Origin: Enoplolaimus lenunculus
Taxonomy: Eukaryota
Assembly (NCBI GenBank): GCA_030248215.1
Contig: JASANG010001414.1
Coordinates: 744,001 to 808,000, forward strand
Reading direction: 5' to 3'
Length of the DNA stretch: 64,000 nucleotides
Below the pieces are notes generated by a model, which was not told the origin of the DNA, made no database searches, and was given only the letters and a program-made list of their open reading frames with translations. A program made the translations under genes and the position numbers. Below, piece by piece: positions 1 to 64,000 of the stretch (positions are counted from its first letter, which is position 1; every line of letters starts with the position of its first letter).

Positions 1-37
1 TTTAGCATATTATTACTCAGCATTAGTTTGAAATTCG

Positions 38-227
38 TTCAAATGTATAGAACGGGGCCATAACAGCAGAATAAGGTATACTCCAAAGCCTAAACCTTAG
101 CCAAGCCTAAACCTAGGCGTTCGAATGAGCTTATACGTAAGCCTAAGTCTAAGTAAAATAATTAGTCTAAAGCTTAAGCTTACAGTCCCGCGTAAAAACC
201 GGTCCGCCCCTTATATTTACATGGGCC
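38..227. mobile_element. Merlin-type MITE, subfamily B, with TTAGGC array
   Basis: Right end TTTACATGGGCC; flanks gaaattcg/gaaatttg (7/8 TSD); internal GCCTAA units. Confidence 0.7.
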
Positions 228-360
228 GAAATTTGATACACCTGAAAAGCCTGCATCTGTCCCTGTGTATAACAAAGAACGTAGTTTCTGCCGCTGTTTA
301 TAACACAGAACTTAGCTTCTGCCCCTGTGTATAACAAAGTATTTAGTTATTTTATTACAG

Positions 361-3300
361 CATGTATTGGAACGATTATCTGAACCATACGGGAAATGTG
401 TTGAAGATGGCAAAAACATTGATTACATTTATTCTCATAAATACTCAACTGAGGTAAGAAGCAGCGTTCAACAGCTTTCAAATATACTCACCACAGCGGC
501 GAAAATATGGCTGTTTTGTAACTTGTTGCGTTCGATCGCAATTTCAATAGAAGGCAATATGTTTAAATTTGAACTAAACTGATAGCAAAACTGCAATATA
601 CAGTGACAAGGATTCAACTGAAGCCCCAGTCACAAGTGTAAATTTTTGCAGCGAGTACTCGCAACTGGCACTTGCACGAAATACTTACAGCTGCAAGTAT
701 TTTGAAATGAACATGCTGATTGATGTATCAAACTGCAGGTGCAAGAAATTCAAGCGACTTGCAACTGCGTTCACAGGTGCGAATTAAATTCAATAGCATG
801 AATTCCAGTGTATAATGTGCAGCTGCAAGAACTTCAATGCTGTTTTGTGACCAAACTTGTACATGCAAGTGGTACGTGCCAGTTATTGCTGCAAATACTT
901 TCACGTGCGTATAAGGCTTTATGCTTTGCCCAAATGCTCTGCTTGCATACCGTAACCAAACATTCAACTGCCGCCCATGGCAGGCATTTGAAGAGAAATG
1001 ATACACAGCTGATTTATGAGATATTATTTTATTATTATTATTATTATAATTATAATTATTTTTTACTTTTATGTCAATCTATGTACTTTACCTCAAAAAA
1101 CTTAAGCACGGGTAGTTATAAACGTCTGCTGAATACTGGCACGCCCGTTTGACCGGTATCCGTAAGAAGCAGAGAGGGCGCCAGAAGGGACGAGCTTACA
1201 GCGAAAAAATTCTGGCTCTCCTACCAAATTTTCAACGTTGCTTGTAAGTCATCGAAAACTCTTGTTTGATCCTGCTGAAAAATTAGTAGTCCTCTCAGTA
1301 AGGTGGCTGGCTACGGGCCTGATCTGACTTTAACATCGTCTACTATTCCGATTGCAGGGCTGCTATCGAAGTTGCTTTCAAAAACTGATCTTGAAAACGT
1401 GTGGCTGTGGCGATCCGCGGTTTCCTGTGCCCAAGTTCGGGCAAACCTGTAAAGCTGAAGATATACTGAAAAGTAAAATATTACTTAATTTTAAGGCAAC
1501 TGGTTAATAAATGTTCTACTTGATCGGTCGGAAATGCTCTAAATAGTACCATGAGTTCATGATACAAGAGTGTGCAACTTTTGGGGTCCGCACGGTACAA
1601 AATACACCACCTGGGGTTGCGTTTTTGACCGACCCCCCCTTATTTAGAGGGTGGTCGCTGTCACATGCAATACCCCAAAATTAAACTGTAAGCAGAGCAT
1701 TTTTGATGTCGGATCCATAAAGTGCCATGGTTCGCAACAGGTTGTACCTCCCTCTAAATAGGGTAGTCGGTCAAAAACGCAACGCGTGCCTGATACATTT
1801 TGCACCATGCGGGAAACCCCACGAGTTGCATACTCTTGTATCATCAACTCTTGGTGGTACTAAAACTATTAAACGGTGCTGTAGAATTTTGCTTAGCATT
1901 TCAGATATTGCGAGTAGTTAAGTATATATAGTTGAGCGGTGCTCAAGCTAAGATTAAAGTCAAAAGTTAAGTTTATATTTTAGGAATTTGCGTACGTAAT
2001 GTAACCGAAGGCATCGGCGATTTCTACCGCGTTCAGGACGACTGTGAATGTGTACAGCCTTGCACGTAAGTCAGATAATTGAACCTACGACACAGGCCAG
2101 TAGCCAGCTCACCTTGCTGGGGGGAAGGGGGGGGGGGCAAAAAATTATTTAGGAGGCGTATTCAAGGGTTTTTAATGACTTGCAAACATGGTTGACAATT
2201 TTGTAGATGGGCCAAAGTTTTTCCAGGGGGGCTGAGCCACCCTGGTCCCCCTTGGCTACTGGCCTTTTTTGTAGACTTCCTCAGCAGTTTGCGTTTACTC
2301 ATGTCCGCAAAAGTTATGGCGTATAATGCTGGCCCGTAGCCAGCTCACCTTACTAGGGGGCTCAAAAATTTTCAGTATGGACATTCAAGGTTTTTTAATG
2401 ACTTACAAGCAAGATTGAAAATTTTCTATGGGGAGCAAAATTTTTCCATGTAGGCTGAGCCCCCCCGGCCCCCTTTGGCTACGTGCCCGGTATAATATTT
2501 TTAAAGTGTTCCAACGCGGAACACTGCAGATTTAAATAAATATGTATGTACCAAGCAAAATTAAACTTTGTTTTGGGGAAAACAAAACGGGGGTATGGGG
2601 TTGTGGCTGCGCCGGCACTGCTAAACGCTGAATAATATTGATTGCTGTCCAAAATTTTGCACATGCAACACTGTTTGTAACATAACGTTTTACTTGCAAT
2701 TGCTAATTTTTCGTGTTAAAAACCTGAAAACGTTTTGTTTCAAAGGTTTGAGCTTATGTTTTAGCGAATTCATCTACCAAGTGACTTATTCAGCGGCTAA
2801 TTGGCCAGCTTTCAAACATCAGGTACGTCAAATAGTGACACGGAGGACAACTGTTGCTTATAAGCACTGCTAGCATAAAAAATTTCGGCAGTTAACGTAG
2901 CGCTATACTTGTGACGCAGCGGCGTTCGTCATCGTCCGACGCCCCTTGCGTCTCCATGCGTCATCGTTCGTCATCATTCGTTACCGTATAAAGAATAGTT
3001 GACGGACGGCGACGGACGGAGACGGACAGCGTCGGACGCCACTGGACGTCATCAAAAGTATAGCGCCACACACAAAAAAGTATTTCTGAATTTATTCAGA
3101 AAAGTGTTTTCTGTGGAAATCTGAAAAGTGTTGCTGATATTTAAGACAATTTTTCTAAAAATAACTGGAAAACGTTTATTTTCAGACTTTATTTCAAAAC
3201 TTGTTTGAAAACGGTTCTGTTATAACAGAAATACTTTTCAAGTGCACCTTGCTAATTACATTTCTTAAATGTAAGAAATTGTTTCTTAAATATCAGAAAT

Positions 3301-6140
3301 ATTATTTTGAGTGCATGCTTACAGCTTCAATACATAATATCTGTAAAATGTTTTTATCGATGTGGATATTAGGCGTCAAGCTTAACGTTCTTGCCATTAC
3401 ATTTTGATTGTCTGTTTGTACAAAATGTTTAATTTTGTTTTGAAAAATTCTCATTGAGTTTAAGTCAAAGGTTAAGATCAAAACTCTGGCATTTGAAATA
3501 CCGTCGTTTGGTAAACTTATTACGGAATAAAAGTATGTTTATAGGTTGGAACATGCGATTTCATCAAGGACAATAACACAGACTGCCTCAAATATTATAG
3601 GTAAATTGATGGACATTCGTTGTTTAAAATCTTAGCGTCATTGAATTTGTTGGCCTATGTAAAGATCACGAGTCTAACGTTTTTCTACGGTACTGCAGTA
3701 GAATAAGCTTACAGCTTTAGACAAATTTCTATTTCGATTTGGCTTCGGTTAGGCTTAGGTATAAACGCATTCTTACCCTAAAGCTAATGTTTAGGTTTAG
3801 GCTTTAGTGTAATATGCTTATAGTACTGTTACGTTCCTGTTCTATAGATTGGCTAATTTGTTTTCTATTCTGAAACGGGTTCAGTGCGTAGAACATACGT
3901 TTAGAATTCGTTAGATGATTGAAAACAAAATTAAAAATGAATGTTTTGAATAGCAAAACTTAACGGACATTAGCAAAATGCTTTGTTCTTCAAATTAAAT
4001 TAACCGCTCGTCCAGTTCATATGGGACGACTGCAAGTCAACTGAACTTTCATGGTGTACCCCTTTACATAATATACTACGCTGCAAATCTGATCGCGATA
4101 AGATATGACGCTACCCTCGTCGTCTCATACCAAGCGATACATGGTCCATGTTACTTTGAGGGCATACCGTTTTTTCCACAGGTCTTCACTAGAGTAAGCT
4201 TATCTTTTAGATTGTTTTTGCTTAGGCTTAGGCTTGGGTATAAACTAATATCTTTACGCTGAGACATAAACTTTAGCTTAGTCTTCACTGTTGCGCTCGT
4301 TTAAGTAACATTGGCCCAAAATGTTATAAATAGTATTGATTTTCAGAGAAAACACAGCTTTTATCGAGATTTACTATGAACAGTTGAATTTCGAGTCACT
4401 TCGTGAAAAAGAAGCTTATGGTGTAAGTATACTTTAGCGATTCAATTAACGTTTATATATTGTGACCGCATTTTCAAATGTTTGTACACTGCAAAAAACT
4501 GGTGAGTCAAATTGACTCCCACCGAAATAGGCTCTACGGGACTACACAAACTGAGTCAAATTCGACTGTGCAAGAGTCAAACATGCGACTATAGAGTGTT
4601 TAATTTGACTCTGGCGGAGTCGAAATGGACTCAGTTTGTGCAGTCCCGTAGAGCCTATTTCGAACACAGTCAATTTGACTCACCATTTTTTGCAGTGGGA
4701 AATTACCCCTTTTCTGTACAAAATTTGAGTTTTGCAACCACAACAGGTCGTGAATTTGAAAACCTATCACCAACTAGTAATGGGTGCTATGCACATTTGA
4801 GAATATGAGCCCAGATGGCCACAATGAAGCTATTCAATCTTAGTGATATAGTAAGTACGGTTGAACGGAACACGGTCTATAGGTTCCAGCCGTCCAAATC
4901 TTGCGTTCAACTAAAATAATATTTCGTTCTGTTTAATATTGTTTTACCTTTGGTATCCCGGTAAACCCTGCTTGAATAAAAGTTTAAACTTTCAAGTGTT
5001 GGCACCAACACAACTGCACGAGTGACATAAGAATCAGATACACAGCCTTTTAGTGTATACCCCTCTAGTTCAATCAGTGACTCAAAAATATACCTATTCA
5101 CACGGCGTTTTCCACGCTGATTAGGTTATTTTATTGATCAAATTAGCAAGAATTTTAAAATATTGATCAATTTCTATGATGCAATGATTTTTAAGTTGAT
5201 CAAACCAGTATCGCATATTAAAGAGTGTTTTCAGATTGAAAGTCTTCTATCCGATTTCGGCGGTAACATCGGATTGTGGATCGGATTTTCAATGATAACA
5301 GTCGTTGAATTTTTAATTTTGTTCACTGAAGCGATCATTTATTGTTGTGGTGACGAGCCGAAACGGCGTCGACTGTACGCAGCGAACGCTCGCGCTCGAC
5401 GAAAACAAAAGGAACGCGAACTGCGACGACAAGCACAACGAGCGTCAGCGCAACAGCGGCATCTGCAAAAATATCAACTCGAATCGCAATTTCAACACGA
5501 ATTAGCTACGTCATCGCAACATTATGACGCAACCAAACACGATTCAGATAGCAAATATTTATCGGCGTCTAAAATGAACAGTGTGCCGGCGACCGGTGGC
5601 GCAACTACGTCGAGCGCAACGATATCGCCTAGTAAACAGCCTGCCAATTCGGCACAAACGATTTCGAAACTACTTCCGGGTAAAGCTGGCGCACTTCAGC
5701 TTGCAGCTATTGGCCGACAACTTGCTACCTCCGCAGCGTCACCTTGTGCGAAACATTCTGATTCCGGCCGATCTTTAAGGGGACTTCGAAAAGTGCCCAG
5801 TAGTGCCAGCGCTCTCAGTGTGGCGTCTCAGCTGATGCCACTGGGCCGTATGTCGCCTAAAGTATCACAATCGCCTCATCATCAGTCTATTCGTGTTGCT
5901 CGCGATACTATCGCGTCGCCTGTGACCCCACCCGCAAGATCGTTGGCTACCCATTTCAGCAGGCAAGGGCAAGGACAAGTGAAATTTTCGACAAAAGCTG
6001 AAACGTCGAACCCGAATACACCAAACGCACCAAGCTCAGGAAGTAGCGCGTTGGAATTTGACCCTGCCATTCAAAGGGTGTCGCGTAGTCATCAGCAAAT
6101 GATCAATGGCGATAGGAATAATAACAACAATAACAATAAC

Positions 6141-6175
<35 letters not shown>

Positions 6176-6203
6176 TGATGACGTAGCTACGTCAGCACTG
6201 TGA
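361..6203 (+). CDS. unc-8: DEG/ENaC degenerin channel, UNC-8-like, 3' part (5' exons outside window). Exons 361-453, 1358-1472, 1984-2065, 2765-2822, 3545-3600, 4347-4422, 5235-6203
   Basis: All exons have AG/GT boundaries and join in phase: PYGKC...YSTE|GCYRSCFQKLILKTCGCGDPRFP...|CECVQPC|TEFIYQVTYSAANWP|...CLKYYR|ENTAFIEIYYEQLNFESLREKEAYG|IESLLSDFGGNIGLWIGFS. The TM2 and GxS filter segment closely resembles recalled nematode UNC-8. Confidence 0.9.
1565..1838. mobile_element. Tc1/mariner-type palindromic MITE
   Basis: TA|CAAGAGTGTGCAACT...AGTTGCATACTCTTG|TA with long internal inverted symmetry. Confidence 0.7.
3652..3854. mobile_element. Merlin-type MITE, subfamily B
   Basis: GGCCTATGTAAAGATC...ATAGATTGGCT with perfect 8-bp TSD aatttgtt. 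Confidence 0.8.
6117..6173 (+). repeat. (AAT/AAC)19 coding microsatellite, poly-Asn
   Basis: 57 nt in frame within the last degenerin exon. Confidence 0.95.
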
Positions 6204-6300
6204 TACATTTTTTTAGTTTACAGAATATAATACCGTATTAAACAATACAGTACCGCAGTTTTTATAAGAACAAAAAATTGAGCTGAGAAACAATGTCCTG

Positions 6301-6576
6301 TTTATTTATTGTGAGTGTTCCGGTTTACTTATTGTGAGTGTTCCGGTTTACTTATTGTGAGTGTTCCGGTTTACTTATTGTGAGTGTTCCGGTTTACTTA
6401 TTGTGAGTGTTCCGGTTTACTTGCGAGTGTTCCGATTTACTTATTGTGAGTGTTCCGGTTTACTTATTGTGAGTGTTCCGGTTTACTTATTGTGAGTGTT
6501 CCGGTTTACTTATTGTGAGTGTTCCGGTTTACTTATTGTGAGTGTTCCGGTTTACTTATTGTGAGTGTTCCGGTTT
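6301..6576. repeat. 23-bp minisatellite, ~12 copies (TTATTGTGAGTGTTCCGGTTTAC)
   Basis: Near-identical tandem units about 100 bp downstream of the degenerin stop codon. Confidence 0.95.
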
Positions 6577-6788
6577 AACGCAACTATTGGGTTTTCTCAA
6601 ATCTTTATTACAACTGTCGCGAATGAAAATTTCATTTCAAATGTGAGAAAGCGCGAAAGCGAAAATTAAACAGACTCTTAAATTTAAAGATTATCAACTC
6701 AACAATTGATGCGGTTTAGAGATAATACATTAACATGTCTACTTTGGTTTAAAACCTGCGTTCTCAAATGTGCATAACTACTTGATTC

Positions 6789-6976
6789 GGCCCATGTTAC
6801 TTTAAGCGGCGTCCAGGTTTCTGGTGGGTCCATAAAAGAGTATTTAGATTTAGATTGTAGATTACATTTTTTTGCTCAGGCTTAGGTTTAGGAACGCATT
6901 TTGCAACGCTTAGGCGTACGCTTAGGCTTAGGAATACGCTTAATCTGCTGTTACGCCCCTTAAAGTAACATTGGCC
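6789..6976. mobile_element. Merlin-type MITE, subfamily A
   Basis: TIR GGCCCATGTTACTTTAAG/CTTAAAGTAACATTGGCC; TSD cttgattc/ctttattc. Confidence 0.8.
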
Positions 6977-8794
6977 CTTTATTCAGTAAATTGCAGGCAA
7001 TGGCGGATCCACTTTTGGACTACCCCTGAGTGCCCCCCCCCACAGCTGCTGACAAAGATTATATAGAGTCAATTGCTGTACAATAACTTCGCTTTTCAAA
7101 CACAATAGTAAGCACATAGTTTCTAGCCTGGAGTTATTTTGCGCTACAATTAGGGGGGAAAAATGTTTGGACTCAAACAAGTTCCTATATACAGAAACTT
7201 GCTTTAAACATTAGCTATTAAATGAACAGGCGGCACTAAATCTTTTGAACAGCGTGCCGAGCGAAGCATGGTTTCACACTGACTACGGACTTGTATCGTA
7301 AGCCGACAGGAGATGTAAAATTATGTAGCAAAGCCTACGAATTAGTATTCGTTTCTTAAGCGGCCCATGAAAAGATCAGGGGCGGAACGTTTTTTCTCTG
7401 GAACTGCAGTAGAGTAAGCTTAAGCTTTAGATTATGTTTTTGTTAACGCTTAGGCATATGCTTATACTATACTGTTACAGCACTGTTCTGTACATTGGCC
7501 CCTTGAGCATAGTGGATTTTGTTTAATATTAATTTATATTTTATATATGTATATATTTGGAGAATAAAGTAAATGTCATAACGATCAACGCATGTGCTTC
7601 TATTGTAAACATTACAGTTTGACGTGCGGTCAACTATATAAAATATATTCATTTCAAACGTGCATTACTTTCAATCAAAGTGTAAATTGTTTAATGTTGG
7701 CAGCAATTTTGGTCGAATCGTATATAACATGTAACAAAATTAGCACTCTGTATTCATTGTTTGACCCATTTAAAGATGCATTATTTTGTCTTGAAACTTC
7801 AAGACTTCTACTTTCTTAAATTTTCAAGACATAAATGTCTCGTATTTCAAACATTACTGGCCTGTAACAGTAATTTGTGTCTGAAATAGTTAAAACATAA
7901 ATGTCTTGTGTTGAACAAAGTGCTGTTGCTTATATTTATAAGACATAAATTTCGTCCTATCAAGAAATAGTTGTTATATTCAAGACTACATTTCTGATTT
8001 TTATGTATGTAAAAAAGTTGCCTCTTTCATATTCTTAGGAGTGTATGTAAATAATCAAATTTCAACAATATTTTGGATCAGGCTCAGGCTTCATCCCAAC
8101 CTATGTTTACGTGTTGGACGTATCTTACTTAAGTCGTAAAGTTAGGGTATTTCGCAGAGTTTTAGCCCGAATTTTGAAGTAATTTTCTTTCCTGGAAAAT
8201 CCTTGTTTCGCATTTCAGACAAATTTGCCATATATTTCAGAAATAACGATTTTATACTTCAAAAGTATTTCTTCTAATCGTTCATAAAGCAAAATCTTGA
8301 CTGTCAGGCTTTTAAGTCTATAAAAATGTCTCAAACCTGTATATATTTCTGAAATATTTAAGAAATAAAAGTCTGCAATTATAGACATGTATATGTCAGG
8401 AGTCTGTATTAAGATATAATTGTCTTATACTGGAATCTAAAACATGTATATGACTAAAGTCTGTAAAAAGACATGGATCCCTCAAAAAAGAGATTATGAT
8501 ATATTAAAAATGACAAAACTGCCACTAAATTGTAGTTGGCCCAATATTAAAAAACAAAATAACTTAAAGCCCCTTACAGCATAAACTATGAAAGCTTAAA
8601 GCTGAACGTGAACAATGTGCGTTTACTTGAAACCTGAGCGTGTGAGCCTAAGATTAAGCCTGCACCGAAAAAACTAAGCCTACACCTAAAACATCAAATT
8701 ATCGCATAACCATGATAACTGTACGCTGCGCCTGTTACATGAACACAACGATCTGTTTTTTCCTAACTGAAAATTAAAATCCAGCAAAACGTAG

Positions 8795-11700
8795 TCAATA
8801 TTCTAAATTTTTCAAATCGTGAAACTTATACTCAAACGGCGACACCAGCTGTGTCGGAGGTACCAAATTTAGCGATCGTAACGTTGATTTTGACGACGTC
8901 GACTGTACCCGTTCAGCGTTGCGTCTCTCGAATGGCCTGTCCGACAGTTGACCATACTTCAACGTCTGCAACCCCCTGGCGTGTATATCATCAGCTACGC
9001 GGTCGTTCTCATTTACTGCCGCTGAAAAGCGTTGATTATGACTTCGTGCAATTTGTTCAAAATCCTCAGTAGTTGCTCCTCTATCGTGGGTACCATTTTG
9101 AATATGTACTTCGGTTCTGCTCCCAGTAGATATACCGTACATTTGAGCCCTGTACTCAGTTTGGACGTTTCTCTGGATTTGAGGCATCTTCTGGTCGTCA
9201 ATTTCGTAGCCATTATCAGCTTGCTCCACGATTGACACTTCACCCTTAGGAGCCTTTGCGACCGCTACCTTGTACCAAGGCATGATTGTTTTCACCAGAC
9301 TAGCCCGTTTTCGCAATAAAGCTTGTACCCTTCGGGTGTTCCGGTGGGAATACGTTCGCCGGACCGTATCCGGGACGTAATAAGTCGTGAAATCGCGTCG
9401 CAGTCGTCTCCATCGGTATGTAACTGCTTGTTTCATAGTTTGAGCTTCCTGAAAAAAGATCAATTTTACTTTTAGGGCCGTGTAGATTAATCATATTCCT
9501 AAGCCTAATCCTACGCGTTAAAAAGCGTTCACTTAACCATAAGCCTACGCCTAATGGCCTATAAAAGCCTATTCACACGTGCAAGTTTTTGCAGCGAGAA
9601 TTCAGACTATACTATCAAAACCTACCGTTTTGCAGTCCAACCCGAAAACGGACTGCTCTAAAGGTAACATGGGCCCTGAAGGCCCCTGAAAATCGTTGAT
9701 GTGTGCGACGCCATGCGAAACCGGAATATACAGTAGGACAAAAAGTTTAATACAAAATCTGGTATAACAACAATATTCATACTTACGATACAGACTCCAG
9801 ACGGCACGTAGGCAGGTGTAGGGGCCAATGTTACTTTAAGAGACGTAACACTAGATTAAGCGTATTCCTAAGCCTAAGCCTAAGCCTAAGCGTTGCAAAA
9901 GTGTATTCCTAAGCCTAAGTCTACGCCTAAGACTGAGCCTAAGTCTAAGCAAAAAATGTAATCTAGAATCTAAACCTACTCTTTTATAGAGCCACCAGAA
10001 ATCTGGACGCCCCTTAAATTAACATGGGCCGAAATACCAATCTTGGAAACATTATATTTAGCCAAGCGGCTTGCCAAGAATTGACTTTTAGTGCGTGATA
10101 ATTTACATTTTGTTCATCCACAACAGGCGGAATCGTACCTCGATATGACCGCTTTTCACAACTGCAACGCACGACCACGCAAGTTCCGCCATCAGTATAA
10201 AAATGCTAATCATCACTAAGAAATAAATGATAAAGAATACTCCTGAAAACAGAAATTTATATTTAAAAAAAATTTCAATTTAAAACCATTTAAACAGATT
10301 TAAAACTAAACAAAGCAGAAATTAATATTTCTAAAATTTCAATTTAAAAAACAACATTTAAACAGATTTAAAACTAAACAAAACAGAAAATAATATTTCT
10401 AAAATTTCAATTTAAAACACAACATTTAAACAGATTTAAAACTAAACAAAACAGAAATTAATATTTCTAAAATTTCAATTTAAAAAACAACATTTAAACA
10501 GATTTAAAACTAAACAAAGCAGAAATTAATATTTCTAAAATTTCAATTTAAAACACAACATTTAAACAGATTTAAAACTAAACAAAACAGAAATTAATAT
10601 TTCTAAAATTTCAATTTAAAACACAACATTTAAACAGATTTAAAACTAAACAAAACAGAAATTAATATTTCTAAAATTTCAATTTAAAACACAACATTTA
10701 AACAGATTTAAAACTAAACAAAACAGAAATTAATATTTCTAAAATTTCAATTTAAAACACAACATTTAAACAGATTTAAAACTAAACAAAACAGAAATTA
10801 ATATTTCTAAAATTTCAATTTAAAAAACAACATTTATACAGATTTAAAACTAAACAAAATAGAAATTAATATTTATAAAATTTCAATTTAAAAAACAACT
10901 TTTAAACAGATTTAAAACTAAACAAAACAGAAATTAATATTTCTAAAATTTCAATTTAAAACACAACATTTAAACAGATTTAAAACTAAACAAAACAGAA
11001 ATTAATATTTCTAAAATTTCAATTTAAAACACAACATTTAAACAGATTTAAAACTAAACAAAACAGAAATTAATATTTCTAAAATTTCAATTTAAAAAAC
11101 AACATTTAAACAGATTTAAAACTAAACAAAGCAGAAATTAATATTTCTAAAATTTCAATTTAAAAAACAACATTTAAACAGATTTAAAACTAAATAAAAC
11201 AGAAATTAATATTTCTAAAATTTCAACTTAAAAAACAACATTTAAACAGATTTAAAACTAAACAAAACAGAAATTAATATGTCTAAAATTTCAATTTAAA
11301 ACATACAACATTTATATAAACAGATTTGAAACTAAAATGCCAGCTTGGTATTTCACGAAACCAACTTAAAAGGCGGTGCCATGAGGTGGCGTAACTAGGA
11401 TTTCATTTCTAATGGGTTGTACTCCTGTATGAAAGTACATTACGCCGCAATGTGAGTAAATATTCGGTTAATAACTATGAAATATAGGTGATAATGAATA
11501 CTCCTGAAACGAACGAATTTATAGTTTCAATAAATATTTTTGAAAAACAAACACTTCAACTGTATCAATTAAATGGTCCATGTTACTTTAAGGGGCGTCC
11601 AGGTTTCTGATGGGTCCATAAAAGAGTAGGTTTAGATTCTAGATTACATTTTTTTGCTTAGGCTTAGGCTTAGGCGTAGGCTTAGGAACACGTTTTTGCA

Positions 11701-14700
11701 ACGCTTACGCTTAGGCTTAGGCTTAGAAATACGCTTAATCTACGGTTACGCGCTTTAAAGTAACATTTGCCAATTAAATAGAGAGACTTACCTGACATTG
11801 CTTTGAAATCAACTTTCATTGCAGCGCCAGCAGGTTTGTTTGTTTCATCAAACGACTTGCATTCAGACTGAGTGAACCTGTAAAAAAAGAAAAAAACGTA
11901 AAACCGAAAACGAGCGACTAAAATTGTCGCATGCTACAAAACCATTTACTTGAAAGTGTCGATTTAGTAACGTTTTTTATATTAAAACGTAGCTTCTAAA
12001 AGCGAAATTTCATGGTAATAAATTGGTAAATATCACAGAAGTACAAACTTGTAATAAATATCAGGTTTTTGCTTGTGAAATTTCAAAAACTGAATTTTTT
12101 TGTATTACTATTTTTGACCAATGTATAGAACAGGGTTGTAACAGTAGTATAAGTATATTTCTAAACGTATGCCTAAGCCTAAGTGTAACAATGGGCTTAT
12201 ATCTAGGCCTAAACCTAACTCTAAGAATGAACACAAAATTAGTCTAAAGCTCAAGCTTATTGCAGTCCCGCAGAAAAACATTGCGCCCCTGATTTTTGCA
12301 TGATTCCAATCTGTTATTTTTAACATTGCCTATCTGCAGTAAACTAAATATATACTTGTCGCTGGTTCTGGTTTATATCCAGGGGTGTATCGAATAATTT
12401 GTATTGATAAAATAACCGGCCCATGTTACTTTTAGCGGCGTCCAGGTTTCTGGAGGGTCTTGCTTTTAGATTACATTTTTCCATAGACTTAGGCTTAGGC
12501 TTAGGAACGACATTTTTGCAACGCTTAGGCTTACGCTTAGGCCTAGGAATACGCTTAAACTACTGTTACGTCCCTTAAAATGTAACATTGACCAAATAAC
12601 AAATACCACAAAACGTCTGAAATATATGTGGTCTCACGCCAAACCAGATTGGTAAAATCAATCATTATGCTTTACAGTACACAAATGAAGAGAGGAAAAT
12701 TCGTAATTTAAAATATGAATCAAAATTCTATAGGCAGTTTAATTCGAATTACCAATAATTTTGAAGCTGAGTAATGAATCCATTTTCTTTAAGCTTCAAT
12801 ACGTAATAGTTCAGTTCGCTTGTGAACGGCGAATTTTTTGGCAGCGCAAATCCGTACATAGAATTAGCAAACGTATCGCCGACAACAACCAGGTCGCAAG
12901 GTTTACGCGAAGCCAAATAATCCAAAATTGGCTTGTCGTAAATAAAAGCATATTTTCCGGTTCGTGTCTAAAAAATTAATAAAACCACTCCTTTAAGGAA
13001 TTAGCTAGAAAACGTGGTATATTAGAGAGCGTGGTAGTTTGTCTGTAATGGTATTGAACAAATTTATTTTTATAAAAAAATTGGTCAAATTCAAAAATTT
13101 CGTTTTGCCACCAAAAATACTAAAAGTCAAGATTCACAAGTCCAGCGAAATTTCCGCTCAACACCCAAACCGGAGTTGGAATTTATGCTGCAGTCGAAGA
13201 TAGACGTTCAGTTGGACCCTGATTGATACTTTGGCTCATGTAAAGATCCGGATCGCAACGTTTTTCTGTGGGACTAGAAAATAGTAAGCTTAAGCTTTAG
13301 ACCATTTTTTTGGTTTGGCTTAGGCTTAGGCTTAGGAGTATGCTCATTCTTACGCTTAGGCTTAGGCTTAGAGTAAAGCATATACTTATAATACTGTTCC
13401 GCCCATGTTCTTTACATTGGCCGGCGCGCCGCCGGACGCCGCTGCACGCGACGCGCGGCACGGTAAAAAGCGTAACCGTAAGCGTTGAAAGAAGTACAAA
13501 CCGGAGCCCAAGCCTGAGTCTAAACAAAAATGTAGTCTAAAATCTAAACCTACACTTTTATAGTCCCATCACAGACAGGACCTGGCCGGAAAAAAGTGTG
13601 CCGGTAGTTGTGAGTGACTCGCAACGCAATATTACAGTAGGTCAGGCTCTCTAGATTACTTTATCTACGGAGCAAAGGGCAATTATTTGTTTACCTGTTC
13701 AATACCAACGTCAGAACTCGCCACAACCGAATACGTTCGATCTTTCATCATCACGTCGTACATTGTCGAAAATAACGGATTAGGACTAGTGCTAAAAAAC
13801 GTTAGGCCAGCGGTCGCAGTTTCTGTCCCTGAAAAATGACCAAAACTTAATCAACACTTAGCGGTTTGGTAAAAGGTATACGTGTAAAGAGGCGTTTAGC
13901 TGAAATATTTCAGAAATATTACTACTTTCTAGGCGCTTTTGCAATGCGCTCAAATGCCTATCGTAATCGTTTGAGCGTAAGTAACTGCGGCCACGTTTTA
14001 AACATAAGTTTGCCTAAGGCTAAATAATGTTTTCTGTCATACGCCATCTGTTGCTTAGAACTATTGCCAGCAAAAGCGTCCACACGCGGGCAGCCGTGCC
14101 CCCCGCCTCAAATATGGTTGGTGACACTCCAAATAGGACAAGGAGGATTTAATTGTTCTAAAAGTAAATAATCTTGAAGTTCAATTGTAGGACCCCCAGA
14201 AATTATTCGGTGCACCACTGATACAATTTTCTGTGGACGCCCCTGCATGGTAGGCTGAGATGCGCCAGTGTGTTGTGTAAAATTATATTATTAATCTTAC
14301 CGTATTTTATCTCTGATTGTTTTCCTAAATCATCAATTGAATCAATTCCTGTCTTTAGAATGCTTGATGTGAACACCGCTGCCATGTTTGCAGTGTATGA
14401 CGAAGTCAGTATCATAACTGCTATCCACCAGCATACGGCAACTATCCTGCCTGGAAAGAACAAAATTTTTTCTGCAGCACTGTCATCAAATCAGTGTGTG
14501 ACCGGATATCACCGGATATCAGTTTCCGGTAAAAAATCAGTGTCCGTTTTGGTTTGTGTTTTAGATATAGCGGAATTACTGAAAATTTTGCTATTTTCAC
14601 AATTATAGTTTAATAGAGAAAAATTTATACAAAATATTAACGATTTATGGTACATCAGTCATTTTTACAGAAAATTTTTTGAAAACCCAGTAATCGCTTG

Positions 14701-17700
14701 CATACCTCAATTGCACGGTAGAAAAAACAGAATATCTTGTAAAACATTTATACTTCAATATTCGTTTTTCATTTTCGTTCATATTGTTTTACTATCCGTT
14801 TGCAACCCTGGCACTGTTCTTCGTTCGTTGATGGCTTACATGCAAAAAGTTGAACAAAATTACCTGATAAACTCATTGGATGTGTCGGTCCTTGTTTAAA
14901 TAGACAGGTCCATGACGCCCAAACCGAATTCATAAAGTCCAGCTGTTGAGTTGCTTCTTTGTGCCATTTTACAAATTGTTTTTGAGCACCGCGAAACCTG
15001 AAATTTACAACATCTTGTAGGTTGATTTATTTTCAACAAAGATTATTTATGAACATGCAAGGAGTACGGTGAAATCAAAGACTCATTGGCGTACAAAATT
15101 GCGGCTCACATCAAAGCGATGGCTGCGCGAGAATTACCAGTCAGCAACATTAGAGTCAATTCTTCACCAGCTGTAGCATTATCGTTTGCTTGTAGCACCT
15201 ATCGCCAGTTGTTAATAGTTTTGATAGTTTGGCATACAAAGATTGCAAACTCAGGATGCTCAGAGCGGATCCAGACGGTTTCGTTGGGTGCCCGCGAGCT
15301 CTCCTGTGTTTTAGGCAAAAAGAAAAATTGAGCAATGCTTCGAGTTGGACAGCATCAATTAAGTATGTAAATGGTACAACCGAAGGTCTTCCTTCGGTTT
15401 CGACTCCTCCTGAAAATCGACCTCCGGTTTCGACTCCAGTAGAACTTTTGCAATGTTTTATTGTTTAGAGCAATTGTATCGTACCCGTGAACCCATTTTA
15501 AACGTTTTTGGGATCTCGTCTGTCTCTTGTTATCTATACTACATTTCCAGTTCGTTATGGGCCCCTGGTTAAAGTACTGTCCTCAATTATGGCAAACGTG
15601 ACTGACGTTTAGGAAATTTTAAAAACTAAAAGTTTCACTTACCTTGTAGCCCTGTAAGCATAAAATAATAGTGTTTAGAGCTGTATTGAAAATTTTTAAA
15701 TATTATGATCATAAACACAGAACCCGTATTGTCAAATGTTTGTAACACCTTTCACCAATTGGTGATATATCTTGTAACTTTCAAACCAGGCAATGATGAT
15801 ATTTGAAATTCAGCACATTTATTGCAAATCAATTTACTCTACTTCTGTGCAAATTTTAAGATCTACAATTTCAGCAGTTCGTTAGTTTGAAAACCTATCA
15901 CAAACCGGTGACCGTTACTATATGCATTTGAGAATATGGACCCTGGTGTCAGTTCGAGGTCATAGCAGACCTGTGCAGACACATGCGATTGCGGTATCGG
16001 AAATGTCGGTTTGACACCCCTAAGGATTTGTATTTTGACTCCTGGTTTCTATCGTAGATTGAATTCCTATCGGGAATGTCGGTTTGACACCCCTAAGGAT
16101 TTGTATTTTGACTCCTGGTTTCCTATCATAGATTGAATTCCTATCGGGAATGTCGGTTTGACACCCCTAAGGATTTGTATTTTGACTCCTGGTTTCCTAT
16201 CATAGATTGAATTCCTATCGGGAATGTCGGTTTGACACCCCTAAGGATTTGTATTTTGACTCCTGGTTTCCTATCATAGATTGAATTCCTATCGGGAATG
16301 TCGGTTTGACACCCCTAAGGATTTGTATTTTGACTCCTGGTTTCCTATCATAGATTGAATTCCTATCGGGAATGTCGGTTTGACACCCCCAAGGATTTGT
16401 ATTTTGACTCCTGGTTTCCTATCATAGATTGAATTCCTCACCGGATTTGACGACCCTCCGTTATATTGAGTTTGAGGCTGCATCCAGCTTGAAAAGGATA
16501 GAAACCGATATTACTGGATAAATTTTACTTTTTAAACGCTTAAATTTACACACGAGTGTAAAACATCTGAACGGGACGAAATCAACAAATATTCGACGTA
16601 CAACAATATAGGCTCTGACTACGATTGCAGTCCTATGTAAAATTTGACCAAATCATTGTAACATAAGTTAAACCTAAGCGTCGCGGTATACTTTTTGGCA
16701 AATATGGAACATGAAAGAGTTGCGAAATATTAATAATCGCACGATTTGGATGTTTTAAACTGATAAATTGAACGAATGTGAAGGTTACACTAGTTTTACA
16801 AACATATATAAACAACAGTGTATAACGAAAGCGACAAACCCTGTAGCCAGCTCTCCTAGCTACGGGGTACGCTAAATTTTTATCACCTGAGGCATACAAG
16901 GGTTTTCGATGACTTACAAGCAAGGTTGAAAACTTTCAAGGGCCTCCAAAATTGTTCCACGAGGGCTGTAGCCGCCCTCTTGCCTCGGGCTAGCAAAGCG
17001 AGCTTTAATCGTCTGCAAATTATGCGCAAGCTACGAGCTATCGTTACTAAAACAAAAGTTTTTGACCAAAATTGAAATCTAAATCGGTTCATGACCATTT
17101 AGGCTTAAGCTTTACGTCTCGCGGTGCCGCGTGTCATTTAAAAAAATAACTTTTATAAAACGTGCGGTGCCGGGCGGAAACTCGAGCTGCCGCCCGTCCC
17201 ATCTAAAGTTTACTTTTATTGGCGATGCGCAACCACACAAAAGTGAAGCGCAATTCTTAATCGAAACGAGTCGTTTCAACTTAAGCAGATAAGTAATGTT
17301 GACTTCAAAAACAAACCTTTGGCCTGATTTCTTTACGTTGTAATACGTTTTACTCAATGTCAAGTTTGATTCATTTTGATAATAAAGTAAGCGAAGCGAT
17401 TGTCTGCGCTCAGAGAAAGAAGGAACTAAAATTGACTACAAATGTTGAAAACAACACAAAAAGTAAACCGGAAATACAAGGAAAGCAAACAATACTCGGT
17501 GCCGGAGCAGGCTAAGTTGGGGCCTCCAAAATTCTGGATTGGGGGGATCGTTGCAATGATCACAATATTTTTTAACTTTTTTTCCAATTTTGTTTCGGGT
17601 TGGCATCCCCAAGTCGGGGGTATGCGGGCGGCTGCTCTGGCTCTGACAGTACAACAAACAAACAACCAAACCGTATTTTCCAAAACAGTTTTCAGACACC

Positions 17701-20700
17701 AAAAAATAGCAAAACTTCTTTTGTAAAATATCGCAATTTGGAAATTCGGTAAAATCAAAATAAATTAGGAATAAAAAAACCTAAAAGATTAAATGTACGG
17801 CAATTTAACTTTTCTGCATTGTGATAAGAATGCACAAACGAGCCATGATGGCTGTATTATTTTTGAATCAAATTTCAATTTAAGACAGTCCATGTCAAAG
17901 TTTCAGTTTAATGAGATTCGTTTTTTTGAATTACGATATTTTTCAAAATATTGCAGGAAATAAGTACTTAATTTGTTAAAAAATATTCCGATTGTGGCAT
18001 TCCGTTTTTCAATCTTTTGAGATGTATGCGTCACTTTACAGAAGGAGCAGAAATGAAAAAAAAAGTTAAAAGATAAACTTAAATTAGCGATAATGGCAAT
18101 AGCACCTTTCCATATCGTGATAAGAATGTACAAACGAGCCATGATGACCGTATGGAGAGGCCTTATTCGCGAAAGCGATCCAAATTGCAACAGCGAAAAT
18201 TGTCCCCAAAAGTACGAGCCAAAGTTTTGAGTCAAACGGCATCAAAAACTTAAACCGATTTTCAGTATCCGCAGGTCGACGCAACGCGAACGCAAGACCG
18301 GTGGCATAAAATTCAACGGCGAATTCAAACTCAGATTGACGACTTTCAGTGATGGTTGTTGTTGCAGCGCTCAAATCACAACGCTGAAACAAAACAAAAT
18401 GGTCGGTGTTTTTTTCATATTTTATATTTACCTCATAGCAAGTAGATTTTTGATCAACATTAAAAAATTACATAGCTAATGGCGTAAAACGAGAAGTTGC
18501 AAAGTTTTTTCAAATTACATAGCTAGCGGTAAAAATACAAAAGTTACATAGCTAATGGGAATATTAAAAATTACTTAACTAAGTGACAAAAAAGTTTAAG
18601 TTTGTTTCCAGGTAGGTATAAAGCGGTTCTGGAAACAATTTAAAATGATGTGATCTGAGCGCAGCAAAACACCAACCACCGCCAGCCAATCAAAACGTTT
18701 AGGCACGGTATATGATACCCCTTGGAGTTAGCATGTTCCATTGGACAAATTCCGAAAGAATGGTTTGAACAGGGTTTTATTTAACTAATCGTTAAATCGC
18801 TTCACTAACGGGAATTGTTAACCAATCATTGAATGTCTTTAACTAACAGGGTTTATTTAACCAATCATTGAATGCCTTTAACTAACAGGATTCCATTTAA
18901 CCAATCATTGAATGTCTTTAACTAACAGGGTTTATTTAACCAATCATTGAATGCCTTTAACTAACAGGATTCCATTTAACCAATCATTGAATGGCTTCAA
19001 CTAACAGGGTTTATTTAACCAATCATTGATTGGCTTGACTAACACGATTTTATTTAACCGTAAAGTTGGAAAGGTGCAATTGCCGAAACGATGACAACTT
19101 CTGCAGCAGTCAGAAAAAGAACACGACGACAAATTTACGTCTAATTATACATGCTAAAATATTCACGCGAACAATGACAACTTCCTTCCATACAGACCTG
19201 CCTAAATCATGAGGAGTAAAAATAAACGAGCCATGAGCGCTGAACGGAGACAATTTATCAATTAAACTGAAGCAGACTCCAGTGATAAACGTAGTCGCAA
19301 TCACTGCAAACCATAGCCGGTTGCCGAACGCGGTTAAAAAGTCAAATTTTCCACCGTCTGCTGGTGTTTTGAGTACAAATACAAGTCCAGACGATAGCCA
19401 GTTACTGGTGAAATCAAATTCGTGAATCCGTTGCTCAGAGATCGCGAGTATTCCGGTGCCCAAATCGCAACGCTGAACAATGTTTGTGAAAGTGTAGCCC
19501 AAGTTCGTGGTTTGTATTGGTTGAGAATTAAGCTTTGCAGCTTACTTTACTGACCAGAAGCGTGGCAAGGATTTCGTTCCGCGAGCGTTTCGGTTGAGCC
19601 GGTTGGTAATGGGCCAGGTGTTTTTGCCATCTACATACTCTCTCGGAAAACTGCGGACCCGATAGATAAACTTTAGCATAGCTTGTAGTTAATGCTACAT
19701 CCACTCATGTTTATGTGTATAATTTTGTCGTACCTCAAAAAAATTGTTTGGGGTAGATTTTACTTTTGGTCTAAACGGTTGTTAGTGCTTAGTAAATCGC
19801 AAAATTTGAAATTTTCAATATTTAAGTAACTCCGAGAAATATTCTCACATGTCACGAAAAGGAACATTTTATTGCTAAAATACATGTGTACTCGTTGAAA
19901 AATACACAAAAATCTAAAGCACATGCGGTTAAAAATTGAGTTTGGCACATCGGTCGCTTCGATCGCGAGCTTTGTATACAAAACGAACTAAAAAATGCTA
20001 ATACCTCGGATTTCAAATCGCCAAATATTCCAGTCCATTTTCCGTCTTCTTTCGCACCCCAAAGACCGTCGGAAGGATATCTCCAACTATAATTGAAACC
20101 AATCTCTTGCGAGAGTCGTTCAAACAAATCGATGACCAAACCTAAAATAGAGACAAATAAATTACTTCCATTATTGTCGTCGTTAAGTTAAATTGGAAAA
20201 GTTAAAATTTCGGCGAATTCAATTTAATATCACAAAAATCGCATTTTCATCACCCAGACTTTCAAGCTTAAGCTGGTTTTATTTACGAACAATTTACCCC
20301 AAAATCATTTTACATCACGCGAGCAAATGAAGCGAGAAGCCAAACACAATTTTACTAGGAATATTTGAGCTGAAAATTTGTCGTCCCTCAACGACGGCAA
20401 AATATATAATTTGGGGCTAAACATGGCTGTTTCCTTTCCACGATAAAAATATGAAAATCAGAAAATGCGAAAATCGCACCCACCGCATTTTCTGATTCCA
20501 GTTGTCTTTATTTTATAACGTGACACAGGGTACAACTTTACCGGCGAGTTAAACGCGAATCGGCTAAACATTTCAGTCTTTTTACCAGCGCCTAACATTT
20601 AATAGTGACAAGTTATTGTTAAATTGTAGGCGTTTAAAGTTTCTCGTGTCAAACAGCAATTTTTCCTAGAAGTTTAACTCATTTTACCTTTGAGTTTAGA

Positions 20701-23700
20701 TTTCGGAATTTCGTACAACTCTGACGCGTTCGCAATATTTGAACCATTCCAAGCAACGTACCAGCCGCCTTCATCTGAATCGACATGTGTGCATACGAAC
20801 ACGTGTTGACCCTTCAACGAACTTACGTACCCTAAAACAGAACAATACATCTTAAATATATACACCGAGCGGTTTATGAAATATTAATTTGAAACAAAAT
20901 TCGAAAGAGAGTTTAATAATGCACGAGCCGCAACAAACCCCCGTCAGGGTTCACTTGAAGTGCAATTAAATTTAATTTTTACTAATTAATACAGGTTAAC
21001 AGTTCAGGAATGCTAACTTTGGTCTGACTGATATTGTAGAATCATGGTGCCTCCTTAAATGTTTTTATTATGACCTAACCATGGCTCACACTTGGCGTTT
21101 ATTTGTTTTTGCTAACAAAGTTAAGCATGTGCTTTTACGTCGTCGACTTAAATAATTACTATAGTATACTTAAGTAACTATTTAAGTAAGATTTCAGAAA
21201 CCCAACCATTATGCATGAAAAACAATAATTCAAGTACAATGCGATGACAAAACGACCCACAATTCCAAGTGATTAATTTGTGCGTCTTGTCAATCCTTAT
21301 GTAATTGACATTAATTTAATTGATCGACGAAAACTGGAATAAATTAATTTCTAAATTACAATCTGTTAGAAGCAAATTCAAACGTTTATAATTTTAAAAA
21401 TAATTCATAAATTAACACATTTTTCATTGCTAATTATATACTAAAAAGGACGTGAAAATAAATATATGAAATTTAGTCAGCTACTTAAGTATTTACCTAA
21501 CTCAAGTACGCTTTTAAACAAAATGGTTTAAGTAAGATTTACTTCGCACGTACTTAAGTGCTAAGCCGATACTTAAGTAAAACTTCAGAAACCCAGTCAT
21601 TGTGTCGTAGAACATTTCTGGCTAAATCTTTAAAATCATGAACAAGGTTTTGGTATCCATAAACGGGGACTACAAGATACCTGATATATTATTTGCATTG
21701 CCAGGTAAAACAATACGTTTTGATGGTTCCACTGTTCCCGTAACTGAGTTCCATTCAGCGATCTAAATTCATAATCATTTTAAAATAAGGGCCGCGCAAA
21801 AATCCTCTCTAAAAAAATTTCCAAAAACCGGCCGGGTGAGGAGGGGGGTAAAACGGGGTTTAGGCGTCGAACCCCCCCTTTGTGTGTTTTTTCGCGCATT
21901 AAGTGCTTTTTCTTTTTCGGACGGAAAAAAACCCCAACCTCCTACTTTTGTTTAGTCCCCCCTCCTTAGGAAATAAACAAGAAAAGTTCTCACCCGGCGG
22001 GTTATCCGCGCATAAAAAACCGCGGGGGGGGGGCGGGCCCACCTCGCTCCAATATTTTTTTATGGGATGGAAAGGTCCTTCCCTCCATTTCTCCCCCTTT
22101 GAAAGATTTTTTTTAAAAAATCTATTTATTTCCTAATTTTTTTTTTTCCGCCATACATAATATTAACTCAGAAATGACCATAAATGTCTAATTCTCTTTC
22201 TGAGTTGATTAATCACAACGGACAGGAATTTACAGTTACCGCTTCTATAGCTTGACAATGAAAATTTGCGACTAGGCAATCACACTGCGTGCAACTCAAA
22301 TCAAATACCATTTAGTTCGACAGATAATTTGAAATTTATTTTTAAGCAATTTTTTAAATATATAAATTTAAACTTACTGCTGTCCATTGCGAGTCTTGTA
22401 AATTATAAAACAACACTTTATTCGGAAAACTGGATTGTTTTATCTAAAATATGAAATCAAACTGAAACTAATACAGGTACTCATTGTAAAACCCTTCTGA
22501 ACCTAAATTGCATATGGCTATCTCAGCTGGCCTTAATTGTCTTTTAACATAAAACCAAATTCTCAGTTAACCAAGGTATAACCTTACGATGAAGTCGAAT
22601 TTTGACATCTATACCCGTATTCTCAAATGTGTGTCCAGAAAAGCTTGAAACAAGTTCATTTTGCCCTATTCCTATGTGAAAAAGTATTGACTTTGCCAAT
22701 ACTGATTACCAGACACTTGTTACCAGTCAAACACGCTTTGGAGGACTATCAACCAGCCAAACTTGAGTTTAGTTCAACGTCTAGACTTTTGGGAATACCA
22801 AAAAAATTCAATTTAATATTTATATATTACCTAACTTTGCTTCACGTTCATTTGCCGATTCCAGCTCCGGTATAATTTTGTTTTCAATTCCAGTTGCAAA
22901 CAGGGCCATTGCATCAGTTTTGCATGTATAACAAATCCAAATCCTCACCGAGCCTGTAGCCAGAGATGGCGCAGTCGACGCTCAGCCCTCATTATGGAAG
23001 AATTTTGGCCACCAAAGAAAATTTTCAACTCTTGTAAATCATCGAAAATTGTTGTTTGTCCAGCTGAAAATTTTTTTAGCGACCCTAGCAAAGTGAACTA
23101 GATACGGGGCCTGTTCCATACACGTATTATGATAAAGATAGTCAAACATACCTTCAGTATATGCGTAGCCAGCTTGTCAGACAGCGTATTAGTTCGGTCG
23201 CCGTTTAGGCAGGAGACATTTTCAGTAGAAGATGGCTTGGGGATCTGAGTCGCGTCAAATAGATTTTCTTGACTGAGGTTATAAGCTCGTAGCACAAGCG
23301 AAAACGCATTGGTGTATTGTATTATTCGACTTTCGTACTAAAAGCACTTTTACGGTAGTTTTTGAAAATGTTCTGCAATTAGTAAATTGATTGCAAATAT
23401 CCGCATTTCGCCTCATGGTGAGGTGGGAAATGCTACGAAATTTTCGAAGCAATATCATTTCTAACGCATAAAATACCAAAATTACGCCTAACTTCTTGCT
23501 GGCTTCTCTTGCGAGGTTAGTGTATTCTTCATCGTTTTATCGTTTAGAGAACCAAAAACAATGCCAACATGTTGGTGTGACGTTTTTTAAAAAATTTTGC
23601 CAGCTAACAGATACCCTAAAATTAGTATATTTTTAATACAAATTATACGTATTGTCACAAAGTTTGTAGTTTCGATTCTGATTCCGGTATAATCCAGTTC

Positions 23701-26700
23701 CGTTTTGCACCCTGATGCACAAGCTATAATCGACTATGTATATTTGAAGTATTTGTGTACCAACCCCCTAAACGAAAATCCCGGCTACACCCATGAAATA
23801 AGAGCGAATTCTGACATTTCGTGATGGAATCATCGGTTTGTTTCCATACAAAGCTTAGATTGGTCATTGGTATACATCAATTTAACGATTTTGTCAAAAC
23901 TTTCTTCTCGTTGTTTAGACCCCTCTTACGTGAAAATCCAAGCTGCATGCCTACCAGCTTACTAGAATTGATGGGTAACATAAATGTTTATTAACCAAAT
24001 CCAAATAAAATAAGTACTAAACTTACTATTGAGTCATCGGTTCCAAATTTTTGAACGTAATTCGGAACGTACGACGGTGACATACCAATAAGACCATTGG
24101 GAAAACTGTAGTTGTGTCGCATGACCTAAAACAGAAAAATTAAAATCTAAAAATGATGGAATATTAACTTTTTGATTATTTTGAATAAACATTTCAAATC
24201 GAATGATTATTAATACACGAAATGTAGAAGCAAACCAGTAACAAATCCGACCATCATATTTATCGGCGATGCTAAACATGAACGAAAAACAAGCAAATAT
24301 AAACATAGCGGCCCATGCTATTTTTAAGGCCATTACGGTTTCTGGTGGGAATATAAAAGTGCAGGCTTAAACTTTAGGCTGCATTTATTGCTTAGGTTTA
24401 GGTTTAAGCTTACGCTTACCGTTAGGTTTACACTGTTTTAACGTTTAGTCCTAGGATCAGGGTTCGGAATTTGCATAATCTACTGTTTCGGCCCTAAAAG
24501 TAATATTGGTAACATAGCTAGTATTAGGCCTATGAAAAATAGGAACCGCCAACTGTATAAAAAATCTTTGAAGCTTCTATACTTTAATATCCGTTTTCCG
24601 TTTCCGTTGTTTAATGTCCTATTCACACGTGCAAGTATTTTTATCAAAACTCGCAACTGCAACTTGCACTACCTAGGTTAGGCTTTGGAATATGCATAGT
24701 CTACGTTTACGGCCTTAAAAATCTTATTGGTAACATAGCTAGTATTAGTCCTATGAAAAATAGGAACCGCTAACTGTATAAAACATCTTTGAAGCTTCTA
24801 TATTTTAATATCCGTTTACCGTCTCCGTTGTTTTATGTCCTATTCACAAGTGCAAGTATTTTAATCAAAACTCGCAACTGCAACTTGCATTAAATACTTA
24901 AAGATGCAAGTATTTGCAAGAGTACATCACTTTCATTCTGAATATTGACATGAATTTTTATATGAATAACTTGCCGACAACGGCTTTAAATATCAAGCAG
25001 ATGCTAAAATTTATCAGTTCAGTCAAAAAGGATGAATCAGTTTCATGTGCAAGGTTATTCAAAGTTAAGAATTAATTCTTGATGCCTACTCATAAATAAT
25101 TTGCAGCTGCAAGTTATTGGATTGAATTTTCGGACCATGTTACCATAAAGGCCGTCCCAATTTCCCGGGACGCCAATATAACCCGAGTGCACACTTATGT
25201 GTTCCTATTTACATATGCACGTAGGATATATATCTGTCCCATTTGTCCCAACTGTCCCAACTGTCCCATCTGTCCCAAGTGTCCCATCTGTCCCAAGTGT
25301 CCGAACTGTCCCATCTGTCCCAACTGTCCCATATGTCCCGCTGTCCTATCTGTCCCATCTGTTCCAACTGTCCCATCTGTCCCAAGTGTCCCATCTGTCC
25401 TAACTGTCCCAACTGTCCCATCTGTTCCAACTGTCCCATCTGTTCCAAGTGTCCCATCTGTCCCAACTGTCCCATCTGTCCCAAGTGTCCCAACTGTCCA
25501 ATCCGTCCCAAGTGTCCCACCTGTCCCATCTATCCCAACTGCCTAACCGTCCCATCTGTCCCATCAGTCCCTGTCCCATCTGTCCCAACTGTCCCAGTTG
25601 TCCCAACTGTCCCATCTGTATCACTGTCTCATCTGTCCGAACTGTCCCACTGTCCCAATTATATTTTGAATGTACTCCTGGTACATTTCTGTCCCGGGAA
25701 AAATGGGATGGCCTTTAAAGTAACATTGGCCGAATTTTCTAACAAACATTCAGCTGCAAGATTCAGCTGCAAAAAACGCAAAATTTCATGACTTGAAAAG
25801 GCTTCCATACCGATACACTTTCCGCTGAGCACTTAAAAATAAACCTAATCCTGTCACCACTGCGGTAGACTGCGGAATATCAAACAAGTTTGATATTTGA
25901 ATTAATTCAAGCTTCTTGATTAAATTCAAAAGTCCGAATTTATTCAAGAAGGGCTCAGCAACACAGCTTTAGATTGAACAATCAAAATGCAGGTACAAGA
26001 ATGGCATGAATTTCAATGAATTATTTGCATCTGCAAGAAATTCAAATCTGCTTTGTGACCAAATTTGCGGGCGCAAGTTTTTCTTGCAAAAACTTGCACG
26101 TGTGAATATGGCTTTAATCACTATCCGTTTCCGTTATTTTTACTATCCGTTTACATCCTGCTATAGCTTCAATTGTTGTTCGGGTTAACCCAAATAATTA
26201 ATAGCACAACAAAAGTTTCAACTAATCATATTCCAAATTCCAACAAAAAAACGTTTGTATTCAGTTTTCGGCCCCCAAGTTACTTTAAGGGGCGTCCAGG
26301 TTTCTGGTGGGTCTATAAAAGAGGAGTTTTAGATTCTAGATTACATTTTTTGCTTAGGCTTAGGCTTAAGCTTAGAAACATATTTTTTGCAACGCTTAGG
26401 CTTAGGCTTAGGAACACGCTTAAGCTACTGTTACGCCCCTAAAAGTAACATTGGGCCAGTTTTCTGTAACAGTAAGGTATTTTAGGCGGCCCTGAACATC
26501 CATTGGTGTTGTTTAGGAAACAGATCAATTGCCAACTGTTACAAATAGTTGTTCAAGACACCAAAACATATTTGTCTTGCTTACACAACCGGTAACTTCA
26601 GACGATAGAATCCACGCCCATCCTTCAGTCATCATATCCATATATGCAGCAAATTTGAGAAGTACGAGCGATTTTTCGCAATCAGTCCACAATACACAAA

Positions 26701-29700
26701 CTCGAACTTCTGAAACTGGCATACCAGCTGGAACAGTTTAACCAATAGCGATTCTCCAATCAGCAACTATATTAACATTGGCGAATCTAATTGGTGGACG
26801 CTCTGACTTAATAATATGCATTCATACATAGAACGGCCATGTTACTTTTAGGAGCGTCCAAGTTTCTGGTGGGTCTATAAAAGAGTACGTTTATATTCTA
26901 AATTACATTTTTCTTTGCTTTTGCTTAGGCTTAGGCTTAGGCTTAGGAACGCATTTTTGCAACGCTTAGGCTTAGGCTTAGTCTTAGGAATCCGCTAAGT
27001 CTACTGTTACGCCCCTTAAAGTAACATTGGCCCATAGAACAAAATGCAAAATTTTATCTCAAATTTTAGTACTAAAATTGAGCTTGGCATATCGCTAATT
27101 TTATGATCTCTGCGATCAGAAATTTTAAATCGGAAGCTAAATATCACAAAACAAGCCAACTTTAGCATAGTGGAGCTACACTTCCTATAGATCTGTACTG
27201 CAGTGACACGAATAAGAGGGGGTAATAAAAGGGGATTCCCATTATGAGTCCCAATCATCAGTAATCCGTATCCCTAATAAGAGTTCGTGAGCGGATACAG
27301 TCTCTAAACCCTAACTAGAGTCCATAAATGTCAATTATCCCTGATTGTAGTGCATAAAAGACTCCAGGACCAAATAAAGTTGAGTTCGAAACTTTAAAGC
27401 ATGCTTAAGTTTGAAAGTACATTCCTAGTATAACCTTGCATCTTAACCAATTAAGCTTTGGATACAAAACAAATAAACGGTTAATTCAAGGGATCGTTGC
27501 AATACCGGATATCTATCAGTAACGAACGGCGGCGGAGAGCGCGTTAAAATAAACAACAGTTCCGCAACCGAATAACAGGGGGTACCCTCTTTACAAGCAA
27601 AATAAATATCAGTCCCCCCTTTTATTCGAGGTCACTACAGTAGATATGTTTGTGACGAAATGTTTAATTTTTCATAGAATTCATTCTTTTTAAGATTACA
27701 AACATTACTTACTTGTACGTGCCATGGCATAGCTCAGAGTACTTGATTTGAGGGTCGAATTTCAAGACATCTTCTTAAACGCTTGGTGTGCGTATTAAAT
27801 TTATCCCAGTAGGTTTGGTTTAATTTAAATTTTAAAAACACTTTGAATACCTGAATCTTGTATTTTAGCAAGTTCATCTGAAAATTGACCCCGGTCGGTG
27901 ACGTTAAACAGTTTTGTAATAATGCGAGCACTCGACGCTTTGGTCAAAAATGAATTCACTTGATCGAGATCTGAAATTTAAATTCAAGTGTTAAATAATT
28001 ACTGCAGTTTTGCCTTTGGTTTAAATATATTTCTATGAAAAAGTCGCATATTTGTGTTCAACTGTTTATGAAACATTACTGCCAATGTAAAGAACAGGGG
28101 CGAGTCAGTATTATAAGCATATTCTTAAGCCTAAGCCTAAGCCTAAGCCAAGCAAAAACATTAGTCTAAAGCTTAAGCTTACTTTGTTGCAGTTTAACAA
28201 AAAAACGTTCCGTCCCCGATCTTTACATGGGCCAACATTTTACGCACCATTGCGGGTAAATGCATACTGTGCTTGCTTAACTCAACTACGCATTTCGAAA
28301 CCTACAACACTTCCGAAAACGAAGTGACGGCTCCAATTGGTCGTTTTTTGGTTGTAATTTTAAGTAACACAAAATAATAAATAAAATTAAATTTTCGACT
28401 ACGGAATTAATAGGCATGGTGAGGTATTCGAATATAAAGTTCAGCACAAAATAAAGTTCATTTATAACCGTGTTCGTGGTGATTTTTGTAGTTTAGAAAC
28501 CTTTTTCGGCATAATCAAAGTCAAAGTTTATAGACAGGAACATAGCGAGTTCATTTTGGCAATATACCACTTCATTTAAAAAATTTTTGCTTGCCAGCAT
28601 AGAGAACAAAACTTTTTTATATTTTTTACCCTATAATATGGCAAATTTCTCCTAAATCCTACACGAGTACATTTTTTCTTTTCTTTTGCGTAGTTACAGG
28701 AAGAGTATATCCTACATATCACTATTTTTGCATACGCCCGTGATTAGAGTACACACAAAATAAATTGTGTTATATATTCAAGAATTATTGTCTAAAATTT
28801 AGGATAAATATGGTTTAATACTGTCACAAAAAATATATGTCTTGAATTCCACACTTTTATTACTGTACTTTTTTCAGAAATATTTTGTCTTGAAAATTTC
28901 AGAAATTAAGCGTTTTGAAGTTTCAAGACAGTTCTTTTGAATGTAGGGCCATTCGGTGCATTCGAAACAACATACAGACACTTCAGTAAATTGTTTACAC
29001 TTATAAACGAATATGGGTTTCAGTAGATCCACGCACCTTGAAATATAGAATCGACAACTAAACCGATGTAAGGCCACTTGAAATTTCGAACGAAAGCAAT
29101 CACAATATCCGCTTCTAAATTTGTCGCCGGATACGTGTCAAACAGATATCTTCTAAAATTATTACTTGTACTTGTACTAAAATGAAATAAAACTCTCATG
29201 AATTGTACACAGTAAAACACTGTGTCAGGATTATGTAGCAACTAGAGTCTCAACTATCCATTTGAACTTATTCTAAAATTTGAATTTTATTTTTAATTTT
29301 ATCGATAAATCAACATTTTGACTTTTGAATTTACCTAATTTCATTCCTATTATCTGGTGAATTTCACGCTACGTTTAGTTCGGTAACCATTTTGGTTTCT
29401 GTCTGTATTAATATAACAAGCTTCGTAGTTGTGTATCTAAAGCAAAGCGCTTAGGGTTTTTTATTGAATTTGTCTTGTCCAATCGAAATGTGAATATGGA
29501 ATTTTTTTCCAGCACATATATTTAAATATCCTGTCATAAGCAGGGTCGAAACGGGACCGTAGCCAAAATGAGGGGGCAGGAGGGCTCTGCCCCCCTGGAA
29601 AATTTTGGGCCTTCCTAGAAAGTTTTCAACCTTGCTTGTAACTCATTGAAAACACTTGAATGCTGCCCCTCCTGAAAATTTTTTAGCCTTCCTGGCAAGT

Positions 29701-32074
29701 TGAGCTGGCTACGGGCCTGGGTCGAAACCGTGGTTATGTCCTCTTTACCCTTCTTAACTGTATTGACCCGAATAAGAGGGGGGGCGTGGGTTAAAAATAA
29801 ATAACTGTCCGTAACCGAATAACAAGGGGGGTACCCTCTGGAGAGGCCAAATAAATATCAATCTTCCCCTCTTATTCAGGTCAATACAGTACCCAGAATG
29901 TGTACTACACCCTAGAGTCCCGCAAACTTACGACCGTGTTAACACTTGTGATTTATCATAGATAATTTGTGGTATTTTCAAATACTGAAGGAGCGGATGT
30001 ATGCGTTGTGCAGCTATGATATCCAGTGGTCCAAGGACGGCAATGTAGTTTCCAGATGCCAGCTGGCAGGCTATAAATTATTCTGAAGTTACCAGGTTTA
30101 CGGCTCATTAAAGATCAGTGGCGGAACGTTTTTCTGCTGGACGACTGCAAATGAGTAAGCTAAGCATTACAGACCAATTTTTTTGCTTAGACTTAGGCTT
30201 ATTCTTCGGCTTAGGTATAAGCTCATTCTTACGCTTTAGGCTGATTCAAGATTAGGTTTTTAGGAATAGTCTTATATTATTGCTGCGGCCCTGCACTGTA
30301 TATTGAATAGCATAGATCATTCCTTCATATTAAAAAAGGTTTGTTTTTGAATTTCACAAAATTTTCCATTGAAAAGTTCGGTCTTGACCACAAGCCAGGG
30401 AATCATCGTAAGCCTAGTGGCGTACATAAAATTATGACTCGTCGAGGCAGAAGACGGAAATGACAAACCGCTAACGAAAACTTAACGACCCCATGGCAAT
30501 CAGTTTAGATAGCATCAATAAAAGACAAACCTCGCCCAATATTAAGCAATCTAAGGAAAATGTGTTCTTGTAAAGATCAGAGGCGAAACGTTTTTGTGCG
30601 AAACTGCAACAAATAAGCTTAAACTTAAGCTCGGGCTAAGATGTAAGCTCATTCTTACGCTTATACTATGGCTTAAACTTTAGGCTACAGCTCAGGAATA
30701 TGATTGTACTATTGTTACGGCCCTGTTCTATAAACTGATCAAAATTGTAATGCCGCATGAGGTAAGAATTGAAACACAAAAATGCTTGGTTTCTGAAATC
30801 TTACTTAAGTATTTACTTAAGTTATACTATAAGTAATTACTTAAGTCACCGACTTAATTAATTACTTAACTTTTTGAACAAAAACAAACAAACGCCTATG
30901 TCAGCTATTAATTGTCATAACGAGGAAGTAATAGTTTCGCTTTATATTAATGCACACTCCATGAGTCTTCGATTTCAATTAAACCAAGGTTAGTACGACT
31001 AACTGTTACTTTGTAATGTATCAAAATTAGTCAGCGACGCAAGTATTTACTTAACTTAATAGTACGCTTTTAAAAACAACAAAATGGTTAAGATTTACTT
31101 AGCACATACTTAAGTACTAAGTTGTACTTAAGTAGGGTTTTGAAATCGAAGCCATTGCCCTTATATGAAACCTACAATTATAATATGCGTCAAAAATTGA
31201 GTCAGGTGAAATTTCTTTATGTTCAAGTTGTATTTCGTTTGCAACATTTTCATCTTGAGCAGTGATCGCTTCGAACGCATCATCAATTTCTTGTTTGAAG
31301 TATTGCTTGGCATCATTTGAAAATACAGCTGAAACTGTTCTAAATTCTATTTTAAACTCAACCAAACTCGGCACTACGCGGCATGGTACAACCAGAGGTC
31401 TGCCTCCAGCTCCGGCTGCGGCAGAAAATCCTCCTCCGGCTCTGGTATAATTTTTGAAGGAGGTTCTGGCAATTTCGGTAGTAAAAGTTTGCATAATTTT
31501 TCTAAATTTATCTGTTTAGCGCGTTTCGATTGACTTTTGTCACAGTTTTCAGGAAAGAACTGCCGAAATTTGGCAGAAAATTAGCGTAAAACCAAACAAC
31601 TTAACAACATTTTGCAAAAAATATTGGCTAAAATTAACTAGTTAACCATTATTTTTACTACCTAATTTCACTTTACCTCCGGCTCTGGCTACGACTCCGG
31701 TATTTTTCACCTCCGGTTGCACCCTGTTACGCGGCGTAGCGGTGATTATTTTACCTTCTAAGCTGAAATCTTTTGACAGCCGCTAAACAAAGTTTGTGCT
31801 AGTAGTATAGAGATACTGAATAAAATTGAAATATCACCAAAAATCAGAATATTACGTTTTTTCAACTGTATGCTGACAGTCTTGAGTTTGTTTCAACTAT
31901 GCGCTGTTCTGGGTCACGTTCAATATTGCTGAAATCTGTGTATATTAACTGCCTGAGGTATACTTTTTCAATATTCATATTCGCCAAAAAGCATTTACCG
32001 ATAGAGTAACGTTTTCCAGTGCAACTAAATGGCAACAACGCAATAAAGCAATAAGCTGCAGTTGATAATAACAT
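8795..32074 (-). CDS. Ionotropic glutamate receptor family subunit (signal peptide, ATD, S1, M1-M3, S2, M4, long C-tail). Exons 32074(or 32119)-31999, 31328-31176, 30070-29932, 29152-29037, 27970-27851, 26709-26585, 24125-24027, 23337-23152, 22443-22378, 21762-21681, 20831-20688, 20141-20005, [19472-19198 OR 18383-18106], 15651-15643, 14997-14864, 14450-14301, 13828-13695, 12967-12753, 11877-11792, 10242-10139, 9448-8795
   Basis: Phase-consistent splicing gives ATD (IAVLGP...LKIPQI, FKWPYIGLV, GWAWIL) and S1 (GLVIDLFERLSQEIGF...DGLWG...WTGIFGDL). It also gives M2 (NSVWASWTCLFKQG), M3 (SSYTANMAAVF), S2 (YAFIYDKPILDY...KPCDL...YGFALPKNSP) and M4 (GVFFIIYFLVMISIFILMAE). Confidence 0.93.
10246..11337. 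repeat. 68-bp AT-rich tandem array, ~16 copies
   Basis: cagaaa.taatatttc recurs at 10384, 10452, 10520 and onward (period 68). Confidence 0.95.
11575..11771. mobile_element. Merlin-type MITE, subfamily A
   Basis: Same TIR; perfect TSD aattaaat; internal (TTAGGC)n. Confidence 0.85.
15996..16438. repeat. 74-bp tandem array, 6 copies
   Basis: atgtcggtttgacaccc at 16003, 16076, 16150, 16224 and onward; no spacers. Confidence 0.95.
18106..18383 (-). CDS. iGluR alternative exon 13B, paralogous to 13A, 278 nt
   Basis: TTTCAG|CGTTGT...GAAAG|GTGCTA; encodes RCDLSAATTTITESRQSEFEFAVEF...LWLVLLGTIFAVAIWIAFANKASPY...HDME(R); same phases as 13A. Confidence 0.85.
18769..19059. repeat. Alternating 39/40-bp tandem array, ~7 units
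   Basis: accaatcatt at 18821, 18860, 18900, 18939, 18979, 19018. Confidence 0.9.
19198..19472 (-). CDS. iGluR alternative exon 13A (S1 C-terminal half, pre-M1, M1), 275 nt
   Basis: TTCAG|CGTTGC...GGCAG|GTCTGT; encodes RCDLGTGILAISEQRIHEFDFTSNW...LWFAVIATTFITGVCFSLIDKLSPF...HDLG(R); phase 0 to phase 2. Confidence 0.85.
24487..24890. repeat. ~220-bp direct tandem duplication
   Basis: tattggtaacatagctagtattag...aaaactcgcaactgcaacttgca is present twice. Confidence 0.85.
24836..26113. mobile_element. PIF/Harbinger-like repeat (CCTATTCACACGTGCAAG termini) interrupted by the 600-bp Merlin-type element; related copy ~620-920
   Basis: Inverted ends ...TATTCACA(A/C)GTGCAAG / CTTGCACGTGTGAATA...; internal gcaactgcaacttgca motifs. 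Confidence 0.5.
25132..25731. mobile_element. 600-bp Merlin-type element carrying a TGTCCCA(A/T)C 9-mer array
   Basis: GGACCATGTTAC...TAAAGTAACATTGGCC with perfect TSD gaattttc; array at ~25234-25660. Confidence 0.85.
26835..27032. mobile_element. Merlin-type MITE, subfamily A. Further family copies at 4143-4316, 7362-7500, 9823-10030, 12116-12306, 12418-12593, 13233-13422, 26270-26456, 28080-28233, 30102-30305, 32604-32816, 38878-39070, 61177-61347
   Basis: Perfect TSD catagaac here. Others: cagttttc (26270), aaataacc/aaataaca (12418), caaattgc/caaatttc (32604), aaagactg/aaagacgg (61177). Confidence 0.85.
27198..27640. mobile_element. ~440-bp TA-flanked MITE (Tc2/pogo-like termini); inverted copy 46313-46746, short derivative 29758-29889, partial at 61771
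   Basis: TA|CTG(C/T)AGTGAC.CGAATAAGAGGGG...TTATTCGAGGTCACTACAG|TA; internal sequence shared with 46313-46746. Confidence 0.7.
29552..29719. mobile_element. hAT-type MITE (C.GG.CCGTAGCCA...TGGCTACGGGCCTG); related copies near 1160-1321, 2093-2265, 2330-2487, 16840-16990, 22950-23113
   Basis: Perfect 8-bp TSD ggtcgaaa; shared internal motif aaaattttcaac.ttgcttgtaagtcat.gaaaa. Confidence 0.7.
30783..31152. mobile_element. AT-rich MITE with TACTTAAGTA motifs; related sequence 21060-21600
   Basis: Imperfect TIR gcttggtttctgaaatcttacttaagta / tacttaagtagggttttgaaatcgaagc. Confidence 0.5.
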
Positions 32075-33613
32075 AAATACGGTATTTTCAACAGTTTTGT
32101 ATTCCCATATATTTTTCATAGTCGCAAGGTAAAACTGTTTTGTTAATTAAGACATATGCATTGAGAATAGCTATTGTTTCGGATGTGTTTGTATATAACA
32201 CCAAAGTACTACAGCTTTTCAAAAAGCAGTTTTTTTAATATTGTTGACTTAATATGAAGGGACCAGCAAACAATTTAGCTTAGAGCCGAAGAAGCCTTAG
32301 ACCAGCTGCACACATGTGCAACAACGTGTACTAGTTTATTTTTTGCAGAAGCTAAAACAACACGACACAAGCGCCAGTGTTCTCATTCTGTACGCTCGAA
32401 CTATAAAGCTATTTGGTTTTAAACTCATGCATATTTTATTGGTTTACCTAAAGTAAGCCTAAGCCTAAGTCTAAACCGGAGCCTTCTAAGCCTATGAAGG
32501 AAGTCGACAAGAACCGAATGTCTGCTTTTATTCAAAACAATATAGTCGACTTTCAAACCGTTTTAGGTTTTAATTGTTAGACAGGGCACCTCTTACAAAT
32601 TGCGGCCAATGTAAAGAACAGGGGTGGGACAATATAAAACATATTCCTAAGCTTAAGTCTAAGCCTAAGCCTAAGCCTAAGCGTAACAATGAGTATATTC
32701 GTAAGCCTACGCCTAAAGCCTAAGCCGAAACCAAGTAAACCAAATTAGTCTAACCTTAAGCTTACTCTTTTCTACTCCCACAGAAAAAAGTTCTGCCCCT
32801 GATCTTTACATAGGCCCAAATTTCAAACAGTTTCAAAGTTAAGGTGATGCAAAATAGTAGCAATAAACGAGCGAGAACTCAATAAATTATTAAAAATCAC
32901 TTTATGTCCAAGTTGACAAATATCGTCTATGCTAGGTATATTGAAACTGTACCCTAATCAAACAAAAAAGGTTACTATAGCTCAAACCGCGCACTTCACT
33001 TTTTTTCTACCATTGATATAGAGCCTAATTAGCATACTTGGTTCGTGAAACACAATATCAAACGTCTCAGGTGAGAGTAGAAATTTTTACAACAGCCTGC
33101 ATGCAAACCGTTTGTTTAAAAACTTTTGTTTGCAAGAAACGTTTAGATGACTTAGAGATGTACTGCCGCCAGTGTCGTTGCAGGCAGAGGTGGGGTTCCC
33201 CTAAAATTCCAGGGTGGGGGCCCCAAACTCGAGAGTGAAGCGAGCGAGAAGCCAGACGCATTTTAAAACTTAAGCGGTTTTCGTTTCAACCGGTTAGGAT
33301 GGGGGACCCATTAGGCGTGTGCTCCCCTGTAGATGGCTGTGTCCGTCTTTAAAATATTTCAAACTAAACACTAAAGCAAATCTAAAACCAATCCCTAAAT
33401 ATCACCCTACTTAGTATTGGGACCGCCGTATGAACATTTGCAACGCTAGTTACCAACTGCGGGTGTCAAAAATTATAGTAGTTGGGAATTAGTAAATTCA
33501 AAATTGCCCATGCGGTTAATTGATTTTCAAACTGTATGAAGATATATTAAACATGTTTTATTGTAAAATTTTATAGAAAAATATAACTCGAGCTCTCAAA
33601 ATGTGCAAATTAA

Positions 33614-35224
33614 CCCTCTCACTCATAGAGTATACTATGATCAACTAAATACAATAATGTACGAGCAATACACACACTGTGAGCAGTGTTTAACATTTAT
33701 AACACATATGCGCAGTGCAAAATCTCCACAAGATGTAAGAGCCTACTCGGGCTCGAGCGTCAAGCACCTATAGCTCAGTGGTCATCGTAAACGCCTCCCA
33801 TCCGTGAGACTGGGGATAGAATTTTACCTTGAAATTACATATCATATGAAATTGAAAATATTCATGTGAGAAAGGGCTAATGAAAAAATTCTTACTTAGT
33901 ATCTATAACCCTTTCACTCTTAGAGTATACTATGAGCAACTAAATACAATATTGTACGAGCAATACACACACTGTGAGCAGTGTTTAACATTTATAACAC
34001 ATATGCGTAGTGCAAAATCTCCACAAGACGTGAGAGCCTACTCGAGTTCTAGCGTTAAACTACTATAGCTCAGTGGTCATCGTACTTAAACGCCTCCCAC
34101 CCGTCAGACTGGGGATCGAATTTTACCTTGAAATTACATATCATATGAAATTGAAAATGTTCGTGTGACAAAGGGTTAAAGAATGGAACCGAATATTCGT
34201 TTCCGTCTCCGGTAAAAATCGGCGTCCGTCTGTTTTAGCTTCCGTTATTTTTACTACCCGTTTACGCCGTGATATATTGTCGGATTTGTTTAAAAATCGA
34301 ACTTTTGAAGCAATTTTGTTGAAAAACTGGGCCCATGTTACAATAAAGGCCGCTCGATTGTACCGGGACAGCAATATGTATATTAGGATTGCAAGCATAT
34401 GCACACACTGCAAAAAATGGTGAGTCAAACTGACTCTCTCCGAAATAGGCTTTTCCGGACTCCACATGCTGTGTCAAATTCGACTCCGCCTGAGTCAAAA
34501 TCGAATCACTGAACGATTCATTGAGTCGAATTTGACTCTGGCGGAGTCAAATTTCCACTCCGTTTGTGTAGTCCGGAAAAGCCTATTTCGGAGAGAGTCA
34601 ATATGACTCACCATTTTTTGCAGTGCACCTGTTTACATACGCACAGCCAAATATATACCTACCTATAATAAATATATAATATATGAAAATATATATTTGG
34701 TACTATAAGAATGTATTGTAGCAGGGGCAGCTTTTCCTTTTCTCGGGGGGCTGCAGCGCCCCTGGCCACCATATAAACTCAGAATGTTGCGTATGAGGGC
34801 CAGCGCAGTGGGGAAACAGCACCCCTGACCCCCTTTAAAAGGGACGCAAACGCGGAGCAGGATAAGTATTCCAATAATGAATTGCTTAGTGTGGGGGTTT
34901 AGGGGGTGATAGCCCCCCGGCCTGCTTTAGGATCCCCTGAACTTGTGGGGGGTCATAGGGGTGGTAGCCCCCTGAGAGTCCAATTAACCCTTTCTCACAT
35001 GAATATTTTCAATTGCAAATGAGACACAATTTCAAGGTAAGATTCGAACCCCAGTCTAACGGGTCGGAGACATTTACGATGACCACTAAGCTATAGGAGC
35101 TTGACGCTCGAGTCCGCTCACGTCTTGTTAAGGTTTTGTACTGCGCATATGTTAGAATTTTAAACGTGCTGCTCGTATATTATTGAATTTAGTTGCTCAT
35201 AGTATAATCTATAGAGTGAGAGGG
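33614..35224. mobile_element. Three ~260-bp piggyBac-type MITEs (33614-33876, 33909-34175, inverted 34988-35224) containing a tRNA-derived segment
   Basis: TTAA|CCCT...AGGG|TTAA termini (perfect at 34984-35228); internal TAGCTCAGTGG A-box and GGGTTCGAATC B-box. Confidence 0.75.
34406..34625. mobile_element. CACTG-terminated palindromic MITE (CMC/CACTA-Mirage type), rich in TGACTC/GAGTCA; other copies 4487-4697, 40832-41050, 45544-45767
   Basis: CACTGCAAAAAATGGTGAGTCA...TGACTCACCATTTTTTGCAGTG; 2-bp flanking repeats ca/ca here and ta/ta at 40832. Confidence 0.7.
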
Positions 35225-35267
35225 TTAACGAGAATCTTTCTATGTGGAGGAGCTTTTCCTTGTTCCC

Positions 35268-35637
35268 CCTGTCCTAACTGTCCCAACTGCCCCGCTGTCC
35301 AACTGTTCCAACTGTTCCGCTGTCCCAGCTATCGCAACTATCCCGCTGTACCAACTGTCCCGCTGTCCCAACTGCCCCTCTGTCCCAACTGTCCCAACTG
35401 TTGCGCCGTCCCAACAGTCCCAACTGTCCCAACTGTATCTCTGTCCCAACTGACCCAACTGTTGCGTCTTCCCAACTGTCCCAACTGTCCCGCTGTCCCA
35501 ACTGCCCCTCTGTCCCAACGGCCCCAACTGTTGCGCCGTCCCAACAGTTCCAAGTGTCCCAACTGTCCCTCTGTCCCAACTGTCCCAACTATTGCGCCAT
35601 CCGAACTGATCCGCTGTCCTAACTGTCCCGCTGTCCC
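35268..35637. repeat. TGTCCCAAC-type degenerate 9-mer array
   Basis: Same core unit as 25234-25660, without recognisable Merlin TIRs. Confidence 0.9.
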
Positions 35638-36314
35638 TTGTATAAGTTAGAGCTGTTTAGTTTGGCCTTTTTCTAGTCATAGTTACTTCCAATTCCGCAT
35701 GATATTAAAAACATTTCTTTTTTACATCTTGTTGACAAGGTGCAGGCGTAGGTTTCTTCTAGGAATATACTTGTACCACTACTTCGCATCTTGCAGTAAA
35801 ATTGAGAGCACTTTTTACCCTTAAAATACAAATGTGAAAGTCTCTACGCTCATAAATCATTTGTAACGTTTTACATAGCTAGTTGCTATAAATGTTACCT
35901 TTTATCTAGGTACAGCACTCTTCATCGGTTAGTCGTAAAATCCACGAAGTGAAGTCCAGCGATTCGAAAACTTGTAATATCCAGCCCATCATTGTGAGAT
36001 ATCTTAGTGGTATCATGTCTGACTAGTGTTGCTGATAGTCAGGAAATCGACATAGTTGATAAAGAAAGTGATATAGTAAAATGTATTGATTTCCGTTTCA
36101 CATAATTCATGACAAAACATAATCTTTTTGCTTTGGAAATGCATATACTTTTTTAAATTGTACATGGTACCCTGATTTTTTATGTCGCAGTTAGGCAAAC
36201 CGATTTGATACTGCACTTGTCGTCTTGGTTAATTAATTAAATGAAAAAGTTTGATTGATTTCTTTTGTAGAATTGCATGGCTTATTAAAGCTACGACACT
36301 CGAACATTTTCGCT

Positions 36315-38793
36315 ATGGGTTCCACTGAAGATGCAACCGAACATAAAAGCAATATATGGTTTCAGTTGTGGGAGCAGTACAAGGCTGCTAGCAGCCGTGG
36401 CACTCTGTGTATGCTTATGCCGTTCTTTAGCCTTGGAACAGTTTTTATGGCGATTTACATGGTGTACAGGGTTAGTTTTGAAAAATAATTGACCTGTATA
36501 TTACTAGATGTTTGACCACAAATTCAGTTCTTAAATGCCAAACAAATATTTTGGGCTACCAAATAAACCGTTATCTCTCGAAGGTGCATTTGGTGTGCTT
36601 AAAAGTAGCCAACCGTGCAATCATACAACCACTTGTTTTCAGATTCACAGGCACCGAAAAGAAGACAAAGAAATAGATTTATCGGAATCCCGAAAAGTTA
36701 CCGGTATGTACACCAGTTCTACGATCGTCGATGGTTTATGCTAATACTAGCTGTAAAATGTCAAGCAGGTTGTGTGAACAATTATTACTCCTATTTACTT
36801 AAGATTTATACGTAAAAATTTTTCATTGATGCTGCTTGTCGTCATGTTTGATAGTGTGCTAAATTTTGAATTGTTATATATTCCATTATTATGGCTGAAT
36901 ATGAAATAACGTGGATAAATTTTGTACATTTGAGTGTTTATGTAGTCAATCTTCATTTTCGTACACTTTTTATGTTCGTATGTGTATATATGTACTTACA
37001 ATTTAATAACGTTATTATAGAAGAATATAAACAATTACAAAAGCGACTGGATAAGATGCAACGACTTTTGTACAGCGTACTAACAGAACAAGTTAACGGA
37101 ACTGAGGGTTCGCATATGTCTGCAGTTGATACCCTTCATCGTATTGATGCAATTGCTAAGGTAAGTGCGCATAAACCGGTACTATCGTGAACCAGTAATA
37201 TTCAGACGTGCGAACTCGTTTTAGAAAAGGTACGAAATTTTTACATTTGTACATTTATTTGTGCTGAATAACAAATTAAATGTTAAATTTTTATGTAAAC
37301 AATTGTTTACTCTGTTTTTATCTTCATTTTGAAGGAAACCTCTGAAAACCTTAATCAAATTAAGAAAGACTTCGGTAGTCATGCGAAGAATTTCGACGAA
37401 CTTGAAACTCTTCTAACGTCGCTGCACCAAACAATCAGCATTGCGTATCAAACGCAGGTAACCACAACAAGAACAAAGCCGTCGTTGTATTTACAGGTTT
37501 TCGTAATGCTTTTTCTTTTAGGGTTACATTTATGTAAGGTATGTTGTAATACGTATTGCAAATTGTGTTGGTTTTGCAATATTAGGATAACATTTGGATT
37601 AGCCTTAGCCTCGTAGGCGTTAGCATATGCTATAATTAGAATTTCATATGGTCATTCCACAGTTGCTTGGCGACAATGTATCGCAATACAAGTGATTAGT
37701 TGTCGTAACAGCAAGTTTATATAATTTTGATTGCACTGCGATCAAAATGTGTGTAAGAACTCAGTCATCGTGTTCAAAATTAAACACTATGGTTTAGGAA
37801 CTTGCTTTAGCTTTGCGCGTGTTGCGTAATTTGTAGTAGAAAAACTTTCAGTAACGGCTAAATAATTATATCTTCTTTCGGTATACTGTATATTTGGTTT
37901 TGTAGGCATCAGTGCAACAAACGATTTCACATGATTCGAACGATATTCAGCCACAAACAAATCGGTCGTTACCGTTCGAATCGAAAAGGGAACCGTATCA
38001 AGAAACTATCCAACATCAAAACAGTAGTAGTGACTTGAGTGGGCTAAATGTTGTGAGCGAAGAAACTCGCAAGGATTTAGTTGTCTCCACTGGAACTGCG
38101 GAACATGATCATGAGGCGAGTGCCGATGTAGCTACTGATGGCGCACACTTTTCGGTAAATGAGATGGAAAAGAAAGGAAAACATCGTCGCAAAAAGGACA
38201 AAACTAAGCATAAAGGCAGCGGCGAAGAAAAGACGAAGAAAGAATCAAAGCGCAAGCATAAGCAAGCAGTTGGAAACCGTGGTGTGCTGCACAACGATAG
38301 CATGCAATTAAATGAAGTTGGATTTGGGGAGCATCAAGTAGACGAGCGTCCGGTAAAGGATGGTAGAGACGCTATGAGTGCCTTGACGCATGAGGACAAT
38401 TTGAATGATAATCTGGACGCTGAAGCCATGTTTAATAATGAAGAAAGTAAAAACTGTGATATTAACAAAGTGTCAAATATTAATGAAAATTACGAGGACT
38501 TGGGCATGGACAATGAGAGTTCATTTGTTGCAGAGTGTGGAATCGAGTCTTCTAGTTCAAGTGAAAGTTGTGTTGACAGCAAAGAAGGTCACAACGAACA
38601 GGGAGTCACTGAAATCAGTGGTATAGAAAATGGCAGTCAGAATAATGATTTCGTGCCAACTGATGCTAGTGGTATGGTATTTTCTGCGGGATTAAGGCAT
38701 CGTCATAGGCCAAAAGATGCTTTTGAAAGTGGTTCTCCTGAAGTTTGTGGCTATACTCAAAATGTTTCAGAAGATTTAGACGGCGTCGATTAG
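36315..38793 (+). CDS. Unrecognised 463-aa protein: N-terminal TM helix, coiled coil, long acidic disordered tail with a Lys/Arg/His cluster. Exons 36315-36470, 36643-36703, 37021-37160, 37206-37229, 37335-37457, 37906-38793
   Basis: Six exons with GT-AG boundaries join in frame (1392 nt including stop). Hydrophobic LCMLMPFFSLGTVFMAIYMVY is followed by basic residues, then heptad-like EEYKQLQKRLDKMQRLL. Confidence 0.75.
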
Positions 38794-41255
38794 ACCTCGC
38801 AGTAATATACACAAACATCGCGATTGAAAACCACTTAGGTTTGGATATTTAATTTCAAACTAGTGATTAGAACTTTTCTCTCATGTAAAGATCACTGGCG
38901 AAACGTATTTTGTGTGACTACAAAAGAGTAAGCTTAAGTTTTAGGCTAAATTTTTGCTTAGCTTAGGCATAGAGATATGCTCATTCTTACGCTAAGGTTT
39001 AGGATTAGCCTTAGGCTTAGGAATTTTCTTACAATACAACACTGTTGCGCCCCTGTTCCTTACATTGGCCAAACGTTTGAAATAAATATTTAAGTGAAAG
39101 TTATGGTAAACTTACCGCTACTCTAAAAGCTATTTAGTGTTGTTTTTGTGGTAAATGCTTCAAGTTACGATTAACGTTCAATTTTAGGTGGATCTGTATA
39201 TAATTGTGTAAATGGCTTAGCGTTCACGTTACAGACACGTTCTTGCTTTTATACACCTTTGATGCAACTTAATGTCTTATCTAGTCGTTTTCATTGTTTT
39301 GTATGTGAAAATGTACTTATGTATTTCTTTTTTTGTTTTAAGTTGTTAATAGGGCCCAGCAAAACCCGGAATGACCGGACCAGCGTTACTTTCACAGGCG
39401 TCCCGCTGTAGAGTAGGCTTAGTCGCTTAGACTAGGACTAGGCTAGGTTTGGCTAATGGTACGCTCCTGAAAACGACATTGGCTGTTCTATGGACGATGT
39501 GTGTTTTTTATTCCAGTTTTGCTAACTAAACGGTTTACTTGTTCATGCGTTTTGGAAAGTCGAATTCCGTTTTCGCAAATGGCCGGGCTGCAACAGTTTT
39601 AGTTTGATTTCGAAAAGAAATGGCCTAATGGTAATCTTTTATCTGGATTTTTGTCCGCTTGAAGTTTTAATTGTGGAGTATATATAATCTCTGTATTTTG
39701 CATAATTTACTGTTTATTATTTTAGTGTGATGTGTTGTGTGTACAATAAATTTTTAGCGTCGTCTTTTGTGTAATAAAGAGCATTAATTAGTCATCAAAC
39801 AAACAAAACATTGTTACAGAATCTACGAATCAAAAACTAGAGATTGAGATGCAGATTGTAAATTAGGTTGGGCATCAAAACAGTAACGTTAGTGGCTTGT
39901 TGTGCGGGATTCACGTTCTAACCGGAGCAATGTCCCATGTTTTGGCGTCAGCGTAAAAATTCGGGGTGTCATCGCAGTAACAAACAACTCGGATGTCATA
40001 TGACACAAAAATCACGCTCTCATATGTTTAATGTGTCAGTCTGTATGTTAAGTGATACGGTGGGACATTTATGCGGATGTAAAATTACAACGAACATATG
40101 AAATTCAACTGGACAGTGTACGTGCTTATAAATTAATGTAAAGTAGGACGACAGAGGCACAGATGTACTTCAAAATAGCAAAAACGCCGGAAAATTTGTT
40201 TCCGACATAAAATCAATCAGAACCATGGTGTCAGATTCTGAAATTGAAATTCTAGTATATTATATTCAACCGGACAATTTGGGTATATTACCTCAAGTAT
40301 GCAGTCATTTGAAAATATATGATATTCTCAGATAATACGTCGAATATCATATATTGAAGAACAATTGGAGATCTATACATGAATATAACAGATAAATACA
40401 ACTTTTTGAATATTATATGGAGGCTATAAGCAGACAAAATGTTACCCAATAGTCTAATAGAGACTAAATATGCCCCAAGCTGCCGCGGTTATAACGTGAA
40501 CCTCGTATTATGTGCATATTTTCTGTTGAAATCCTTGTTGCTTTTAATCCTGCACAACTTTACTAAATACTGAACGTTTGCAGGTATTAAGTTGTAAAGT
40601 CAAAGAATCAAGTGGTATAATTAATGTTAATATTATACAGTTTATCACGGTTTTTGCTTTAGACCGGACCTATATGTGGTGATGGCCAATGTTACACTGA
40701 GGGGCGTCCCGTTTATCCGCCAGACAATGATAGGCTCGGAGTACAACATTAGTGCTCATGCACCTATATTTTTGAACAATAAGCCGTTTAGTGTAAGCAA
40801 AGTTTTTTATTTGATATGCTGAAAAGAAGTACACTGCAAAAAATGGTGAGTCAAATTGGCTCTCTGCGAAATAGGCTTTTCCGGACTACACAATCTGAGT
40901 CAAATTGGACTCCGCCAGAGTCAAATTGAACTCCCCCGATTTGCTCAGTGAGTCGAATTTGAATCTGGCGCAGTCGAATTTCATTCAATTTGTGTAGTTC
41001 GGAAAAGCTTATTTTGGAGAACGTCAATTTGACTCATCTTTTTTGCTGTGTACAGGTTTTTAAAGGTTTTCCGTGATCGAAACGCCAGATTCCTACTCAG
41101 CTGTTCAAGATGCTTCGAGTCATGTAAATATTGAATTAAAAACTTGGCAAGCGTTGGTGCCGGGCCATGCCTAAACCCGGATTTTTGGAACTGAATTCTA
41201 ATTTAGCTACGTGATGTCATTTTGAATCTTGACAATTTGTGTTGGTTTTTCGCAA

Positions 41256-44200
41256 ATGGCATGGCTAGAATCGCCTGTGAACTGTCATGATGTTACAATA
41301 TCGTTTTGGTCGACAAAGGACTTTTATTCGGCGTCAACCGAACATGTGATTCGTGACTATGATTGTGGATTAAGCGTTGATGCTAGCCGAAACCGAACTC
41401 GGGTGATTTGGATGAATGCATCTGCGATAAGGTAACCTTTTTGGATGATAAAATTTATTCCTGTTGTACACTTTTCCCTCACATTTGAAACTCACGGTGC
41501 GGTTTAGGCTTAGGCTTAGTTAAAAGCTTGGGTAAAAGTTTAGGCTTAGGGTTTTCCAAAAGCAAAGTTTAAGCATTCGGCTGTGGGGGGGGGTAGTGTA
41601 CAAGAGCCGAATTTGTAAATGGAACAGTTCGGGTTGTGTTATACTTTATGTGTCGTGTGACTTCGTTCGCTGGCGCTGGCTGCCGCAGTGGAGCAGGGCG
41701 TTGGAAATAAAAGTTTAAAGCCAACGCGTTGCTGCATGCGGCACCGCGACACTGCGCTTCGTGTAAAAAATTTTAACAAGAAGCGCGGCTCCGCAGACGC
41801 GCATCAAGTGTTGCGCAATTCTTAAGACAGGTTTTATGGATATCAGAGCGATCCTGTTCTTAATTGTTCCTACAAACTCAATATTCTTTCTGATTATGTC
41901 TCTTACAATGTGCAGCGCCAATGCCACCAATTGCAGACAGGCCTTGAAACTTTCAGAAAACTAAATGGTAAATTTAAACAAAAGCTGTTAGTTGTAAAAT
42001 AATACTTTTATCTGCAGTAGATTTGTTATTTAAGAAGCCATTGCTTCCTGGATGATAGGCGAACAATAACATATACGTTGGAAAATACGTTCGCTCATAG
42101 GTGTCAAATTATTGTCACCGCAAAAGCAGTTATAATGATTCCGGCGCCAAAGTATTGATCGCAAATTGTTAAAATATGCTTAAATTTACTAGAGTTTTTA
42201 ATTTTTAGCTCCATTATTGGCGATGTTTCTTTGACAGCGTTGGATGAAGTTATAGTCCCCGGTGATCGCTGCGAAAATGATGCAAATGGAGTGTGCGGGA
42301 CGGCTGAGAATCGTACAAGAGATTGTAATGCAGGAATCAATGGCCATAGCAACAATAATTGCGGTCAGACAAATGATTATAGGGATTGCTATATGGAGAA
42401 AACGGAAGAATATAAGAAGCAGAAGAATGAAAAGGCCACATCTGATAGTACAGGATGCCGTGCTATGGCTAGCGGTTGGTATAATGAAGGCGCTTGTTAC
42501 AGCTTATGGAAACGATGCTGTGGCATCGCTGAAGTCGGCTTAATAGAGAGGACTTTGTCGTCTCGGGCAAAGGTAAGTAGAGCTACAGGTCTTAACGTTG
42601 TTTCTGGGGCGTATCCGATATCACACGGGCCTGCGAATAGTTCTTGTATAGGATATATCGGTAACAAAACGAAATCAAAATCACCAGATACTGGCAATAA
42701 GCGTTGTTCGAAAGCAGGCTTTGGATCGAATGACAATTTACAGATGAAATCGACGGTGAAAAAGTTGGACAAGTCTTGGGTTAGCCAGTGTAATACGGCG
42801 GTGGTGAGCGGTGGTTCGCAATGCTTCGTGGACAATCCTAAGAGTGCTATGGAATTAATTCGGCAGATTGCAATGAGAAATCAGTGCCGTGTGAAATATG
42901 ACGTGATTGGGAAACGCGGAGTAGGACACCGCTGTGAATTTGTAGTTCAACTGACATTAGAACGGTGTGCGCTTTATAGGGATCCGGCTACCTTAGAGGT
43001 ATATTTTGGTTGCGGGTCGTCAATAAAGCAGGCTCAACGCCGGGCTGCGTCAACTGCTTGCGTTTCTACGAAGCTGCGAAACGCAGGGGTGGTTAGGATG
43101 TTTAAGAGATGTGCTAATGAGGTGTCCAACAGTTTAGACGGAACCGCTAAGACAATGATTGCCGCTGGTCAGGCATTGGATTTACCAGGTGGTTGTCACG
43201 GAAACGCATGTGAGTTTGATTGTGAAAAGAATATCGCACCTGCCTTATTGTTACGTCGATTAGCTTGCAAAATTGGATTAGCCGTAAGCTATAGGTATCA
43301 AAGGTTGCCAGCTCAAAAACCTTCGTTTTGCAGCAGAGTTGAAGCGCGTAAGTTTAGGAAGAAAAATATAAATGTTGCAACAAGCGGCAGTAAATTGACT
43401 GATTTTAAATCTGTAGATTCCAAAACTGCTCTACGTCATGGGTCAGCAGTGCTTTTGCCTTCCCTACGAGGGGACATTTTTAAGAAAACGTCTGCTATAA
43501 AATATCGAGTTGTTGTACTGCTGGACGGGAAAGAAATTGTTGCCAGCGTTGGATCGACTCAACAAATGGCTAAACGCAACGCTGCTTCAAAAGCACTCGA
43601 GGTATTGGATTGTTCTTTTCAACAAAGGCAAGATAGTAATTTTTCAGCCGGGTTTAACGGCCTTTTGAGTAATACACGAGAATCAAATTGTGTTGATGAT
43701 AGCGATAATAATGAACTTTACTTCCAGCAAAAGCCAGCGTCTGAAGTCTTTGGCGAAGTGACAGCAAGAGACGAGTTGGAAAACGCTTTACAGTTGAAAT
43801 CTCCAATTAGCTTGCTATATGAGTTGACGCTCGCCATTGGATGGTCTGTTCGTTTTGATTTAGTAGACACATCAGGTCTGGCTCATGGAACTCGGTTTAC
43901 TGTACAAGGTATTGTGGAGCCAAACGCAGATAAGCACTCTGATGAGCGATTGACTAAGGTAGGTTCAGAGTTATCCGGGGTAGCATCTGAAAATCAATCC
44001 AATAAGCAGTTATTTGTGGGGGCTATCATTGCAGAGGCGACTGGAAACAGTAAGCGAGATGCGCGAAGGATTTGTTGTGCTACTTTGTTGAGAAAAATTA
44101 TAAATAATCTGCCCGGTACGGTTAATGTCTTAGCTAATTCCCGCACATGCAAAGTCGAATCTAGCTTAAGAGAAATTAGCCAAGCGACCGCTACGCCTAA

Positions 44201-44552
44201 AAATAGTGTTAAACCTGGGTCTGTTGTTAAATCAAACTGTACCGCCGTAACAGATCCTGTGTCAAAATTAATTCGAATACAACAAGCATCTAAAATGCCA
44301 GCGCCGGTGTTTAATTTTTCAAACATATCGTATTTGTGTATTCATAAACCTGGCAAAATGCCGAGACAATATTTTGAGTCGAGTGTTAGACTTGTTTTGG
44401 GGCCGACAATTTTGCAAAATTGGTCTCATGATGTTGTCCGGGGGGCTGGTGAAGTTATTTTTGTCGGCAGAGGTTTTAGTAAACGTGCAGCGAAACAAGA
44501 AGCAGCCGAGCGTGCCATTGCTGCAGTTGGATGTAGCTACGCTATTGTCTAA
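41256..44552 (+). CDS. stau: Staufen-like dsRNA-binding protein with four dsRBDs; main exon 42209-44552, probable 5' exon 41256-41431 (otherwise first in-exon ATG near 42393)
   Basis: dsRBD1 KSAMELIRQIA...GSSIKQAQRRAA; split dsRBD2 IAPALLLRRLA...GSTQQMAKRNAASKAL; dsRBD3 KSPISLLYEL...SGLAH...GNSKRDARR; dsRBD4 DPVSKLIRIQQA...GFSKRAAKQEAAE. Order and split RBD2 match Staufen. The upstream exon ends AG|GTAACC in phase 2, matching the acceptor at 42208. Confidence 0.85.
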
Positions 44553-47500
44553 GACAGCTAGAAGTACAGTCTTGTCAGGTTTGCTTCTTTAGCACCGTTG
44601 CAACATTTGATTTTCATCCCTCTGTAAAATGTGCATAATATACGTACGGTACAAGGCTTGGGCATATTCAGTTATCTCCTTCAGCCGGCATCTGACCAAA
44701 AGTGGTTTGATTTTGGAAATTTTTGCATGTTTGAGCTTGTCATGACCTCCAATGATCATTTCACACCCAAATTTGAATTTTTGAAAAATTCAATTTTTGT
44801 GGTCCCTGTGAAACGTTCGTGATTTTGCTATTGTTTCAGCCTAATCATACTTGCGTTAAGGTGCGATCTCAATGTAGCACTATCAAGCTCCTATTCAATA
44901 ACGCGGCCGGTTTCACTGTTTAATACCCCCAAATCTCAGTCAAATCACTAAGACACTGGAAAACCAACAAATACATGCCTAGATTGCTCATTTATATTCC
45001 GTTTACGATGCCGAAAAATCCTTTGTTAGAAATTCCCTTTTGGTTCCACTACGATGCAACTAAGTTGAATTCCAACTAAGTCACCAGCCCACACCAAACA
45101 GTCCACAATATCCACGAATCTCCAAAAATTCTCCAAATTTCAGACAAAACTAACTCCGTTAGAATTGTGCAACTCCGGTAAATCACCGAGTAATCCTCAA
45201 GTTTGCATATTCACACATTTCCTAGCAATTTCCCACAATTATTCTGGTTTTGCCCCAATATCCGTCCGTACGCTGTGCACGCCGTGCACGCGATAAATGA
45301 ACGAAACTGGTATCTATAAAATAAATTGATCGCTATCAAATAGTGTATTGTATATTTTTACATGATATAGATGTATAGTTCAACATGTAGAATAAATTAT
45401 AATGTTGATCTTAGCTTCAGTGCATCTGCTTTTACATTATATAAGTGCTGATAGGAGACTCTGTCCTGGCTGATCGACCATGATCATGCTTGCGTGTCAA
45501 AGATTATTGCGCCACGGAAGTGAGCTGTATATTAACTTGTAAATACAGCAAAAACGGTGAGTCAAATTGACGCTCTCCAAAATAAGCTCTTCCGAACTAC
45601 TTACACAAATTGAGTCAAATTCGACTCCGTCAGAGTCCCATTTGACTCACTGAGCGACTCGAGTGAGCCGAATTTGACTTTAGCGGAGTCAAATTTCACT
45701 CAATTTGTGTAGTCCGGAAAAGCCTATTTCGAAGAGAGTCAATTTGACTCACTATTTTTCGCCAGTGTTGGTTTGGAGCAAATTTTGATAGTTTAACTGT
45801 TAGTAACTCACGGCTTTGAAGACTATATATAATTTCTGACCGCTTCTTATTGTAAGCTTTGAACCACAGTAGTAGAGAAGTATTTAGAAAAGCCCTTCCC
45901 TAAACTATATATATCGACGAGATTGTTTCACGTTCGAAGAAATATACATTTTACAGTTGGATAGTGTGTTCGTACTCAAATTTAGCGAAAAATAAATTTT
46001 ATATTTGACTGCATGCCAAATGTATGGTCACCGCGAGCGGACTAACTACCACTGTACATAGTCCAAACAAAAGTAACCTCCTTCATTGCATTGAAAGTCA
46101 TGTTGAATCTAGCACCAATCAAAAATTGCATTTTATATAAAAACCTGGAATTTAAGGCACTAATGACTGGTCTCATACTCGCGACATTTAGGTCCTGAAT
46201 TCTACATTTGTTTAAATTTTTCAAAACATTTTAGTATTTTTTTCTTAAAGATTGCGAACATAAAAATTAATTTAACAAACGTTTGAGACGGATATGTTTA
46301 AAATAAAAGGTACTGTATTGACCCGAATAAGAGGGGGACTGATATTTATTTGGCGTCTCCAGAAAGTACCCCCCTTGTTATTCGGTTACCGACTGTTATT
46401 TATTTTTAACCCACGCTCTGCCACCCTTCGTTACTGATATATATGCCGTACTGCAACTATGCGTTGAATTAAACGTTTGTTTGTCTTGCGTCAATATATA
46501 GCTTGAGCAATCGGGCAAGGTTATACTGAGGAATGTGCTTTCAAAATTTAAGTACGCTTAAAGATTCGATCCTGGAGTCATTTATGCACTACAGTTAGGA
46601 ATAACTCACCTTCAGGGACTCAAATTAGGATTTAGGGACGCTATCCGCTTACGGACTGTCATTAGGGGTACGTACTCCTATTGATTGGGACTCAAAATGG
46701 GGACACCGTTTTATTAGCCCACACCGTCTAATTCGGGTCACTACAGTCTATATACACTTTCAGAACACGCGTTTCTAAATAAAGATATATACACTCGGAA
46801 TGCTGCCTTTTTACGTAAAGTGCTTATGGAACCGAAGCTCAATCAAATGTTCTAATTTCACAGGTCGAGGAGATTTCTCTCGCCATAGAATATAATCAGA
46901 GATTTAGAACGAGTTAAAATAAAAAATAAGTTCTTCAATTTACTACAGCTAACTCTTGTAAGTGAAAAATTGTTTCTTATTTATTAGCAAAATTTATTTT
47001 ATTTGAATGTAAAAAATTTATGGCCCAAAAATATGTGCGGAGCAGATGTTTGGAATATTTAAAATTAAATCTGTAGGTATACGCATTTTTTCCACAAATC
47101 GGTGCCGATTTTTATCTACTAATAGTGACTTTGCAATTTTGTAATAATATAAATAACTCGTCTCAGAGTTGCGAATTAATGAAATCTTTTCACTTATAAG
47201 CGTGAAGCGTAAACCTATTTCATACTTAAGTTCAAAATCGACTAAGTCAGAGATAAGGTTATGCCATGACTTCCGCAAAACATGTATTTTACAGGAAACA
47301 TTCAGTTGAATAAACTCACCGTAATGCTTAGTAACCATAATGCTTATTATTTTAGTAAAATATTAACTACATCTTAAACTGGAGTCGGGTATTGGTCGCG
47401 CAACTCTTGACCAACTGAACAAATGGCGACAAAGCATTAATACGAAAAGCGATCTGGACAAATACGATGGCGATTTCAGTATTGATAAGCCGATTTATAT

Positions 47501-47973
47501 TGCTCAAGGTTTGTGATTCTAAGAGCTGTCGATAAGGTGTTATGGTTTCATATGGGATTTCAACCATATTAACTTGCGCCAAGCTAACGTTAACCGTATA
47601 GTTTTTAACGGTTTTCTGGTAAATTCAAGGTTGGGTTACTTCTTTAGTATGTTAACGAACTCCAGTTACGTTTATGTTAAAATTTACTTTCTTGGCGTGG
47701 GTAGTTTAAACTGAAGCTTTGCTGTATGATCAAGCGCATTGTGCGTTGAAAACTGCGATGAACTGCGATGCTTCATCGTGATTTTAATTTTGATATGCTT
47801 AAAGGCAAACTTGTCGTAATTTTTGATTGGTTAAACGGTCTTCGCTGCTGCTTAAATTTACAGTAGATTGATTCTTTTTGCATAACATTGAAGATCGAGA
47901 CAAGTCGCAGGTGTTTAGAGAAAATGCATTCCAATCCCCTCACTGCTTGCATGGTGTTGTGATTTATGTTTAG

Positions 47974-50900
47974 ATATTACTAAACGATTACGCGAGGGGC
48001 TAATTTCTTCAAGTTCAGACGGAATAACTTCGCTGGAGATTCAAATCGCGACAAGTTGCGTGAAGTTGCTTGCAAATTGTGCGTACCTTGATCGCAATTG
48101 CTGTGTTAGGGTATGTTGCCGAAACAATATTTTTGTTTTGATTCTGTTAATATTATGTGACTCTTCATTTTGGAACGTCTGGCTGATAGATTACTTATTA
48201 TATGTGTTTGCGTTTTAGATAACAAATGCTCGGCTGGTTGCTGTTTTCGGTAAGTCTAATTTTATAATATCAGGGTGTACTGCATAAAGTTACTAGTCTG
48301 GTGCATATGTTGTGTCGTATATAGGCTAAGGTAACCGTAACATTCCGTAGTGGAATTGACGTTTGTGTCTTAATTCCAACGGTTAGCAGACAACGAAAAC
48401 AGCGGCCTACTTTATACGAGCATGATAAGCTCACTGGATATCGTTTATGACGAATCTGCAAAAACCGAATCATTATATTGCATTAATCATGCTTATATCG
48501 TTCGTGAGTTATGAAGATGGTTTCGCCAAAAGTTGCTTTGTGTGTATTATTAGATGAGGGTATAAACTTGTAATAATGAATACGGCTAAGACAAAAAATA
48601 GAAACTATGGGCAAATAGTAATAGCAACGCGTCGTTACGCAATTGTGTGTGCAACGGCAACCAGAGTGCATCTGAATATCCGGATCTGGTTTAATATTCG
48701 ATGAAAACCGATTCGGATATTTGCTTTCGTTGTCTAGAATTTTAAAAAAACTGCTTTGCTGTACAAGAAGTCTGTGATAGCATTTGTGGGCAAGTCAAGA
48801 AGTTTGCGTTTTGATATGCTGCATTGAAAATGAAGAATATCTAGCTAACAATTAATTCTAAATCAGTAAACACACATTCTATTGTGCGACTAAAATAGTT
48901 CGAGCAGTGCGCAAATTTTCACGCTATATCCGGTATCTTCTGGTTCTGATAAAAACTCACTGTCCGGATCCAATTCCGGCATTTGGTAAATAATATCCAC
49001 TCGCACCATGACAGCATCAACTTTTGTTCTGAGCTGTAAGACATGAGATAACTCTTAACAATAGTAATATAATATTTTATTTCAGGCGAGTGGTTACAGC
49101 AAGAACACGAGTTCAATCGAGCTGGTGATACACAAAAATCATTAGTTCAAGCGATTGTGCGATTATTTGCAAACATTGCAGCTGTGAAAGAGTGTGCGTT
49201 TGCTGTTTTGCATTGTCGGTAAGTAATTCAATACGCTGTTGTGAGTAAATCTGGAAATGTTGAAATAAAATTACATTTTTGGTTTATTAAATTAATAGGC
49301 TTTCATTGTCCAAATCTGCGTTAGTTGACGATTGTGAATTTATGTTCTAAGTTTAGACCTTCCACGTTTGTTTTAATGATAGTATTTTTAGGGACATGTT
49401 TTTGGTTTTACAAATGGGTTCATGACAGAAAATGTAAAAACTCATTACGCTCACCCTAATATAGTTCATTTTCGTTTTAGAAGTGCTGTTGGAACATTGA
49501 TTAATACAAGCTTAGATGTACCTGCAGCTTCAGCAGGTGCGAACAATTTATACGAGCATGGATTACGGTTTATACGGCAGTTCACAAGCCACGGATCTGG
49601 ATTCATGAAAGCTGTTATTAAAAGTATGAAATTGTTATAATTAGTGGTATAGATGTGGCTAATATTTACACTACCGGAGGTGCTATACTTGTGCGGTGTC
49701 GTAAGTAAATAATATTATTTACAATTCTATTTACGATGTCTTCCAATGACGTGTGGCAAATTGTGTACGCTGCCACACGGCGCCGGACTACCTCGGGCGA
49801 TGCTGGCAATATTATAATTGTCATAAAGTTTACCGCCAGACAAGACAGCCTAACACCGCGGCTATATTTTTGGCCTAACAAAACTTTATTCAGACGGTGA
49901 TTTTTTAATACGTGTTTGTACAATTAATGACATTTTTAAATCCGTGTTAAAGCAACGTATTTAAGTTGTTAACTAGTCATTTGGTCATATATTTGGTTAC
50001 AGAAAAACGCGTACAATGTTTTTGTCAGTTTGGTAACCTGCTGACTTTTAGCAAAACCTGTGTTTTAATGTCTTTAATTTCCCGCACGTTTATTAAGTTT
50101 GACTATTGGAAACACAGAAAACAATCCTTTTTTCGTGCTGAATGTGATGTTGGTTACAGACAAGCCATGCGAGTTGTTTTTAATCTGATAAACTGATGTA
50201 CTATGATTAGTGAAAATATGACGTATTGTTTTGAATTTTATGCGCTTCATTTAAATTTGAGTATGGGAAGAGTGAAAAAACAAATCGCAATTGGGCGTGG
50301 CGACTAAAGTACAATTATTGCATTTGCATTCTAGATGGTGTTATGCTATCGTTGGGCAAAGTATTGTCTGAACTAATTAATAATGCGTCCGCTTCAAATG
50401 ACCCACAGCCATTGAGACAGCTAATTAATAAGTGTTTGATCAGTTTAAAACACTTGACAGACGTTGGTGCAATTTCGGAAGCAATATTTGTTCAGCATTC
50501 AATAGAAATTCAAATGGTTCATCACATTATACGAATTTATTCAGAAGGATTCACGGAGTCGAGCGCTACTAGTAGCAATGCAGGTATTATTTTAAGTGAT
50601 TTCTGTGAGCAAATCTGTGTTGTGGTTGGGGGTCTGAGTAACATACGACGATTTATTATTGAAACACTGCGCAGTAGTGTATAAAGTTCTAATAATCGTG
50701 CTACTTAATCTCTTTGAATCGATTATTCAATTTTGTTTTGCGAATTTGTAAAATGTGGTTCATGTATTCTAAAGGATAATCAGTGCTGGGCGTCAAAATG
50801 GAAACGAAACAAATCTATCAATTAATTACTGTTCAAACATCAGTGAAACATGACTTCTGGCCAAAGTCGTTTTTAACAAACCTGGTTTTAGGTAACTTTT

Positions 50901-53900
50901 TTACAAAACGACAAAGGGGAATTTTTTTGTTTTGATTTTATAAAAAATAAGTATGCATGATTGAGTAGTGATTCATATACGTGTTGCTTCTCGTTGCAGG
51001 CATGAGCCCAAGCAGTGTTACATTCGACATTCTAATTGCGTTCTCAAAGCAATCCGATTTACGTATTGAAATGGTAAAGTTTGGCATATTGGATATCGTA
51101 AAGTCGCGCCTGATGTCGCAAAATTCAGAAGGCAGCCAAACCAGTGATATACTCATGGTGAATAATGAAACAAGTAGCAACGAAATGGATTTTGTTTCTG
51201 TAGACACATGCGGCCACAATTGTCTTAATTCAAATCAAATTGAAGAAAGTATGGCGGATACCTCGCTCAAAGAAAGCGAAGGTGGCTGTAGCAGTGATGA
51301 GGTTGATTCAAAACAGGAAGCGGGATTCGCTGGTAGTATTCGAAAAAACCGGAGCCAAAAGCAAAGACGCGAAACGAATGCTTGTGCTGAACGTCGGAAA
51401 ACTTTAATGGCGCTTTTGTGTCGACTGTGTCGTGATGGGTTTTGCCGTAAGGTAAGGCTTTTGATGCAGGGGTTGTTAATCAAGAAGCTTACTTTTTCGC
51501 TACATTTAACCTACTCGGTCAAAGGGAAGATTATTTGGAATGTATTTTTGAATAAATAAAATGCCAAAAGAGTACAGTAAAGTGACTATGAAAAACTGAG
51601 AGGCCGGGTTTAGACCATATTGGATTGAGTAGTATGTTGTTAGTTACGGACAGAAATATATACTTTAGTAGTATTCTCAATTGCAATATAGCAGCGTCTG
51701 ATTTTGCTGTGCTTGCAACTCGGTCACGATCAGTAAAAACTGTTGAAACTTTAATGCCCGACAATCGCGATGGCGTAGACTTTGGCTTAGACTTAGGCTT
51801 AGGCTGAGACTTAGGCCCAGGCGTGGGCCAAGACTTAGACATAGTTAGGATTGCTTTGACCAGGACTTAGGCTGAGACCTAGGCTTATGTTTAAGCCTGG
51901 ATACTATGGTGGTTTTTGCAGGCACTTCTTGACTCAGACATGCTACGACTGATGATGTCAGATTTTCTCGCATGACCCTATCCGTTTAGCGACGCATCTG
52001 CATAATTTATTATTAGGTTTAGACTTTCGAATAGGTTTAAGCCTGAATAATATGGTGATCTTTGCAGGCCCTTCGTGACTCAGACATGCTACGACTGATG
52101 ATGTCAGATTTTTTCGCATTGTCCGATCCGTTTAGCGACGCATCTGCAGAATTTATTAAAGCATTCTTGGCGTTTCAATATGACGCCCTCGGATTTCGAT
52201 ATTTAACTGCAGGATGTCCCGGATATATCAACAAGCTACTGACGATTATTGATTTGTTTACAAACGCCAATCCTTGCCTTCATGGGCATTTAACACTGGT
52301 ACCACCGTGTAGCGATAGTAATAGTTCTACTGATAATGACAGTGATGAAGACGAGGATGATAGGAGACTGAGTGAAATGGAAGTTACCAAAGAGATTGGC
52401 GCGAAAGAAAAAAGCGAGAGCAGCAAGAGCTCATGCCATGAAGATGATTGCGGTGAACCGGATATAAAGCGTCGAAGGGTAAGAGTGACAATGAGGTTTT
52501 ACCTGTTTACATCGAAAATGATTGGAATTTTATGAGTAATGCATAGCAATGGCCTACTTGCAATTCGTATAAATTATGGTTATTATATATCTGCGTTAAT
52601 CGGAGATATTGTACTATGTGAATTTTTGAGCGAAGCGAAACTTAGAGCGCAGCTCGCAGTTTCCAAAGCGTTTTACGTTTTGTACTCGGGGATCGAAAGG
52701 TGGATGTCCTTCGGAACCGCTGAACGGATCTTGATAAACTTTTTTACTGGGAAGTATCCTGGGGTGTTATCCTCGCATTGTAGTTGCAAAATTTTAAGTG
52801 GTTTATAAGCTACCGGCTACAGGCTATTTGTATAACTGGTTTAGATTAAATTAGGACTTTTTACATTATTTCACTAATTATTAGGGTTACGAGCAGTCTA
52901 ATTTCAGCACTAACGGGTTTTTGAGTGGTTTCATTAGAGTAGAATGGTCGTTAATACCTTTTTAAGTTTTCTGTTTTTTGCTTTAGATCGAGCATTCTAG
53001 TATGGAAGGAGCTTCTCCGAAAATTGACGTATCCTGCTCAATGGATGTGAATCCAACACGTTCAGTACGCTCACGGCAATCTTCAGCAGCGAGCGATTCG
53101 GAGGAAACAACAGAATTTCGTCCAGACAGCCCGTCGTACATTGAACTACTGCACAGCAGCAAATGCGCCAGTGACATTGCTGAAAATTCAGCTGATTTTC
53201 AAGACCCATTAAATTGTAGTCAGTCTGAATTCAGTGACCCGCCAGCAGGTAGCAGAAGCGCACCGTATAGTTCAGAATTAGAATTTTATGGTCCGTTTAG
53301 TCGAAATTTTTTGGAGCGACGTCCAAAGTTGAGTTTTCGATCAATTGGATCAGTTTTGAATGTAGGGTCCTCCCCGCCGTCAGCTGCCAGTATTTTGCAG
53401 GATCCGTTGTGGACACCTTCGGCTGGGAATAGCCCGACGTTCAGCTGCCATTCGAGTACTGGGTCTTTGTCACCGCGGCATGAAGAAGGATACAGGTAAA
53501 TGAAAAAGGGCTACGGATCAGGGTGCCGTCGGATATCTGGCTCCGGTACCTGCTCCCGCAAAAAATTGTCATCCGGATCCGGCTCCGGTATTCTACATTG
53601 CCGAATATATGTTGCTGAAAAGTTTAACGTAACTCTGTGTTAAAATATTATATTATATAAACAAAGTAACGTTTTCCCAGTGACTTTCGTTCTAAAAACA
53701 GAAATATTACCAAAAACACAGTGTTGATGTTAAAGCTCTTGTAGGAGCAAAACCATAACAAATTATAGCAAATAATGCTTTAATTAGCGCAATTATTAAG
53801 TTTTAGTTTATGTCAAAATATACACTTAAATATCGGGCTGCGGTAACTGCTGTAACCGGATATTGATATATTCAGCTTCGGTATTTTTTCCTATCCGGTC

Positions 53901-56900
53901 GTGCCATGCTTTGGATTTAGCTTAGGGGTATTTTGTGGTAGGTTTTCACTCGTTAGCTTTGTTTGTTAAATTTTTTATGCCTTAATGTAAATGCTCGGAT
54001 ATCTTTTTGAAGCTGTCGATTTAATAAATTTCTTGTAACTTCAAAGTATCTAAGGCTAAAGTTATATACATTTTTGTTTTGAATTTTTGTAAACATCAGC
54101 CCGAAGACCACTGTATTAATTTCAGTGTACCCTATTATCATTCAATTATTTAATTATGTTCTTAAGCAATATATTTCGAGTTTAGACGTGTGAAAGTGAT
54201 ATCTATGACACTGGACCATTTGTATGTTTTCAGCTCCGGCAGCCCTCTGTATCAAGGTGCCCCAACTGATGATGCATTAGACGATTGGTATTTATCACCA
54301 AGTCATACTTCGCATGCGGCTGAAGATTACAAGCTGCCACAGGGGACTTCGTATTACAGGTATAGTTTGATACGAATTCACTAAAAATTATAAGAAGTCA
54401 TTTATTTGGAGTTTCGACCATTTTAATCAACCAAATTATCGTTTGCATCATCTGTTTGCTTTTGATGTTCAAACATTTAGTGAATGCTATATTGTGTCAC
54501 GTCAGTTGTGGTACATAAATTGTGTGTCTTTGAGGCGCACATAGTGATTATGATTTCCCTTCATGATTACTTACTTATTGGAACTTCTTTTGTGAGCTAT
54601 ACATTGGTATTTTGTGGAAGTGGGATTGGCGTATAACTTAAAGCATATTTAATTGTACGAAGCGGTACTCTGAACGAAGCTCGGAGTCTCGCGAAGCGTT
54701 TTATGTTTTGTGCTCGGGGGTCGAAAGGTGGATGTCCGTCCGTCCATCCGTCGGCCGGCCCGTCCGAAAAGAATCTCAGCAATCGTTCAACCGATTGATT
54801 TGGATAAACTTTATTTTGTTTGAAAGCTTAGAATTCTGGAGTGTTAACCTCGCATTGGGGTTTTAAAATTTTACGCCGTTTATCAGCTACAGGCTAATTT
54901 GCATAATAAGCATAAATTAGTTCTTTTTACTGTATTTCACTAATATTACGGTAACAAGCAATCTAATGTCAGTACTAAAAAGTTGTTGGGTACGAGAAAT
55001 CTGAACAAATTGTTTATAAACCTCCAAACCCGAAAATTGAATAGTTAGCTAATAGCTAATTTGCATATTAGCTTAATTTGTTAGTTAAGTCTAAATTATG
55101 ACATTTAAAATTATTTCACTGATTATTAGGGTTTCAAGCAATCAAATTCAGTACTAAAGGGGTTTGGGCGCCAGCAATCGAAATAAATTGTTTGTATATC
55201 TTCAAGACCGATAATTTAATAGTTAGTTAACAGCTAAATTGCATATTAGCATAACTGATAAGCCAACATTAAGACTTTCTAAATTATTTAACTGATTATT
55301 AGGGTTGCTGAAAGGTTTCTCGGTGCGAACAATCAGAATAAATTGTTTATATACCTCCAAAATCAATATTTTAACACTTAGCTAATAGTTTATTTGCATA
55401 TTGGCTTAATTAGTTAAGCCTAAATTGGCATTTTTAAGTCTTTTCCCCGATTTTATTAGGGTTACAAGTAGTAATCTAATTCAGCACTAACGGGTTTTTG
55501 GGTGCGAGAAATCTCAATAAATTGTTTATAAACCTACAAAACTGATCAATGAATCGTCAGGTAATAGATAAGATGCATATTAGATTAAAGGGAAAGTAAA
55601 TGGCTCAAACTATTCATTTGTGCTTTATAAGATTGGAATGCTTGACTAGACTGAAAAAAGTAAGTATGGCCGTGCTTCGTTCAATACAATATGTAATTCT
55701 ACTACGACTGGTTAAGCTATGTTTCCATTAATTACGTTTTTGTATTTGCCGTTACTTTTGTTACATATTGCTAATCAAAGTACATCACGGCCGATCTTGT
55801 TTATAACGAACATTGTTGTATTTTTTGTTTAGGGCGACTTCAATTGCAAGCACGGGATCCGGCTTGTTGCCTGAAAAAAGTTTGTTTTCATCAGTTTGTT
55901 TATCAGGAAATCCTGTTTCAATGCCACGCAGCAGCACTGAAGCAAGTTGTTCTCCAGCGCCTTTACAATCTAATGGGTAAGTTACCATAACAGTGACAAG
56001 TGGTAGTGTAATGTCGTAACTATTTTCATGGTTGGCGTATGGTTAACGATTGGAAATTGTATTATTCAAATTGCGTCATTCAACAAAAGTTTTCCCTGTT
56101 CAGCACCAGAATTGGCATAGCGAACAATCAACGAGTACAATTTAGCCACTCGCTAACCGTAACCTAAAGTAGGAATCGAATCCAAACAAGAGTAATGACA
56201 TTTATTTTTTCAGCAAATCTGCTTGTTTCGCTAACAGCAGTTATTACATTGCCAACCTTAGTTCTAAGTTTTCAGACCTGAAACAAAAATATTGATTTAT
56301 ATTACATAAGTTACTTCAATTTTTATTGTTTAAAAATGTATTCTTATATTGCCGAACATAGTTGCATTTGGCTTTTGGCTTCGAGTTTTTCACAATGTAA
56401 TCGGAATCCAAACCGCTATTTTTTGCCGATACCGAATCCGAACTTTTGTTTCCACCCTGTTATGCCCTATCTCAATATGAAGCCAAGCATGGAAAATTTA
56501 CTGTGAACGACATAATTATGTAGTATACGAAGAAAATGTAAGATTTAATAACAAACGTTACAGGCAAACACTCTTATGATTCTGTATGGTATTACGATAA
56601 TTTATTGTTCAACAATGAGCAGCAGGTGCAGTTGAGTGCAGTTGACGATTTTGCTGTTATTTATTAAAATCAACAGTTTGGAATATTTATTAAAATCAAC
56701 AGTTTGAAACTGGTTGAAATATGTATACAAGCTTGTTTGTCTTGTCTTTTCAGCGAAATGTTGTGCGTTTCGAAGCCTTCAGAGTCGCTGTCATTGAAAA
56801 TTGTCGACACAACTTTGACTATTTTGTCGCTTATTAGTCAAAACGACTTGTACGCAGACTTGTTGCTAAAAGAATCGGACAGTTTGGTGATTTTGTTTCG

Positions 56901-59900
56901 ATATATAGGTAAAGTTTGTGAATTGCGAAAATCATAATTGTTGTAAACCAATCACTGGAAGTTGTTATATGTCGTTCTTTGATTTTTTAGAAGATCGATC
57001 TAAACGTATTCGTAGACGGAAAACCACATTTGACTTCAGTTTCTGACCTGTCATATTAAACTGTTAAAGTCTTTAGAGCGTCCTCTATCATTGTTTCGCT
57101 CACTATAATTTAGGGTTTGAGTGTTGAAAAAGCATTTTGCACGATCTTCTTAGATTTTGTTATAGGTTTATTGGTTTGTTTCACTCATGGGTGTGAACTG
57201 CGATTTAAATAGTTGCCGTTCATATGTTTTATATTCTTATAAACATCCCATGCGTACTACATGTGTGTGTATATGTAAACAGGTAGCCCAATGTGGATCT
57301 GCTTAAAACCTTTAAAGCGATAGCACGACAGTTTCAGCTCAAACTTGTGCTCCGAATCCACGAGTGGGTCGATTATTGAAGCGAATCGTTCGAAATCCGA
57401 GGTTTGTTGGCCCGTTGCTGATCAAGTTCAGACTCCATACTCTGATTGACAAATATTTGTGTTCTCCAAAGTGCATGTTTCCTGATGGCACCAGCGATAA
57501 AGATGAAAGTTGTCTGCGGTGTCGAAAGGTACATAGTTTATTGAACTGAAGGTTGTTATTAAATTCGTTTCTTTTTTTGAAAATTTAATTTTGTTTTTTA
57601 TTTCCAGTTCGTTTGCGGTCTGAGGTGAAGTTTTCGAAAGTCAGTAATTGGCCTTATAATAAGTAGGTTTAAGATATTTGAACGCATTTAAAATCGCATA
57701 ACTAAGATGTTGTTGTGGAGCAACAAAGATTACTGTTTCCTATTGTAAAATTATCGTTCTTGCAGCGGATATAATTTGTTTAAAATAAGTTTACAGTTGT
57801 GCAAAATTGGTTGCGAAATTTTGAATTCGTTCAAAACACAATGCGACAGCCCATACGGAATGGACGTATTATGTCGTAGTATCCGTGATGCGCCTGATCG
57901 TATATCAAGATTTCAAGCTTCGGTTGCTTCGGCGATGCTAATTAGGTAAGGTGTGCCCGAACGTGCGTCAAGTTAACCTAATACATCCAATCGGATGTTA
58001 CTTTTCAGGTATTACCGGATATTATGTTATCCGAATGCTACGGCTAAAGCCTAATAGTGAAGTTTTTAGTCAATTCATAGTGGAATATGCAATTCTAATG
58101 GGCGCCAAGTTTTCATTAGTTGCTGCACGTGAGCTAGATTTTGGATTTTATTCTGGTTTCAAATAGCAAGTAGAATTTAGTGTTGGGGTGATATACACGA
58201 CTTATTTTTGTACTAATTTAACAACTGTGTAACCAACGGCGGTGGATATTATTTTGTTTCAGGTCGTATGTTAACAAATCAAAATTACTCAAAGACTATC
58301 GAGCTTTAGATTTCATTCTGGAACAGCTGACTCCGGATGGTGAAGACGCCAATAATGTTGTGACGGCGTGCACTGCACTGAAGGCGATCATAAGTGCAAG
58401 TGAGTTTTTGGTTGAATAATAATTATTCAAAAGTACTAAACAAATCTCATCAGTATTTTAAAAATAAAAATTCTAGTTTGTTAGGTTAAAATAGTGCTTA
58501 ATTTTTAGTTATGCGTTAATATTTTTCATTTTCTAAAGCACACTAGAGCTCTTCTGTATGATATTTTGTTTCCCACCAATTAGCAAGAGCTTGGCCATGG
58601 GGGCTAGGGGTCAAATTCTTTATCTTTATAATTTTTGTCCAGGAGTGTTTAACAGTCTTTTTCAGTTGGTGATACGAGAAACCTGTCGCAATATTTAATA
58701 GATTGTGACTACGTCCTGACCACAAGAAAAGCTAATTATCACAGTTACAAACGTAACGATTCATTTGACATAAAGGGGACGTTCAATTGAAAAATTAAAT
58801 AGTTTAGGTAAACTCCAACAGATGAGAAATGTTGCGAGCCACAGATATATACCGAAACTGCAAGCGACGTGCTATTTCAAATGCTATTCAGAACAGGAAG
58901 TAAAGTAAGTTGATTGATTTAAATAATGACATATATTTGGCGCATGGAAGAATCTCCACTTTTTGGGTTATGGTGTTTTTCGACTAAGACTAAAATTAAT
59001 TTTTTCTTGCTGAATCGTATGGCCCATACATATTTGTAACGAACATGTTCGATATGCATTTTTCTACAGAAATAAAATTTTATACAATTATCGACAAATC
59101 CGAAAATGAAATCACGTTTTCAGATCTGTAACCAGCTGAACAAGCTAATGAAGGGTCGCAAAAACACAATTTTAGTACGTGAATGCGGTTAATTTTACAC
59201 TGCTTAGCGAAGGAATGGCTGAACCCCACCTGGCCTCTTGTGGCTATAGGCCCGCGCGGTTTCTAAATTTTAATAGATTGTAGTACTCAGGTGATTAGAT
59301 TTATTGTGGCGACGACCTTTATTATTCAAAGACAACTACGAAATTGAAAGTTGTGCGAAAACTACATTTACGAGCCAGAATAAAATGCACTTTAATATAC
59401 TGGTATCAGCTGTATGGATTATGTATAGCGGTAAAGAAGTTCTGTTGTTCTGTGTCATGTGTCTTTAGTGTTAGGCTTGGTTTAGGAATGGTTTACATTT
59501 CTATACAAAACTTGGTTATATTTTTTAGAACGCTTAGCGATAAATCAGTTACGCGTGTCGTGTACAGTTGGTCAAAATCCACCGAGCCAAACCTGAACTG
59601 TGCTTTGAAAACGTGCTATATTGATACAAAAGTATTATTAGACGCTTCACCGTACTATGCGACTATGTTTGCACCGATGAATTTAACCACCAGCTGCGAA
59701 ACGTCAAAGACCACGAGCTTTGAATTTGACAGTGAGTGTTCTGCTATTTCTGAACTGAATAAGGCTTCGATTGGCTTTCGTGAACATTTAAGCAAACAGA
59801 TTGACACACGGGATGCAGGGGTATCAAATTCTGCAATGGAATGCTTCCTGCACTTTTTGCACGGATGTCGAGATTGTGGAGTAATCCGGCGAAAGTTGCG

Positions 59901-60192
59901 ATATCCAGAGAGTATTCAGTTGCTCGATTTAGCGATTCGACACGATATTGAGTCGTTGAAAAGTGTTGTACTAGGCCGGTGGGTGCCTCTACTGTTATCA
60001 GTGGAATCGGTGGCAGATTATACCGTAGCAAGCTATGTGTACGAATGTGACGAATTGCGCCAGTTGGCGACTGGGTTCATTTTGGGCAGTGAAGTTTCGG
60101 CGAAGAAACTGGGTGATTTGTTGAAGCTGTTGAACGCGAGTGGATATATTGATCGGTATTTGGTGGATTTGAAAAAGTTGATTTTGGCTTGA
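47974..60192 (+). CDS. ARMC5: ARMC5 (armadillo repeats plus C-terminal BTB); start codon unresolved (~47400-47970). Exons 47974-48110, 48219-48249, 49086-49218, 49481-49623, 50335-50583, 51000-51451, 52068-52478, 52987-53495, 54234-54359, 55833-55976, 56754-56908, 57338-57528, 57797-57945, 58263-58399, 58808-58904, 59529-60192
   Basis: Phase-consistent exons with recalled ARMC5 motifs: KLLANC, IVRLFANIA, LCRLCRD...ALRDS...AFLAFQYDALG, PNPRVGRLLKRIVRNP, QCDSPYGM, and BTB ASPYYATMF...FLHFLHGCRDC. Confidence 0.85.
54650..55680. mobile_element. Helentron/DINE-1-like non-autonomous repeat with about four internal ~170-bp units; shorter copy 52625-52930
   Basis: gcgaagcg...ggatgtccgtccgtcc...aaccgatt start shared by both copies; repeated ctgattattagggtt...aataaattgtttata units. 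Family assignment is by resemblance only. Confidence 0.45.
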
Positions 60193-61600
60193 GAATTCAA
60201 TAGCGGTGGAGTGCTGCTACTGTTGTTATTGTTGTTCTTGGGCAGCGTGGAAGCTATTTGTCATGTACGTGTGTTATCGTTTGTTTTTACGGTTGCAGTT
60301 GGCGGATGTTATCGAATGAAATATGCTATCATGTGTTGCCTGGCAAAACTTTAATTAGTTTATACGTTAGATTTGCATAAGGGTTAACTGTAGAACCATA
60401 TTGGAGACTAATAGTGTTGAACTGACCAGGGTAGCAGGATTTAGATAGGCATCTGTAATTGCAGAATCCTTGTCATTCTGGTGTCGCGCATATTTCCACA
60501 AAACATTTCGCTGAGTTACTGTTATATTTATTTTTGTAAATTAAACAATTTTCAACTTTGCTTGCGTTTGTTGTGTTATTTTGTTCGCGTCTGCTGTCGT
60601 GCGTCGATATTATTGAGCAATCACATGTACGTTTCGGTTCACAATTTGATTGTCTCAGACAAACTTGTGAAGTATTGTAAGTTAATTTTAAATAGGCAGC
60701 AGCAGCACAGTCGCATTGTTGCGCTGTCAGTACTGACTCGTTCAAGTGTTGTTTTGTTGATGAAGATGGTGTTAGTTGTTGCTGAGCGGTGCTGTTTTGA
60801 TAAATTAAATTGGTTTCGGTTAACTCGATTAGTTTTGATTCGGTGGGCGATTTAGTATTAATTTGTTGCTTGGCGTCGCATGAAGTGAACACTGAAATTG
60901 AAATTATACCAAATAGCTTTGCGTCCAAACTAAAGAAGCCGCTGACGTGTTATGGGTGGCGGTGTAATGTTTAAAATTTTATTGTAGTCCTGTACCGTTC
61001 GTCGCCGTCCGTCACTGTTTGTTGTAGTACATTAACTCATTGCGTACGATACCGCGCGGTGATGCATGGTCACAGGCGGTGAAAGGCGCAGCCACACGAC
61101 AAGTAAGCGCCACCATAACTGTTTGGAGAATTCACATCCTACTTTAATCTCAAAATAGCTGGTGCATTAAAGACTGGGCCCATGTATGGAACAGAGCCTA
61201 AACTGTATTAAGCATATTCCTAAGCCTAAGCCTAAGACTAAGTCTAAGCCTAAGCCTAATCCTGTGCATAAAAGTTAGTCTAAAGTTTAACCTGACACTA
61301 GTACAGAAATGCATGAAAACGTTCTGGCACTGTTCGATACATGGACCAAAGACGGTAGCTGATTAAAAATTGAGTACCCAATCTTTAAAAAACATGTATA
61401 CACATACGAGACGTGATCACTTGACCGTTCATCTTCCCGTTGAACCACGAAATTTAATTGAAAAAACTACATTAGCAAAGCAAAAAGGTGGATCGAATTG
61501 TCGGCCAAATAAATTCAGCACTGGATTTAAGAGTGTAATCGTAAATCCAAGCTGAAGCGTGAGCAATTGCAAACAGCTAAGGCATGCAACTGTTCAAGAC

Positions 61601-64000
61601 CTATTCTATATCTGGGCCGTGTGGTTCAACGTTAAAGCAGTACATACCTTGCTGATGTGTGTTACGACTAACAGTTGCGTGGCATGCAAAAGCTTCTAAC
61701 GCGCCGTTTCTTTTGGGCAGCGGTTTGGCTGTGAATACGCATTCGGATAGAACAGCTGAAATTTAAAGTACTGTAGTGACTCGAATAAGAGAGTGAGATG
61801 GATATTCATTTTGCTTACATGTTTGGACCCCCAACACGATTCTTATTTTTGAACATTTTCATGTATATGTTGACTATAATCAAAATACAAGCAAATACGT
61901 TTCATACAGATAAAGACACGTTTGTTATTTGAAGATAGCCAGTTCAAGTTAAACAATGGAAAGGAATTCATTTTTTACAAATGCAACATGTATTACGGTT
62001 TGCAGCAAAATACAGAACGTGCAGTTTTTACAGTAATGCGATCGCATGGCCTTTATTTTAGCTTAAGCGGCTTTTAACAGAAAATGATAAATCATTTTTA
62101 TGTTCATTCACGGTACGACCGGTGCGAAATATTACTAAGGGTTGTAAAATTTTTGACATGCGGCGCCGTCCGGCACTGGACGGCTCCGAACAAGTATAGC
62201 GCGACCATAGCGCGGACAGTATAATATCACGCAACCTATGCTGCTTTAAATTAGGAGGTCGAACAGCAGTGGTGTATTGCGAAATGTTGGTAGAAAACAA
62301 CATAAATTTCAACAAAAACGTTTCACAAAAATGCATATCCAACTGCCGATTCAAGCTTTTGCAGTGTATTGATCCGATGTTAGCCGAACCACCCCGATTT
62401 CACAGTAAGGCCTGCCAAAGGACGAAGCCAGGGTGGCATTTCAGGTACAAATCTCCCCCTCCCCCACTTTTTCTTGATTTTGATAACTTGGGTTTTCAGA
62501 CACTGTTTCAATTCTTGTATTTCCCTTTTTTCCAAAATTCTGTCCACGTTCTTCACTGCAGCAGTTGTTTTACAATGAAATCGGGTCAAAATATTATGAG
62601 TGGACAAAATATCATCGAAGGCAAAATGTGAAGTTCAATTAATGACCTCTCGATCTGCAACTTATATACATTTTAGGTTTAGGATTACACTTATGTTCAG
62701 GCTACGGTTAAAGCTTACTATAGGCAAGACCCTACTTACATGGGCCGTACAATTTATTCTTGAGCAACAAAAATTTTCTGGATTAAGAGTATTTCGATGG
62801 CTTATTTCATGTTCAATCATGCACTAATTAAACAATTCCTCCAATGTATATATGGAAGTCGTTTAGCCTGTGACTTACCGCAAGATAATATTAGAAAGAT
62901 CAAACAGAAAATAAGTGCCGTTATACCTAATACTCGCAACAACGGGATGATTTTCGCTGAAATATAAAGTTAAAGCTGTTATAAAGTCAAGGTAAAGCTT
63001 GTAGTCTAAATTATAAAAATTGCTAAAAACGATTGTTGGCACAAAACCTCGGAACCGTTTTCTCAGAGTCCAAATATATGTTGGTACCCGCAACTTAACT
63101 TGACTGAAATGTCAGAAAAAAATTTTGTAAATTTTTGTTCGTTATGTGAGTTTGGTTGTGATGCAAAAACGATCTACAGTGTAACTGCAGTGTGCGAGCT
63201 AAACAAAATATATATGGCGTAATCGGTTTTAAAATAATCATTTGGTTCAATAACATCGAAAAGGAAGGATCCATTTATTTTTGAGTCTACAGAATCGTGT
63301 CAAACATACAAAACGTTTTTTGCGCTTTGAAAAATGAGTTTATGTTGATGCTAAAATACCGTTACAAGATATGTACTTTTGCAGTTTAAAGCTTGTTGCC
63401 ATACACCAGCGAAGCGATTCATTTCCGAGTTTCTTCGCTTGCAAAAAAATGTTTTCAAAGGTGCTGGATGAAACGCGAAAAGCCGCCTAATGTTTAGCGG
63501 TTTATCTTTGACACGATTCGCAATGGAATTAGAAATTAAAATGAATTTATTGGTGTTTCACAGGCGTTAATCGCCCTAGCGCTAGCACTAGTGTGTAAAG
63601 CGAATAGTATCAAAAATAAAACGCATTTCAGACACTTTGCGTTTCAAACAGCACTTGTTCAAAACACTTTTTGTAAGTGAAGAAACTCCAGAATGAGGTA
63701 TTCGCGCATCAAACCATAAAAGCTTGTGATGCTTTATCTAGACATATGACGTAATTGTTGCGACTTACACTTAGTTTTATAGTCAATAAATCCTAACGAT
63801 GTCAACAGTAGGCCAACCGCTAGAAATAGTACAAATCCGCCCAAAAAAAGCAAATGTAAGCATGTCCGGGTGACAAACGGAAGCGAGATTCGCCGGAACT
63901 GTTTTGTGCTACTAATCCTGGATGCAGGTTCTGAGACAAAATGCGACGTGCCGCTTGAGTCAGGACCAAAATGATACGAAGCGTTCTCTTTTACGTCTTG
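61601..64000 (-). CDS. 3' part of a small two-transmembrane protein gene. Exons >64000-63769, 62956-62879, 61755-61601 (a donor at 61648 could extend it)
   Basis: Phase-1 junctions give ...TCLHLLFLGGFVLFLAVGLLLTSLGFIDYKTK|SKIIPLLRVLGITALIFCLIFLILSC|AVLSECVF...; strong TTTCAG acceptors and GTAAGT donors. Confidence 0.7.

What the first reader, a model, noticed from the sequence alone, without database searches (positions are those of the whole stretch)
18106..19472. Mutually exclusive duplicated exons swap the ligand-binding S1 segment and M1 of an iGluR
Seen: two intact paralogous exons (275 and 278 nt) both start RCDL at phase 0 and end HDxxR at phase 2. Including both would frameshift, and skipping both deletes M1 and frameshifts. 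They are highly diverged yet both open, which suggests selection on each. Known: this segment holds the GluA2 P478/T480/R485-equivalent residues. 13A reads ILAISEQR (T480 replaced by A) and 13B reads TTTITESR (T kept). Inference: one gene makes two receptors with different ligand pockets and M1 helices. This differs from vertebrate flip/flop splicing, which alters the S2/pre-M4 exon.
Basis: partly seen in the sequence, partly recalled or inferred. Interest (0 to 1): 0.88.

Follow-up and report, generated by a model that had tools for sequence, protein, structure and literature searches.

The report
Swappable ligand-site exons, RNA-guarded glutamate receptor
An invertebrate glutamate-receptor-family ion channel gene carries two intact, very different copies of the exon for the upper ligand-binding lobe and first membrane helix, and two intron stretches complementary to both ends of the second copy; it likely splices in one copy at a time to make two channels predicted to differ in gating more than in which amino acid they sense.

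Summary
Observation confirmed. Exons A (19472-19198) and B (18383-18106) are open, AG/GT-flanked paralogues (37% amino-acid identity) with identical phases; using both or neither gives an early stop. Both keep 12 of 14 family-conserved columns, diverge most at third codon positions and are sisters in a tree, so both look selected. New here: two single-copy elements in the A-B intron (19084-19067; 18704-18649) are complementary to B's donor and B's first ~50 nt (z -5.8 and -9.6; the other 34 of 36 splice-site windows lie between +1.3 and -2.9). B has the strong acceptor, A a weak one, so the stems likely hold B back. The ligand claim is weakened: published mutagenesis finds upper-lobe residues (P478, T480) poor predictors of agonist, and the lower-lobe motifs are in shared exons. 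The swap changes helix D, the pre-M1 proline and M1, so gating, desensitisation or assembly are the likelier outputs. Nearest relatives are Epsilon-like annelid and amphioxus receptors (32-36%). No RNA data or orthologue was reachable, so splicing is not shown. The scan has noted other iGluR exon pairs and other anti-exon stems on other DNA, not this one.

The parts
20005..20141 (-). Constitutive upstream exon (start of S1; carries Trp at the Y450 position), phase-0 donor
19198..19472 (-). Alternative exon A: end of S1 (I/A/R at 478/480/485), helix D, S1-M1 linker, pre-M1 (conserved Pro replaced by Ala), M1, start of M1-M2 loop; weak acceptor
19067..19084 (-). Intronic element el1: 17 of 18 nt complementary to exon B's donor (-7 to +11)
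18768..19059 (.). 39-nt tandem array (7.5 copies) between el1 and el2; no similarity to exon B's interior
18649..18704 (-). Intronic element el2: complementary to exon B from its third base over about 50 nt (43 pairs, 6 G-U; core 18667-18649)
18106..18383 (-). Alternative exon B: same segment (T/T/R at 478/480/485; pre-M1 Pro kept); strong acceptor, modest donor
17799..17857 (-). Partial direct copy (81%, 59 nt) of B's 3' end and donor; a 42-nt in-frame AG..GT unit 17851-17810 with very poor splice sites: relic or decoy
15643..15651 (-). 9-nt in-frame microexon (phase 2/2) in the M1-M2 loop, strong splice sites
14864..14997 (-). Constitutive M2/pore exon; Lys at the Q/R site, no acidic residue at +4
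12753..14450 (-). Constitutive exons 14450-14301, 13828-13695, 12967-12753: M3 and S2, with the shared lower-lobe motifs (T-A-G at 653-655, Y-D at 704-705) and helix J
8798..11877 (-). Exons 11877-11792, 10242-10139 (M4) and 9448-8798 (C-terminal tail)
20688..30070 (-). Amino-terminal-domain exons; open frame 30070-23152 and from 22671 onward, one join (23152 to 22671) unresolved, first exons not located

Best explanation
One ionotropic glutamate receptor gene, likely of the Epsilon clade, holds two tandem copies of the S1-end/pre-M1/M1 exon and likely splices them mutually exclusively, with two intron elements predicted to fold onto both ends of exon B, giving two subunits predicted to differ mainly in gating. 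Shown: the duplication, matching phases, early stops for the both/neither products, constraint on both copies, and the complementarity of el1 and el2 to B's donor and B's start. Inferred mechanism: A has a weak acceptor and B a strong one; while the A-B intron is attached, el2 pairs from base 3 of B and el1 covers B's U1 site, so a transcript that has taken A cannot add B and joins A to the next exon; when the upstream donor reaches B's acceptor first (stem not yet formed or opened by a factor), A, el1 and el2 leave in one lariat and B's donor is released. Leak products would be removed by nonsense-mediated decay. Inferred output: the swap changes 4 of 7 helix-D positions and 7 of 8 positions at 490-497 (the face that meets the shared helix J in the LBD dimer), the pre-M1 proline and M1, so desensitisation, agonist potency and subunit or auxiliary-protein contacts would differ, while both forms likely answer to the same non-glutamate amino acid (no Gly653 or Thr655; Asp705). 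My odds: both exons used 0.8; stems act on splicing 0.6; gating rather than ligand identity 0.65.
For: Frames and stops. One gene. Selection: identity 49/91, 57/91, 38/91 at codon positions 1-3, pS 0.67 vs pN 0.41; simulated neutral drift to 85% identity keeps the frame in 4 of 500 runs with indels (153-156 of 500 without) and to 75% or 65% in 0 of 500 (34-68 without); each exon keeps 12 of 14 columns conserved in >=70% of 137 homologue segments, equal to the homologue median; a younger duplicate of the M4 exon at 11503 already has a frameshift. A and B are sisters, 96/89 (48 of the 137 segments used). Stems: exon-B start -54.3 kcal/mol, z -9.6, 0 of 200 shuffles; B donor -30.0, z -5.8, 0 of 200; other 34 of 36 windows z +1.3 to -2.9; fold z -4.5, 0 of 100; pair probabilities 0.92 and 0.93; better on the transcribed strand (-54.5, 6 G-U) than the opposite (-40.2, 1 G-U); both elements single-copy and no inverted match to B's interior. 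Acceptor scores A -3.0, B 11.4 against 0.6-14.1 for 11 constitutive acceptors. The intron is 814 nt and GT-AG, which rules out steric and U12 mechanisms (mechanisms listed in PMC6071210). Function: PMC13648236, PMC11563869 (helix D 482-488 and helix J form the dimer interface; Pro520 in pre-M1), PMC8257547 (flip/flop acts at the same interface).
Against: No transcript, junction or orthologue was seen, so inclusion of either exon and conservation of the stems are untested. Exon A is the more deviant copy: 15 of 29 columns conserved at >=50%, below the homologues' 10th percentile of 17 (B 18, median 21), with a lost pre-M1 proline and an acceptor below every constitutive one. The homologue set was picked with an A+B profile (some circularity). 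With a simple ungapped score the stems were less exceptional: ranks 2 and 3 of 36, 1 of 100 each, with two other sites at 2 and 0 of 100; against the whole 64 kb, one tile beat B for el2 and three for el1; el1:B was 8th of 16 listed helices in the 5.3-kb region. No competing partner on A is supported: el2-to-A-start probability 0.0 in all snapshots, el1-to-A-donor region 0.72 only in the shortest (2.3% and 6.9% of tiles as good), so how B is ever chosen is unexplained. B's donor is also predicted to be locally paired without el1 (unpaired 0.04-0.26 at 8 of 9 positions). The G-U strand bias rests on 7 pairs.
Confidence: 0.6

Rival explanations
1. One reading: the two isoforms prefer different agonists because the upper-lobe pocket (478-480) is swapped, making one gene encode receptors for two transmitters.
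For: I/L/A versus T/T/T at 478-480; Ala is rare there (6% of 137 homologue segments); closely related amphioxus Epsilon receptors differ in agonist and mutation effects are hard to predict (PMC13648236); an Ala at this position occurs in a GABA-selective receptor.
Against: Same paper: polar and non-polar residues at T480 occur in both glutamate- and glycine/GABA-selective channels, and reverting the Ala (within a triple mutant) left GABA selectivity; Arg485 is kept in both; residue 450 and all lower-lobe motifs are shared.
Confidence: 0.25
2. Only one exon is used: the stems silence B permanently (or A's weak acceptor has retired A), and the other copy is a recently inactivated reserve.
For: Predicted pairing of B's ends is near complete with no competing fold; A's acceptor scores lowest; the gene holds two other decayed exon copies.
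Against: Both copies are open and keep family-conserved columns after near-saturation of silent sites; a dead B would more simply lose its strong acceptor than acquire two stems.
Confidence: 0.15
3. The stems are editing-complementary sequences for ADAR, as at the GluA2 Q/R and R/G sites: el2 covers the Thr codons 478-480 (A-to-I at a first base would give Ala, the residue of exon A) and el1 covers the last codon of B.
For: A long imperfect duplex over ligand-contact codons; intron-exon duplexes guide iGluR editing (own knowledge; R/G site lies 2 nt before a donor, PMC8257547).
Against: No A-C mismatch marks those adenosines in the predicted duplex; both stems abut splice sites; no reads.
Confidence: 0.12
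4. el1 and el2 are the surviving ends of a neutral inverted copy of exon B and do nothing.
For: They are collinear with an inverted B; the locus is prone to local duplication.
Against: No trace of B's 220-nt interior in four flanking stretches (74-156 of 200 shuffles as good); ends fall at both splice sites; G-U bias on the transcribed strand.
Confidence: 0.15

Closest known systems
AMPA-receptor flip/flop exons (GRIA1-4; PMC8257547 passages, PMC13520880 passages)
   Same: Tandem-duplicated mutually exclusive exons in an iGluR; both/neither products frameshift and are NMD candidates; the swapped part contributes to the LBD dimer interface.
   Different: Flip/flop is 38 aa with 8-10 changes at the end of S2 (helix J side, S2-M4 linker), vertebrate-specific, with no known RNA-structure control; this pair is 91-92 aa, 63% different, on the S1/helix D side, includes agonist-contact residues, pre-M1 and a whole membrane helix.
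Human ATE1 exon 7a/7b module R1-R3-R4 (PMC7797038 passages)
   Same: An element in the intron between two mutually exclusive exons pairs near a 3' splice site and hinders it.
   Different: There one element has two competing partners, proven by compensatory mutation; here two separate elements clamp both ends of the downstream exon and no competing partner on the upstream exon passes my tests.
Docking-site/selector and bidirectional pairing systems (Dscam, 14-3-3zeta, Mhc, srp; PMC6071210 part 1)
   Same: Long-range pre-mRNA pairing linked to a duplicated-exon cluster.
   Different: Those pairings are mostly intron-intron and expose an exon; these are intron-exon and would mask one.
Epsilon-clade iGluRs of amphioxus and annelids (PMC6307864, PMC12226733, PMC13648236)
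   Same: Best protein matches (Owenia CAH1789880, Branchiostoma XP_066273511; 32-36%), Arg485 and Asp705, long M1-M2 loop.
   Different: Long branch, Lys at the Q/R site, T-A-G alphaF motif; no alternative exon of this kind found in the searches.

Membership tests
Ionotropic glutamate receptor | ATD-S1-M1-M2-M3-S2-M4 order with SYTANLAAF-type gate, Arg485 and acidic 705 | tested here: met
   Pfam Lig_chan 2e-15 and Lig_chan-Glu_bd 6e-8 on constitutive exons; profile order; motifs
Epsilon subfamily | Falls in the Epsilon clade in a tree | tested here: inconclusive
   Quick tree: with Owenia and amphioxus receptors, 97; careful tree: 88/89 with Owenia, 80/40 for the wider group, outside a 91/95 group holding delta-like and IR8a/25a-named proteins. 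No NMDA, AMPA or Lambda reference rows; neighbours' Epsilon label rests on the SQP motif, not on a curated name
Epsilon subfamily | Insertion in the M1-M2 intracellular loop (PMC6307864) | tested here: met
   Loop about 44 residues, like Owenia (about 42); the shorter GluA2 length (about 30) is recalled
Tandem-duplicated mutually exclusive exons | Homologous neighbouring exons with the same phases and similar length | tested here: met
Tandem-duplicated mutually exclusive exons | Both copies under coding constraint | tested here: met
   (within one genome; no orthologues)
Tandem-duplicated mutually exclusive exons | Transcripts contain one or the other exon, and both forms occur | not testable with these tools
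   No RNA run was listed for this stretch
Flip/flop exons | Located at the end of S2 before M4 in an AMPA-class gene | tested here: not met
   Exons map to S1-M1
Docking-site/selector competing structures | One element with alternative partners at each variable exon | tested here: not met
   Partners on exon A no better than background
Docking-site/selector competing structures | Conservation with compensatory changes; rescue by compensatory mutation | not testable with these tools
   No related locus found

The most novel reading that the evidence does not exclude
A single Epsilon-type iGluR gene switches its agonist-contact upper lobe, dimer face, pre-M1 and M1 by mutually exclusive splicing, so that the two subunits differ in preferred transmitter or in assembly partner, and the choice is set by a two-arm 'anti-exon clamp' encoded in the intron between the copies that self-removes when the downstream exon is chosen: an independent invertebrate counterpart to flip/flop acting on the opposite face of the ligand-binding domain.
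Probability: 0.22. Interest if true: 0.85.

Novelty: new variant of a known kind. Interest (0 to 1): 0.6.

Why it matters
Flip/flop is the textbook mutually exclusive pair of iGluRs, and a 2026 review of AMPA-receptor evolution says splicing in the invertebrate receptors studied is still to be examined (PMC13520880). This pair would be a second, independent origin at a different module, and a natural chimera experiment: two subunits identical except for upper lobe, pre-M1 and M1, which tests directly the claim that upper-lobe residues do not set agonist choice. The clamp gives a small, mutable candidate mechanism (two elements of 18 and about 55 nt), whereas no such control is described for flip/flop (PMC8257547).

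Tried and rejected
No whole genome is held for this window. RNA runs: none was listed; this is no evidence on expression. Orthologue searches were blank: exon A, longer proteins (156 candidates, none significant), the S2 exon (10 candidates), a dsRNA-binding-protein frame used to place the organism (7986 candidates), metagenome contigs (166 and 592 pattern matches, none confirmed); the HMMER scan of 1.84 billion representatives gave 552 hits but none closer than about 44% over a short stretch. The organism therefore stays unplaced (an animal with fast-evolving proteins). Multi-match proteins in that scan were repeated binding-protein domains or fused/repeated gene models, not double-exon models. 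Rfam: no match in 14800-20300. Two genes in tandem: rejected. Steric and U12 exclusion: rejected (814-nt GT-AG intron). Competing pairing with exon A: not supported. A complement of the 13-mer shared by A, B and the B fragment: none within 2 mismatches. The first splice-site matrix held two mis-registered donors and was redone. Six exon ends used were a few bases off the final model; A and B were exact. No structure or complex was predicted, as neither isoform exists as one continuous stretch of the window. Literature: four searches aimed at an S1/M1 exon pair in an iGluR (listings and abstract starts only) showed none; the library lacks most subscription journals. Supplement files of PMC6307864 and PMC12226733 were cut when stored, so clade names for the nearest homologues could not be read.

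Full report
Check of the observation. On the minus strand, two exons of 275 nt (A, 19472-19198) and 278 nt (B, 18383-18106) each follow TTCAG, end before GT and translate openly. They share 34 of 91 residues and match the S1-end to M1 segment of solved iGluRs. Either exon keeps the frame open from the phase-0 donor at 20005 to the stop at 8798; both together stop at 18373-18371 and neither stops at 14898-14896. A profile of full-length homologues hits this segment twice and every other segment once. The amino-terminal exons are open from 30070 to 23152 and from 22671 on, with one join unresolved. So the gene looks intact and the duplication is internal.

Are both copies alive? Identity is 49, 57 and 38 of 91 at codon positions 1, 2 and 3, with pS 0.67 (near saturation) and pN 0.41; neutral drift of one copy to 85% identity kept the frame in 4 of 500 simulations with indels and about 155 of 500 without, and to 75% in 0 and 60-68 of 500. 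Of 14 columns conserved in at least 70% of 137 homologue segments each exon keeps 12, the homologue median; of 29 columns at 50%, A keeps 15 and B 18 against a median of 21 and a 10th percentile of 17, so A is the more deviant. A and B are sisters (96/89) on long branches in a 50-row tree. A more recent copy of the M4 exon at 11503 has already taken a 2-nt insertion, a useful internal contrast.

The repeat finder showed two inverted repeats joining the A-B intron to exon B. el1 (19084-19067) matches B's donor from -7 to +11 in 17 of 18 pairs; el2 (18704-18649) pairs with B from its third base over about 50 nt. The two are nested and enclose B. Testing the first 50 nt and the donor of 18 exons against 1 kb on either side, B gave z -9.6 and -5.8 (0 of 200 shuffles each), A 0.0 and 0.5, and the other windows up to -2.9. 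A cruder ungapped score was less clear (ranks 2 and 3 of 36), and over the whole window one tile beats B for el2 and three for el1. The elements are single-copy and nothing else in the intron resembles inverted B. The el2 duplex is stronger on the transcribed strand, with 6 G-U pairs against 1. From 11 constitutive sites, A's acceptor scores -3.0 and B's 11.4 (range 0.6-14.1); donors 7.2 and 3.9 (range 3.0-11.1).

How it most likely works. The intron (814 nt, GT-AG) excludes steric and U12 mechanisms (PMC6071210, part 1 read). I infer that the stems offset B's strong acceptor and block B once A is taken; choosing B removes A and both elements in one lariat; decay of frameshifted products cleans up. 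An ATE1-like switch (PMC7797038, passages) would need el2 or el1 to pair also with A: the homologous start of A can form a short helix with el2, but energies are at background (2.3% and 6.9% of tiles) and folding snapshots give 0.0 for el2-A and a transient 0.72 for el1 with A's donor region. B's donor also folds locally without el1. How B is selected is thus open. ADAR guidance and a neutral inverted relic are the rivals.

What the swap changes. By alignment to GluA2 (mature numbering recalled, consistent with PMC13648236 and PMC11563869) positions 478-480 are I-L-A in A and T-T-T in B, Arg485 is kept. PMC13648236 (parts 1, 3, 4, 5, 6 of 9 read) finds no link between these upper-lobe residues and agonist preference and places the main determinants in the lower lobe; here those read T-A-G and Y-D and are shared, pointing to a non-glutamate amino acid for both forms (inference). 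In contrast helix D (482-488), which meets helix J in the dimer interface that governs desensitisation (PMC11563869, passages), differs at 4 of 7 positions, 490-497 at 7 of 8, the pre-M1 proline (85% of homologues) is Ala in A, and M1 is largely replaced. Flip/flop acts on the other side of the same interface (PMC8257547, passages). Gating and assembly differences are therefore the better bet; a ligand switch keeps about one chance in four.

Family and novelty. Nearest proteins are Owenia and amphioxus receptors at 32-36%; Epsilon membership is likely but not firmly supported (PMC6307864 and PMC12226733, passages and partial supplement searches). No orthologue, related locus or RNA run was found. 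Four literature searches (listings only) showed no iGluR exon pair at this position; PMC13520880 (passages) says splicing in the invertebrate receptors it studied remains to be examined; PMC13762713 (abstract only) is a precedent for intronic elements steering such exons in another ligand-gated channel. Earlier notes of this scan describe a pore-exon pair in a crustacean-type kainate receptor and anti-exon stems in other genes; none covers this genome or sequence, I did not test them, and the stems here were found before I read them. Verdict: a real, new variant of a known kind, unproven at the RNA level; interest 0.6.

Noticed in passing
window 11503-11400 (-): Decayed copy of the M4 exon with a strong acceptor (score 12.6), a 2-nt insertion and a stop after nine codons, upstream of the real M4 exon and separated from it by a 68-nt x16 array (10246-11336); could act as a truncating or poison exon.
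   Followed up: partly
window 17857-17799 (-): Partial copy of exon B's 3' end and donor; would add 14 His-rich residues in frame if spliced, but both sites score below all constitutive ones.
   Followed up: partly
window 19236-19224, 18144-18132, 17848-17836 (-): An exact 13-mer is shared by A, B and the B fragment, including silent positions, although silent sites elsewhere are near saturation: candidate splicing enhancer or gene-conversion patch; no complement found.
   Followed up: partly
window 14997-14864 (-): Genome-encoded Lys at the Q/R site and no acidic residue at +4: would predict low calcium permeability and no polyamine block (inference from PMC12226733 passages).
   Followed up: no
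window 15651-15643 (-): 9-nt in-frame microexon in the M1-M2 loop with strong sites; may be optional.
   Followed up: partly
window 1-6200 (+): 3' end of a DEG/ENaC channel gene (Pfam ASC, 1.6e-8) converging on the receptor gene.
   Followed up: no
window 36255-38790 (+): Weak RIC3 match (E 0.004, below cut-off) at 36255-36485, followed by an acidic open frame: possible RIC-3 chaperone gene head-to-head with the receptor.
   Followed up: no
window 42159-44549 (+): Single 797-codon frame with dsRNA-binding motifs (Pfam dsrm 6e-20), staufen-like by my recall; no relative found.
   Followed up: partly
window 47900-60200 (+): Multi-exon gene whose frames resemble an armadillo-repeat plus BTB protein (recalled impression; no Pfam hit on four pieces).
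   Followed up: no
window 9867-9950, 11656-11751, 13317-13371, 26345-26416, 26923-26947: Dispersed element family built around CCTAAG/TTAGGC hexamer runs in many introns; also 9-nt x48 (25234-25658) and 74-nt x6 (15995-16438) arrays.
   Followed up: no
window 22130-21800: Stretch rich in G, C and A homopolymers that looks like low-quality sequence inside an intron.
   Followed up: no
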